A DNA stretch of 64,000 nt, taken from Antedon mediterranea (lineage: Eukaryota; Animalia; Echinodermata). The notes under the pieces are model-generated. The model was not told where the DNA came from. It worked only from the letters and a program-made list of their open reading frames with translations, and ran no database searches. Below, in pieces: positions 1 to 64,000 of the stretch (position 1 is the stretch's first letter; every line of letters starts with the position of its first letter). The DNA lies in contig NC_092673.1 in assembly GCF_964355755.1 (NCBI RefSeq), positions 24,921,648 to 24,985,647 on the forward strand, in the 5' to 3' direction. Made by a program: the position numbers and the translations under genes.

Positions 1-3000
1 GTACCTAGTTCTTTCATTGAGGAAAATCCTCCATGGTTCTTTAACGTACACTGACTTCAAAAGTACGGTAGGTGTTGTTTCCTCATTTTATTTGTTTTAT
101 TCATAGTCACGTCATCGGAAAAGAACAATATATAATTAAAACATCGAACAGAATATAATAAAAATATAGAGATATTCATCTCACAACATTTTGATTGTAA
201 ACAACACAGTTCATCATAAACAATTGTTATATTATTAATTTTTCTGAAAAAAAATTAATGCAAAGAAGCAACTCTAATGACGCAACACTTACTTCCGATA
301 AATTATCGCGTAATTATAATATTTAACGATTTCTCCCATACCAGATGCAATGTTGTAGTGTCCTTTAATAGCACCGCTTTTTGCATTTATTAAGCGGTTT
401 AAAGACGCTTAAGCAAATAAAACGTTGAAAAGAATTAATAAAGGAATTGAAACTGACGCTCATGGCGCTCATGAACAAATACAAGATAGGCCTAACAACA
501 GTTTTGAATGCATGCAAAAATGGTGATTTATCCTCGTAAAAATATTGGTAGCGGCAGAGAAAAACATGATTGGTTTTTTTGTCTTATCGTGTGTCGCTCA
601 ATTCCTACACATCCCTTGTTATTCTTTGGAAGACTGTCACGAACTCGGAGTGGTTGAAAATACTTTAGGAACTCCCTTGTGACATAAAAGTATACACAAA
701 AAATCCACAAAGTTGTGAAATAACTCAAAACAAAGCTTTAATTTCAATCAACTTCAACTTTCAACAATCCAGTAAGCACTTTAAACAACAGCTTCACAAT
801 AACCTTTACAATCTAATATCCAACCTTCTTCAAAATAAATGCTTCAATCAAAAATCCTTCTCCCTCCTTACAAGAATTGTCATACTTCCCCTTATATACA
901 ATATGTTCATAACCTTCTAGATCATTCCTTATACTTCTTATATTCTATTGGATTACAGTTTCTATTAATAGCACTTCTGAAATGTTTCTGATTGTTGTTA
1001 TATTAATTATACATGGTTTTTTAAATCTAAACATACTCTTATCCTAGAATGTTCATTTATATACTATATTACTGTATATGTTAGGAATGGTAATTTATTA
1101 CAACGATACGAACTAAGGGCGCACTGAAGTACTAAAGATGTTTTTTCACGCTGCTGCTCTAGCCCGCTACGTCCCATTAGGACTACTCAATCAGAAGCTA
1201 GAGCAAGCAGCAATTATAGTTCTAAGGACGACAGTTTTGCGAAAATGGAAACTCCACTATAATTTATTGATTCCAGCTGCTACAGTAGACCCAAAAAAAT
1301 GTCATGCTAAAATTACAAATCCCAAAGCATTTCTGGTATATTCACTGTCACATATTCATTGAATTATTATCGAAACAGTCAATTAAAGTTTGTGTTTGTA
1401 ATAGGATACTTCACACTTGAAATGTCTAGGGTGATGAAGTGACCCCAGACTTGACCTTAGTAATAAAATTAACTAAAGTGACAGAAATTGAGTATTCACT
1501 TCTGTAACAACAAAATAATATTTATTCACATATAAAACGAGAAAAGAAACCCCAAAACCATTGTCTGACAGACAATTTAAGTATTTGTTGCTTTAAATTA
1601 CATTTTTCAGGTAAAATAACTATTATGTGAAAATAAAATGATGACATATTCAAAAACATTTGAAATAAAAAATATTTTTCAATAAGCGAGCAGCAGAAAT
1701 ATTTCTTGTTCTATTTTATCCCAGGTCCTGGTCTCCCGCGTAAACTTTATCATGAAGGTAAAAGATATATGTTTGTGATACAGAATCAAAAGAATCATCT
1801 GGATCTAGAATATGCGAAATTGGGTCCGACGACTTGGCAAAAATTTACAAACCAATCACAAATGAAATTAAAATGATGCCATCGGTCAAGATCGTCGCAA
1901 ATTGAATACTCCTTTGACTCTGACGGACTACTCCATGCTTACTTTTAAAGTTATAAAATGAAATATGTATATTAGTCTGTGTATTATATTATTATGTAAA
2001 CAAATATTTAATCTCGGTATAACGTATTAATTTTTTTTTAATCAGAAAAGCTTTGTTAAAACACTGCCGCAGATAAAACAGTTTAAAAATACGTAATGAA
2101 ACGGTTAAAACAATAGAAAAGTACAGTACAATATTTATAAAATATAATCTATATATAAATTATGGTTAATTCTGACATAGGCGAGCACAATGCAAAAACT
2201 TCGGTACAAATCTCCGCCTTGGATACCTACCTTATCTATCTCAGATGTACCGCGAAACGTAGATTTGATAACATTAGTTTTCACATCGACGCTATTGTTC
2301 CATATTTCTATCTTAGGAAGATATTATAAAGAGTTTTTTAATACAATTTATGATTTCAACAGTAGATTTTCAACTCAATTTCAATTCTTCGCGGGTAAAG
2401 TAATTCCGGGTTCACCTTGCAACAACCTGGTTTCAACTATTTTCTCTCTTTTATACACAAGGGAGCAGTTAAAATAATAGATTTAACCCTAAAGGTGGCT
2501 GGAAACAGGCACTTTCCATCAATCAATACAGTGTCCCTTTGGAAGAAGGAAGAAAAAAACCGATAGTAGGACTGGAGCTTAAGTTGCATAGCCATTTCAG
2601 TTTTTTGTTTATTTTAGGAACGGACCGCGCGTGTGTGAAGGTACAGTAGTTAAAAATAAAAATTATACTGCAAATTAATAAAGATCAAATTAAATATACG
2701 CCATAAAGAATCGGAATATATTGTGGGAATAGTATTATAAGATTACATATATATATATATATTATAAGACATTTTGTTTAAAATCGAGTGAAATCCCGAT
2801 AGTTGATTGAGTAAGCTGGCAGGAATAACTGTAGGCTATCTGTGTCCCGTTAGGACCGAGATGTCTGCCCATGTTACAATGTCTTCTTTCTTGGGCCCAC
2901 TCTGTCACGGCAGTTAGTTTCAAAAGATGTTTAAATTAAATAATGTATTAATAATTATTAGGATGGTATTTATTTAAATAAACGCCTCTCCAATAAAACA

Positions 3001-5264
3001 TCACTTTGAATAATAATCATTATACTATTTGTAGTAGAATTCATCGCACTGTTATCTACAATACCAAGCATTTGTTATTCTTTTTTACCATTTTTCATAT
3101 CTATTAGAGGATTTCATTTGATTATAAATGTTACCATATTATTAAAACTAAACAAATTACCATATATTCCTCGAATAAGCACCTCCCTCAAATGAACTCC
3201 GCCTCCCCACCTCCGCCCTACCAAACAATAAACACTATACTTTAAAATGTTATTAATCATCTAAAACACTGTGAAACAGAGTAGTTTAGTTTTACGAATG
3301 TCAAGCATTTTCAATAATGGTAACCAACAGAAAACGTACAAGGAGAACATTTTTATCATTCCGAGAACCATCGTCTACACTTCCTAGAGGGGGAGCGAGC
3401 GAAGCGAGCTCACCCTCTAGGAAAATATAATTCATTCAAACAATATAAAAAAATTATAATACAAAATATTATATTTTATTATGATCCAGATTTTTTTCAC
3501 CATGAGTAGGAAAATTATCTTGAGACATTATAAGTAAATGGATTGAGGAACGAAATACTTTGTTATAACGTTTAATATTATAGGCCTACTGTATTATACT
3601 ATGACTATACACGATAGCTACTTTCATGTTCTCGCTTGTATAGGCCTATTATACAACTAGTAGTACAAATGCATTATAAATATCATGTTTATTTATACTT
3701 TTGACATGTCCATTTTTAGAAATTAGAAGAAGGAAATTGAACAACACTTCATTTCCGTGTAAATAATACATTATTTATTTTAGTACACCATAATAATAAT
3801 TCTATGTTTATAATTAGACATTTACTATACTAAACAAATTTGTTGCTATTAAAAAGCGTGTCACTACACAGTACGCCAAACTACACGGAAGCACTCGTGC
3901 TTTTAACTGCATAGTATTATATAAACACATTTTGAGTTAGTTGATATAATATACCCTTGGGAATCACTATTACGTTTTAACAATCGTGTCTCCACTTGTT
4001 GTAAGTTTTTCACAATCAATCCTTATAATACCAGAGAAACATCTAATTTTGATTAGCGATAATTAAGCGTTGTATATATTGAATGTTTTGATATTCACGA
4101 TGTTGTAACTGTGTAATAGAGGGTAGTTTTAGGCTATGTTACACTAACGAAATTATTTCCGGAATATTCTCATTCGACTTTAAAACCCTTTATAATAATA
4201 AGACACAACAAATAGTATAAAATTAAATAGTGAATGTTTATGAGTGCAATGGTGAAAATAATGTCATGAGGTGAATGAGGAGAGGTTATATTTCCACGAC
4301 AGTAATTGTCGTAAAAAATGTTTTGTAGGCGAAAAAATTTGTTTCGTACGCGAAAAAATCGCTCGTTAAATAGTCAGTACTATTGCACGCCAAAATTTTC
4401 CAAAGAAATGACAGAAATTTATTTATATTTATATATAATAATATTATAATTTATATTTATATAGAATAATTGCTATTATTCCACTTTTCGACTGTTTTGT
4501 GAAGTTTGAGTTACCCTACTTAAATCATTTAAATGTAGGACTACTTCTGTTAAGAAAGATGTATTATTATTATTATCACATATACACAATCAATCAAATA
4601 TTTTTTTTAATGAATACTGTCAGTGTCACCATGCAATCGGTCATATGATAATATTGTAATGTAGGTTTACTGTGTCAAATGTATTCTTCTATTGAGATTA
4701 TAAAGCCATTTTCCATACTTCGCATTATTATGATCAGTTAAAAATATTAATTAATAAGTGGATTATTATATTATAGTGAATGGTATAATGACTTTTCGAA
4801 CATAAAATTTACATGCAAGTTTTATCTGTATACTATAATTTTTATTATTGGCCTATTTATATTTAATTTAAATTAATTTATGCGGAACGAGATGATTAAC
4901 CGGATTTGAATCCGAGCCACAATTATTGACGACTGCGATTGTTATATCTTTTATGTTAGTAATATTGATTATTGTACCAATTTTTAGTGATGATGATATT
5001 CTGAAATTGTCCCTCTGAAAAAAATATTTTGAATTGATTAAAACTGCAATTTTTCTTCATTTTCCAATTTTGTTGGCGGACGATACATCTTCAAACAAGT
5101 ATAGACATTAAATAATAATTTTTGTTTTTAATTAGAACATATTATTATGTTGTAACAATAAACTGTATTTTTCTAAAAAGAAGGGTCGAGGGAGAGATTG
5201 CACAATTCGAGGAGTAAGAGTAAATAATAAAAAATAAACACAACAAACATACAATCAATGCAAT

Positions 5265-8200
5265 ATGGCGACTTTTAAAAATAGCGACAGCACGGGCCTG
5301 TGGCTTCATAATAAGTTAGGAGACGAAGATTTGTGGTCAGGTATTAGTGGAATTTGTTCACATTTAGCTAGTAAAGAAGTTATTCAAAACGTGCAGGCAT
5401 GTTTCACAACGTTAACCCCAATAGTGAAGCTGAAATTACTAATGGCGTTTCTACACATACCAAGGAGAGCGGTACTGGAGGTAGGCCTAAAGTAGTTCAC
5501 TCGCAGGTCCGAACCGTTTAGGTGACATTTTCTATTTGCGAAAGACGATTCGTACCAAGTATAAATCTGGTCTTGTATGATATTTGCACTGAATAGATGA
5601 TGTTACCTTTCCGTTATTATAGGTTTATGATAGGCCTATGATATATAGTAGGCTAGCTAGTTAGGCGTAGCATACAAATAAGGTTATATTTTATATATAT
5701 AAATATTTAAATATTTAATAATATGAAATCCTCTGTCTGGGTGGGCGGCTTAGTTTAGGTCCTAAGTAAGGGGTGTCACGAAACCTCAGACCACGAAAGC
5801 TCAGACCCCCTAAGACCTAAGATCACGAAAGCTAAGACCCAACACCTAAGATTACAAATACTAAGATATACTACAGCTTAAAAACAATACTTGTTTATCC
5901 ATACATAATTTTAAACACAGTAGGTTTCATTTATTACCATAAATATAATTTAATACTACCGCAAAACATAGATAAACTCACATTATTTTCGCCCGTTGAG
6001 TAAATGTATATTTTTTCTTTACAACAAACAAATTTGACGGGTTGTTTGTTGGTATATATTTACTCCATTGTGTTGGTTCAGAGGATGTTTTTCTTACGCA
6101 CCTGCCTTTCTTGTATTTTGACTCCAAATTTGTTGAGTAACTTTATCCTGAACACCACACTTTAAAATTAGGACTTATAAGTACTTTCAGAAGGAGAAAC
6201 ACATAATAACAAATAAATAAATCCTTTAAATTGATGATTTTACAGATGTGTTTCTTGTATACTGTAATGTAACTCCTCGAGCTCCCATGCTCAATGTTTT
6301 TGTTTCTATGGAGCGCCCACAGCTGTTTCAACCAATGTAAAATAAATAGAAAAAGTCAAGCGCCCTCAATATTGTCAGACGGCGATATGTGCCTGAGCGT
6401 GACGCCGCGCGAGTGGTTGAATCCCGTTCAACTTTCGCGACATTTGCAACTTTTATAACTACACTTTAAATTATTTTAATCAATTTCGTCATAAATATTA
6501 TAAAACCATTTTTATACTATTTGTTAGAAAATAAGTTTTTTAATTACCGATTTTTTGGAAATAATAAGTAATTAAGCATAACACCAAGTTTACGAAATTA
6601 TTTACACCCGGAAGTTTTAAAAATTAACATCGATCGGCCTAGCAAATGTAAACAATAGAAAGTTTGAAAAAATGCTTGTCAAATTGTACACTTTTTGTTT
6701 TTATTCGTAATTTTCATAAATACTTGGAAAATCTAGGTAAAAGTTTGATTATATATGCTTACATGAGACATTGAATTGTTAGGAGGTGACGGTGAAAATC
6801 TCAAGAAATTTTCATTGAAAAACTCGACTGTTTTGTTAAATGCGAAACAGCGTATTTGGCGAGAGGTCGATGAACGCGTCTGATAACCGCTCGCTAGGCT
6901 GTACGCAACTAGGCCTAGGTTGTAGCTAGGCCTAGTTGGTACGTATAAGCATGGATTAAAGAATAGAAGGATATGCATCGACGTGAGATCAAGGGTTCCT
7001 TGACTCTCGCCGACAGACTGCGGACCGCCCACAATGTTACAGTTTAATTAACCGCATGGTAACAACGAAACGGTCGCGTGCCTAATATATTGTTTACTGC
7101 ACATGTGCAACGACATTTAACCTTGTTGGCTACGCTTCTTTCGCGCGTTCTTTGGTTGCATGATGTTTGTAGATGGTCAACTATTGACTATGTTGGTTTC
7201 TGCCGCGATTGATCTACGCTAATGATTTTTTTATGATGATTAAAGTAGCATTTTATGACCTGTAGTAGCCCTACATCTGAGACAATAACTATTAGTTGTC
7301 TCATTTGTTGTAAAATTACAAGAATGCTAGCCTAGCTAGGCCTTGTACTAACTAGGCTAAACTGGGCTAGTAAACCCTATATGATTTGCCGACATTGATA
7401 CTGCCTAGGTAGGCCTAGGCTAATCTTAAATACTCACCGTTGTCTTACTTCTTGTGTGAATAATAATAGGTAGGCCTACTTCGTTTGTTCGTGATCAAGT
7501 TTGCCCTGCGTGTACTTTTCAAAACGACCGCTAGGTAACGAATCGCAACTATACATAGCCAGCCAATCCCGGATCAGGGATCGCTGTTTTCATTCAATTA
7601 GGCCCGGTGATGTGGATGACATAACCACTAGCCAATCACCAGGCACTACAGTTTAAATATAATCACATCGATAATTAAGGAGATTTATGAAGAAACCACT
7701 GCTTAGCCATATATTAAAAAACACGATTGGTGTATGTCTGAACACCGGCCACGCTAACAACATACATGGTCAAATGCATAATTTAATATTCTATAGATTA
7801 ACGCAATTTTTAATGACAGAAGATGGCAGGCAAATAATGATAATTCAAATATAAAAATTGCATATTTTATTAATATTACCAACTACTTAAAATTACCAGT
7901 CGTAAGAAAGTGAACTTTTCGTAGTCCGATTGTGATGAAACTAAAACAGAATTATTCAGCAATATATGTTTGTTATCAATTAATCATCGACGCAGACATG
8001 TCAATAGAACATTCAGACTGCGCATACGATTTCTACATGGTTACGTTTTGGTCTCAAAAAATGTAACAGTTGATTCGCAGCGTTTTACAGAGGGCCGCGG
8101 TTAGAGACACGGAGTTCAATGAACGTGTTTGTTTGATTGGCAGCAGTGCTTTAGTATAGGCAAGCGCGTTGTAAAATCGTTTGATGTCACCGTCGATGCA

Positions 8201-11200
8201 TATCCTTCTATTCTTTAATCCATGGTATAAGTAGTGTAATCATGATATACATCATTTTAATTTACAATAGATTAAATAATAAGCTTAATTATTATCATTG
8301 TATTTATTTCAACTGAATATAATTCATCATAAATGTAAAAATTTAGTAAAACTACTAACTACCAGGCCTAGGCTAGGCCCTTAAAATTAAAGCCTATACA
8401 AAAATACTCAAACTACTGTATGATAAATATAATATAAAATTAAAGGTTGGTAAAATTAACATTTCTTTTCATTTTTGTAGGCAACACAGTTTCACGAAAA
8501 GGCTTTACGTTGTACTTGCTTTTGTTGTGGAACAAAATTTAAAGAAAAAGATAAAAAATACAATTTTTAAAATATGAAAAGCCGTCACAAATTTGCACTA
8601 AATCTAACAAATGTAAAATCACAACCTATATACATTTTTACAACCTGCCATTCACGAATTTGCAATGGATACTGTATACTACCACGCTAACATTTAAATT
8701 AACAGGGCATGGAACAAATTGCTTGGCATGCTACACCAACAACTTACAACAACTATGACTTGGGCAAAAACTACATTCACAAGTGAAAGAACACACTGGC
8801 GTTTAAGGGAACAGTTTTTTTTATTTGGTACAGCTGCTCCATAATCTGCTTTTCTTCCTTATATCTTCACTCTTTTTGAAAGTTTATACTAACAAATTTA
8901 TTTAAATGAACATACCTCATAATCAAATAACTGTTTTCTCATCCTAATTTATATACATAGTTTAAAAACTGCCAATTTTCAATTAAGATTACATCATACA
9001 TTGTACATTTCTATTCAACAAAATTGTCAGAACTTTCTATTATTTAAATGTCTAAGATAGTCAGGTCTCGGGTCCATTCTACAGTCACCACAGATTGACT
9101 TTTTCATCACAAAATTTCTGAAATTATAAAATGTATTAATGTGTAAATTAAGTATTTTTTTAATTACATAAAAAATATGATATTTTTAGCAGAATACAGG
9201 CATATTGCACCAGGTGTAATACAGCCTAAGCTACATATGCTTGAGCACCATGCTATTGCATTCATGAGAGAATGGAAGGTGGTCTCTGAACAAGGCGGGG
9301 AGCTAATACATGCCAAACTCAACCGTCACAAAACAGCAGTGTGGATTAGAGTCAAACTTAGACTCATCTGACTTTCACATCTCCAATGATACAAAATGAA
9401 ATAATAAAACCTAACAAATGCAAGAAAGCCAACAAAGAATGATTCATTAACATTAATGATCATAAAATATTGTACATTTTTAAATGTTAAAGGAATATTG
9501 CATTGTATTGATTTCCTATTAACAATGCCTAATGATAATGAACATGTAAAAGTAATACTATAGTATGTCTATATTTCAATTACTAACTAATTACTATTGA
9601 TTGATAGTACTACTGCTGTACTGTACATGTGTTAGTGATTGATTGTTAAAGTTACAAATTCATAGCATGGTAAACACAATTTAAAATTTACTAGTTCTTG
9701 AACAGTAAAATAAACTTACCTATATAGATGGTAGGTATAGGTATTGGTCCAAATCTGTTTAAAATGTTTTAGCCATTTTGGGTTGCCGCTATACTATATT
9801 ATTATGTACCTAAAAAATATTAATAGTAATAGTATAACATTATAATAAGAATTAATTAAAATTAACTTATTATATTTACTATGGTTGCATACACACTAAT
9901 TTGAATATGCAGTGATGAGCAAAAACAAATGTTAAAATTCATTATTTTATAATAATTGTAATTATTACATACAGGGTAGGCATATATGCCTTATGTCATT
10001 GCATAGGGTATATATAACCAGGTATCCTCATAATAAACATTATTTGTAATAAATACTGTAAATATATTAAAAATAAAAATTAATAATAGCCTCTAGGCCT
10101 AATTAGGTAGCCTACTAATACCTAGCCTATTGCTCTAGGCTAGGCTAAATAAGCTGGAAAGCTGCTTCTCTTAGGCTGCTAGTGCAAGAGAGCACAGGTC
10201 TAGCTAGTATATTAAAATAAAAATAGGGCCTAGCCTAGCATAGCCCAGCCAGTGGTAGTGATTGGTTGTTAATATTGAAAATTAATAGCATGGTAAACAC
10301 AATTTAAAATTTACTAGTTCTTGAACAGTAAAATAAACTTACCTATAATATAGATGGTAGGTATAGGTATTGGTCCAAATCTGTTTAAAATGATTTTTCC
10401 ACTTCGGGTTGCCGCTATGTACCTAAAAAATAGTAAAACATTACTATAAGAATTAATTAAAATTAGCTTATTAAATTTAATATGGTTGCATACATACTAA
10501 TTTGAATATGCAGTGATGAGCAAAAACGAATGTTAAAATTCATTATTTATAATAATTGTAATTATTACATACAGGGTAGGCATATATGCCTTATGTCATT
10601 GCATAGGGTATATATAACCAGGTATTCTCATAATAAACATTATTTAAATAAAATACTGTAAATATATTAAAACTAAAATTAATAATAATTAAATAATAAT
10701 ATATAGGCGTAGAGCCTAGACCTAATTAGGTAGTCTACTTATACCTAGCCTATTGCTCTAGGCTAGGCTAAATAAGCTGGAAAGCTGCTTCTATGTAGGC
10801 TGCTAGTGTTAGAGAGCACAGGTCTAGCTAGTATATTAAAATAAAAATAGGGCCTATAATATAGGCCTAGCCTACCCAGCCACTGGTAGTGATTGATTGT
10901 TAATATTGAAAATTAATAGCATGGTAAACACAATTTAAAATTTACTAGTTCTTGAGCAGTAAAATAAACTTACCTACTGTATATAGATGGTAGGCTGCTA
11001 GGTATTGGTCCAAATCTGTTTAAAATGTTTTTGCCACTTCGGGTTGCCGCTATGTACCTACAAAATAGTAAAACATTATTATAAGAATTACTTAAAATTA
11101 GCTTATTAAATTTAATATGGTTGCATACATACTAATTTGAATATGCAGTGATGAGCAAAAACGAATGTTAAAATTCATTATTTATAATAATTGTAATTAT

Positions 11201-14200
11201 TACATACAGGGAAGGCATATATGCCTTATGTCATTGCATAGGGTATATATAACCAGGTATTCTCATAACAAACATTATTTAAATAAATACTGTAAATATA
11301 TTAAATTAAAATTAATAATAATTAAATAATAATATATAGGCGTAGAGCCTAGACCTAATTAGGTAGTCTACTTATACCTAGCCTAATTGCTCTAGGCTAG
11401 GCTAAATAAGCTGGAAAGCTGCTTCTCTGTAGGCTGCTGCTAGTGATAGAGAGCACAGGTCTAGCTAGTATATTAACATAAAAATAGGGCCTATAATATA
11501 GGCCTAGCCTACCCAGCCAGAGGTAGTGATTGATTGTTAATATTGAAAATTAATAGCATGGTAAACACAATTTAATATTTGCTACTTCTTGAACAGCAAA
11601 ATAATCTTACCTATATAGATGGTAGGTATGGTCCAAATCTGCTTAGCCACTTCAGGTTACTGCTCTATATATGTAGGCTACCTACAATAGTATAACATTA
11701 ATAATTATTATAACAATTTTATAAAATTAACTTAACTTATTAAATTTAATATGATTGCATACTAATTTGAATATGCAGTGATGAGCAAAACCGAATGTTA
11801 ATATGATGCTTGTCATTATTTATATTGTAATTATACTATTCCCTAGGGCCTATGTCATTGCATACATCATACATGGTATATATAATCCTCATAATATTAA
11901 ATTTACAGTTTTTGTAATGAATACTGTAAATTTATTAAAACTAAAATTAATTATACTGATTAAATAATATTAAAAATATATAGGCCTAGGCCTAGGCGTA
12001 GATCCTGGGCCTAATTTTAATTAGGTAGCCTACTAATACCTATTAGGCTAGTAGTAGGCTAGCCTACTCAAGGCCAGGCTAACTAAGCCGGAAATCTGCT
12101 TCTCTGTAGTAGGCTGCTAGAGAGCACAGGTCTAGCTAGGGCCTAGGCCTAGTATTAAAATAAAAATAGGGCCTATAATATTGGTATATGCCTACCCTAC
12201 CCAGCCAGGCCTAAATAATTAATATAATGTAACATTTCCAAACTCATTTGGGTCAGCTGTCACATGAAAGGCAGTGTAGCAACTAGAGTAGACACAAGCC
12301 TAAGCCTAAAAATGACACAATTTGAAACGGCCATAGCTCAAAAATTCAACCATCACCTCTCGACCATTACTATGTTATAACATTCACAGATAACTAAATT
12401 ATCATGCAGTACCAAAGAATTAGAGTGAAAATTACATTTTTTAAAGATACGGACAAACAAACATGTACCAAATTTGGAAATGTCACTCACGTGCGTAAAT
12501 TGGTATATGCTTGTATTTTATGGTCCACCCTTCCATTAATTTTCAGCGTTATATTCCTTGTAAAAAACAAAACGACAACGTGCTTGTTTCATCCAGGGAC
12601 TCTTTAATGAATATTCATATTTTTAGCGACCCTTTATTTTTTTATCTCATTCTCATTGGCTGTTTAAAACATGTCTTTAAATGACGTTTGACTCCACTTT
12701 GCACACGTGGATTTGTAAGTAATTGTTTATGTATTGTTACTCCAGCGATACGACTTGTAACGTTGAGGGCGCATGACTTAATTCGTATGTTTGAAACAGC
12801 TGTGCGCCAAAAGAGCAACAATAATAGTACAAGTATAAAAACAGAAAGAAAACGAAACAAAAAAACTTATCATGATTTTTTAATTAAAATTTATTTGCCA
12901 GTATTTATTTCTTCGTACTTGCATGATTATACTATTATCATTACAATTTTAATTTTACATTGTTCCATCCACACTGTAGATGGACTCCACAGAGATTTTT
13001 GCTCTTTTGACGTTCCATAGAAACAAAAACATTGAACATGGCCCATGGGGTGGGTAGGCCTACTGTACTGTAGGCTAGTCATTTTGTGTGCGAGAAAAAC
13101 GTCTGTAAAATCATCAATTTAAAAATGTATTTGTTACTTTTTATGTGATTCTTTTTCATGAAAGTGCCAATTCTAAGGTGTGGTATTCAGAATAAATGTT
13201 AGGAGTTAAAATACAAGGCAGGTGCGAAAGATAAATATTTGTAATCTTAGGTGTTGGGTCTTAGCTTTCGTGATCTTAGGTCTTAGGGGGTCTGAGCTTT
13301 CGTGGTCTGAGGTTTCGTAACACCCCCTAAGTAAGTTCAAAATTTCAAATTGTTAAAAAAAGATCTTGCACAATTTTACAGTTTGCTGCACAATTTCATA
13401 TACCAGTATATAAAGTAGGAAATTAAAGTTGTTGCGCAATTTGATCATGAAAGAAGCTCAAAAAGAACATTCATTAATTTAATAATGATAAATAAATATA
13501 AAATTTTAAAAATAAATTTAAAAGCATACTGATCAATGTACTAAAAAAAGATTGTCCTCTACTCTCTAGCTAGGCCCTACACAGTACCTATGGTGGGCCA
13601 ATACAAGATGTAATTTTTAACCATATATATGTACATTCTGTACATTAATTATGCAATAGTAATACCAAAATGGCATATCGTATTTATAATTGTGTGACAT
13701 GATTTTGTTTTTCATACAGCACAAGGAAGATTTAGAGGATATTCTGCGACTTGCTTTACACGATAGTGACCAATGGGTATGCATGATAGCTGATCTCTTA
13801 AGGACATTCCCTCAGAATGGACAAATTAATTTAAAAGTGGAAGAAGAGCACCCAGCGTTGGCTGAAGCACTACAAGAGCTAAGGGTCAAGTGTAAGTTAG
13901 TGTTGCTAATGGTATTGCTATTGTAATGAGAGTTGCATTAAGTATGGCTATTTTAGTGAGTGTTGCATTAAGTATGGCTATTGTAATGAGTGTTGCATTA
14001 AGTATGGCTATTGTAGTGAATGTTACATTAAGTATGGCTACTGTAGTGAGTGTTGCATTAAGTATGGCTATTTTAGTGAGTGTTGCATTAAGTATGGCTA
14101 TTGTAATGAGTGTTGCATTAATTATGGCTATTGTAATGAGTGTTGCATTAAGTATGGCTATTGTTTGTAGTGAATGTTACATTAAGTATGGCTACTTTAG

Positions 14201-17200
14201 TGAGTGTTGGATTAAGTATGGCTACTTTAGTGAGTGTTGGATTAAGTATGGCTATTGTAATGAGTGTTGCATTAAGTATGGCTATTGTAATGAGTGTTGC
14301 ATTAAGTATGGCTATTGTAATGAGTGTTGCATTAAGTATGGCTATTGTAGTGAATGTTACATTAGGAAGGTTATTGTACAGTAGTAAGTGTTGCATTAAG
14401 TATGGCTAATGTAGTGAGTGTTACATTAAGTATGGCCAATGTAGTAAGTGTTGCATTAAGTATGGCTATTGTACTGTAGTGAGTGTTGCATTAAGTATGG
14501 CCAATGTAGTAAGTGTTGCATTAAGTATGGCTATTGTACTGTAGTGAGTGTTGCATTAAGTATGGCCAATGTAGTAAGTGTTGCATTAAGTATGGCTATT
14601 GTACTGTAGTGAGTGTTACATTAAGTATGGCCAATGTAGTGAGTGTTGCATTAAGTATGGCTATTGTAATGAGTGTTGCATTAAGTATGGCTATTGTACT
14701 GTAGTGAGTGTTGCATTAAGTATGGCTAATGTAGTGAGTGTTACATTAAGTATGGCCAATGTAGTGAGTGTTGCATTAAGTATGGCTACTGTAGTGAGTG
14801 TTGCATTAAGTATGGCTTTTGTAGTGAGTGTTGCATTAAGTATGGCTATTGTAGTGAGTGTTGCATTCAATATTTAAGTATGGCTATTGTAGTGAGTGTT
14901 GCATTAAGTATGGCTACTGTAGTGAGTGTTGCATTTAATATTTAAGTACAGTATGTCTATTGTAGTGATGTGTTTTTTATCCTATAACACCCTCAGCACA
15001 GCTACAGTATAATAATAGTTAATACATTAATTTTAATTTTTTTTTTTTTCAGTATCTGTAACAGATAGCAATGCATTACTGCCACTTGAATGTCTATATC
15101 TTAACCCTAATGCTCTCACCCAGTTAGTGGGAATGCAACGTCCACTAGTAAAGCACTTTGCTCTAAAAAGAAAACCAAAGTCAGCGGCCCTACGAGCAGA
15201 GCTACTTATCAAATGTGAGTAGGCTATCTCTAATTTGTTGGCCATATCACACACAAACAATACAACTGTGGTCTCACACATCCAACTAACTTTTAGCTGT
15301 AATGCAACTGTGGTCTTAATTCATTCATTCATTCAGGCTTATCGCCTGACTTTATTTACTTTAGGCCTCTGGCCCCTAGTAATTAACAAAATAATAATTA
15401 CATTGAAAAATAAAGCAATTTATGGTCACAAGATAAATGAATTAATTAATTTTGTTTTCTTAGCAAAACATATCTTAACTTATAAGCATGATAAATATAT
15501 TTAGATAGATTATCAATAATTATTGGATCCTGTGATGACATTAAACATTAATTTGACATCACCTTTGATGGTCAGCTCACACTGAAACAGTGTGAAAATT
15601 ATGTCGTGAAAATGAATGTAATTTCATATGCTACTCGACATAACCTATTTATTGTAGGACAACATTTTTGGATTTTTCATACATTTTTATCTATCATGAA
15701 TTGTAATGTAATATTTAATAATTGTTTTTTATTTATCTGCTTTTGTATATCTCTGAGCAAACATAATTTCTATGTATATTTAATATGCATATCATAATAA
15801 ATGGAAATAATTTTCCACTGATGAATGAATGAAACCATGTTTAATATTGTTTATTTTAGCTGCTGAGGCTGCTAAGCAACAAAGTAAGGTTGGAGCAACA
15901 GCTCCATTTAAAGGTCGTGGTATGACACCTCGCAAGAATGATGACTTAAGTAAGTATAAATTTATAATGAAACAATGATTAGCTAAAACATAAACTAGAA
16001 ATGGTAATACCATATGGCCAAGGATTTCCGGTTTTCAAATAGTTGATTGTTTATGTATGTTTATTCCAACCTTTACGTTTTCGTTTCATTTAAAATTAAT
16101 GTGTTTGATTGAGTGAATTGGTGAACAGTTATGATGTCACTTAACCATTTGTCAGTTTGGTATGGATTGTAAACAAAGTGGATCTCCCTATGTTTTTGTA
16201 TGTGCTAGAGAGATAAAAAACATGGAAAAACATCTATAGCAAGAAAATGGTTAAACTTCTTGTTACAATCAAAATAATTTTTTATTCAACTTAAATGAAG
16301 GGCCGCAGGGCCCATGGGTAATGTAAGTCTGGTGCTGGTATAGAAAACCATTTAAACAGTCAGTTGTCATAGTCATTTAAATTAAGAATAGAGTAAAGCC
16401 CTGTACAATGGACACCTCTATTAAGGGGACACTTTCCTGTGAAAGAACAAGCTGCAATATATGTTTTAACACTATATATAGTCAACCCTATTCAGAGGAA
16501 ACGCCTATTAAAGGGACACTCTATTGGGGACTGAGTGTATCCCCTTGATATAGGTTCTACTGTATTTTTAAATAGAGTTTCAAACTGATTAATAACATTT
16601 TTACTTTTTTTTAAGCGCCATTAAAGGGTATTCCTAAAACACCTGGATTCCGGACGGCAAACACACCCAGAAGGAATACAGTGCCATTGAACCGCAATAT
16701 ATCAAGAATGTCAAGTGTTGGAAAAGAAAGGGGTACTAAGCTATTAGATATAACGGAACAACCCATTGGAGGTGGACCAGCTGCTAAGCGTAGAAAAAAG
16801 CAAGCAGGTATGAGATGCATAGATAGACATGTTAAAATTATTAATTTTGTCACTAGGGAGGTTTCACAATGCTACAAATACGATAACGAAAATGGACGCG
16901 TCACACACACGTATTCGTATGGCAAAAAAGTATTGAGGGCGCGGTTCGAAATATGAATGCGGTAAATTTGAACGAAGCGTAGGTACGTATTGCTTGGCTT
17001 CCCAGGCCTAGGGTAACATCAAAGCGAGTGAGGACTTTAAAAACTGCTATTTATCAAAATTGACCTGGCAATTAATATTAGTAAATTTCAATAAATCTAT
17101 AATTATTGTTATTATAAATCCATAATATTATAATCATGAATCATTCCTGATTCAAATGCAAAATAGATCAAAAGCTATACTCCTTTTGTAGTTACAAATA

Positions 17201-20200
17201 ATATATGAAATGGGGATCAGCTCAAAAGTTTAATGTGTGACGTATTGTCAAGTATGTTACTTGTTTGTATGACATTTTTTGCAAATAGCTATATAAAAAT
17301 CTGTTTATTGTTGATGTCACAAATTTATTAAAGATTATCTTATTTATTGCAAAACTGAAATTCAAAATTATTGTTGGGACAGAGAAGTTTCCATAAAAAA
17401 AATACTGTAAATTGCATGTGAACAAATAAATGTTTGAAATAATATACTCAAACATCTTCTATCAACTAAAGTATAGTCGTTATCTCGGGACCATTCTATA
17501 GTCACCACCAGGTACGCTTGCTTCATCTACGCTTCTATGAATGGATGACTAGTTTGGAGCAGGAATGCTAGTAGACCAAAACCCAGTACCGTTTTGATTA
17601 CGATCATGCAATGAATTACCTTACGACCAAGTAAATAATAAAAATGTTTAAAATATTTGTAGAACAAGAAGCAATTGAGAAGGCCAAGAAGGAAAAGGAG
17701 ACCGCAGCTGCTACAACAGTAGCGCAACCCACACCAGATTATGCTGCATCCTTACTACCACCTCCAGCCAGTCAGAGTCGACAGGTGATACACCGATTAT
17801 GTTTTTATATTATGTATAATAAAAAGAAAATATTAAAAATAGTATTGTAATATAGGCACAACATTTTGTTAGTGGAGTTGTTTTTTCTATGTTATTTAAC
17901 ATGGTTTGAACCCAGGACATTGGGTTGAAAAAAAGCATCTTAACCACCCAGATACAACAACGGTTTTGCTTATGGCTTATTGGTTAAAAATGGTTCCTTT
18001 GACAAATATAAAATGTAATAATTATGTGCATTCTATTTTTAATAGGATATTTTTTCAATAAGCTTTTTGTTTTCTTTGGTTTCAATTAGCTATGCATGCT
18101 AGGTAAACTGATTCTTAACACCTTTTGAAATAAGCACCCTTAATATTAAAAGACAGATGTTCAACCATTACTATTGTACTATTCCTATGATTAGATATTA
18201 AGGACGTTTTTACTGTTATTTTCAATTCTGTGATAAACATATATAGTTATTTTTGTGTTTCTTTTTGTCTGTTTTGTTATGGCCTCCCTGATGCAATGAT
18301 TTGCTTTCTAGGTGACGCCACCATTTTTTTGTTTCTTGATTGATGTAAATTACTATATTGTTTTATTTTGTTTTTACTCAGCCAACATTGGTAGATTCAA
18401 CTTCAGCAGAGACTGAACCAACACCTTCAACACCAACATACATGCCAAATATCAATGTAGCAAGGCCGGCTGGTGTCAATACGCCTCTATTTTCAGCAAC
18501 GCTTGGAACAGGTAATTAACAATTTATCAATATTTAACAGTTAATTATGAATGTGTATAATACATAAATGTAGGGAATAATCCATTTCTTGCATTTGTGC
18601 ACAGGTGTGTTTAAAAAACCCAAGGGTTTCACCAAACAGCACTCATTCGTCTGTCTACAACAACAGGGGTTTGAGATGGGCCAGAAAACCGGGGTAACTC
18701 ACTACTCTATGGTGAAGGAGAGCCTTTATGAAATTTTTGGTAAAATGAGTTACAACATAGTACACTCTTACTGTCTTTTCAGGTCCTTCTCAATCATTTT
18801 CAATATCAGCTAGAGAAAACTTATCCCAACAACTCCAACAACAGCTACAACAGCAGCCGCCACAATATAACGTTTCTGCTTACACGCAACAGCAGCAACA
18901 GCAACAAGAAGAAGAAATTAAACAACCTGCACAACCAACACCCCCGCCACCATACCACCAGCCTGCTCCAGCTCTTGTACCTACCCCTGCTGCAGCACCA
19001 GCCAGTACCCCTGCTGCTACACCAAGTGCCGCTCCTAAGAAGGGACTATCACTCACTGTAAGTCTAGCCAACTCTCAGCATGGGACTGCACATAATCATC
19101 GTTTCGGCCGAATTTTGAATATGAAGATATTTCTGGAAAAGCTTGGTGATTTTGTTGATGAAATTGCCACAATATACATTATGGTCCCATCTTTTACCAT
19201 AATATACATATGGGTTTTCTAAAGGGTTTTTTACACCTGTTTCGGCACAGTTCTGGTTTGGCGCCGGATAATCTATTCAAACATCAATGTTTCTTTTTCA
19301 CAACGCTCCACATCGCTATGCACCAATCGATATGTGAAAACGAAACATTGACGTTCGTTTTGAGTTGCCTGAGCCGGACTGGAACCGGTGTGGAAAAAAC
19401 GCTTTACTTATGTTCTTCATTTCTTCAAGCTTTTTTGGTAACGTGCATGATCCCTTACTAGGTCCCAGGATAGCTATGTGATTGCACCTTAATAGATGTG
19501 TCCAATCGTAGTATCTGGATAAGCCTAGCCTATGATGATATGAGTATTAGCTATCTACATCAAATATAAATATTGTTTATTCATCAAATCATCAAAATGT
19601 GAAAATGTATCATGTTTTATTTTAGAGAGAGCAAATGCTGGCTGCTCAAGAGATGTTTCGACAATCAAACAAGGTTACCAGACCAGAGAAGGCGCTAATT
19701 CTTGGTTTTATGGCGGGGTCAAGGGGTAAGCATAAAATGAAGTCCTCAATATGTCCTTGCCATTTGATTGGTTAATTATGCATGACATTAGTTTACTAAC
19801 TGGAAAGTGATACTCAGCTTTTTTAAAACTTTTTGAAAGTTTTTTGCAATGTACAGGCTGTGACTGTTCAAAATCAAATCTGTATTGTGTGACGTCTATA
19901 ACTGTTTAAGCTGCCTAGACGTCGACATTGATTCAAGATTAATTAATTAGTGGAACTGAATATTCTTAGTCTTAGTTTTTGTAATCAATGACGTTTATTA
20001 TAAAATACACAGCTTTGTATCAAAAGTCCACTGCGTAATAAGTAATACATTCCTAAAAACGTTTTTTGGAAATTTGATTGGTTAGAAGCTAAAAGCAGTC
20101 CTCCATTTATTATTTTATGAAAGATTGATAATTAAAAAACTTGTTTTCTGTAATTGTAGAGAATCCGTGTCCTCAGCAGGGTGATTCAATGACTATTAAA

Positions 20201-20338
20201 CTGAGTGAAGAAACAGAGATGGTGACCAAGTCAGATGGCTCTGGTGAAGAGCAATTGATGATGGCAGACACTTTCTTCCAGATGAACTATGCCTCAGGAG
20301 AGTGGCGACGATTTAAACGATACAAACCACTGCAGTAG
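5265..20338 (+). CDS. NELFA: Negative elongation factor A; exons ~5265-5480, 13720-13891, 15053-15214, 15860-15949, 16616-16807, 17663-17784, 18382-18511, 18783-19057, 19626-19725, 20160-20338
   Basis: Phase-consistent GT-AG exons encode NELF-A hallmarks: N-terminal SDSTGLWLHNKLG...VKLKLL, LPLECLYLN...VKHFALKRKPKSAALRAELL, KLLDITE, PDYAA, and C-terminal AQEMF..SNKVTRPEKALILGFMAGSRENPCP...FFQMNYASGEW. Confidence 0.96.
6950..8224. mobile_element. P-element-like non-autonomous insertion nested in the Chapaev-like element
   Basis: ~34-bp TIR CATGGATTAAAGAATAGAAGGATATGCATCGACG (from 6950; reverse complement ending 8224) with a 7-bp TSD GTATAAG (6943-6949; 8225-8231). CAT...ATG ends and a 7-8-bp TSD fit the P superfamily (inference). 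Confidence 0.85.
8481..9335 (+). pseudogene. Disrupted Chapaev/RAG1-like transposase fragments
   Basis: After an AG acceptor: FHEKALRCTCFCCG (HxxxLxxxCxxCG), then QPIYIFTTCHSRI and GHGTNCLAC (HxxxCxxC), interrupted by stops and frameshifts. At 9192-9330: QPKLHMLEHH...SEQGGELIHAKLN (HxxxxH plus catalytic-E region). The central core is missing. Confidence 0.75.
9634..12210. repeat. Tandem array of 4 diverged ~630-bp units inside the Chapaev-like element
   Basis: AGTGATTG(A/G)TTGTTAA...TAGCATGGTAAACACAATTTAA recurs at ~9634, ~10258, ~10888 and ~11526 with collinear downstream blocks. Confidence 0.92.
13892..14970. repeat. 30-bp minisatellite (~35 copies) in NELFA intron 2
   Basis: Unit GTAGTGAGTGTTGCATTAAGTATGGCTATT with 34-35-bp variants; it starts at the exon 2 donor site. 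Confidence 0.97.
16424..16564. mobile_element. Tigger/pogo-like MITE (related fragments at ~31259-31330, ~32770-32830, ~42030-42065)
   Basis: TACAATGGACACCTCTATTAAGGGGACAC ... GTATCCCCTTGATATAGGTTCTACTGTA imperfect inverted ends with TA flanks. Confidence 0.6.
19223..19403. mobile_element. Harbinger-like MITE
   Basis: AGGGTTTTTTACACC...GGTGTGGAAAAAACGCT imperfect TIRs, flanked by TAA/TTA. Confidence 0.5.
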
Positions 20339-20349
20339 AGTAGTTGGAT

Positions 20350-20735
20350 TTCAACGGCCATACAGCAATGAAAAACCAGTTCTCGTAAGATCGCCGAAGT
20401 TAAGCAATGTTGGGCCCAGTTGCATTCTGGATGGGCGACCGTCTGGAATCGTGACGGGTGCTGTATATACAGAAGAGTGATGGTGTAATGATAATATCGG
20501 ACTAGCATGTGATAGGCATGGGTTCGAGCCTATCTGTACCATACTAACTGTATCCTTAGGCAAGATGCTTTACTCCCATTTCCTTGTCCTTTGGATGGGA
20601 CGTAAAGTACTGTGTACATAGTGCACGTTAAAGAACTTCGTACACTATTCACAAAGAGTAGGGGATCGTCTCCTGTTGTGCTGATCTGGAGGGCACTGCT
20701 GGTTGCCGTGCCTAATCCGATCTGATTTCCTTCGT
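20350..20735 (+). mobile_element. Composite SINE: 5S rRNA-derived head (~20350-20468), tRNA-like segment (~20475-20545) and CORE/Deu-like body, in the NELFA 3' UTR
   Basis: TCAACGGCCATAC...GTTCTCGT..GATC.CCGAAGTTAAGCAA.GT.GGGCC...TGGATGGGCGACC...GGGTGCTGTA follows the metazoan 5S sequence. Then come TGGTGTAATG/GGGTTCGAGCC (A/B boxes), TCCTTAGGCAAGATGCTTTACTCC, and GCACGTTAAAGAAC...AAGAGTAGGGG (Deu/Nin-like). There is no oligo-T terminator after the 5S part. Confidence 0.8.
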
Positions 20736-20999
20736 TTAATATATTTACCAACAAAAAAATCCTGTCAAAAACCAGGATTTATTCTTGTGACAAAAATCAA
20801 CTCCACTCCCAAAGTCTTGTAATAAGACTTTTGTTTATGTAGAGCATTTTGTGTAAATGTTTACCACCTATGAAAAGGATAGTGATTGTTATCCTTGGCA
20901 ATATGCCTAAATGAACTGTTTATAAAACCTCGTTACTGGACAACCTGTAGTACAAGTTGTTGGGTATTAATCACTATTTAATACAGAAATAAATAAACA

Positions 21000-21965
21000 C
21001 TCAAAAAATGGCCAAAAGTTTGTTAAAATATGTCGCATTATGTATAACGAACATTTTTTTTTTTCAAAATTGTTAACCCTTTTATTTTTAGACAAAACTG
21101 GTTACCATTGCTGCTCTATAATATTATGACATAAATTAAAATATGCCCATACAAAAAAACAAAAAAAGTCGATATTTTGGGCATTTTTCCAAAAAAATAC
21201 CTTGTACAGGGATTTTTTCCAAAAATGGCACAATTTCTACCCTTTTTTTTTCCGACAAAAGTGGTTACTATGGCTCTATAAGATGATACAAAGCAAAACA
21301 TGCACATATAAAAGCCATATTTTCGCATTATAGTTGAATTTTAAAAAGTCAATATTTTGGGTATTTTTTGAAAAAATCCCTGTACTATAGTACAGGTATT
21401 TTTTTCCAAAAATGGCCGAATTTCGACCCTTTTATTTTTTGATATAAATGGTTACTATAGCATAATAAACATGCACAGAGTCGAATAATGGGTTCTGCGT
21501 ATGTCAATTGGGCTATAGTAACCCCTTTTGACATAAATGGTTACTATAGCATAATAAACATGCGCACAGTCGAATAATGCGTTCTGCGCATGTCAATTGT
21601 GCTATAGTAATTAGTTTTATCGAAAAATAAAAAGGTCGAAAATCGGCAATTTTTAAAAAAAATCCCTGTACTATAGTACAGGGAAATTTTCGAAAAATGT
21701 CCGATTTTCGACCCTTTTATTTTTTGACATAAATTGTTACATATAGCATAATAAACATGCGCAGAGTCGAATAATGCGTTCTGCACATGTCAATTGCATG
21801 TCAGGGATTTTTTCCAAAAATGGCAAAATTTCTACCCTTTTATTTTTCGACAAAAATGGTTACTATGGCTCTATAAGATGATACAAAGCAAAACATGCAT
21901 ATATAAAAGCCACATTCTCGCATAATAGTTGAATTTTAAAAAGTCAATATTTTGGAAAAAAAATT
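21000..21965. repeat. Complex direct/inverted repeat (foldback-like) between the convergent NELFA and ARMH3 3' ends
   Basis: Palindrome CCTGTACTATAGTACAGG at ~21379 and ~21665. The block CCAAAAATGG..AATTTC.ACCCTTT recurs several times, and 21205-21360 is duplicated at ~21800-21955. Confidence 0.8.
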
Positions 21966-22663
21966 GCCCAAATATCAGTTACGGTGCGATAATATTGCTA
22001 TATATGTGCATATATTGCGTTATTATGAACTTATAGACTCATTAGTAATCAGTTGAAAACTATGTTGAGGTAACATGTGCAGAACACATTATGTAATTCT
22101 GCGCACATCAAATTAATTTTATATTATTGATGGAGGTAACATGTGTAGAACACATTATGTAATTCGGCGCATAGATATAACTTTTCCGTTAGGTACAGCA
22201 AATTCCGAATGAAATGTGAATCATAAAATTAACCAATCAAATGGCAAGACCGCAAAAAGGTGCGTTATATTACAATTTAATATACTATAGGAAGTGCAGT
22301 AAATATTCAGTATGGTTGTACTACTTTATTACACAAATTGCTACTAGTTTATCACAGAGTATTAATAAAGTTAAATAATATTATTTTAATTTCAATAAAG
22401 CTAATATTAAAATTTTAACAAATCTTCATTACATGACCATAATAATATTTCGCTGTAAATGGTCTATATAAACAGAATATATGATTTTTATTATTAATCA
22501 TAATGGAATATGTTAACATAATCAATTTCTCTATAAATGATGTAATGTTGAACATTTTCTGAAACAGACGTTGCTGGTTTTACATTGAGTCACTTTACAG
22601 GCCCATCACCTCTTTACTACAGTTACAAGAAAATATTAATATTTAGCTATAAATTTTCTATAA

Positions 22664-22812
22664 AGCTCTGTCTACACTGTCAAACAAGTTTGACAAATAT
22701 GTGCCCAAAATATGGTAGTTATATGACCAAGTATGTTAGTGATATGACATCATCATGTCCATATATGGGTACATCACATTTTTTTGTCACATTTGATAGT
22801 GTAGACAGAGCT
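22664..22812. mobile_element. PIF/Harbinger-type MITE family (copies also at 26682-26870, 29402-29533, 33426-33586, ~45590-45707)
   Basis: TIR AGCTCTGTCTACACT...AGTGTAGACAGAGCT with TAA TSD (22661-63; 22813-15). The copy at 33426 has a TTA TSD. Copies share the internal CCCAAATATGGTAGTGATATG repeat. Confidence 0.85.
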
Positions 22813-22862
22813 TAAGAGAGAATTTTTGTCATTACTTTACATCCCCAGTTTTTGTCTGTCGA

Positions 22863-25800
22863 TTATGTAATGGTCGAAAATTCCTTAAGCAGACGTTGCT
22901 GTTCTAAGTTGGTGATGCTCAGATTCTTACGACTATCACAAACAACAGTGCGCACCTGAAAAAACATGAATTATCTTCATCATTTATTCTTTATACTGGG
23001 TGCCTTTTTTGGTACTAGACTGTTCTCGCAGAAACGTCCAGTGTACAGGACTATAATATGATCATCAAGTCAAAACCCTACTCTTTTTCAAATAGTGTAA
23101 ATTTGCCTCTCTCCATCCAGGTGTATAAAATTGGTACCGGTTAGATCAAGACACAACTTTGCACTGATTACTACCTGCATTCTTATGGGCCAGGGAGTAT
23201 GATTAAAAAAATGATCGGGGTAATAATTTGCAGAGCATTGAGAGCTTGCATATTACATAAGAATGAACTATTATTATTACATGATTCTTTATCGTGCATG
23301 TGAGCAATGTATATACACGGGACCAACGGCTTTACATCGCAAAAGAGTGTTATATATTCACCTTAGAACATCTTAAATTCTCATTATGTTATTGCATAAG
23401 GATTATATAATATTTTTAGATAATTAATTACAACGAGCACTTTACGATGATGAATAATTTATCGTCTTAATTTGGTAAGATTTAAATTTGGAATATTAAT
23501 TCAAAAAACATATGAAATGAATAATACATTTCTATAATCCAGGATTACCCATAACCCTAGTAAATTGTTTACAAAGCAATCATAATAATTATTGTAGGAT
23601 TATAATATTATAAACTAAACAGAAAGTGATAGCATCAAATTTAAAAAACCTCTCAATATTGTGTCAAATAGGCATGAAGTCTTTTCTTGAAACTGGAGAT
23701 CCAGTGTTATGTACACATCTGGCCTGTGTGCACTTTAAAGAACCAGTGTGCATCTTTTGGAAGAGTTAGGTGTATTGCGTTTTGATACTTACATTACTAC
23801 TGTGATAAAGTGCATTGTAATATGATGTAAAGTGCTTTATAGAAAAGTTTCTATTGGGCACTATGTAAACCATTATTATTATCAATTTGAAAGAACGCTC
23901 ACAACGTTAACATCCTCATGGGTTACAGTTGACTGGTACTCGTCCACAGGTATATCAATGTTTCGATTAAATTTGGCAGTTGATGTGCCAGTTGACTTGC
24001 GCATGCACGTATCATAGAAATAACGCCATATGGTATCAGCCAACACCACGGACGTGAAAATAAAAAACCATGTGCATAAACAAGCAACTGAGGCAGATGC
24101 AGGATTTTGTGGTAATGAAAGAAATAGAGACTCCACTTACTCTTTCCTCTCCCACCCTCTAGTTTTTTGGTCAGATCAGAATTTGAACCTGCGACCCCTT
24201 GCATACACCCCATATTGGTGGACATATTTTCCCCATTTGTTCAACCTAAAGATATGCGATATATAAATATAGAAACTTACCATCTGAGTAAAAAAAGCAA
24301 TTTCCTTTGGTTTCTCGGAGTAACGTTCATATTGATCAAGACTATCTTGTAGTTTTAATGTCAAAGTATCGTAATTTCCACGAACGACGTCTAAAACCTA
24401 ATTATTAGAAATTACTTTTTTATTTTATTAAACTTTAAAAGGCAGAAACATATAGAAAAAAAAAGAGAGAAAGTGCCAATAAAGGGAGAATCTAACAGGT
24501 GAATTGACAATCTCTAAAACAATGGTTTTTAAACAAAAATAGAATAAATTAAACAAAAAAATGTAATCTTGTTATAATCCTTTATCTTTTTTTAGATAAT
24601 ATTTAATTTTTTTATTCTCACTTATCCCAACTGTTCAATTACGTCATGTATATATAAATTGTTTAAGAATAAAAATACAGTTAAACAGGGATTGTGCTGT
24701 TTTTATTAAACAATCTATAGTACAGTGAATATTCAAATTCAGTAATTGTTATTCAGGCCTGGTTTATAATATAAATGTTTAATTATTGACACTTCGGAAG
24801 TATACATTACACACGCAATGACACAAGCTATCATTGTTTGGATATGTTTGTTAATGTTATTACTCTATTATTTATAACAATTCTGTTTATTGATTATAGA
24901 AAAAGATGTACTTGTGGGGGCGTTCATTAGTATAAAAAATTGCTTAGAAAAGTAATGAATAAGTAACTACAATACATTTTAATTACAATACCTGTTCTTC
25001 TGTCAAGGTCGTCAAGTTGTTTGCTGCTGACCAAGAATCAATCTTCGGGGTGAAGTGATTAATTATTGCTCTGATAAATAAAACAAGAAATTTGATAATA
25101 CGCTTCTTGAATGAATGTCACAGAAAGAAAACAGAGAATTTTTTGATTATTCTTCTTCTTCTTCTTCTTTTTTATTTATGTAAATTGAAAATGATAATCA
25201 TAAGCGAATTAATTCATTATCATAAAGGTGGCAATCCAAGTCTTATTACAAGTCTTTTGGAGTGGAGTTGTAATTTGTCATCATAAAAAATCCTGATATA
25301 CAACAGGACTTCAACCCAGGACCCTTGGAGTGGTAGCCAAGCATCCAAACCACCAAGGCCCAACTCTACTCGTTGGCTGTTTATTTTCCAACAGTAAAGC
25401 ATAGGCTTGATAAATGATTTAACTTCAACAAATTATGGTATTTGATAAACGTTACTCATACCTGATATTGATAAGAATGCTAGTAAGTTTGTTTGCTGTG
25501 TCTCTATAATCTCCATTATTAGTAGAATGTCTCAGAGCTGAAATATATGGAAAGAGGCTTTATTATATTATATAGTTGTTAAATAGTGCAACAACTAATA
25601 TTCTTGGGTTATTGCTCATAGTAGTACACACAAAGAGGGCCCAAATTAGACTTATTACAAGAGGAACAAATGGATTATTGAATTGCCATTGCATGTATAG
25701 TAATAACTTTTATACCCCTTTCACACCAAAACTCCGAAATGATCTCCGGAGACACCCCAGGGTTATGACCATTCAAAACGTCGAGAAACTCTGGAATTCA

Positions 25801-28800
25801 TACCCACCTAGCAAAACCAGGTTTTTAAAATAAAATTGTAAATGTCGCCCTCTATTTTAAAGTATTTTGAAATAAACCTATAGCAATGATTGATCTTTGA
25901 GGATGACCTTTTGACCTAAAAACTGCAGAGTTTGATGATGTGGTATCTTTTACACTAAAACACTGGGCTATTGCATGTATGCACGGAGGGCCCTATTACA
26001 ATTTACATATGGATAGCCCAAATAACCTGTGCATTACTTACCCATTGAGTATAACTGATCAAATATTTGGTGCATCCTTATAATTTCGTAATACAAGTCA
26101 TCATAACTCGTTGGATTCGGTAAGAACGTGTCGCCATACGTGATAAACAAATTAAAGATGTTTACTACTTGGATAGCCACCTCAAACACATCAAACTGCG
26201 GCATTAACATCTGCTCACTTGAAAGTAGATATTTCAGGAGGCTAATCAGGGCTGAAAAAAAATTTGTTAAATAGGTAAATGGGGGAATAACCTGCGATTT
26301 GCAGCCTACTAGGCTGAATTGTGCACAGGTGTGGATGACACATACCATAACTTTCTACTCCCCTAAGGGTCCCTTCGTAATATCTAATCTCTTAATTTTA
26401 AAGACAGCAAATGGGCCTAAAAAGGAGAGAAGTTTTTTTTATCAGCATGATAAAGAAATCATGCATATGGAATTTCTGGACCCTGGTCTATTTGACTATA
26501 CTTTGAATAAAATAAGATTCCATATTTAATATATTTAAATAATACATTGCAGAGATGAAGGGCCGTATACACAATTGAATACAACATGTGGAGTGTGCCA
26601 TCTGTAATAACGACGAATTGATTAAACAATTATTTTATAATGATGAATGTTTTGTATTGAATGGGGAGAATATATATCTACAGCTCTGTCTAGCGCCCTA
26701 TAAAACTTTATGTGACAAAATGTGATGTGCATAATATATATGGACAATATGATGATTATGACGATATTCGGGTATATCACTACCATATTCGGGTATATCA
26801 CTACCATATTCGGGTATATCACTACCATATTTAGGCATTTTTTGTCAAACTAGTTAGTATAGACAGAGCTTTACATTATTTATATACTATTTCACACTGA
26901 GGCACACATACCTGTCCATAAATCTTTCCAGCAATAATGTAAACGTACTCTACATTTCTTTTGATAACACATGATTCGATGAATGATACTTAGACATTTT
27001 CTAGAAATAACAAACAAATATGTAATATTACAGAAATGTAGTATATAAAAGATGAAGAGATGTTTAATTGTTTTTTAGCAAGTGGTTTGTCTGTGTTTTT
27101 ATCAATTTATCAAATTGTTTTTGTAGTACAATCTTTGGCAGTTACATGACAAATGAAAAACCTGGCACTACACAGGATTGTACAAATAAAATGCATAGTG
27201 TCACGCACGCAGTATATAATTGTTCTACTCCACATCCAAATTGGATTGCTGCCCTGTCAAATGATTGAGGCCTCAGCCTAGCCTCTTGGTAAAAGGTTTG
27301 TTATAAAACAAATAATGAATGTTTTATATTCGCGCAATGGTACAAATAATTTCATTCGGTGAAAGATGAAATGTTGCATTTCACTAAATAAAATTATTCG
27401 TCCCATTGCACTAATAAACATTCATTATTGTTATACTATATCACAGTAAATAACCACTTACAAGTACAATTGTTCTGGAAAGTTCTTCATCATGTGACTC
27501 ATCACAAACTCTACCATCAAATCTGAAAAAATTTATTTACAAAACAAAATTTTAATTGATTGGCATGATTTTTTTTATTACACCATACCATTTTTTATCT
27601 CAAACAATCCGTTTTTTATAATTCAACTGAAAACCCTATAATATATGATATAATATAGACTAAAATTTACCAAGAAGAGCACAGGCTAGCGGTCTTGATG
27701 GCATATCTCTCTCTGCTAAGGGTTTCCGATGTCTCATACGTACTTTGTGCAGGTGGACTTTGAATGTTAAATTGGCATCGTGTAAAAAGGAATTTGCATA
27801 CTGATCCTAATAGGAGAAAATATTGTCAATCAATATATTTATTCATTACCAAGTCCTGCATCAGTAAAGTCGCTTTCTCACACTGTGTGCCAGAATATAA
27901 TATGTAAGAATACAGTATGACAGTATGATTGATTGTCAAAATGAGCGGTGCTGGCATCCTGCCAGCATCGGCTAGACCTGCAAATTTACCACTTGAAGTT
28001 GTCCGAGAAGACAAGGCCCAAGAAGTATAATTAATAATATTTGACTAAATTCAGAAAATATATAAATTAATTAACTAGAAATTAGAGGATGATCTAGTGG
28101 TCGATAATATAGTTAAATAAAGAAAGGATTGTTATAATAAATGCTTATATCAATAAATGCAATGATTAGATTTGTACTGTACAGTATTTATGTGTAGCCT
28201 TTAAACATAAGACACATTCTTACCTCAGCAATACAATTTAAGATGATGAGACATAGCCTAGCATGGTTTAACCTTTCATTGTCTGTAAGTAAAGAAAGTA
28301 ATAAAATGATTATTGTTGTTACAAATTTAGTTACTTTCACACCTGCTCTGGTTTCAACATGGCAAATAAAATCATGTCCCAGTGTATTTCACGACGCATC
28401 ACACACAGCTACATACCATTACTCATTGTAAAGATGAAAAGTACAATGTATTTATGCAAAACCTGACAGGAATCTAAACTGGAGCCAGATCAGAGTAAAT
28501 CAGTGTATTCTGTATTCTGTTGATAATATTATTAATTGACATTTAAAATTTACTATTGTAGGTAAAATAAACAATACCTTTTGTATCCTGCATGATAATA
28601 GAACAGTAACTAAAAAATGTAGCAAGGATATTAGTAGGTGTTTCATTAACCAGCAACGTGTCGACTGGATGAAGCCCAGGCACAGCTGGAGAGGAGGCGG
28701 ATGTTGGCATCTCTAGCCTGGAATCAGATTCTGCATGGTTCTAATAAAAACAATAGATATTAGTAGGTGTTTTATGAAGATCATATACTGCAGTGAAAAA

Positions 28801-31800
28801 GGTCTGTGTCAGCTTGGCAAAATATGTTATACTTGTTGGTCCCTCAATGAATACAAAACATTCATTATGAGTTAGGCATGCAATAGTCCCCTAAATCATT
28901 CAAATATTACACATGGTACTTGATACAAAACCAACCAATCTGAGAACCATTAAATATACAATCTGTTGCAGGTGTTAAATTAAAACAGAAATATTCTTAC
29001 ATGTGAAAGGACTGTGATAAAATTCCTATTAAGGTGTACAGCTTCATACAAAGTTAACAGTATAGAGAGGTTGGTGTCCTTCCTGTAAAATTAAATAAGA
29101 TTTAATTATGAGAAATTAGGGTAGCAGTAGTAGTATTTAATTAAAAAAAATCATATCTCTAAATTGCATACAATTTACAAAGCAGCCGAAGATAAAAAAT
29201 ATCCAGAAAAAACAGGTAAAGATGGGTTGGCACTGTCAAATCAATCTCTTTATTCATCAATACAATACACGTAATAAAAAGAAAGATTAGTAAATTTAAT
29301 GAAGGAAAATTAAGAGTTGAGGAGCTTAATATAAAAGGCATGGGACTACTAGCTAGGGTAGATTAAAACATCAGGGATGGGGTTTAACATCAATATGTTT
29401 AAGCTCTGCAAAAAAAGTGTGCCCAAATATGTAGTGATGTGCCCAAATATGGTAGTGATATGACATCATCATGTCCACATTTGGGCACATCACATTTTTT
29501 TGTCACATAAAGTTTGATAGTGTAGACAAGGCTTAACATTGTTCCCAGTTTATTATCATAAATCACTACGAGTTGGAGTATATTATTTTCAATAAGATAT
29601 AACAACTGTACCCAATTGCTTGAATTCCATCTGTATCAGCAACAAAAATACTTCCAACCTAAAAATTATAGTAAGAATATCATTATATCATCAGAAATGA
29701 ATGAAATTGAATGAATCAGAAATTGTAAAAAAGTTTGAGAACAAATAAAAATAGAGGGCGCTGTTTCATATAGCTATAAATATTCATGACCAAAGCATAA
29801 AGGTACAATTTTATACCTGTAAGTGAATTTACAATATGTTGGGTAGTATTATAAAATTAAACTAAACATATTAACAATATCAATATACCTTCATTATTTA
29901 TCACTTTTCCTTTGCAACATACATCTTTATATCATAATTTAATATTAAATTATCAATTTAAAATGACACCCATTTCAAATTATATTATTTCATTCTATAA
30001 ATACATAAATTTGCTGTAAAAACTTTGATCCTTCCATTTCATGGAATAATGATGAAAGGTGTGTCATGCATAATGCATGAAAGGGGCCGGCCATTTACTT
30101 GTTACGAAAGGCACCTCACCTATCTGAACCTGGAAGGACCCTTTTTTTTTTAAATTTACATAAAAACCAAATATGTATTTCTCCATAAAGCAGGGTATTT
30201 TAAAACAAAAATAATTTTACCATATTTGTAATCGCAGAGAACCATCCACCACCAGAAACTGCATCTTCTCCTTTTGCCCCAAATTGCCTGTTAAAATAAA
30301 GTTTTTATATTGAAATTCAGACATGTGGCATTACTGTTAATTAATAAGGTGTACAGTAATCCATGCCATTTGAATTAAAGAATGCATTCAAACAATAATC
30401 AAATTTCTTCCGGTCTATGTTACCTACCATACTTTACCATCCTGAATGTTAATATCAGAAAGGAGTAAGGGGTATATATAATGTCTTCTGATATGTTGAT
30501 AACAATTAGGCTTAGTAATTACTTTAGCATGTACGTACCTATTGAAATCTGCTAATGCTGATGAAACTACACACCCAAGACCCTATTAATATATAATCAT
30601 AGAAACAGGTATTCATTTCAAAGAAAATAACTATTTTTTTTTATCAATGCATAACCTCTCATTGTAATGTTTTTTTAAATTTTGTTAATGGTGGTCTCTG
30701 CTGACCACCATCCACGTTTATATATGTTTAATGATTTATAAAGAGATATATTTATAATTTGTGAAAATCAAAATAAACAACTACTGTACAGTAGTAACAA
30801 GCTATTCTCCTACATCTATGTGGCAAGTCCTTTCTGAGTTGAGCATAATAATCGCATGCTTTAGAGTATAATTCCACCCACTAAAACTTTGACAGACAGA
30901 AACCATCGCTTGTGATTGGTCAAACACTTGTGTTATGGCTAAATTCAGAAACAGGACTTGTTAATAAAAGTAACATAAAATAAATACTCAGTAGATAGTA
31001 CTTACTGTTAATGCCAGTTCATTATCCAAGATAGATAATTTCAAAATATACGGATTGGCAGACTGAAAAAAAATAAATGACTTTATAAAACAGGTTTTTT
31101 GAACGAATGACAAATATTTCTGGATGTGGTACTACTAATCTTTCCCAATACACTAATTCTAATCAACATTTCTTGTATTTATCACTTGCCATTTTGTTTT
31201 TGTTACTTTTGTCTTCTGGACGTGAATAAATGTTCTTTGGATGAATGATGCACATAAATACAGTAGAACCACTATCAAAGAGACACCTGCAGGACCCAAC
31301 AAAGTGTCTCCTTAATAGGGGTTGACAATAGTGTAAAAAAGTGTATTTCCACTCATTCATGGGACCGGGAAAGTATCCTGTGTTGTTCATCTGTATTTCA
31401 ATATTGATACTGAATAAAGATTTATTAAACTGATGCATAATATACAGTCACCTCATGTTTTCTATAATTCACTAAAATTGTAAGCAAGAGCACTGCATCA
31501 AACCCATGATGTTGTCTACTTGTAGGATCTGCAAGTATCTGTAATAAGACATTAGTAATATCAATACTACAGTCGATTGAAAGGATTCTATCGTCAATGG
31601 GCATGTCTCTACAACAAATTGAAAGGATTATTACTCTCTTACCACTCCCCCCTCCCTGAACCTGCTAAGTGAGTAATTGTAGTAAGTGGCTAGTTGTCCC
31701 AAGGGGTAGAGTTGTCCAAAGGGCTTAGTTGCACAAAGTGGCTATAGATGTCTGATGCATAGGATAGTAAAGGATCATAGTACATTGAATTGGCTACTGA

Positions 31801-34321
31801 TTTTGTTTACTATGGATTTGAAAATGTTATTATGTTTACACTTACTTTTAAAATTGCTTCAAAGACACTATTAATCATAAGATATTCCAGAATTGTATTT
31901 TGACTAACATTGTCTGTGACCTGAAAGTTAATGAAACATAGAATAAAAGTTGGGCTTTCCTGCTTTTAATGAGACTTATAGAGGCTAGAAGTAAGCAACC
32001 AAAAAGCACAATAGTAAATGAAGTTTCAACAATGTTTGAAATGTATATTATATATTCAGGTATAATTTTCTTTAAATTACTTACTGTGACCAAAACTAGT
32101 AAAAGTCGAAGAGTGAGGTTCTTTAGGCTTACAGAATATTCACCAGTTAAAAAGCCATTCAAATGCATTATGAGAGTCTATGAAAAAATAGAGTAACCAA
32201 GTCAAAACAAATAGACATACATTAGTCTATGATATAATTGAAAACTAGGAAATGATCCTATACTTATTTTTAAATACTATACAGTATTGTGTACTATATT
32301 GTGCACATGTGCATATCATGTACACTGGACAAATAGTATAATTGTTTCACATGACCTATAACATTACAGCACAAGGTAAGACAAATTAGGCTTAGATGAC
32401 CTGGCAAGTCTAATTGCTACATAGGAATATAGCTTTAGATAGCCTATTTGTATAATTAGATCATAGACAGAAGAGGAATCATCTTTTTGGGTTCATGCAC
32501 CGGAAAATCCTCGGGTATAGTCCAACCTCCCAAGTCGGGCAAATTTCATGTACAAGGGGGTGGGATTATACTTGAGGGAACTACGGTATTAGTCCATTGT
32601 CATACTTCATACATACCTGCATCTGTGCTTCTGCTGAATCAAACCCTATTAAAATGTTGATGATATCAAAGCTGTGATCTCCTAAACGTTTCTTGTGTAC
32701 TCCTCTTACAAGTGCACAGAGTGTCTGTATATAAATAAAAAATGATCTTTATACTCCCACATTATATAATAGAACACCTATTTGTGTCCTTTTAATATGG
32801 TTGTCCCCTGAATATGGGCTTCACCATGTTCGTTTCAGCGGGAAAGATGTTCCCTGTTACGATGTGTCGCACAGAGGGTGTATTAACTAATATAGCACAC
32901 CAAAGTGTAGCCTTGCTATTTGTTATTGCATGGTAAAAGATCTATTCAATGTTCAATTACAAGGCAGCTTTTTTGTAAACATTTCTAGAATAGCAAGGCT
33001 GATGAATCATAACTTGTACATTTATTGAATATCATGAATAAATACAGACCTGTAATGCATTTACTATTCGTAGAAGGTAATCTTCTTTCAACGTCTCAAC
33101 ACAGTGGTAGAAAATAGTATTGATATTTTCCTAAACAGCAATAAACAAGTAAACAAAACAGTGTTCAATTTGAACCTGATAAGGATAATCGTACGAGTGT
33201 ACGTTTACAGGGGGATTATTGGGTCACATAGCCACGATATTTGCAGAGATTTGTTATTTCAGACAGACATTCCTTCATACAACAAGCTGCATCACAAGAG
33301 TGGGAAAGTCAAGAAGCACGATAGAGTGTACTGATTGATCAGGACGTGAAAGAGAAATGTATACACTACAGTGAGTGGTTTATAAATAACGGACCATCTT
33401 CGTATATTGATAAAATCTAGTGTTAAGCTTCGTTCTACACTATCAAACTTTATGTGACAAAAAATGTGATGTGACCATATATGGACATGATGATGTCATA
33501 TCACTACCATATTTGGGCATATCACTACCATACTTGGGCACATCACACATTTTTTGTCACACTAGTTTGATAGTGTGGACAGAACTTTAAAAATCAGTGT
33601 GAACTTGCTAGTACCTTGAGTGCAACCACTTGTTCAGGGCTCATCTTTCCAAACTCAGATTCTATATATTGTACATTTGCCTGAAATAAAATATATAATA
33701 GCTCATTCAAAAAATACAACATCCATCTTTATAAAAATACGATACAAGGGTTCTGAATGATAAGCTCCACAAAACTGAATAGGGTAACCTAAATACATAC
33801 AGTATGGTAATAAATAAACAATATCACTTACTGCATTGTTTATCTTACCTTAGTGTGTAAAGTGAAATAAGGAGGCAAAGAGTATTAATTACTCCTCCTC
33901 TCATAGTATTTATGTGCGAGTGATAAGTTTGTTTAAAAGTGTTGGGCTTGAAACAATGCGATAAGGTTATACTGTACCTTTAAAAGGAACATCTCATCCC
34001 AAAAATTTGGCACACCTTTAGATGGATCTTTTCCCTGAAATATAAACAAAATAAATATGAAAGGTGTTTTTTAAAAGCAGTTATTGTATGACTTTAACAA
34101 CGTAAAAATTACTATTGATTTATTTAATAACCTTAGTACTAATAAAACCTTTTATTGTGTAAATATTCTTGTCAAAATACTAAAAAAATTAATTCAGTTG
34201 TTTTACTTTTTCATTTTTTTACCTGAAAAAATGCATCATATATTTGAACAATCTTTTCCTTGAGTGCTCCCTTAGAACCAGTACTGGTCCGTAGTAGCCC
34301 ATCTTTGGTATCTGGCATCAT
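22863..34321 (-). CDS. ARMH3: Armadillo-like helical domain-containing protein 3 (C10orf76, DUF1741), ~23 short exons
   Basis: Spliced translation starts [33 protein letters not shown] / [19 protein letters not shown]. It includes [53 protein letters not shown] and [23 protein letters not shown], and ends EFSTIT* (TAA at 22863-22865). Confidence 0.94.
23101..23280 (+). mobile_element. 5'-truncated copy of the tRNA/CORE-type SINE at 50996
   Basis: TTTGCCTCTCTCCATCCAGGTGTATAAAA..GGTACC.GTTAGATCAAGA...GCAGAGCATTGAGAG...ATTACATAAGAATGAACTA(TTA)n matches 51088-51288. Confidence 0.75.
27312..27430. mobile_element. Small palindromic MITE (related copies ~39627-39716 and ~4230-4270)
   Basis: ATAATGAATGTTT...GCAATGG / CCATTGCAC..ATAAACATTCATTAT inverted ends shared between copies. 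Confidence 0.6.
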
Positions 34322-35029
34322 GCAGTGTTTAGAATGTAATTTTGGTTAAAATATTGATTTTAAATTTGCATCTACTGTAGTGCAAGTGTGCACCTGTAAG
34401 TATAATAATAAATCATATACAAAGATACAGAGATGTCAGGTGCATGTTTTGTTAAAATTAAACCAGGTGTAAGGCCTTAAAATGAGCATTAGAAGACCTT
34501 AAAATGAGCTGTAAGTCAGGTGGAACTTGAAGATGGGTTTTAATGGAGTGAGTGCAGAATCTGTTTGGGCTTTAGCCTATTCTCATTCCTGGTTATTTTT
34601 ACATTGATGACTGAATAAATATTATTATTATTTATTATGAAGAGGAGGTTCTTGCAAAGTTTGTTATTTTATTAATATTATCAAAAAGCAATAACAAAAA
34701 GCCTCTCCTACTCTACTTATGCCTATACTAAACATCTGCTAGTTCTATACAGCACTTTCTAGCTAGGCCTAGGTACTGGCTAAAACCTAGGCTAGCTGAG
34801 GTCAAGCCAGTGGGAGGAGACCTCTACAGCTAGCGGCTTAGACTTTCCACTCAAATTGAGGCTCAAGTCAGGCCTAGATTTAGGTTGGCCTATATTTTCT
34901 AAACTACACTAAACAGTTTATTAAAACCATCAATATTGGCTCATTATATTTATAATATCAACTCTAACTATTTTTTTAAAGATATAAGATGAGAAAACTA
35001 TTAAAATATCAATATTTTATCGGCATACA

Positions 35030-35447
35030 TTTCTCTTCCACAAAACTCCGTCATCGGGCTTCATGCGTTGTGTGACCACCCAGTCAGGGGTTTTTTTCAG
35101 GAGCGTTAATAAAGACAAAAACGCGTTTCACATGTTTTACAATTCATTGAGATTTTTAGATGTTTTAGATTGATCATGGAGTAAATTCTTTACTCCATGG
35201 ATTGACACATGCCATAAAGAAAAATTGATAAATTCATACTACAGAAAACAAATAAATTTATCAGAAACTCATAAATACAAGAGTAGCTTTCCCACGTGCA
35301 TGTCACAAATTGTGAAACGCTTGTGTTTTTCTGAAACCAGTTAGTTAGTTTTGTTGACGCATTTGTTAAACCCATCATACAGTAACAGAGATTGTACTTT
35401 AAAGATTAAAAGGATTCAGATTCCTTTTCCGCCCCCTCGACATCGAC
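35030..35447. promoter_or_regulatory. Probable bidirectional promoter between ARMH3 and the dehalogenase/luciferase-like gene
   Basis: The start codons are divergent and ~1.1 kb apart. ARMH3 has an acceptor at ~34394 upstream of its ATG, implying a non-coding first exon near ~35030-35150. The region is locally CpG-richer, with a CACGTG at ~35293. Confidence 0.5.
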
Positions 35448-36443
35448 ATGGCAGCCTTGTCTTTTGCAAGAATCAAAACAAGATCCATTATTAACTCATT
35501 TCGACTTCTTAAAAAATGTGGTTTGAGTTCAAGTACACCAGCTAACTGGTTTGATAAATGTACTAAAATCAATGTTTTGGATGCTGAAATGAATTATTAT
35601 GATTCGAGTAACTTCAGCAAGCCTGAAATTGGTTCTGATAAGGCTGCAGTTATATTCTTGCACGGGAACCCAACGTCTTCATTCCTTTGGAGAAATATTA
35701 TACCGCATGTCGAAGGTTCCGCACGATGCTTAGCACCTGACTTAATTGGAATGGGCCGCTCGAGCAAACTGAAGGATACAAAATCATATCGTTTTCAGGA
35801 CCACTACCGATATCTTTCTTCCTGGTTTAAAAGTGTAGATCTACCAGAGAAAGTGATCATAGTATGTCATGACTGGGGTTCTGGACTTGGATTTCATTGG
35901 TCTCACCAAAATCAAGCAAGAGTAAAAGGAATTGTTCACATGGAAAGCATTGTTGCTGTGGTGCCTTCGTGGGAAGCCTTTCCTGAGATAGCACGAGACA
36001 TTTTCCAGGCCCTGCGATCCGACAATGGTGAAGAGATGGTACTTCAGAATAATTTTTTTGTAGAAAAACTTCTTCCACTATCAGTAATGCGTGAGCTTTC
36101 TACAGAGGAAATGGCCGTTTATAGGGAACCTTTTTTACAAAAAGGTGAAGACCGACGTCCTACTCTGACATGGCCAAGAGAAATACCAGTTGCCACAGAT
36201 GGTCCTCAAGATGTGGTTGATATCGTCAATGCTTATCGTACATGGCTATCGAAGTCTGCCGATATTCCAAAGTTGTACATCAATGGCAAGCCAGGATTCT
36301 TTAGTAGTGGAATTACCAAAGTGACGGAGAACTGGCCGAATCAGGAGACAGTTTCGGTCCCTGGATTGCATTTCCTTCAAGAAGATTCACCAGATGATAT
36401 TGGAAAAGCAATCTATCATTTTCTGAAAAAACTTTATTCTTAG
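35448..36443 (+). CDS. Haloalkane dehalogenase / Renilla-luciferase-like alpha/beta hydrolase, intronless ORF of 331 aa
   Basis: FLHGNPTSSFLWR, APDLIGMGRS, nucleophile motif HDWG, acid HMES, RRPTLTWPREIP and base GLHFLQEDSPD. Collinear with HLD-II/RLuc. Confidence 0.95.
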   Translation: MAALSFARIKTRSIINSFRLLKKCGLSSSTPANWFDKCTKINVLDAEMNYYDSSNFSKPEIGSDKAAVIFLHGNPTSSFLWRNIIPHVEGSARCLAPDLIGMGRSSKLKDTKSYRFQDHYRYLSSWFKSVDLPEKVIIVCHDWGSGLGFHWSHQNQARVKGIVHMESIVAVVPSWEAFPEIARDIFQALRSDNGEEMVLQNNFFVEKLLPLSVMRELSTEEMAVYREPFLQKGEDRRPTLTWPREIPVATDGPQDVVDIVNAYRTWLSKSADIPKLYINGKPGFFSSGITKVTENWPNQETVSVPGLHFLQEDSPDDIGKAIYHFLKKLYS

Positions 36444-37500
36444 ACAAAAATTACTGATACTGACTATTGAAAAAAAATTACTGAAAACAAGTTACTGTAA
36501 AACATGGTGGTAGTACTGTACTTTTATTCAATAAACTAAAAAATATATTTCTACAGTACCAACATAATAACAATTAAATTAGGCAAGTGTGGTTTAAAGG
36601 AAAAAGTACAAGTACCTGAATGTTAATAAAACTACAAAATATAATTGCACTAATTTGATTTTACAGTACAAAATTTAAAATGTGAGTTGTTGCCTTTATC
36701 AACATTGCTAAAATGCTGTACCATCAGAAACTTACGAGGAAAGAAGATGGAAGGCTTTAAAATATTAGCATGATGATGACCCCCAACCAATCTAGAATAA
36801 AGAATATCGTGTTTACAGAAAATCATGCATGTACAGTAATGTTCCTTTTGAGTGTGTCTGAACCTTAAGAAAACAGTTTTATTATTAATACCCTGAGTGT
36901 CAAAAGTATCAACTTATGTGACTTAAAGCTTGTTTCCCACTTGAACACAGGGCAACAATGTTGTTCAACCCAAGTGAGTTGGCCAATCACATTCAACAGT
37001 TTGGATGATCCAATGGGTCAAGATTGGTCAAATCGTTTGCAGTTTGTCAAAGTTGGAACCAATCTTAATGTGGAGTTAGGTCAATATGGAACTCAACTGG
37101 TAACACACATAGTTGTATAAAATATGTTGACATGAGTGCATTTGAGTTGCATTCAGTTGAACATAACTTTGAATTGCTTTGCGCATTGTTGTTGTGGATA
37201 ACCACAACCAATCCATTTCATATATTCTTATCTTATACTATAAATTCTTTTCACGTATTCGAAAGTGAAAGAAAGTTTTCTTGTGCAACTAGTTCCTTTC
37301 AGTTGAGTCAACAAATTAAACTTGTAGTCATGTTTTAAATCTACAGTAGCACCAACGTGATAGAAAGAGCAAAAAAATAAAATGGGCTGCTGGGTAATGT
37401 CACCATCCAGCATTACACAAAAATATTTTCCTTTTCAAGAAGTTTTTGAATTACAAGAGAATGGAACTTCTTCTCTATACAATTCCACAGTGGTCACATT

Positions 37501-40500
37501 TCAGTTCAATAGTTCACTATGTTCTTCAACCAACCTCCGTAACATATCTAGATCAGCAACCTTCTGTACAAACTCTGGTGGTCTTAGTACACCTCCCATG
37601 AAAGCCTTTTTATTTCTGTATAACATATTAGAATCTTGAGTAGTCCTAGCAGAGCAATGGTATTCATTAGCGCAGGATCCTACTAGGATTCTTCTTAAGT
37701 TTCGGTCATTGATGCCACCCCCTGATAAGAAAATATTTTTTATATTATTGGTTAATTGTTACTGTATTGTATAAATAATTCATGAATAAATCACCATCAT
37801 CTAAACAGGTTGTGAAACACACTGCTAGTCTGTGGTTCTTTTGGGCCAGCCTGTGTTCCGAGGGTGCTAGAAATTTCTGCCAGCCCATGGTCCCAAAGGC
37901 GCTAGCAAGAAGAACCACAGACTGACCCTGTGTTTTACGACCCCTGCTACCATCATTGAACTGCAAGCCAATACAGCTTCAACGGTTCGTATTACACAGA
38001 GTTGACTCTTTAGCCCGATGTCTACATCTGAAATACAATACTTGTTTTTTTCTTTCCATTTCAACAAATAATATTCAACTGGTCATTATTTTTTTACTTT
38101 TATTTTGGCTGAGAGAGAGAGAGGAGAGTGCACGCTCGCTTAAAAATAATGAAGGCAAATTCTCTAAAGCACAGGCTTTAATTTAGCACCAAAATGCCTC
38201 AGTTGCAACTTACCTGGCATAACAATTATTCTTCCTCTAGCTTGTTCAATTAATTTTCTAATAATAGGTAAACCTTCTAATGCTGATGCGTCTAAACCAC
38301 TGGTGAGGACTCGTTCAAAGCCAAGATCTATCAGGACATCTAGTGACCTGTATGGATCAGCAACCATATCAAAAGCTAAATTATGAAGAAATATAATGAC
38401 CACTTTATACAAACGTTCCAAGACTAAATGATATTAGAGCAGAATCTACAATATGTAAATAAATGCTTTTCGAGATAGCCATTTTTGGTTTGGAAGTATG
38501 GGTAAACTAGAACATTTGAACCTTGAACTATAAAAGAAAAGTACTTACCTCTACTAAAGGTTACTTCCAATGGCCGACTTAAGGCTATAAGTAAATAGTA
38601 AGTATGAATGAAGGTATAATAACTTTAAAGATATTTTTAGTAAGGTAAAGTATGATCGTAATCCATGACTACAGAGTGACTAAAGGAGAGGATCATTTTA
38701 GAAAAATAATTTAAAATGGCAATCAACAAGGTAAAACTTCAAGACATTATATTAGGGTATAAAATGTTCTACAGACAGTGACGTGACGCAGAAAACTGAG
38801 GCCCCTGATTTAGTAACACTCATAGCCGATACACCACTGTTTACAGAGCAAGAGTATATGTCTGGATGGATCACTGTGTTTGTTATGTTGAGTAGGGAAC
38901 AAGAAGATCTCATTCTACTAGTCTAAGCCTAAGTCTAACATGTCTGGTTGTTATTAATGTGGTGTTGTTTCTCTACTGGTGCTAAAGTTATAAACATAAA
39001 TTCTGTAAAAATATTTTGTGTACTTACAAATAAATTCTTTACATCTTTCAATATCAATCTCCCCATTCCTGTAATCAAATTAAAAACAACTATTTAAAGT
39101 CTGGAGGAGAATGCAGACTTGTTGTTTTAAGGCGAGTTGTAGCTGAGGTATTCAAGATTCAAGACATATGATTGGTCCACTTTAATATGGAAATTATATT
39201 GCTTGGCATAATTAGGACAATAAAACAACAAAAGAAAAATACCTTTTCAAAAGGTAATATTAAAATACAATTTATCGGTATGATATAAAGGTAAGACACA
39301 GCAAGTAGGCTGGACTTTGCATTCATTTAGCAATAACTTTAAAAGCTACAATGTTGTTTTGCACAGCCTTGTTCCCGTTACCTAGTTAGAAAGCCAATCA
39401 CAATTCCATTTGCTCCGCAGTCTTTTGTAACTAACAAGTCTTGCCTCATTACCTCAAGCTCAGAGTTAGAATAACAGAAATCACCACCTCTAGGTCTAAT
39501 CAACACAAAGATAGGTAGTCTACATTCTGATCGAACTATTTTAAGTAAACCTGGAGTGGAGAAAAAAATGTTAACGATTCAAGTTGTTCTGATTGTAATG
39601 TTCAAATGTCAATTAACTAATTAAAAGTGTTTGAGTGCAATGGTACAAATAATTTCATTTCATCTTTCATAGAATGCAATTATTTGCTCCATTGCACTTA
39701 TAAACATTCATTATTTTTATAATACGCCTTTTTCACGAAACGGAAGACATCTTCAATGGATGACAAACAATTCTGTGCTGGGAAGCGTAACCAACAGAAA
39801 TAACATAGCTCGGCGAGCATATTTTCAGAGGTCAAGTTACCGAAAAATTCTTCCTTAATGGACAGTCATATGCCATGGACAAAACTTTTACTGTAAAATT
39901 TTCTTTTTTTTATCATACGATCCTCATTTCAAATTTTTTACTTAACATGGTGTACCGAAATCTCCTGAAAACGATATGTTAATTCTGTTGGTTACGCTTC
40001 CCTACACACCATTGATGTCTTCCATTTCGTGATAAAAGTGTATAGTACCTTGACTTGGTGTAATGCCTCCTTCTATCAAACTACTGCAGAGTTCTATGCG
40101 ATTTGCACCTGAATGATAAAAAAAAAATGACTGTGGTGTAGAAAGAACTAGGATGATGCATTATTATAACGTCTCAATGATTTGATTCGAGATGATTAAA
40201 TGAAATAATTATCATATTCCTTTCAACCAAATGACAAACAATCAGTGTCATCTCGAAAAATGTCGACACGGAATTTACACACATAACACATGGTTTGATG
40301 ACCTCATCCCTTATTTATACAGTAGTATAGTAGGCAGTAGTATAGTATAAGCTACCTAGCCTAGCCTAGATATGTCTTACTTAGTCTTTGCTTGGACCAA
40401 CCACCACATGATAGAACTGGTGGGGGAGACATGTTATGTTAGTTATACCTAGCACTGCTGCTGCAGGCTAACTAATTAGGCTAAGCCTAGATAGCACCAC

Positions 40501-40757
40501 CTGGCTAGCCGAGCTTGGCCTGGCCCTGGGGAGGCTAGCTAGCCTAGGCTAGTAGTGGGCCTAGAGTCTCAGTATGCCTAGTTAGAATAGCAAGCTATAG
40601 GTAGGCCTAGCCGGCTAGGCCTAGGCCCAGGCCTAGTCAGGCTTCGTGGCAAAGATTTAGCATTTAAAAAATTCATACTTAACTAATTATTTACGTAAGT
40701 CTTACCACCCCTTTCAGCAATCAATGCTGACTCGACAGAGTCAACACAGACTTCCAT
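37501..40757 (-). CDS. CUTC: Copper homeostasis protein CutC; exons ~40706-40757, 40049-40108, 39382-39551, 39028-39069, 38549-38585, 38213-38375, 37501-37722
   Basis: MEVCVDSVESA..AERGGANRIELCSSLIEGGITPS, PIFVLIRPRGGDFCYS, GANGIVIGFL, AFDMV..., RVLTSG, IIVMPGGGI, EYHCSA; TGA at 37501-37503. Confidence 0.95.
39723..40044. mobile_element. MITE with long imperfect TIRs in CUTC intron 2
   Basis: TACGCCTTTTTCACGAAACGGAAGACATC...GGGAAGCGTAACCAACAGAA vs TTCTGTTGGTTACGCTTCCC...GATGTCTTCCATTTCGTGATAAAAGTGTA. Confidence 0.75.
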
Positions 40758-41511
40758 TTTCAGATGTTTTAAAGAACAAAACAAAGTTTATTCTTCAACA
40801 AACCAAGCGTTAACAAACTACACAATAGAGACCATCAGTAACGCGTTGCGCGTTTCCGTCTCATCTGAGAAAAGTTTCCTGTTGTTTTGACACAGAGGGC
40901 AGCAGACACATGTGCTCATAAAAAAACTCAAAACTCTCTTCGCTCAAGATATCGTAAAAATACACTAAAATTGCAGAATATTTCTTATGTTGCAATAAAA
41001 CCGTGAAAATACACTGTTCTCCTTTATAATAATTGAAAGGTATCTTTCAGTAAACGAGTGTACTTAACTTATTAAATGTAGGCTAGGCTAGCTAGGCCTA
41101 CTAGTCTACTAGTTAGGGCCTAACTAGTTTAGGGATCCCCTAACTAGGTAGGCTGCCGCGCTCTCTTTTCCCCACACTCTCAGCCGCCTTTAAAAGTCGG
41201 CCATAACAGCGCAGACTGTCGATCACGAACAGTCAATAGGCCTAGAATGTAATCTATCTATTCTAGCCTAGACTCTTGGTCTGGTATGTATTTAAATTAA
41301 TTTATTATGTACGTTAAGATAAACGTACTGCCTATTATATTATTACAAAAAAATGCATTTTTCTTTGGCTACATTTTTAACATATATAAATGATGCATAT
41401 ACTGTACTACTAATAAGTAATATTCAATGTTAACAGTGTTAGTGTCAGTTGTGAAATTACTACTGTGTATTATAAGTAGATAACCTCTATCAGTATCTCT
41501 TTTTTTTACAG

Positions 41512-42418
41512 ATGTTCAGGACTGCTTTGCTAAGACTGGCAAGTCGTCGTGGAGTAAGCAGGAAAACACCAATATTGCAACAACCTCTACAAAACTGTTC
41601 TCCTCCTCTATATAAAGTACTCCCGGACAATGTTGTCAGTAACCATGTTATACCAGAGTCGTTAAAAAGATCATTTTCCACATTTTTGACAAAGTCTTAT
41701 GTGACTCGACCTATTGTAACTGCTGGGATGTTTTTAAATGAAAGAAATGCAAATGTGTAAGAAACGTACCGCTGTATCATAAAATAGTTTAATTTAAAAC
41801 TAAAAAAACAATTAGAATATTTTTCTGGTAAGCTTACTATTCATTTATCGCTGTAACCCTTTCTGGTTTTTTTTTCCAGACCACATTTACTAAGAGTAAC
41901 TGCATCTACAAACGACCAACCATCAAGGATGGTTGTGCGTTGTAGTATGAACAAGGGAAAAAAGAAAACCGTTAAGGCAGTTATTTCCAGATTCTACAGA
42001 TTTTCAAAGTAAGCATTCAATACAATTAAATGGAACCAACAAAGTGTCCTCTTTATAGGGGATGGCTTATGTGAATAAGAATAATTATAGTTATGACATT
42101 GTTTAATACTTTCAATATTTCCTTTTTTTTAGTGGATTATGGCTTAGAAGATATGCTGGCTATAAAAAGAAGCTTTTTAAAAAGTCTTTAAACCGAAAAA
42201 AGCGAATTAAAAATCATATTTTCTGCAGCAGAACGCAATCGAAAATGTTAGATTTAATGGTGACTAGATACTGGAGAGAACGTAAATATTATGTTGATCA
42301 TCCTTATGACAAGTACCAAGAAAGAAACTTTAACGGATTTAAAACATGGCCTGGTGAGAAAATTGCACATGCCAACTATGAAAGAGTTGGAAAACATGGC
42401 TATAGAATGAAGGACTAG
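41512..42418 (+). CDS. MRPL35: Mitochondrial ribosomal protein bL35m; exons 41512-41756, 41880-42008, 42133-42418
   Basis: Arg-rich presequence, then [36 protein letters not shown]...IFCSRTQSKMLDLMVTRYWRERKYYVDHPYDKYQER. Splice phases are consistent. Confidence 0.93.
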
Positions 42419-42826
42419 ATATACTGTGCATCAAGGAGGAATAGGATAAATTTGGGAGGGGACAAGGGATTGATGAGGGTTTAGGGTAGAGAGAACACCG
42501 AATCAACCCATTACAATACAACCAAAGTATAACGATACATTGTACTTGTCACGTCCCATAAAAACATTAAGGATTGTTCAGTAGCAGATATTAAATTTAT
42601 ATGAAAAAGAGATCATATTTAGTGTTATCAATGTTTTTAATCAAGCAACACAATTGATTTATTTAAAACGGTAAAGAATGGTAACAAATATACATAATAA
42701 AGTTATTTTATTTCTACAATATTCACTGCTACCAAAAAAAAACAATCTATAGAAAAATATGCATCACATCATCTATAAATATAATAAGGAATATTCAAAA
42801 TAAATGTACATGGATTATTCATGGAA

Positions 42827-45800
42827 TTAGTCATCGGAAGATTCTGATTCGCACCAAGAGTTAACTTCTGATGCTCTACTTTCAGGAGGTGGTTCACTTT
42901 GTAGGCTATCATTGGCATCAATAGATTTTTCATCCATCTCTTCATTAACAGATTTGTCATCGACCTCTTCATTCACAGATTTGTCATCGATCTCTTTATT
43001 ATCTACAGTTTCATTTGAATAAACTCGTTCATCAGCTATTTCTTCTTCAGCTATTTCTTCTTCAGCTTCATCTTTAGCAGAATGCTGGGCATTCTTGATA
43101 GCCTCGATAGCTTCTTCAAATTGCTCAATATCAACAGATTCTACATTTGATGTCATGTCAGTTGATGGACGGACACTGTCTTCCACACTCATCAGGTCAG
43201 GAAATTCTTTATCGAGGTGATCACCTACAGATATCGTTTCCACAAGAGTACTGATTGAAGTGCTTCTGTCCATCGGTGATTCAGTAACAGCTGGTTTAAC
43301 ATCACTTGCTTCAGTGTCGCCTGTTTGTGAAGGTTTTTCTTCCATTTCTTTTTCTGGGATTGATTCCAACACTTCTACATTACTTTTTGATGCGCTACCT
43401 TCATCTGTTTTATCATCTGGATGAGCAAATTCATTATACTCATCTGAGGTGCAGATACCTTCGTAAAGATCAATCAGTTTCTCAAGCCGCTCTTCAGGAG
43501 TTCTCCTGTCATGTGCAGATTGGACTCTACTTCCTTTGGAGGATCCTGTGAGGCCACCAGTACGATGATCTCTTCCACCATTGGCCAGAAACAAAGACGT
43601 GTCAGAGCTGTCATTGATATCATCTTCGAGGCTAATGATGATGCTTGGCGTTGTTGTCCGTACACTGTGTCTGGTGGAAGGACGACTGGCACTGGTTCCT
43701 CTTGTCTTCACAGACATTACTCTTTCATCTTTATTTTCATCCCAATCCTAAAATAAAACAAGTCCAGTAAATCAATCATTGACTGCTAAAACTAAAAACA
43801 AAATATTACAACAACTTTCTCCAAGTTTATTGAAACATTCCATGAATTTATACTGGCATTCTGGTCTGTTAGAAAAGGGCTATTGAGTGATAAACGATTC
43901 AGATTCTTTCAATATTCTTACCAAGATTAGGCCTACTGAAAGTTGTTTGCATAGTGTATACAATAATACATTCCAAAAAGCAAGGCAATAATTAGAATTT
44001 TGCATGAACTAAAGTTTTGCCAAAGTGGACAAAATAAACTTACTGGTAATTCTGGTGACTTTGGTATATTGAAGTACTTGTCAACATATAAATCATTGTT
44101 CTCCTTTTTCTCATTCTGAGCAATCTTTGCTGCTATATTATATCGTGTACACAGACGTCGAACCTCTTCTTTGATCTGCAACACCATGTCCATGTCACCG
44201 TGTGAACTTAAGCCCATTGATTCTAATGCTAAAACAATTTGGCTGTAACAATAATAAGAAAAATATTACTATATGTAATACTATCTCATTTCACATATTT
44301 TACAGCAGTTAGGACTACTGTAGTCAATTTAAAATGTTAGTTGTTTACTTTTATATAATTGTTATATTAAAAAGAATATGGTGAATTTTCTCCATTCCCA
44401 TCACAGAAGGCAGTCAAACAATCATACCTTCTAACCAACTGTTCTGGCTCAACCAACAGCTTATCTTGCAGTATATAAGCTATGTCATCCCCAGTGATCT
44501 TGAGGCTTATAAGTGCTGAGCAGGCCTCGGCTCGTACTCCAGGCTCTGCCTCAAACCTCAGTGCCCAGATGATGGCGTCACGGATTGGAGTTGTCACCTT
44601 ACCAACTAATGCCAGAGCTGGAACAAAAAAACAATTATCATTTTGATGCCTTATCAGTGTATTTGATACTGTACCTCTCAAAAGTAGACATTCATAAGGG
44701 CTGCAGAAACTGTTTCAATTCTGGAGTGGTATTTATGACAATTTGCGTAAGAGAAGTTGTTTGCTACTCATCTTTATTTAAACATTTTTTAGTTAGTATA
44801 TAAAATGAAACACATACCTTGAATAGCATGGGCTTTTACTTTCCAGTTGGTATCAAACTGAGTCATAAAAAGCAGCTTTCTGAGAACTCGATCATCATCC
44901 ACAATGAGGATGCCAGCAGTCCTTGCTGCTGCTAGACGAACAGATATATAGCCATCATCAAAACACTGTAGGTACGCTGGCAATAGGCGTGCAGTCATAA
45001 TACCTAAAAAAGGCAATTATCAAAATGTTATCTTACTAATTAAATACAGTAAATCCCAAGAGAAATAAAACCGAGTTACAAGAAATATTGGTTTACTCTC
45101 AAAGCAAAGTCAAAGCACTTCTATACATCAACATAATTTGAATGGCCACTTCTTCTCTATATATATTTTCATTACCAAGGTGAGCTATCTTCTGCAGTGC
45201 ATCAACTTTGTCTCTTTCTGTTCCAGTCAAAATACGATCATGAAGGTCGTTGTGAACCTCTTTGCCGTGTCCCGTCTTGCCGAGTGTCTGTGCTGCAACA
45301 CGTCTCACTTCATGGTGCCAGTCATGCCACATTAGAGTTGCTAATTTATGCATAATATCCTACAAGAATGAGGATTGTATATATATTATTCTATCCTGCA
45401 ATTTTTAAAATGAAAATGAACCGGAGTCCGCCAGTTCTGAGCTCTGCCATTAAGAATGACATTGCCTCCAGGTTACATTTTGACATTGATTCAAGATGGA
45501 AGTAGCAAGTAATTCAATAAAAGCATACTTATAATTTTATTATTTATTATCTTTATAATAATATAATAATTATATTTTGTACTGAGTAGAGACAAAAGCA
45601 ATAAACAAATGCCCAAATATGTTAGTGATATGACATTGTCATGTTCATATATATATATACAGTATTCACATTTTTTGTCACATAAAGTTTGATAGCTAGA
45701 CAGAACTTTAGGAAACACACCCCGAAACTAACTTTACTAAAATAGAAATGAGTTGTGAATATGGCTTTCATAATAAAACCTTGTCACACTCTGATAAACC

Positions 45801-48800
45801 CACCTCTGACAGATATGAGAAAACAGAAAATACCGAAAAAAAGTAGAAAATTTACCTGTATTTCATTATCATATAAGAAAATATCAAAGATGAATGAATG
45901 AATAAAGTGGTGTAAACCACAAAAGACATAAACCCACCTTATTGACAAGCCCATGCAGTTTTGGCAAAACCTTACAAGCCATCATGCGGTGCTGCCAATT
46001 CGTACTATTCAACTGTTCTGCAATCATTGAATGTACTAGTGTGGAGTTATCACTTAACTTTGACATCAAGTGGACACACTGTTCTAGTTTTACTGGCTCT
46101 GTACTGTCAAAAAACTGTTTGACTAGTTCTCCGACGACGTATGAATCACAGACACCTGCATGAGCCAGACACTGTGCTGCGGCCCAACGCTCAGGTGGAT
46201 TGCCGACACGAATCACCTCATGAAGTGTCTTTCTTGCCTGCAGTTAAACAAATAGAATAGAAACTATATAATATATATTATTAGTAGGCACTATAGTAAA
46301 TTTATTGAATGACTTTTCTAAGATCGCTATACACTCAGTCAGTGGAAGGTTTGTACACCTCTATCAGTTCTCCTTCACCTCTCTTCTCCTCTATGGTACC
46401 ACACAATATTCTATAGACAGCTTATAGTTTATTAATTTACAAACCCATGAGAATTTTATCATTTATGCAAGTTTGTACTTGACAATATTCAATACAAGCC
46501 GGTGTCTAGAAAGTCAGATCAGTTTTCTAGATCTGAGTTTTCTAGACACCCAATTCAAGCTCCATTTTTGTTGGTATACAGCTTATCTTTCTACATGCTT
46601 AGTGGGAAGTTTGATGTGATAATAACCAGTTTATTCCACCAAAACAGTACTGGATAAGTAAACGTAAATACTATTAAGAGTAGTAATACTGTAGTATAGT
46701 CGTAAGACATTTTTAACATTTACATGCAAGTTTGTCTTACAGTGCAGTGCAATTTTTGCTTGTGGTTATTTTTCAACTATCATAAAAATGTAATCACAAC
46801 CTCCATCACAAACAGTTTAGAAACGTCAATCAAGTTAATCGTTACAATATTAGTAAAAACGCAAACAAGAATGTTACAAGGACACACTGTATACAGTGTT
46901 ATGTGTAAGTTTACATTTACATACTGTATACAGTGTTATGTGTAAGTTTACATTTATATACTGTATACAGTGTTATGTGTAAATTTACATTTACATACTG
47001 TATACAGTGTTATGTGTAAATTTACATTTACATACTGTATACAGTGTTATGTGTAAGTTTACATTTATATACTGTATACAGTGTTATGTGTAAATTTACA
47101 TTTATATACTGTATACAGTGTTATGTGTAAATTTATATTTATATACTGTATACAGTGTTATGTGTAAATTTACATTTATATACTGTATACAGTGTTATCA
47201 ATATGTCAAACAAAAATAAAGCCAGTTGGTTGGTTGGCTTGATCATGGAGATATAGCTCTAAAGTTTGATGGTCAGACAACCTAAATCTGGAACATCAAC
47301 TAACTAGTTGGTCAGTTGGTAAACAGTCATAGTCAACTGGTCACTTATTAATACGCTAGTCTTTTGTTGATAATAATATCTTTATCACAACATGCATAGC
47401 AGCACAGGTGAAGAATAGCATCAAATTAGATTACAACAATTGCATGCACATAATATAGTACTTACTTCTTCATATGGGGGCTGTTCAAATATTTAAAAGA
47501 AAATATGTTGGTTAATTTGTGGATCATCATGATAGGTGTTTAAATATTGGTAGATACCATTGACAAAAACCCTCAGCAAAAACATGTCAACTTTTGAATC
47601 ATGTATTGTATTTTAAACCTCAAAATGTGTACATTGTCTCCTATCATGTTCTTTTAATACACATGCAATTTAAACCAGGCACCCACGGAGAGCTCCATAC
47701 CTGGAATATTGTACACAATATCTGCATATATTTTATGTTAACAATACAATGTAACTAATGTATATAAAATGATTTCTGTGTTTACACGCCAGAGCTCTCT
47801 CTGTGTGTGCCAACACTTTGATCTCACCTCTTCATTTGGCCTGTTGAGTGTGTACAAAGCCATAGCTGCTGTAACCCTAACCCTGATACTCGTGTCTCTT
47901 AAGGCCTTAATAACACAGTTATAAAGCTTGTCCGGTAAAATTCCTTCTTCACTATGTTTTTTTCCTTCTTTGCCATCACTGGATTTTTTAAACGTACCTA
48001 CAATTTAAACACAAAATTATTATTATTTAATATCAAAATAAAGTACTCTAATATTGAATATTAGCTGCTGGAAAAAGTCATGTTATTTCAAAACACTTTT
48101 TCTTTTGCTAGCTGCATGAAAATAGGTGATGCAATGTAAAAAAAAACTGTGAATATGTTTAATTTGGGTGCAAAATATATTATTACATTGTGAGGTTCAT
48201 TTAGTTAATTAGTTTAAATCAATAAAATGACGTGGGTTTTCAACTTGGTGACTTGAAACTGTATAATTATTACTGTACCATGAATTATTGTATTAATTGT
48301 GTTAGTTCAAACATATGAATGAGAATGATCAATAATAATGTTTAAACACCATCATGCACACACCAATCCAATGTTTGTACCTGCTAGACAAATCATCATA
48401 CTAGTGTATTTGTTGTCGCTCTCCATTCAGTGGCGTAATGCAGAGGCCTGAGGCCCTTGGTTTAGGAAACCTAAGTGGCCTTCCAAGTTTCAACGCTGCA
48501 GGCCTCTTCAGGCGTTTTTTTTTACCTTTTCGGTGCCTATTTTTTTTCTCTGAGCACTGCTCATGGGCTTCTGGGTTTAGCCAGTGAGCGCGCTCTGTCA
48601 CTGTTTCCATTTCAATATCATTAATACCATAACTTCAATATTATTTAGTATTTGTTAGATTCAAACATATGCATATGATTGTGAATTATCAATTAATTAT
48701 TAGGTTTAAACAGAGTCATGCACATCACACGCCAATCCAATGTTTGTACCTGCTAGACCAATCATCATACTAGTTGTTTTTGCCCTCCATTTCATTATCT

Positions 48801-51800
48801 TGCCTAAAGTTCACGCAAAATTAAATTTAATAGCAACAAAAATTAGAACTCAATGGTTATTTTTCATAAGAATAAACAAAAGTGATTAATAATTAAAATA
48901 TTTAGGAGAGAAAGTCAAGTTGAGTTGGCGGTTAAGACAGGGGTCAAACCAGATTCATTGGCACAGATTCAAGGCACTCCTTGACCATACATAATTATGG
49001 TGGTACATGTAGATCAAGTTTTTTTTGATAAGGATTAAAACAGGACGCCCAGTGTACGTACATCAGTACATTTTTTGGTGTTCTGGTCTATTTAAGCCCC
49101 TGTCAGGCTAACAACTCTACCAATTAATTCACTTTGGGTCTATAGTTTAAATTTACCTGGTTAAGTTGACCTAATGGATTAAATATACATATAGAGAGTC
49201 CGGTATTTGGAGAGTTGACTGTACTTAAAATGATTGATGAATATTGTTCCAGTCTTACTTTTCAGAGGAATGCCAGGATCCGCTTGTGGTCTAAACGTGG
49301 CTGCCCTAGCAACAGTTGCTATAGCTTGCAGCCTGACATGCTCATTAATATCCGACATATCACGCTCTAAGTCGTCTATAGAACTGTCGTACCACTTGTT
49401 ACCGAGATGCCATTTATTGCGCCATTCATCAACTGGAAAAGAAAAGGTTAAATTTAGATTAAGGTAGACCGAAGAAACACAAATTAAAAACAATATGGGT
49501 AATTATATTATTAGTATTGAAAGAAGAAGAAGAAACATTATCTGTTGCAGACATTCATACTATTGTAAACACCTCAAATCCTACCTTTTTAATTTTCACT
49601 GTCAACATACATTAATTAATTTTTGTGCTTCTTACATTTTCTGTTGATTGTTTAGCGCTTAGAGGCGCCCTGCATTTCGCAAATGCATACTAAAATGGAT
49701 AAAGTCAACCATTAACAACCTCAGCTGATGTATTCGTTTGTTAAATAATATAGTATAAAATCATTGTTAGTCGACTAAAACAGGACAGAAAATGAAACTG
49801 GTAAGTGGCAGTAAAGACAATTGACATTGCAAATGTGTTCAACCACGACTAAAAAAAGTATGTCAAACCTTTAATGTTGGTTAACTGTGCGAGCGTCAAC
49901 TGTTAACATTATTCACAAACATATCAATACAGCAGCAGTGGCACCCTACAGTGGTGTTTTTTAAACTCCTACTCATCAATAGATAAAGTAAAAGATTGTA
50001 AAATTTAAATATAGGCTTCAAATGCGTCTTACCAACTCTGATAAGCGCGATATTACTCCTGTGTTGTTTCAGGGTCATGGGGTCAGGATCTCGATGAGCT
50101 TCTGCATCATAGCCTGCTTCATGAATTGATAACGTTGCTTCATTCTGTTTCAATAAGAATTTGATTTTAAATTACCATATTCTAAATTGATTTTCTATTT
50201 ACAGTACAAATGAGGTTTTATTGAAAACACATTCATGCTGTAGTTAACATGGTTGATTTCAAATCTTCCCTTCCCAGGCAACTAGATGATATATTATTAT
50301 TATTATTTGCTGTGAGATTGCAAAAATTTGACTTATATATTTGCATTATTAGTTTCTAAAACTAAAGCATAATGTTTGGATTTGATATGCAGTAGATCAT
50401 AATGAAAAATTCCAAATTTTTACTATTGGCATAGTCAAACATGCAGATAGAAAATACTGTTTTACATGCAGGGTCGACTGTGCAACATATAGAAAACTTA
50501 AATGACATGCATGGTTATGGTTGACCATGCTGATAGTCTCATCCATACAGTACTTACCTCAATTGGTTTTGGCAAGTCACTCCATTTTCTATAACCTTTG
50601 TGAGGAAGTTTGTCTTTAGTTGGTTTGTGACCCTTCTTGCTTATCTTGCTCTTTTCTTTTGAGTGCCAATGTTTAGGGTCTGCTGGATAGTTTTCTTGTT
50701 TCACCTTCCTGTATTTATTACCAGTGTCAAAGGTTAAAATTGAATTGTCTTTTCTTGGTACAAGTTGGGCTCCTGTATTTAGAAAATGAAAAGTAATTCA
50801 TGCAATAAATTAACGTCATTCAAAGATATTGTATTTGTGGATGCCAAGATAGGATAAGCAACAAGGTATGGAAAAAATTGATCCTAGCTTTGATTATATA
50901 GTATGACAGTTTAATACTGAACATCATGGTTGAGGTTTGCACAGTGTGTGTAATTTAATGTTTTCTATAGGCACAGTCAACAAATCATACAGATAGGCCG
51001 TGTGGCGCAGTGTGTTGGTCATTGATACTGGTTCGAATCCAACTCTTTTAGCATTGCTTGTATCTTTAGGCAAGACACTTTACTTTCATTTGCTTCTCTC
51101 CACCCAGGTGTATAAAATGGGTACCAGTTAGATCAAGAAACTTTGCGCTGATTACTAGCTGCATTATTATGGGAGTACGTTTCCATACAGTACGTGTTTG
51201 ATACAAAAAATTACCAGGGTAATGATGTGCAGAGCATTGAGAGCCTGCTTATATGCATTACATAAGAATGAACTACTGTATTATTATAGCAAACCGTATA
51301 AAATTGATGCATGGTCGACACCAAATATTGTCTATAGGCATGGTTGACTATTGAAATAGTGCAGTACAACTCGTTCAATCAATATTGATTGTTTTTACAC
51401 AAGTTCGTGATAATTGACCATGCCGATAGTCAATTCCATACCTGACAGCCATTCCTGTTCATATTGATTATCAGTTTCGTATATTTTATTTCCTACACCT
51501 GCATTCATTACATCCTTCAAAGTAGGCGGTGGTTTGATTTTCTTTTGAGGAATTGAGATAGTTTTAGCTGTAGCGTTGATAGCACCTACAATACAAACCA
51601 TGTATAAAGAAATGAGTGTACATTAGAGTTTATACAGATAACAATGACAAATAATTTAAGTTTCTGTAACCATGTGATTTAATTTGTAGTAGGATCTTAT
51701 AGTTGAATATAGATCTGAGATACAGTACCTGATAATTCTTTTTCTAGGTTTCGTTGGGTTCTTCGCACCCCTCCAGGAAGACGATAAAAGGAAGCTAACG

Positions 51801-52674
51801 ATTGAGAATTGATATCATCATCAATAACATCTTTTTTTAGTTCGGTTAGTGTACTGGTAGTTGATGGTACAGGAGGTAACGATTTTGGACGGGCAGGTAG
51901 ATCGGTGCCCTCTGCACTACCAAGATCACTGATGCTAGCATCGTCGCGAATGAGTGTGTCAACAGTGGTCAAAGATTCACCGTATATATCAATCAGTAGT
52001 CTGTTTAACTTATCTTGTTGAGGTCCTTCACTTAAACGTTCGCTTACGATCCAACGAGCCGTATTCTTACTCAAACTCATCATTAAATGCTCATCCCATT
52101 TAGTTGATGATTTTTTGTTTAGTTTATTCTGCTGGTTTTCATCAACAGTCTCATCTTGTGTTAAAAATACAGAAGATTTTTTCGATAAATCTTGAGGAGA
52201 GCTTACTTTTGTTTTAACCTCATCTTCTTTGTCTTTGATGTTATCTGGTTTGGGATGTTTGACTTTCTTTTTCAGAGGTTTCAACCTGTGTTGTGAGATG
52301 GTCTTTATGTGACAAGGTAGATGTTTTTTCTCGGCCCCTCGTTGGTTGTATCTACCCATAATTCCGGATGTTTTAGCGGGTTTCCGATCCACAATGCTTG
52401 AAGGATCGAACGACCTCCAAATAGCATCTTTATCGTAGGGAAGTGTGTGGGCAGCATGATGGCGTACCACCTCTTCACTGAATATTAAATCAGCACTAAT
52501 CTTTTTAATATATTTCTTATTATATGTTTCTACTGGTTGCAGAAAGTGACGACTGATAGCTTGTTCAAGGTGAAATGATTTGAAATTTCTTTCGTCATCT
52601 CCAACTTGTGGGACTTTGACCCTGTCTGCACAAACAAAAAGCTGTGGATGGAGTAGTTTTTCCTGAGCATTCAT
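42827..52674 (-). CDS. HEATR4: HEAT repeat-containing protein 4-like; exons ~51729-52674, 51442-51585, 50538-50773, 50032-50145, 49259-49433, 47828-47997, 45938-46238, 45175-45360, 44818-45003, 44428-44617, 44044-44242, 42827-43747
   Basis: Long low-complexity N-terminus, then tandem HEAT-like units (EHVRLQAIATVARAA, WAAAQCLA, EVRRVAAQTLGKTGHG, SVRLAAARTAG, WKVKAHAIQAL, EPGVRAEAC) and an acidic tail. The orthology call is from recalled similarity. Confidence 0.75.
46885..47197. repeat. 37-bp minisatellite (~8.5 copies)
   Basis: Unit ATACTGTATACAGTGTTATGTGTAA(G/A)TTTACATTTA(T/C). Confidence 0.95.
48428..48603. mobile_element. hAT-like MITE
   Basis: CAGTG...CACTG ends with a near-perfect 8-bp TSD, TCTCCATT (48420-27) and TTTCCATT (48604-11). 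Confidence 0.7.
50996..51288 (+). mobile_element. tRNA-derived CORE-type SINE
   Basis: GGCCGTGTGGCGCAGTG (A box), GGTTCGAATCC (B box), TAGGCAAGACACTTTAC...CTCTCCACCCAGGTGTATAAAATGGGTACC (CORE-like) and a (TTA)n tail. Confidence 0.8.
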
Positions 52675-53457
52675 AATTGCCTGATAATAAAACAAAAAAA
52701 TAGATACTGTAATTATTTAATATAAGAAATTAAAAAACCCATACATAGCAATCTATGAAAAAAGGCCTCACTCAATCACACACAGCATACAATATAATAT
52801 AGGACCTAGCCTAGCTAGGCCTATAAAAAATAATATTTCTAAGTAGGCCTAAATTTAATTGGCTACTAGGCCTAGTAGTAGTACTACTACTTCCCTACTC
52901 TAGGCCTACCCTACCACTACGTACTCTAGTTGGGTAGCTACCTAGGCCTAGCCTACTCCCCGGTTGGACCGATGGACCTACTAGTCCTAGCCTACTACAG
53001 CTAGCTAAAGTTAGTAGGCATAGGACTCTCACTCAAGAGCATATGATAATGGCATGATGATGATGATGATGGATGGATGATGGAGGCTCCAGTCAGCAGA
53101 GTCTAGAGAGTCAGGAGTCACTTCTACTGCTGGGAAAACTAATAGTAATAGTAGCTAATAATATGCCTAACTAGCTAGCTAGCATACACACACATACTAA
53201 CCTGATTTCTATTTATTTTATTTATGTTTCATTTTCATATTATACAATATAATTATTGTTTTGTCCACCCTCCTTTCCCACCACACTCTTTCGAGTCTAG
53301 TCTCTCGAGGCTTGTGTCAAGCTAGCCGACAATAAGCCAGCCGACAATAAGCCAGCCCACTTTTATTTTTTCCAGCCGACAATAAGTATGAAACGCCGTT
53401 TGTGTATTTTTCACACTTTCAGTATTGCTTAAGGTTTTTATAGTATTAGAAATTCAA

Positions 53458-56400
53458 TATTTGTGAGAAAATGGCGGATTGCACCTGGGAGTCACTTGGT
53501 GGGATTATACTAGGGGACCTCCTTAATCATCAAGTATAAGTTAGAGTAGAACCGCTGGTCCTGTTTACTCAGCCCTCATCTTTTAAATCTGAGTGTAACT
53601 CAATTACGATTTTTAATATTATAGTGAAATTTGATACTGTATTTGTGAGAAAATGGCGGATTGCCCCTGGGAGTCACTTGGTGGGATTATACTAGGGTAC
53701 CTCCTTAGTCGTGCAGTATAAGTTAGGGTGGGACCACTGGTCCCGTTTACTCAGCCCTCATCTTTTAAATCTGAGTGTAACTCAATTACGATTTTTAATA
53801 TTATAGTGAAATTTGATACTGTATTTGTGAGAAAATGGCGGATTGCTCCTGGGATTCACTTGGTGGGATTATACTAGGGTACCTCCTTAGTCGTGCAGTA
53901 TAAGTTAGGGTGGGACCACTGGTCCCGTTTACTCAGCCCTCATCTTTTAAATCTGAGTGTAACTCAATTACGATTTTTAATATTATAGTGAAATTTGATA
54001 CTGTATTTGTGAGAAAATGGCGGATTGCTCCTGGGAGTCACTTGGTGGGGTTATACTAGGGTACCTCCTTAGTCGTCCAGTATAAGTTAGAGTAGGACCG
54101 CTGGTCCTGTTTACTCAGCCCTCATCTTTTTAAATCTGAGTGTAACTCAATTACGATTTTAAATATTATAGTGAAATTTGGTACTGTATTTGTGAGAAAA
54201 CGGCGTATTGCTCCTGGAAGTCACTTGGTGGGATTATACTAGGGTACCTCCTTAGTTGTCCAGTATAAGTTAGAGTAGGGCCGCTGGTCTTGTTTACTCA
54301 GCCCTCATCTTTTAAATCTGAGTGTAACTCAATTACGATTTTTAATATTATAGTGAAATTTGGTACTGTATTTGTGAGAAAACGGCGGATTGCTCCTGGA
54401 AGTCACTCGGTGGGATTATACTAAGGTACCTCCTTAGTTGTCCAGTATAAGTTAGAGTAGGACCACTGGTCCTGTTTACTCAGCCCTCATCTTTTAAATC
54501 TGAGTGTAACTCAATTACGATCTTTAATATTATAGTGAAATTTGATACTGTATTTGTGAGAAAATGGCGGATTGCTCCTGGGAGTCACTAGGTGGGATTA
54601 TACTAGGGTACCTCCTTAGTCGTCCAGTATAAGTTAGAGTAGGACCACTGGTCCTTTTTACTCAGCCCTCATCTTTTAAATCTGAGTGTAACTCAATTAC
54701 GATTTTTAATATTATAGTGAAATTTGATACTGTATTTGTGAGAAAATGGCGGATTGCTCCTGGGAGTCACTTGGTGGGATTATACTAGGGTACCTCCTTA
54801 GTCGTCCAGTATAAGTTAGAGTAGGACCACTGGTCCCTTTTACTCAGCCCTCATCTTTTAAATCTGAGTGTAACTCAATTACGATTTTTAATATTATAGT
54901 GAAATTTGATACTGTATTTGTGAGAAAATGGCGGATTGCTCCTGTGAGTCACTTGGTCGGATTATACTAGGGTACCTCCTTAGTCGTCCAGTATAAGTTA
55001 GAGTAGGACCACTGGTCCTGTTTACTCAGCCCTCATCTTTTAAATCTGAGTGTAACTCAATTACGATTTTTAATATTATAGTGAATTTTGATACTGTATT
55101 TGTGAGAAAATGGCGGATTGCTCCTGGGAGTCACTTGGTGGGATTATACTTGAGTACCTCCTTAGTCGTCCAGTATAAGTTAGAGTAGGACCGCTGGCCC
55201 TGTTTACTCAGCCCTCATCTTTTAAATCTGAGTTTAACTCAATTACGATCTTTAATATTATAGTGAAATTTGATACTGTATTTGTGAGAAAATGGCGGAT
55301 TGCTCCTAGGAGTCACTTGGTGGGATTATACTAGGGGACCTCCTTAATCGTCCAGTATAAGTTAGAGTAGGACCGCTGGTCCCGTTTACTCAGACCTCAT
55401 CTTTTAAATCTGAGTGTAACTCAATTACGATTTTAAATATTATAGTGAAATTTGATACTGTATTTGTGAGAAAATGGAGGATTGCTCCTGGGAGTCACTT
55501 GGTGGGATTATACTAGGGTACCTCCTTAGTCGTCCAGTATAAGTTAGAGTAGGACCACTGGTCTTGTTTATTCAGCCCTCATCTTTTAAATCTGAGTGTA
55601 ACTCAATTACGATTTTTAATATTATAGTGAAATTTGATACTGTATTTGTGAGAAAATGGCGGATTGCTCCTGGGAGTCACTTGGTGGAATTATACTTGGG
55701 TACCTCCTTAGTCGTCCAGTATAAGTTAGAGTAGGACCGCTGGCCCTGTTTACTCAGCCCTCATCTTTTAAATCTGAGTGTAACTCAATTACGATCTTTA
55801 ATATTATAGTAAAATTTGATACTGTATTTGTGAGAAAATGGCGGATTGCTCCTAGGAGTCACTTGGTGGGATTATACTAGCGGACCTCCTTAATCGTCCA
55901 GTATAAGTTAGAGTAGGACCGCTGGTCCCGTTTACTCAGCCCTCATCTTTTAAATCTGAGTGTAACTCAATTACGATCTTTAATATTATAGTGAAATTTG
56001 ATACTGTATTTGTGAGAAAATGGCGGATTGCTCATAGGAGTCACTTGGTGGGATTATACTAGTGGACCTCCTTAATCGTCCAGTATAAGTTAGAGTAGGA
56101 CCGCTGGTCTTGTTTACTCAGCCCTCATCTTTTAAATCTGAGTGTAACTCAATTACGATTTTTAATATTATAGTGAAATTTGGTACTGTATTTGTGAGAA
56201 AATGGAGGATTGCTCCTGGGAGTCACTTGGTGGGATTATACTAGGGTACTTCCTTAGTCGTCCAGTATAAGTTAGAGTAGGACCGCTGGCCCTGTTTACT
56301 CAGCCCTCATCTTTTAAATCTGAGTGTAACTCAATTACGATATTTAATATTATAGTGAATTTTGATACTGTATTTGTGAGAAAATGGAGGATTGCTCCTG

Positions 56401-59400
56401 GGAGTCACTAGGTGGGATTATACTAGGGGACCTCCTTAATCGTCCAGTATAAGTTAGAGTAGGACCGCTGGTCCCGTTTACTCAGCCCTCATCTTTTAAA
56501 TCTGAGTGTAACTCAATTACAATTTTTTATATAGTGAAATTTGATACTGTATTTGTGAGAAAATGGCGGATTGCTCCTGGGAGTCACTTGGTGGGATTAT
56601 ACTAGGGTACATCCTTAGTCGAACAGTATAAGTTAGAGTAGGACCGCTGGTCCTATTTACTCAGCCCTCATCTTTTAAATCTGAGTGTAACTCAATTACA
56701 AATTTTTAATATTATAGTGAAATTTGATACTGTATTTGTGAGAAAATGGCGGATTGCTCCTGGGAGTCACTTGGTGGGATTATACTTGGGTACCTCCTTA
56801 GTCGTCCAGTATAAGTTAGAGTAGGACCGCTGGCCCTGTTTACTCAGCCCTCATCTTTTAAATCTGAGTGTAACTCAATTACGATCTTTAATATTATAGT
56901 AAAATTTGATACTGTATTTGTGAGAAAATGGCGGATTGCTCCTAGGAGTCACTTGGTGGGATTATACTAGCGGACCTCCTTAATCGTCCAGTATAAGTTA
57001 GAGTAGGACCGCTGGTCCCGTTTACTCAGCCCTCATCTTTTAAATCTGAGTGTAACTCAATTACGATCTTTAATGTTATAGTGAAATTTGATACTGTATT
57101 TGTGAGAAAATGGCGGATTGCTCATAGGAGTCACTTGGTGGGATTATACTAGTGGACCTCCTTAATCGTCCAGTATAAGTTAGAGTAGGACCGCTGGTCT
57201 TGTTTACTCAGCCCTCATCTTTTAAATCTGAGTGTAACTCAATTACGATTTTTAATATTATAGTGAAATTTGGTACTGTATTTGTGAGAAAACTGCGGAT
57301 TGCTCCTGGAAGTCACTCGGTGGGATTATACTAGGGTACCTCCTTAGTTGTCCAGTATAAGTTAGAGTAGGACCGTTGGTCCCGTTTACTCAGCCCTCAT
57401 CTTTTAAATCTGTGTGTAACTAGTGAAATTTGATACTGTATTTGTGAGAAAATGGCGGATTGCTCCTGGGAGTCACTTGGTGAGATTATACTAGGGTACC
57501 TCCTTAGTCGTCCAGTATAAGTTAGAGTAGGACCGCTGGTCTTGTTTACTCAGCCCTCATCTTTTAAATCTGAGTGTAACTCAATTACGATTTTTAATAT
57601 TATAGTGAAATTTGGTACTGTATTTGTGAGAAAACTGCGGATTGCTCCTGGAAGTCACTCGGTGGGATTATACTAGGGTACCTCCTTAGTTGTCCAGTAT
57701 AAGTTAGAGTAGGACCACTGGTCCTGTTTACTCAGCCCTCATCTTTTAAATCTGAGAGTAACTCAATTACGATCTTTAATATTATAGTGAAATTTGATAC
57801 TGTATTTGTGAGAAAATGGCGGATTGCTCCTGGGAGTCACTTGGTGGGATTATACTATTGGACCTCCTTAATCGTCCAGTATAAGTTAGAGTAGGACCGT
57901 TGGTCCCGTTTACTCAGCCCTCATCTTTTAAATCTGTGTGTAACTAGTGAAATTTGATACTGTATTTGTGAGAAAATGGCGGATTGCTCCTGGGAGTCAC
58001 TTGGTGAGATTATACTAGGGTACCTCCTTAGCCGTCCAGTATAAGTTAGAGTAGGACCGCTGGTCCTGTTTACTCAGCCCTCATCTTTTTAAATCTGAGT
58101 GTAACTCAATTACGATTTTAAATATTATAGTGAAATTTGGTACTGTATTTGTGAGAAAACGGCGGATTGCTCCTGGAAGTCACTCGGTGGGATTATACTA
58201 GGGTACCTCCTTAGTTGTCCAGTATAAGTTAGAGTAGGACCACTGGTCCTGTTTACTCAGCCCTCATCTTTTAAATCTGAGAGTAACTCAATTACGATCT
58301 TTAATATTATAGTGAAATTTGATACTGTATTTGTGAGAAAATGGCGGATTGCTCCTGGGAGTCACTTGGTGGGATTATACTAGTGGACCTCCTTAATCGT
58401 CCAGTATAAGTTAGAGTAGGACCGTTGGTCCCGTTTACTCAGCCCTCATCTTTTAAATCTGTGTGTAACTAGTGAAATTTGATACTGTATTTGTGAGAAA
58501 ATGGCGGATTGCTCCTGGGAGTCACTTGGTGAGATTATACTAGGGTACCTCCTTAGTCGTCCAGTATAAGTTAGAGTAGGACCGCTGGTCCTGTTTACTC
58601 AGCCCTCATCTTTTTAAATCTGAGTGTAACTCAATTACGATTTTAAATATTATAGTGAAATTTGGTACTGTATTTGTGAGAAAACGGCGGATTGCTCCTG
58701 GAAGTCACTCGGTGGGATTATACTAGGGTACCTCCTTAGTCGTCCAGTATAAGTTAGAGTAGGACCGCTGGTCCTGTTTACTCAGCCCTCATCCTTTAAA
58801 TCTGAGTGTAACTCAATAACGATTTTTAATATTATAGTGAAATTTGATACTGTATTTGTGAGAAAATGGCGGATTGCTCATGGGAGTCACTTGGTGGGAT
58901 TATACTAGGGTACCTCCTTAGTCGTCCAGTATAAGTTAGAGTAGGACCACTGGTCTTGTTTATTTAGCCCTCATCTTTTAAATCTGAGTGTAACTCAATT
59001 ACGATTTTTAATATTATAGTGAAATTTGATACTGTATTTGTGAGAAAATGGCGGATTGCTCCTGGGAGTCACTTGGTGGGATTATACTAGGGTACATCCT
59101 TAGTCGTCCAGTATAAGTTAAGGTGGGACCACTGGTCCCGTTTACTCAGCCCTCATCTTTTAAATCTGAGTGTAACTCAATTACGATTTTTAATATTATA
59201 GTGAAATTTGATACTGTATTTGTGAGAAAATGGCGGATTGCTCCTGGTAGTCACTTGGTGGGATTATACTAGTGTACCTCCTTAGTCGTCCAGTATAAGT
59301 TAGAGTAGGACCACTGGTCTTGTTTACTCAGCCCTCATCTTTTAAATCTGAGTGTAACTCAATTACGATTTTTAATATTATAGTGAAATTTGATACTGTA

Positions 59401-62400
59401 TTTGTAAGAAAATGGAGGATTGCTCCTGGGAGTCACTTGGTGGGATTATACTAGGGTACTTCCTTAGTCGTCCAGTATAAGTTAGAGTAGGACCGCTGGC
59501 CCTGTTTACTCAGCCCTCATCTTTTAAATCTGAGTGTAACTCAATTACGATCTTTAATATTACAGTGAATTTTGATACTGTATTTTTGAGAAAATGGAGG
59601 ATTGCTCCTGGGAGTCACTAGGTGGGATTATACTAGGGGACCTCCTTAATCGTCCAGTATAAGTTAGAGTAGGACCGCTGGTCCCGTTTACTCAGCCTTC
59701 ATCTTTTAAATCTGAGTGTAACTCAATTACAATTTTTTATATAGTGAAATTAGATACTGTATTTGTGAGAAAATGGAGGATTGTTCCTGGGAGTCACATA
59801 GTGGGATTATACTAAGTTACGTCCTTAGTCGTCAAGTATAAGTTAGAGTAGGACCGCTGGTCCTGTTTACTCAGCCCTCATCTTTTAAATTTGAGTGTAA
59901 CTCATTTACGATTTTTAAAATATAGTGAAATTTGATACTGTATTTGTGAGAAAACGGCGGATTGCTCCTGGAAGTCACTCGGTGGGATTATACTAGGGTA
60001 CCTCCTTAGTCGTCCAGTATAAGTTAGAGTAGGACCGCTGGTCCTGTTTACTCAGCCCTCATCCTTTAATTCTGAGTGTAACTCAATAACGATTTTTAAT
60101 ATTATAGTGAAATTTGATACTGTATTTGTGAGAAAATGGCGGATTGCTCATGGGAGTCACTTGGTGGGATTATACTAGGGTACCTCCTTAGTCGTCCAGT
60201 ATAAGTTAGAGTAGGACCACTGGTCTTGTTTATTCAGCCCTCATATTTTAAATCTGAGTGTAACTCAATTACGATTTTTAATATTATAGTGAAATTTGAT
60301 ACTGTATTTGTGAGAAAATGGCGGATTGCTCCTGGGAGTCACTTGGTGGGATTATACTAGGGTACATCCTTAGTCGTCCAGTATAAGTTAAGGTAGGACC
60401 ACTGGTCCCGTTTACTCAGCCTTCATCTTTTAAATCTGAGTGTAACTCAATTACGATTTTTAATATTATAGTGAAATTTGATACTGTATTTGTGAGAAAA
60501 TGGCGGATTGCTCCTGGTAGTCACTTGGTGGGATTATACTAGGGTACCTCCTTAGTCGTCCAGTATAAGTTAGAGTAGGACCACTGGTCCTGTTTACTCA
60601 GCCCTCATCTTTTAAATCTGAGTGTAACTCAATTACGATTTTTAATATTATAGTGAAATTTGATACTGTATTTGTGAGAAAATGGAGGATTGCTCCTGGG
60701 AGTCACTTGGTGGGATTATACTAGGGTACTTCCTTAGTCGTCCAGTATAAGTTAGAGTAGGACCGCTGGCTCTGTTTACTCAGCCCTCATCTTTTAAATC
60801 TGAGTGTAACTCAATTACGATCTTTAATATTATAGTGAATTTTGATACTGTATTTGTGAGAAAATGGAGGATTGCTCCTGGGAGTCACTAGGTGTGATTA
60901 TACTAGGGGACCTCCTTAATCGTCCAGTATAAGTTAGAGTAGGACCGCTGGTTCCGTTTACTCAGCCCTCATCTTTTAAATCTGAGTGTAACTCAATTAC
61001 AATTTTTTATATAGTGAAATTTGATACTGTATTTGTGAGAAAATGGCGGATTGCTCCTGGGAGTCACTTGGTGGGATTATACTAGGGTACATCCTTAGTC
61101 GAACAGTATAAGTTAGAGTAGGACCGCTGGTCCTGTTTACTCAGCCCTCATCTTTTAAATCTGAGTGTAACTCAATTACAAATTTTTAATATTATAGTGA
61201 AATTTGATACTGTATTTGTGAGAAAATGGCGGATTGCTCCTGGGAGTCACTTGGTGGGATTATACTTGGGTACCTCCTTAGTCGTCCAGTATAAGTTAGA
61301 GTAGGACCGCTGGCCCTGTTTACTCAGCACTCATCTTTTAAATCTGAATGTAACTCAATTACGATCTTTAATATTATAGTAAAATTTGATACTGTATTTG
61401 TGAGAAAATGGCGGATTGCTCCTAGGAGTCACTTGGTGGGATTATACTAGCGGACCTCCTTAATCGTCCAGTATAAGTTAGAGTAGGACCGCTGGTCCCG
61501 TTTACTCAGCCCTCATCTTTTAAATCTGAGTGTAACTCAATTACGATCTTTAATATTATAGTGAAATTTGATACTGTATTTGTGAGAAAATGGCGGATTG
61601 CTCATAGGAGTCACTTGGTGGGATTATACTAGTGGACCTCCTTAATCGTCCAGTATAAGTTAGAGTAGGACCGCTGGTCTTGTTTACTCAGCCCTCATCT
61701 TTTAAATCTGAGTGTAACTCAATTACGATTTTTAATATTATAGTGAAATTTGGTACTGTATTTGTGAGAAAACGGCGGATTGCTCCTGGAAGTCACTCGG
61801 TGGGATTATACTAGGGTACCTCCTTAGTTGTCCAGTATAAGTTAGAGTAGGACCACTGGTCCTGTTTACTCAGCCCTCATCTTTTAAATCTGAGTGTAAC
61901 TCAATTACGATCTTTAATATTATAGTGAAATTTGATACTGTATTTGTGAGAAAATGGCGGATTGCTCCTGGGAGTCACTTGGTGGGATTATACTAGGGTA
62001 CCTCCTTAGTCGTCCAGTATAAGTTAGTGTAGGACCGCTGGTCTTGTTTATTCAGCCCTCATCTTTTAAATCTGAGTGTAACTCAATTACGATTTTTAAT
62101 ATTATAGTGAAATTTGATACTGTATTTGTGAGAAAATGGAGGATTGTTCCTGGGAGTCACTTGGTGGGATTATACTAGGGTACTTCCTTAGTCGTCCAGT
62201 ATAAGTTAGAGTAGGACCGCTGGCCCTGTTTACTCAGCCCTCATCTTTTAAATCTGAGTGTAACTCAATTACGATCTTTAATATTATAGTGAATTTTGAT
62301 ACTGTATTTGTGAGAAAATGGAGGATTGTTCCTGGGAGTCACTAGGTGGGATTATACTAGGGGACCTCGTTAATCGTCCAGTATAAGTTAGAGTAGGACC

Positions 62401-64000
62401 GCTGGTTCCGTTTACTCAGCCCTCATCTTTTAAATCTGAGTGTAACTCAATTACAATTTTTTATATAGTGAAATTTGATACTGTATTTGTGAGAAAATGG
62501 CGGATTGCTCCTGGGAGTCACTTGGTGGGATTATACTAGGGTACATCCTTAGTCGAACAGTATAAGTTAGAGTAGGACCGCTGGTCCTTTTTACTCAGCC
62601 CTCATTTTTTAAATCTGAGTGTAACTCAATTACGATCTTTAATATTATAGTGAAATTTGATACTGTATTTGTGAGAAAATGGCGGATTGCTCCTGGGAAT
62701 CACTAGGTGGGATTATACTAGGGTACCTCCTTAGTCGTCCAGTATAAGTTAGAGTAGGACCACTGGTCCTTTTTACTCAGCCCTCATCTTTTAAATCTGA
62801 GTGTAACTCAATTACGATTTTTAATGTTATAGTGAAATTTGATACTGTATTTGTGAGAAAATGGCGGATTGCTCCTGGGAGTCACTTGGTCGGATTATAC
62901 TAGGGTACCTCCTTAGTCGTCCAGTATAAGTTAGAGTAGGACCACTGGTCCTGTTTACTCAGCCCTCATCTTTTAAATCTGAGTGTAACTCAATTACGAT
63001 TTTTAATATTATAGTGAAATTTGATACTGTATTTGTGAGAAAATGGCGGATTGCTCCTGGGAGTCACTTGGTGGGATTATACTTGAGTACCTCCTTAGTC
63101 GTCCAGTATAAGTTAGAGTAGGACCGCTGGCCCTGTTTACTCAGCCCTCATCTTTTAAATCTGAGTGTAACTCAATTACGATCTTTAATATTATAGTGAA
63201 ATTTGATACTGTATTTGTGAGAAAATGGCGGATTGCTCCTAGGAGTCACTTGGTGGGATTATACTAGGGGACCTCCTTAATCGTCCAGTATAAGTTAGAG
63301 TAGGACCGCTGGTCCCGTTTAATCAGACCTCATCTTTTAAGTCTGAGTGTAACTCAATTACGATTTTTTATATACTGAATTTTGATACTGTATTTGTGAG
63401 AAAATGGCGGATTGCTCCTGGGAGTCACTTGGTGGGATTATACTAGGGTACCTCCTTAGTCGTCCAGTATAAGTTAGAGTAGGACCACTGGTCTTGTTTA
63501 CTCAGCCCTCATCTTTTAAATCTGAGTGTAACTCAATTACGATTTTTTATATAGTGAAATTTGATACTGTATTTGTGAGAAAATGGCGGATTGCTCCTGG
63601 GAGTCACTTGGTGAGATTATACTAGGGTACCTCCTTAGTCGTCCAGTATAAGTTAGAGTAGGACCGCTGGTCCTGTTTACTCAGCCCTCATCTTTTTAAA
63701 TCTGAGTGTAACTCAATTACGATTTTAAATATTATAGTGAAATTTGGTACTGTATTTGTGAGAAAATGGCGGATTGCTCATGGGAGTCACTTGGTGGGAT
63801 TATACTAGGGTACCTCCTTAGTCGTCCAGTATAAGTTAGAGTAGGACCACTGGTCTTGTTTATTCAGCCCTCATCTTTTAAATCTGAGTGTAACTCAATT
63901 ACGATTTTTAATATTATAGTGAAATTTGATAATACTGTATTTGTGAGAAAATGGCGGATTGCTCCTGGGAGTCACTTGGTGGGATTATACTAGGGTACAT
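53458..64000. repeat. 182-bp satellite array, ~58 monomers, continuing past the window end
   Basis: TTGTGAGAAAATGGCGGATTG recurs at 53461, 53643, 53825 and onward (period 182), with 160-, 180- and 183-bp variants. Confidence 0.98.

Follow-up and report, generated by a model that had tools for sequence, protein, structure and literature searches.

Does the long/short end design behind the 12/23 rule of the vertebrate RAG system occur in transposons outside the groups for which it has been described? The question is raised by an element of ~6.5 kb at 6318..12804 of the window, i.e., the whole 64-kb stretch of feather star DNA analysed here, where it sits in an intron of NELF-A. An initial annotation had read it as a RAG1-like (Chapaev-type) transposon with bipartite ends whose spacers differ by one helical turn, and had suggested that such a 12/23-like geometry bears on RAG origins. 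Chapaev transposons (CMC/CMCT clade) were reportedly introduced by Kapitonov and Jurka in 2007. The origin of the 12/23 asymmetry is debated, with a Transib seed set against RAGL-A in the sections of PMC10462144 consulted.

Insertion site and anatomy of the element

The intron follows an exon starting near 5265 and is occupied by a nest of elements; the downstream NELF-A exon lies at 13714..13890 on the forward strand, and the exon match to Antedon mediterranea is 100% identical. The Chapaev element was inserted into the left arm of a host element with long terminal inverted repeats (TIRs), GGGG ends and an 8-bp target-site duplication (TSD), which spans 5770..13326. Direct repeats of CGCC flank the insertion at 6314..6317 and 12805..12808, giving a TSD of 4 bp and excluding 5 bp, in agreement with the 4 bp that the initial annotation gave for Chapaev elements. 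Empty sites, in which the host element is uninterrupted and carries a single CGCC, were found in 27 contigs of sequencing run X6 and in one contig each of X1 and X4, and the other arm of the host element aligns straight across the insertion point; the boundaries are therefore doubly confirmed.

Internally, the element contains an unrelated non-autonomous passenger at 6950..8224 (34-bp perfect TIR, 7-bp TSD) and a tandem array at 9545..12190, composed of ~4.3 copies of a ~630-bp unit, a filler without a long open reading frame (ORF). The element, a Chapaev transposon of the cut-and-paste type, is dead and has undergone internal deletion; by itself it contributes no function, and it was presumably mobilised in trans by an intact member of the family.

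Transposase remnants and classification

Two remnants of the transposase gene were recognized, both on the forward strand. The first, at 8482..8735, is a frameshifted N-terminal Chapa (RAG1 NZD-like) zinc finger with its motifs in order at 8493, 8582 and 8708. A plain six-frame search gave an iE of only 1.5 for Chapa, yet this was the top match of the window; motif 1 is its sole match in six frames of the 64 kb, and the three-motif score of 11 bits was reached at 0 of 150 random places. The second, at 9183..9430 (KLHMLEHH...EQGGE), is the transposase C-terminus, which has lost four residues in frame and undergone another deletion; the catalytic core is mostly absent. At 9183-9341 it retains LH, H(4)H and the catalytic E, with 64-67% identity to the crinoid proteins P0001 and P0002, while the first two catalytic D residues and the C(2)C motif, present in the relative P0007, have been deleted. 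Full-length relatives carry Chapa, RING and DUF1280. The remnant by itself had no match in Pfam or the PDB; in a tree of Chapaev-like rows only, it grouped with crinoid and starfish proteins (support 99/96).

The CAC...GTG termini, 4-bp TSD, Chapa zinc finger and LH/H(4)H/catalytic E assign the element to Chapaev rather than Chapaev3, and these features are shared with Chapaev as characterized in parts of PMC4079192, PMC4411706 and PMC12730594, the first of which defines the group by 5'-CAC...GTG-3' termini and a TSD of 3-4 bp. Chapaev3 was rejected because the relevant sections of PMC4079192 and PMC3014272 require a 3-bp TWA duplication and CGCC was observed, and Transib because it requires a 5-bp TSD and has no Chapa/NZD domain, against the 4-bp TSD and Chapa remnant found here. 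An assignment to RAGL/ProtoRAG was likewise rejected (TSD of 4 and not 5 bp, no CCGHC tail, and no RAG2 found in this deleted copy). Hence, of the RAG1-like, Chapaev-type reading, the Chapaev part stands on the Chapa motifs, KLH..H/EQGGE and the 4-bp TSD, and a RAG1L/ProtoRAG identity does not. The CAC start, which had been noted as that of Transib and ProtoRAG TIRs, is present but generic for Chapaev, going by the same passages of PMC4079192.

A RAG2-like ORF, for which a search had been suggested, was found neither in the window element nor in the metagenome loci L015 and L028: none of the 6 ORFs with a length of >=70 aa in the window element, an internally deleted copy, matched a RAG2 family, and the two loci, with <=1.1 kb beside the transposase, contain no ORF >143 aa there. 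A CX2CX3GHX4C tail occurred in 0 of 140 proteins >200 aa, some of them partial, and was not seen where the window remnant terminates.

Structure of the two ends

Each end consists of a perfect 14-bp TIR (left, 6318..6331, forward strand; right, 12791..12804, reverse strand) and an inner 17-bp motif (6353..6369, forward; 12763..12779, reverse). The spacers between them, counted from the end of the 14-bp TIR and not from a heptamer, are 21 bp at the left end (6332..6352, forward) and 11 bp at the right end (12780..12790, reverse). As first described, both ends begin with CACAG inside the TIR; agreement with the heptamer is 5 of 7 bases only, and since the other two-ended Chapaev elements start with CACGG and CACTG, only CAC is common to them. 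The inverted inner motif with its unequal spacers is a unique pair in the window: just two sites exist in the 64 kb at <=3 mismatches, with two matches in 0 of 100 shuffles. When left and right ends were compared, the best offset was +10 with a score of 14.5 (runner-up 5), equalled at any offset by 0 of 5000 shuffles.

Spacing within the family

Copies of the family were traced through Logan contigs of sequencing runs, in which each end is seen separately, TSDs of the family are not given and contig depth does not equal copy number. Counts of left-end and right-end pieces are among the matches listed, with 513 left-end and 17 right-end pieces besides. At the left end, three of the four listed TIR-to-motif pieces of run X4 (depth 340, 36 and 8.5) showed no spacer gap, and the remaining one (depth 242) carried +1/-1 in the spacer, net zero; one X4 contig of depth ~19 had a spacer 1 bp shorter, with no compensation listed. 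At the right end, the pieces from run X4 with depths of 277, 350 and 10.6 were gapless, and the sole indel fell outside the end, both among the matches listed. Run X1, by its record from another organism, contained the entire right end, which shows three substitutions, lacks gaps and adjoins another flank, and in a diverged relative that has 12 differences over 69 bp the same 29 bases lead to the terminal CTGTG. Runs X2 and X3 contributed small shares only, X2 having nothing over the TIR-motif part of either end.

The length of the long spacer is thus kept in sister copies, and that of the short spacer in sister copies, the diverged relative and a second organism; the sequence of the spacers itself drifts. 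That the 10-bp difference arose as a private indel in the window copy, or by chance, is extremely improbable. The copy is indeed decayed, with several deletions and insertions, but the spacing is kept across the high-depth sister contigs, the diverged relative and a second organism, and the same offset recurs in the unrelated L028 and L015; therefore neither freely varying spacers nor a private indel, named beforehand as grounds for abandoning the reading, was found. No comparable offset is seen in a bacterial MITE whose first 12 bases are identical.

Ends of other Chapaev elements

We searched for ends in 76 metagenome loci, 74 of which yielded at most one. The two two-ended loci, L028 and L015, each gave a best offset of +10 (0 of 5000 shuffles each), and their C-terminal transposase segments and that of the window are 33-40% identical to one another. 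A fourth two-ended element, L131, which has no transposase and a degenerate TIR, gave an offset of 8. It came from an end-pattern scan of genome_contigs (at least 120 loci), in which most of the matches listed were due to chance or to bacterial coding sequence that recurred, and none of those listed had a Chapaev protein match; they included this one Chapaev-like gene-less element and one unrelated MITE. L028 and L131 are flanked by 5-bp duplications, beyond the 3-4 bp stated for Chapaev. No Chapaev was found when viral_contigs and genome_contigs were scanned at the protein level, and the lone viral pattern match (L077), with neither partner end nor transposase, was taken as chance.

A position-blind 12-bp motif in 23 non-redundant ends started at 18-20 in seven, at 28-30 in ten and at 21-27 in one; these ends are not independent, since single ends were chosen partly by eye after the motif was known and many come from related families. 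Left out of the set were the near-identical L031, L032 and L043, the alternative candidates L026:2475 and L057:1598, and the distant or doubtful L038, L039, L049, L050, L060 and L071. Among 296 cross-element pairs, 76 scored >=8 against 8.1 expected; 33 of these fell at offset 0-2, 28 at 8-12 and seven at 3-7. Agreement of the window motif with the cross-family one is poor (4.4 bits at the right end; left end best at 20, not 29), and the case for a motif homologous between families is therefore weak for the window's family. In Fig. S6 of PMC4079192, as counted by hand from that figure, the ends of the Chapaev3 element Merrow have a 7-bp motif at 9-10 and at 0-1 offset.

These ends also bear on an explanation that has no pairing rule, doubtful but to be reckoned with, in which the inner motif must sit on one helical face and hence functions at n or n+10 from the cut, and unlike ends are frozen and tolerated rather than required. 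Long and short classes both occur at 3' ends, with four changes on the short-segment tree; a 9-bp indel separates the ends of L036 (short) and L041 (long), whose proteins are 84% identical, and like-with-like pairs may exist in both because their left ends are missing. In L054, L057 and L070 the best motif copy lies at 49, two turns further in, and a proposal in the portion of PMC7204232 consulted holds invertebrate RAGL to show relatively little sensitivity to asymmetry of the TIRs. Against such tolerance, all four two-ended elements are unlike-ended (offsets 10, 10, 10 and 8) and no like pair was seen, a tiny sample for which the chance is ~1 in 16 were either length free, and the window's family has retained 21/11 despite the drift of its spacers.

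Relation of the Chapaev transposase to RAG1

We compared the Chapaev transposase with RAG1. A profile of 53 Chapaev sequences matched mouse RAG1 at 101-490 (E 1.4e-13), spanning the nonamer-binding domain (NBD), with Chapaev GG(Q/R)P opposite RAG1 GGRPR. The loose motif G-x(0-2)-[RQKP]-P is present in 29 of 41 Chapaev rows, and most rows have GQP instead of the nonamer-contacting GRP(R/K). The predicted structure of P0007 (pLDDT 84.7) aligned with the RAG1 core at Z 27.7 and rmsd 3.4 over 461 residues, and its residues 160-273 with the dimerization domain of RAG1 (Z 11.1); some alignments of the model enter the NBD range, placing residue 355 on RAG1 390 at rmsd 10.3. Homodimer prediction of the NBD-like segment (P0007 335-450), run without an alignment, scored 0.02, which speaks neither for nor against a dimer. 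The homology of Chapaev transposases with RAG1 starts at the N-terminal zinc finger, continues across the NBD and includes the core; they are more distant in the catalytic core, yet have in common with RAG1 the N-terminal zinc finger, RING and an NBD-like region. Because the profile match covers the NBD, this segment is the likely reader of the inner motif.

The nonamer consensus agreed with the window ends at 6/9 bases (23 bp, left) and 3/9 (12 bp, right), and at RSS registers with five of six ends, including those of L028 and L015, at 1-4/9; judged by its sequence, the inner 17-bp motif is not a nonamer. This poor agreement, together with inner motifs that differ from family to family, fits a convergent, generic asymmetry as in piggyBac, whose ends contain identical 19-bp palindromes in asymmetric placement and whose symmetrised piggyBat ends are inactive, as stated in parts of PMC11707139. 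Another domain, e.g., the Chapa zinc finger, would then read the motif and the 12/23 likeness would not be inherited. We regard this as unlikely, since the offset is ~10 bp and the motif starts at 18-20 and 28-30 overlap the RSS nonamer positions 20 and 31, as well as the second element of AanRAGL (after 13 bp + 4 or 13 bp, from sections of PMC9435367), and Chapaev keeps the NBD-homologous segment at the same place as in RAG1. The sequence CCTCAA, common to the AanRAGL second element, was treated as coincidence, its distances being 37/47 versus 18/27.

Comparison with RAG-related systems

Transib likewise has a single RAG1-fold transposase (HzTransib, Z 25.1), CAC termini, unlike 5' and 3' ends and an NBD-equivalent segment, and RSS12/RSS23-like ends are given for it in the parts consulted of PMC1131882 (Fig. 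4C) and PMC9435367 (Subgroup I). It differs in its 5-bp TSDs, its A-rich nonamer-like motif and, according to sections of 10.64898/2026.01.24.700457, the lack of a Chapa/NZD domain. RAGL elements resemble Chapaev in their bipartite ends of unequal length and a transposase with an N-terminal zinc finger and NBD-like region; portions of PMC10462144 and PMC9435367 describe an asymmetry of 10 bp in PflRAGL-A and spacers of 4/13 bp in AanRAGL. In contrast, RAGL (PflRAGL-A, AanRAGL, ProtoRAG; PMC10462144, PMC9435367, PMC8289069) encodes RAG2L and has 5-bp TSDs and a CCGHC tail, none of which was found here. With the vertebrate system, Chapaev shares the CAC start, two conserved parts, end lengths about one helical turn apart, and a protein whose homology covers RAG1 101-490 as well as the core. 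It differs in heptamer agreement (5/7 here, CAC alone across families), in a terminal conserved part of 12-14 bp instead of 7, and in having neither the nonamer consensus nor RAG2.

Proposed end pairing and its significance

The anatomy of the element, its 4-bp TSD and a spacing that is kept within the family and recurs in two Chapaev elements unrelated to it are observed. On this basis we consider it rather probable that Chapaev transposons have long and short ends whose inner motifs are read by a RAG1-type NBD segment, and that long is paired with short as in RAG 12/23. Each end would offer a terminal CAC repeat and an inner motif, placed 10 bp, or one helical turn, deeper at one of them; a single RAG1-related transposase would read the inner motifs through its RAG1-type nonamer-binding segment, and the 10-bp step may keep the motif on the same helical face. 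One long and one short end would be paired, unlike ends being preferred as RAG joins 12 with 23, and ProtoRAG is said in portions of PMC8289069 to favour asymmetric TIRs. More tentatively, Chapaev might enforce this pairing through the NBD without RAG2 or a CCGHC tail, in which case the rule could be ancestral to Chapaev, Transib and RAG and older than RAG2 capture; we hold this to be possible, but short of probable.

Uneven ends have been published for Transib and RAGL (sections of PMC1131882, PMC10462144 and PMC9435367), and our literature searches found none for Chapaev. A report of bipartite Chapaev ends with a 10-bp offset was likewise not found, although the 2007/2008 Repbase Reports and Yuan and Wessler 2011 may describe them. 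Because 12/23-like asymmetry was known in Transib and RAGL, what is gained for RAG origins is its extension to Chapaev, and the long/short end design behind the 12/23 rule likely reaches a wider, possibly older branch than described. A one-turn offset in Chapaev would set the design at a deeper node, or else point to its repeated selection by this protein architecture. Chapaev, a one-protein transposase with natural long and short ends and free of RAG2, offers a simple test system, and if it does enforce pairing, a 12/23-like rule could be dissected there with one protein.

A Chapaev copy in a NELF-A intron

The transposon nest sits in an intron of NELF-A, the exon downstream of it being 100% identical to Antedon mediterranea NELF-A, which places the host in or close to this feather-star genus, and this one intron holds three nested DNA transposons. 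The surrounding long-TIR element (5770-13326; 8-bp TSD), presumably Merlin-like, shows very high depth, GGGG ends, 15-bp subterminal tandem repeats and long degenerate arms, and carries the Chapaev copy (6318-12804; 4-bp TSD) in its left arm. Because its right arm can be aligned across the insertion point and 27 contigs of sequencing run X6 hold the element without the Chapaev insert, the boundaries of the Chapaev copy are fixed. Nested inside the Chapaev copy is a non-autonomous 1.3-kb element (1275 bp, 6950-8224), presumably P-superfamily-like, whose perfect TIR of 34 bp begins with CATGG and whose TSD is 7 bp. The next NELF-A intron contains a 30-bp minisatellite (~33 copies, 13912-14948). 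The stretch 52001-64000 differs from the rest of the window by a sustained strand skew at a GC content of ~39% (GC skew ~+0.13 and AT skew ~-0.14 from 54001 onward), and is perhaps a long satellite or retroelement.

Two remnants of the transposase persist in the Chapaev copy: the Chapa zinc finger, now frameshifted, with motifs at 8493, 8582 and 8708, and the C-terminus (9183-9430). Directly downstream of the transposase stop a ~630-bp unit is repeated in tandem ~4.3 times (9545-12190), the repeats being up to 98% alike. The copy is dead, since most of the transposase core has been lost to deletion. The proteins closest to the transposase remnant come from the crinoids Anneissia (75%) and Antedon (69%), whose full-length starfish relatives contain Chapa, RING and DUF1280 regions, the last being a Chapaev marker by our own reading and not by a tool label. 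Membership of the element in Chapaev is nearly certain. The initial annotation had called it RAG1-like (Chapaev-type); the Chapa and transposase remnants and the 4-bp TSD uphold the second term, while the element is not one of the RAGL transposons. None of the six ORFs of at least 70 aa in this internally deleted copy matched the RAG2 family.

Spacing of the two ends across the family

Re-measurement confirmed a 14-bp perfect TIR at 6318-6331 and 12791-12804 and a 17-bp inner motif at 6353-6369, inverted at 12763-12779, leaving spacers of 21 bp on the left and 11 bp on the right, as first annotated. At up to three mismatches the inner motif occurred only at these two sites in the window, and none of 100 shuffles contained two. 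When the left and right ends were compared, the best offset was +10, which was matched by 0 of 5000 shuffles.

Conservation of the 21/11 spacers was read from Logan contigs of four of the seven runs found, X4 and X6 being one sample and possibly the window's own source. Among the left-end matches listed (513 others lie beyond these), three of four X4 pieces spanning TIR to motif had no spacer gap (depths 340, 36 and 8.5); the fourth (depth 242, nine substitutions) had +1 and -1 in the spacer, net zero, and another contig of depth ~19 had a 1-bp loss with no compensating change listed. Right-end pieces of depth 277, 350 and 10.6 were gap-free, and the sole indel among the matches listed, with 17 other pieces beyond these, fell at 12678, outside the end sequence. 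Run X1, a different organism by its record, yielded a complete, gapless right end with three substitutions and a new flank. In one relative, 12 differences fall within 69 bp; its alignment stopped at 12775, and the terminal CTGTG still followed after the same 29 bases. Since the spacing was kept across the listed contigs save the one with the 1-bp loss, and on the right also in X1 and in this diverged relative, it is neither free nor private to one copy. End-bearing contigs show depths of 277-340 where long single-locus contigs have ~8; contig depth does not equal copy number, but the contrast suggests a family with multiple copies.

The same offset in other Chapaev elements

Scanning metagenome contigs at the protein level turned up 76 loci, in two of which both ends were located: L028 (6.2 kb), where the transposase is matched along its whole length, and L015 (5.1 kb). 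In both, the terminal repeat is 12 bp long and an inner match of 20-30 bp has its best offset at exactly +10 (0 of 5000 shuffles each); like the window element, both carry the long end 5' of the gene. The C-terminal transposase segments of the three are 33-40% identical. A private indel of the window copy would explain the 10-bp difference at that locus; against this stand the spacing kept in the listed sister contigs and X1 and the +10 offset in L028 and L015, making it extremely improbable. A conserved one-turn offset is very well supported.

L028 (35-6200) has a 5-bp TSD and L015 has none. A gene-less 2.3-kb element (L131, 5433-7753) shares the inner motif at an offset of 8; its TIR is degenerate, its TSD measures 5 bp, and its contig is filed under a Dehalococcoidia (bacterial) MAG and is likely animal DNA binned with it. 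The 5-bp duplications, one copy each, have the Transib/RAG length, against the 3-4 bp that, with CAC/GTG termini, are given as Chapaev hallmarks in PMC4079192. At least seven contigs of one Sulfurimonas MAG (L085, L092, L116, L144, L156, L157, L162) contain a MITE of 141-159 bp whose TIR is 19 bp long and whose TSDs are ~10 bp; it shares its first 12 bases with the ends of L028 yet lacks the 10-bp offset, and probably derives from a bacterial IS.

A position-blind sampler for a 12-bp motif, run on 23 non-redundant ends that were seeded by eye once the motif was known and come from related families, placed the best start at 18-20 in 7, 28-30 in 10, 21-27 in 1 and 49 in 3, the other 2 starting elsewhere; two loci offered alternative candidate ends, between which we chose. 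All-against-all, 76 of 296 cross-element pairs reached a score of 8 or more, against 8.1 expected by shuffling, with offsets of 0-2 in 33, 3-7 in 7, 8-12 in 28 and 16-20 in 8. The window ends fit this shared motif weakly, and the left one counts among the seven at 18-20, yet is a long end by its own partner. Three right ends (L054:3355, L057:1855, L070:1753) carry an extra inner-motif copy starting at position 49. In L054 and L057 it lies ~20 bp further in than the copy at 29, a hint that such sites may be repeated in phase with the helix.

Families differ in whether their 3' end is long or short, and the class changes four times on a tree of 75 columns, where shuffling gave a mean of 6.1; L036 and L041, whose proteins are 84% identical, differ by 9 bp. 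This mixture is compatible with flipped polarity or with the absence of a pairing rule; tolerance of helical phase without such a rule is an unlikely but still serious explanation.

Likeness to RAG1 and end pairing

A 53-sequence Chapaev profile matched mouse RAG1 at 101-490 (E 1.4e-13) and set GG(Q/R)P against the GGRPR located where RAG1's NBD begins. For the relative P0007, the AlphaFold2 model (pLDDT 84.7) aligned with the RAG1 core (Z 27.7, rmsd 3.4) and also with ProtoRAG (Z 25.7) and HzTransib (Z 25.1); in several cases the alignment continues into the NBD range with high rmsd, as expected of a hinged domain. The CCGHC tail was found in none of 140 proteins. Published work likens Chapaev's Chapa domain to the RAG1 NZD (10.64898/2026.01.24.700457; PMC4411706) and describes a RAG NBD dimer that pivots to accept one 12 and one 23 nonamer (PMC10462144). 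By analogy, cleavage at CAC would fall to the Chapaev core and binding of the inner motifs to the NBD-like segment; the motifs, one turn apart, would lie on the same helical face and favour a long/short pair. Inner-motif binding, dimerisation and a pairing rule are all predicted from this analogy, and we lean modestly towards such a mechanism. Convergent end asymmetry of the piggyBac kind appears improbable, more so than phase tolerance.

PMC1131882 describes RSS12/RSS23-like ends in several Transib families, PMC9435367 in Subgroup I Transib and AanRAGL, and PMC10462144 in PflRAGL-A; ProtoRAG prefers asymmetric TIRs (PMC8289069). Of the four consensus rows of Chapaev3 Merrow ends in Fig. S6 of PMC4079192, by our count two show a 7-bp motif displaced by 9-10 bp and two by 0-1 bp, which cuts both ways. 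The literature searched, exclusive of the defining Repbase Reports, held no report of Chapaev end asymmetry. The window feature is a real, dead Chapaev copy that reveals, in a branch with no such account in the literature searched, a conserved one-turn long/short end geometry; the design itself is known from sister groups.
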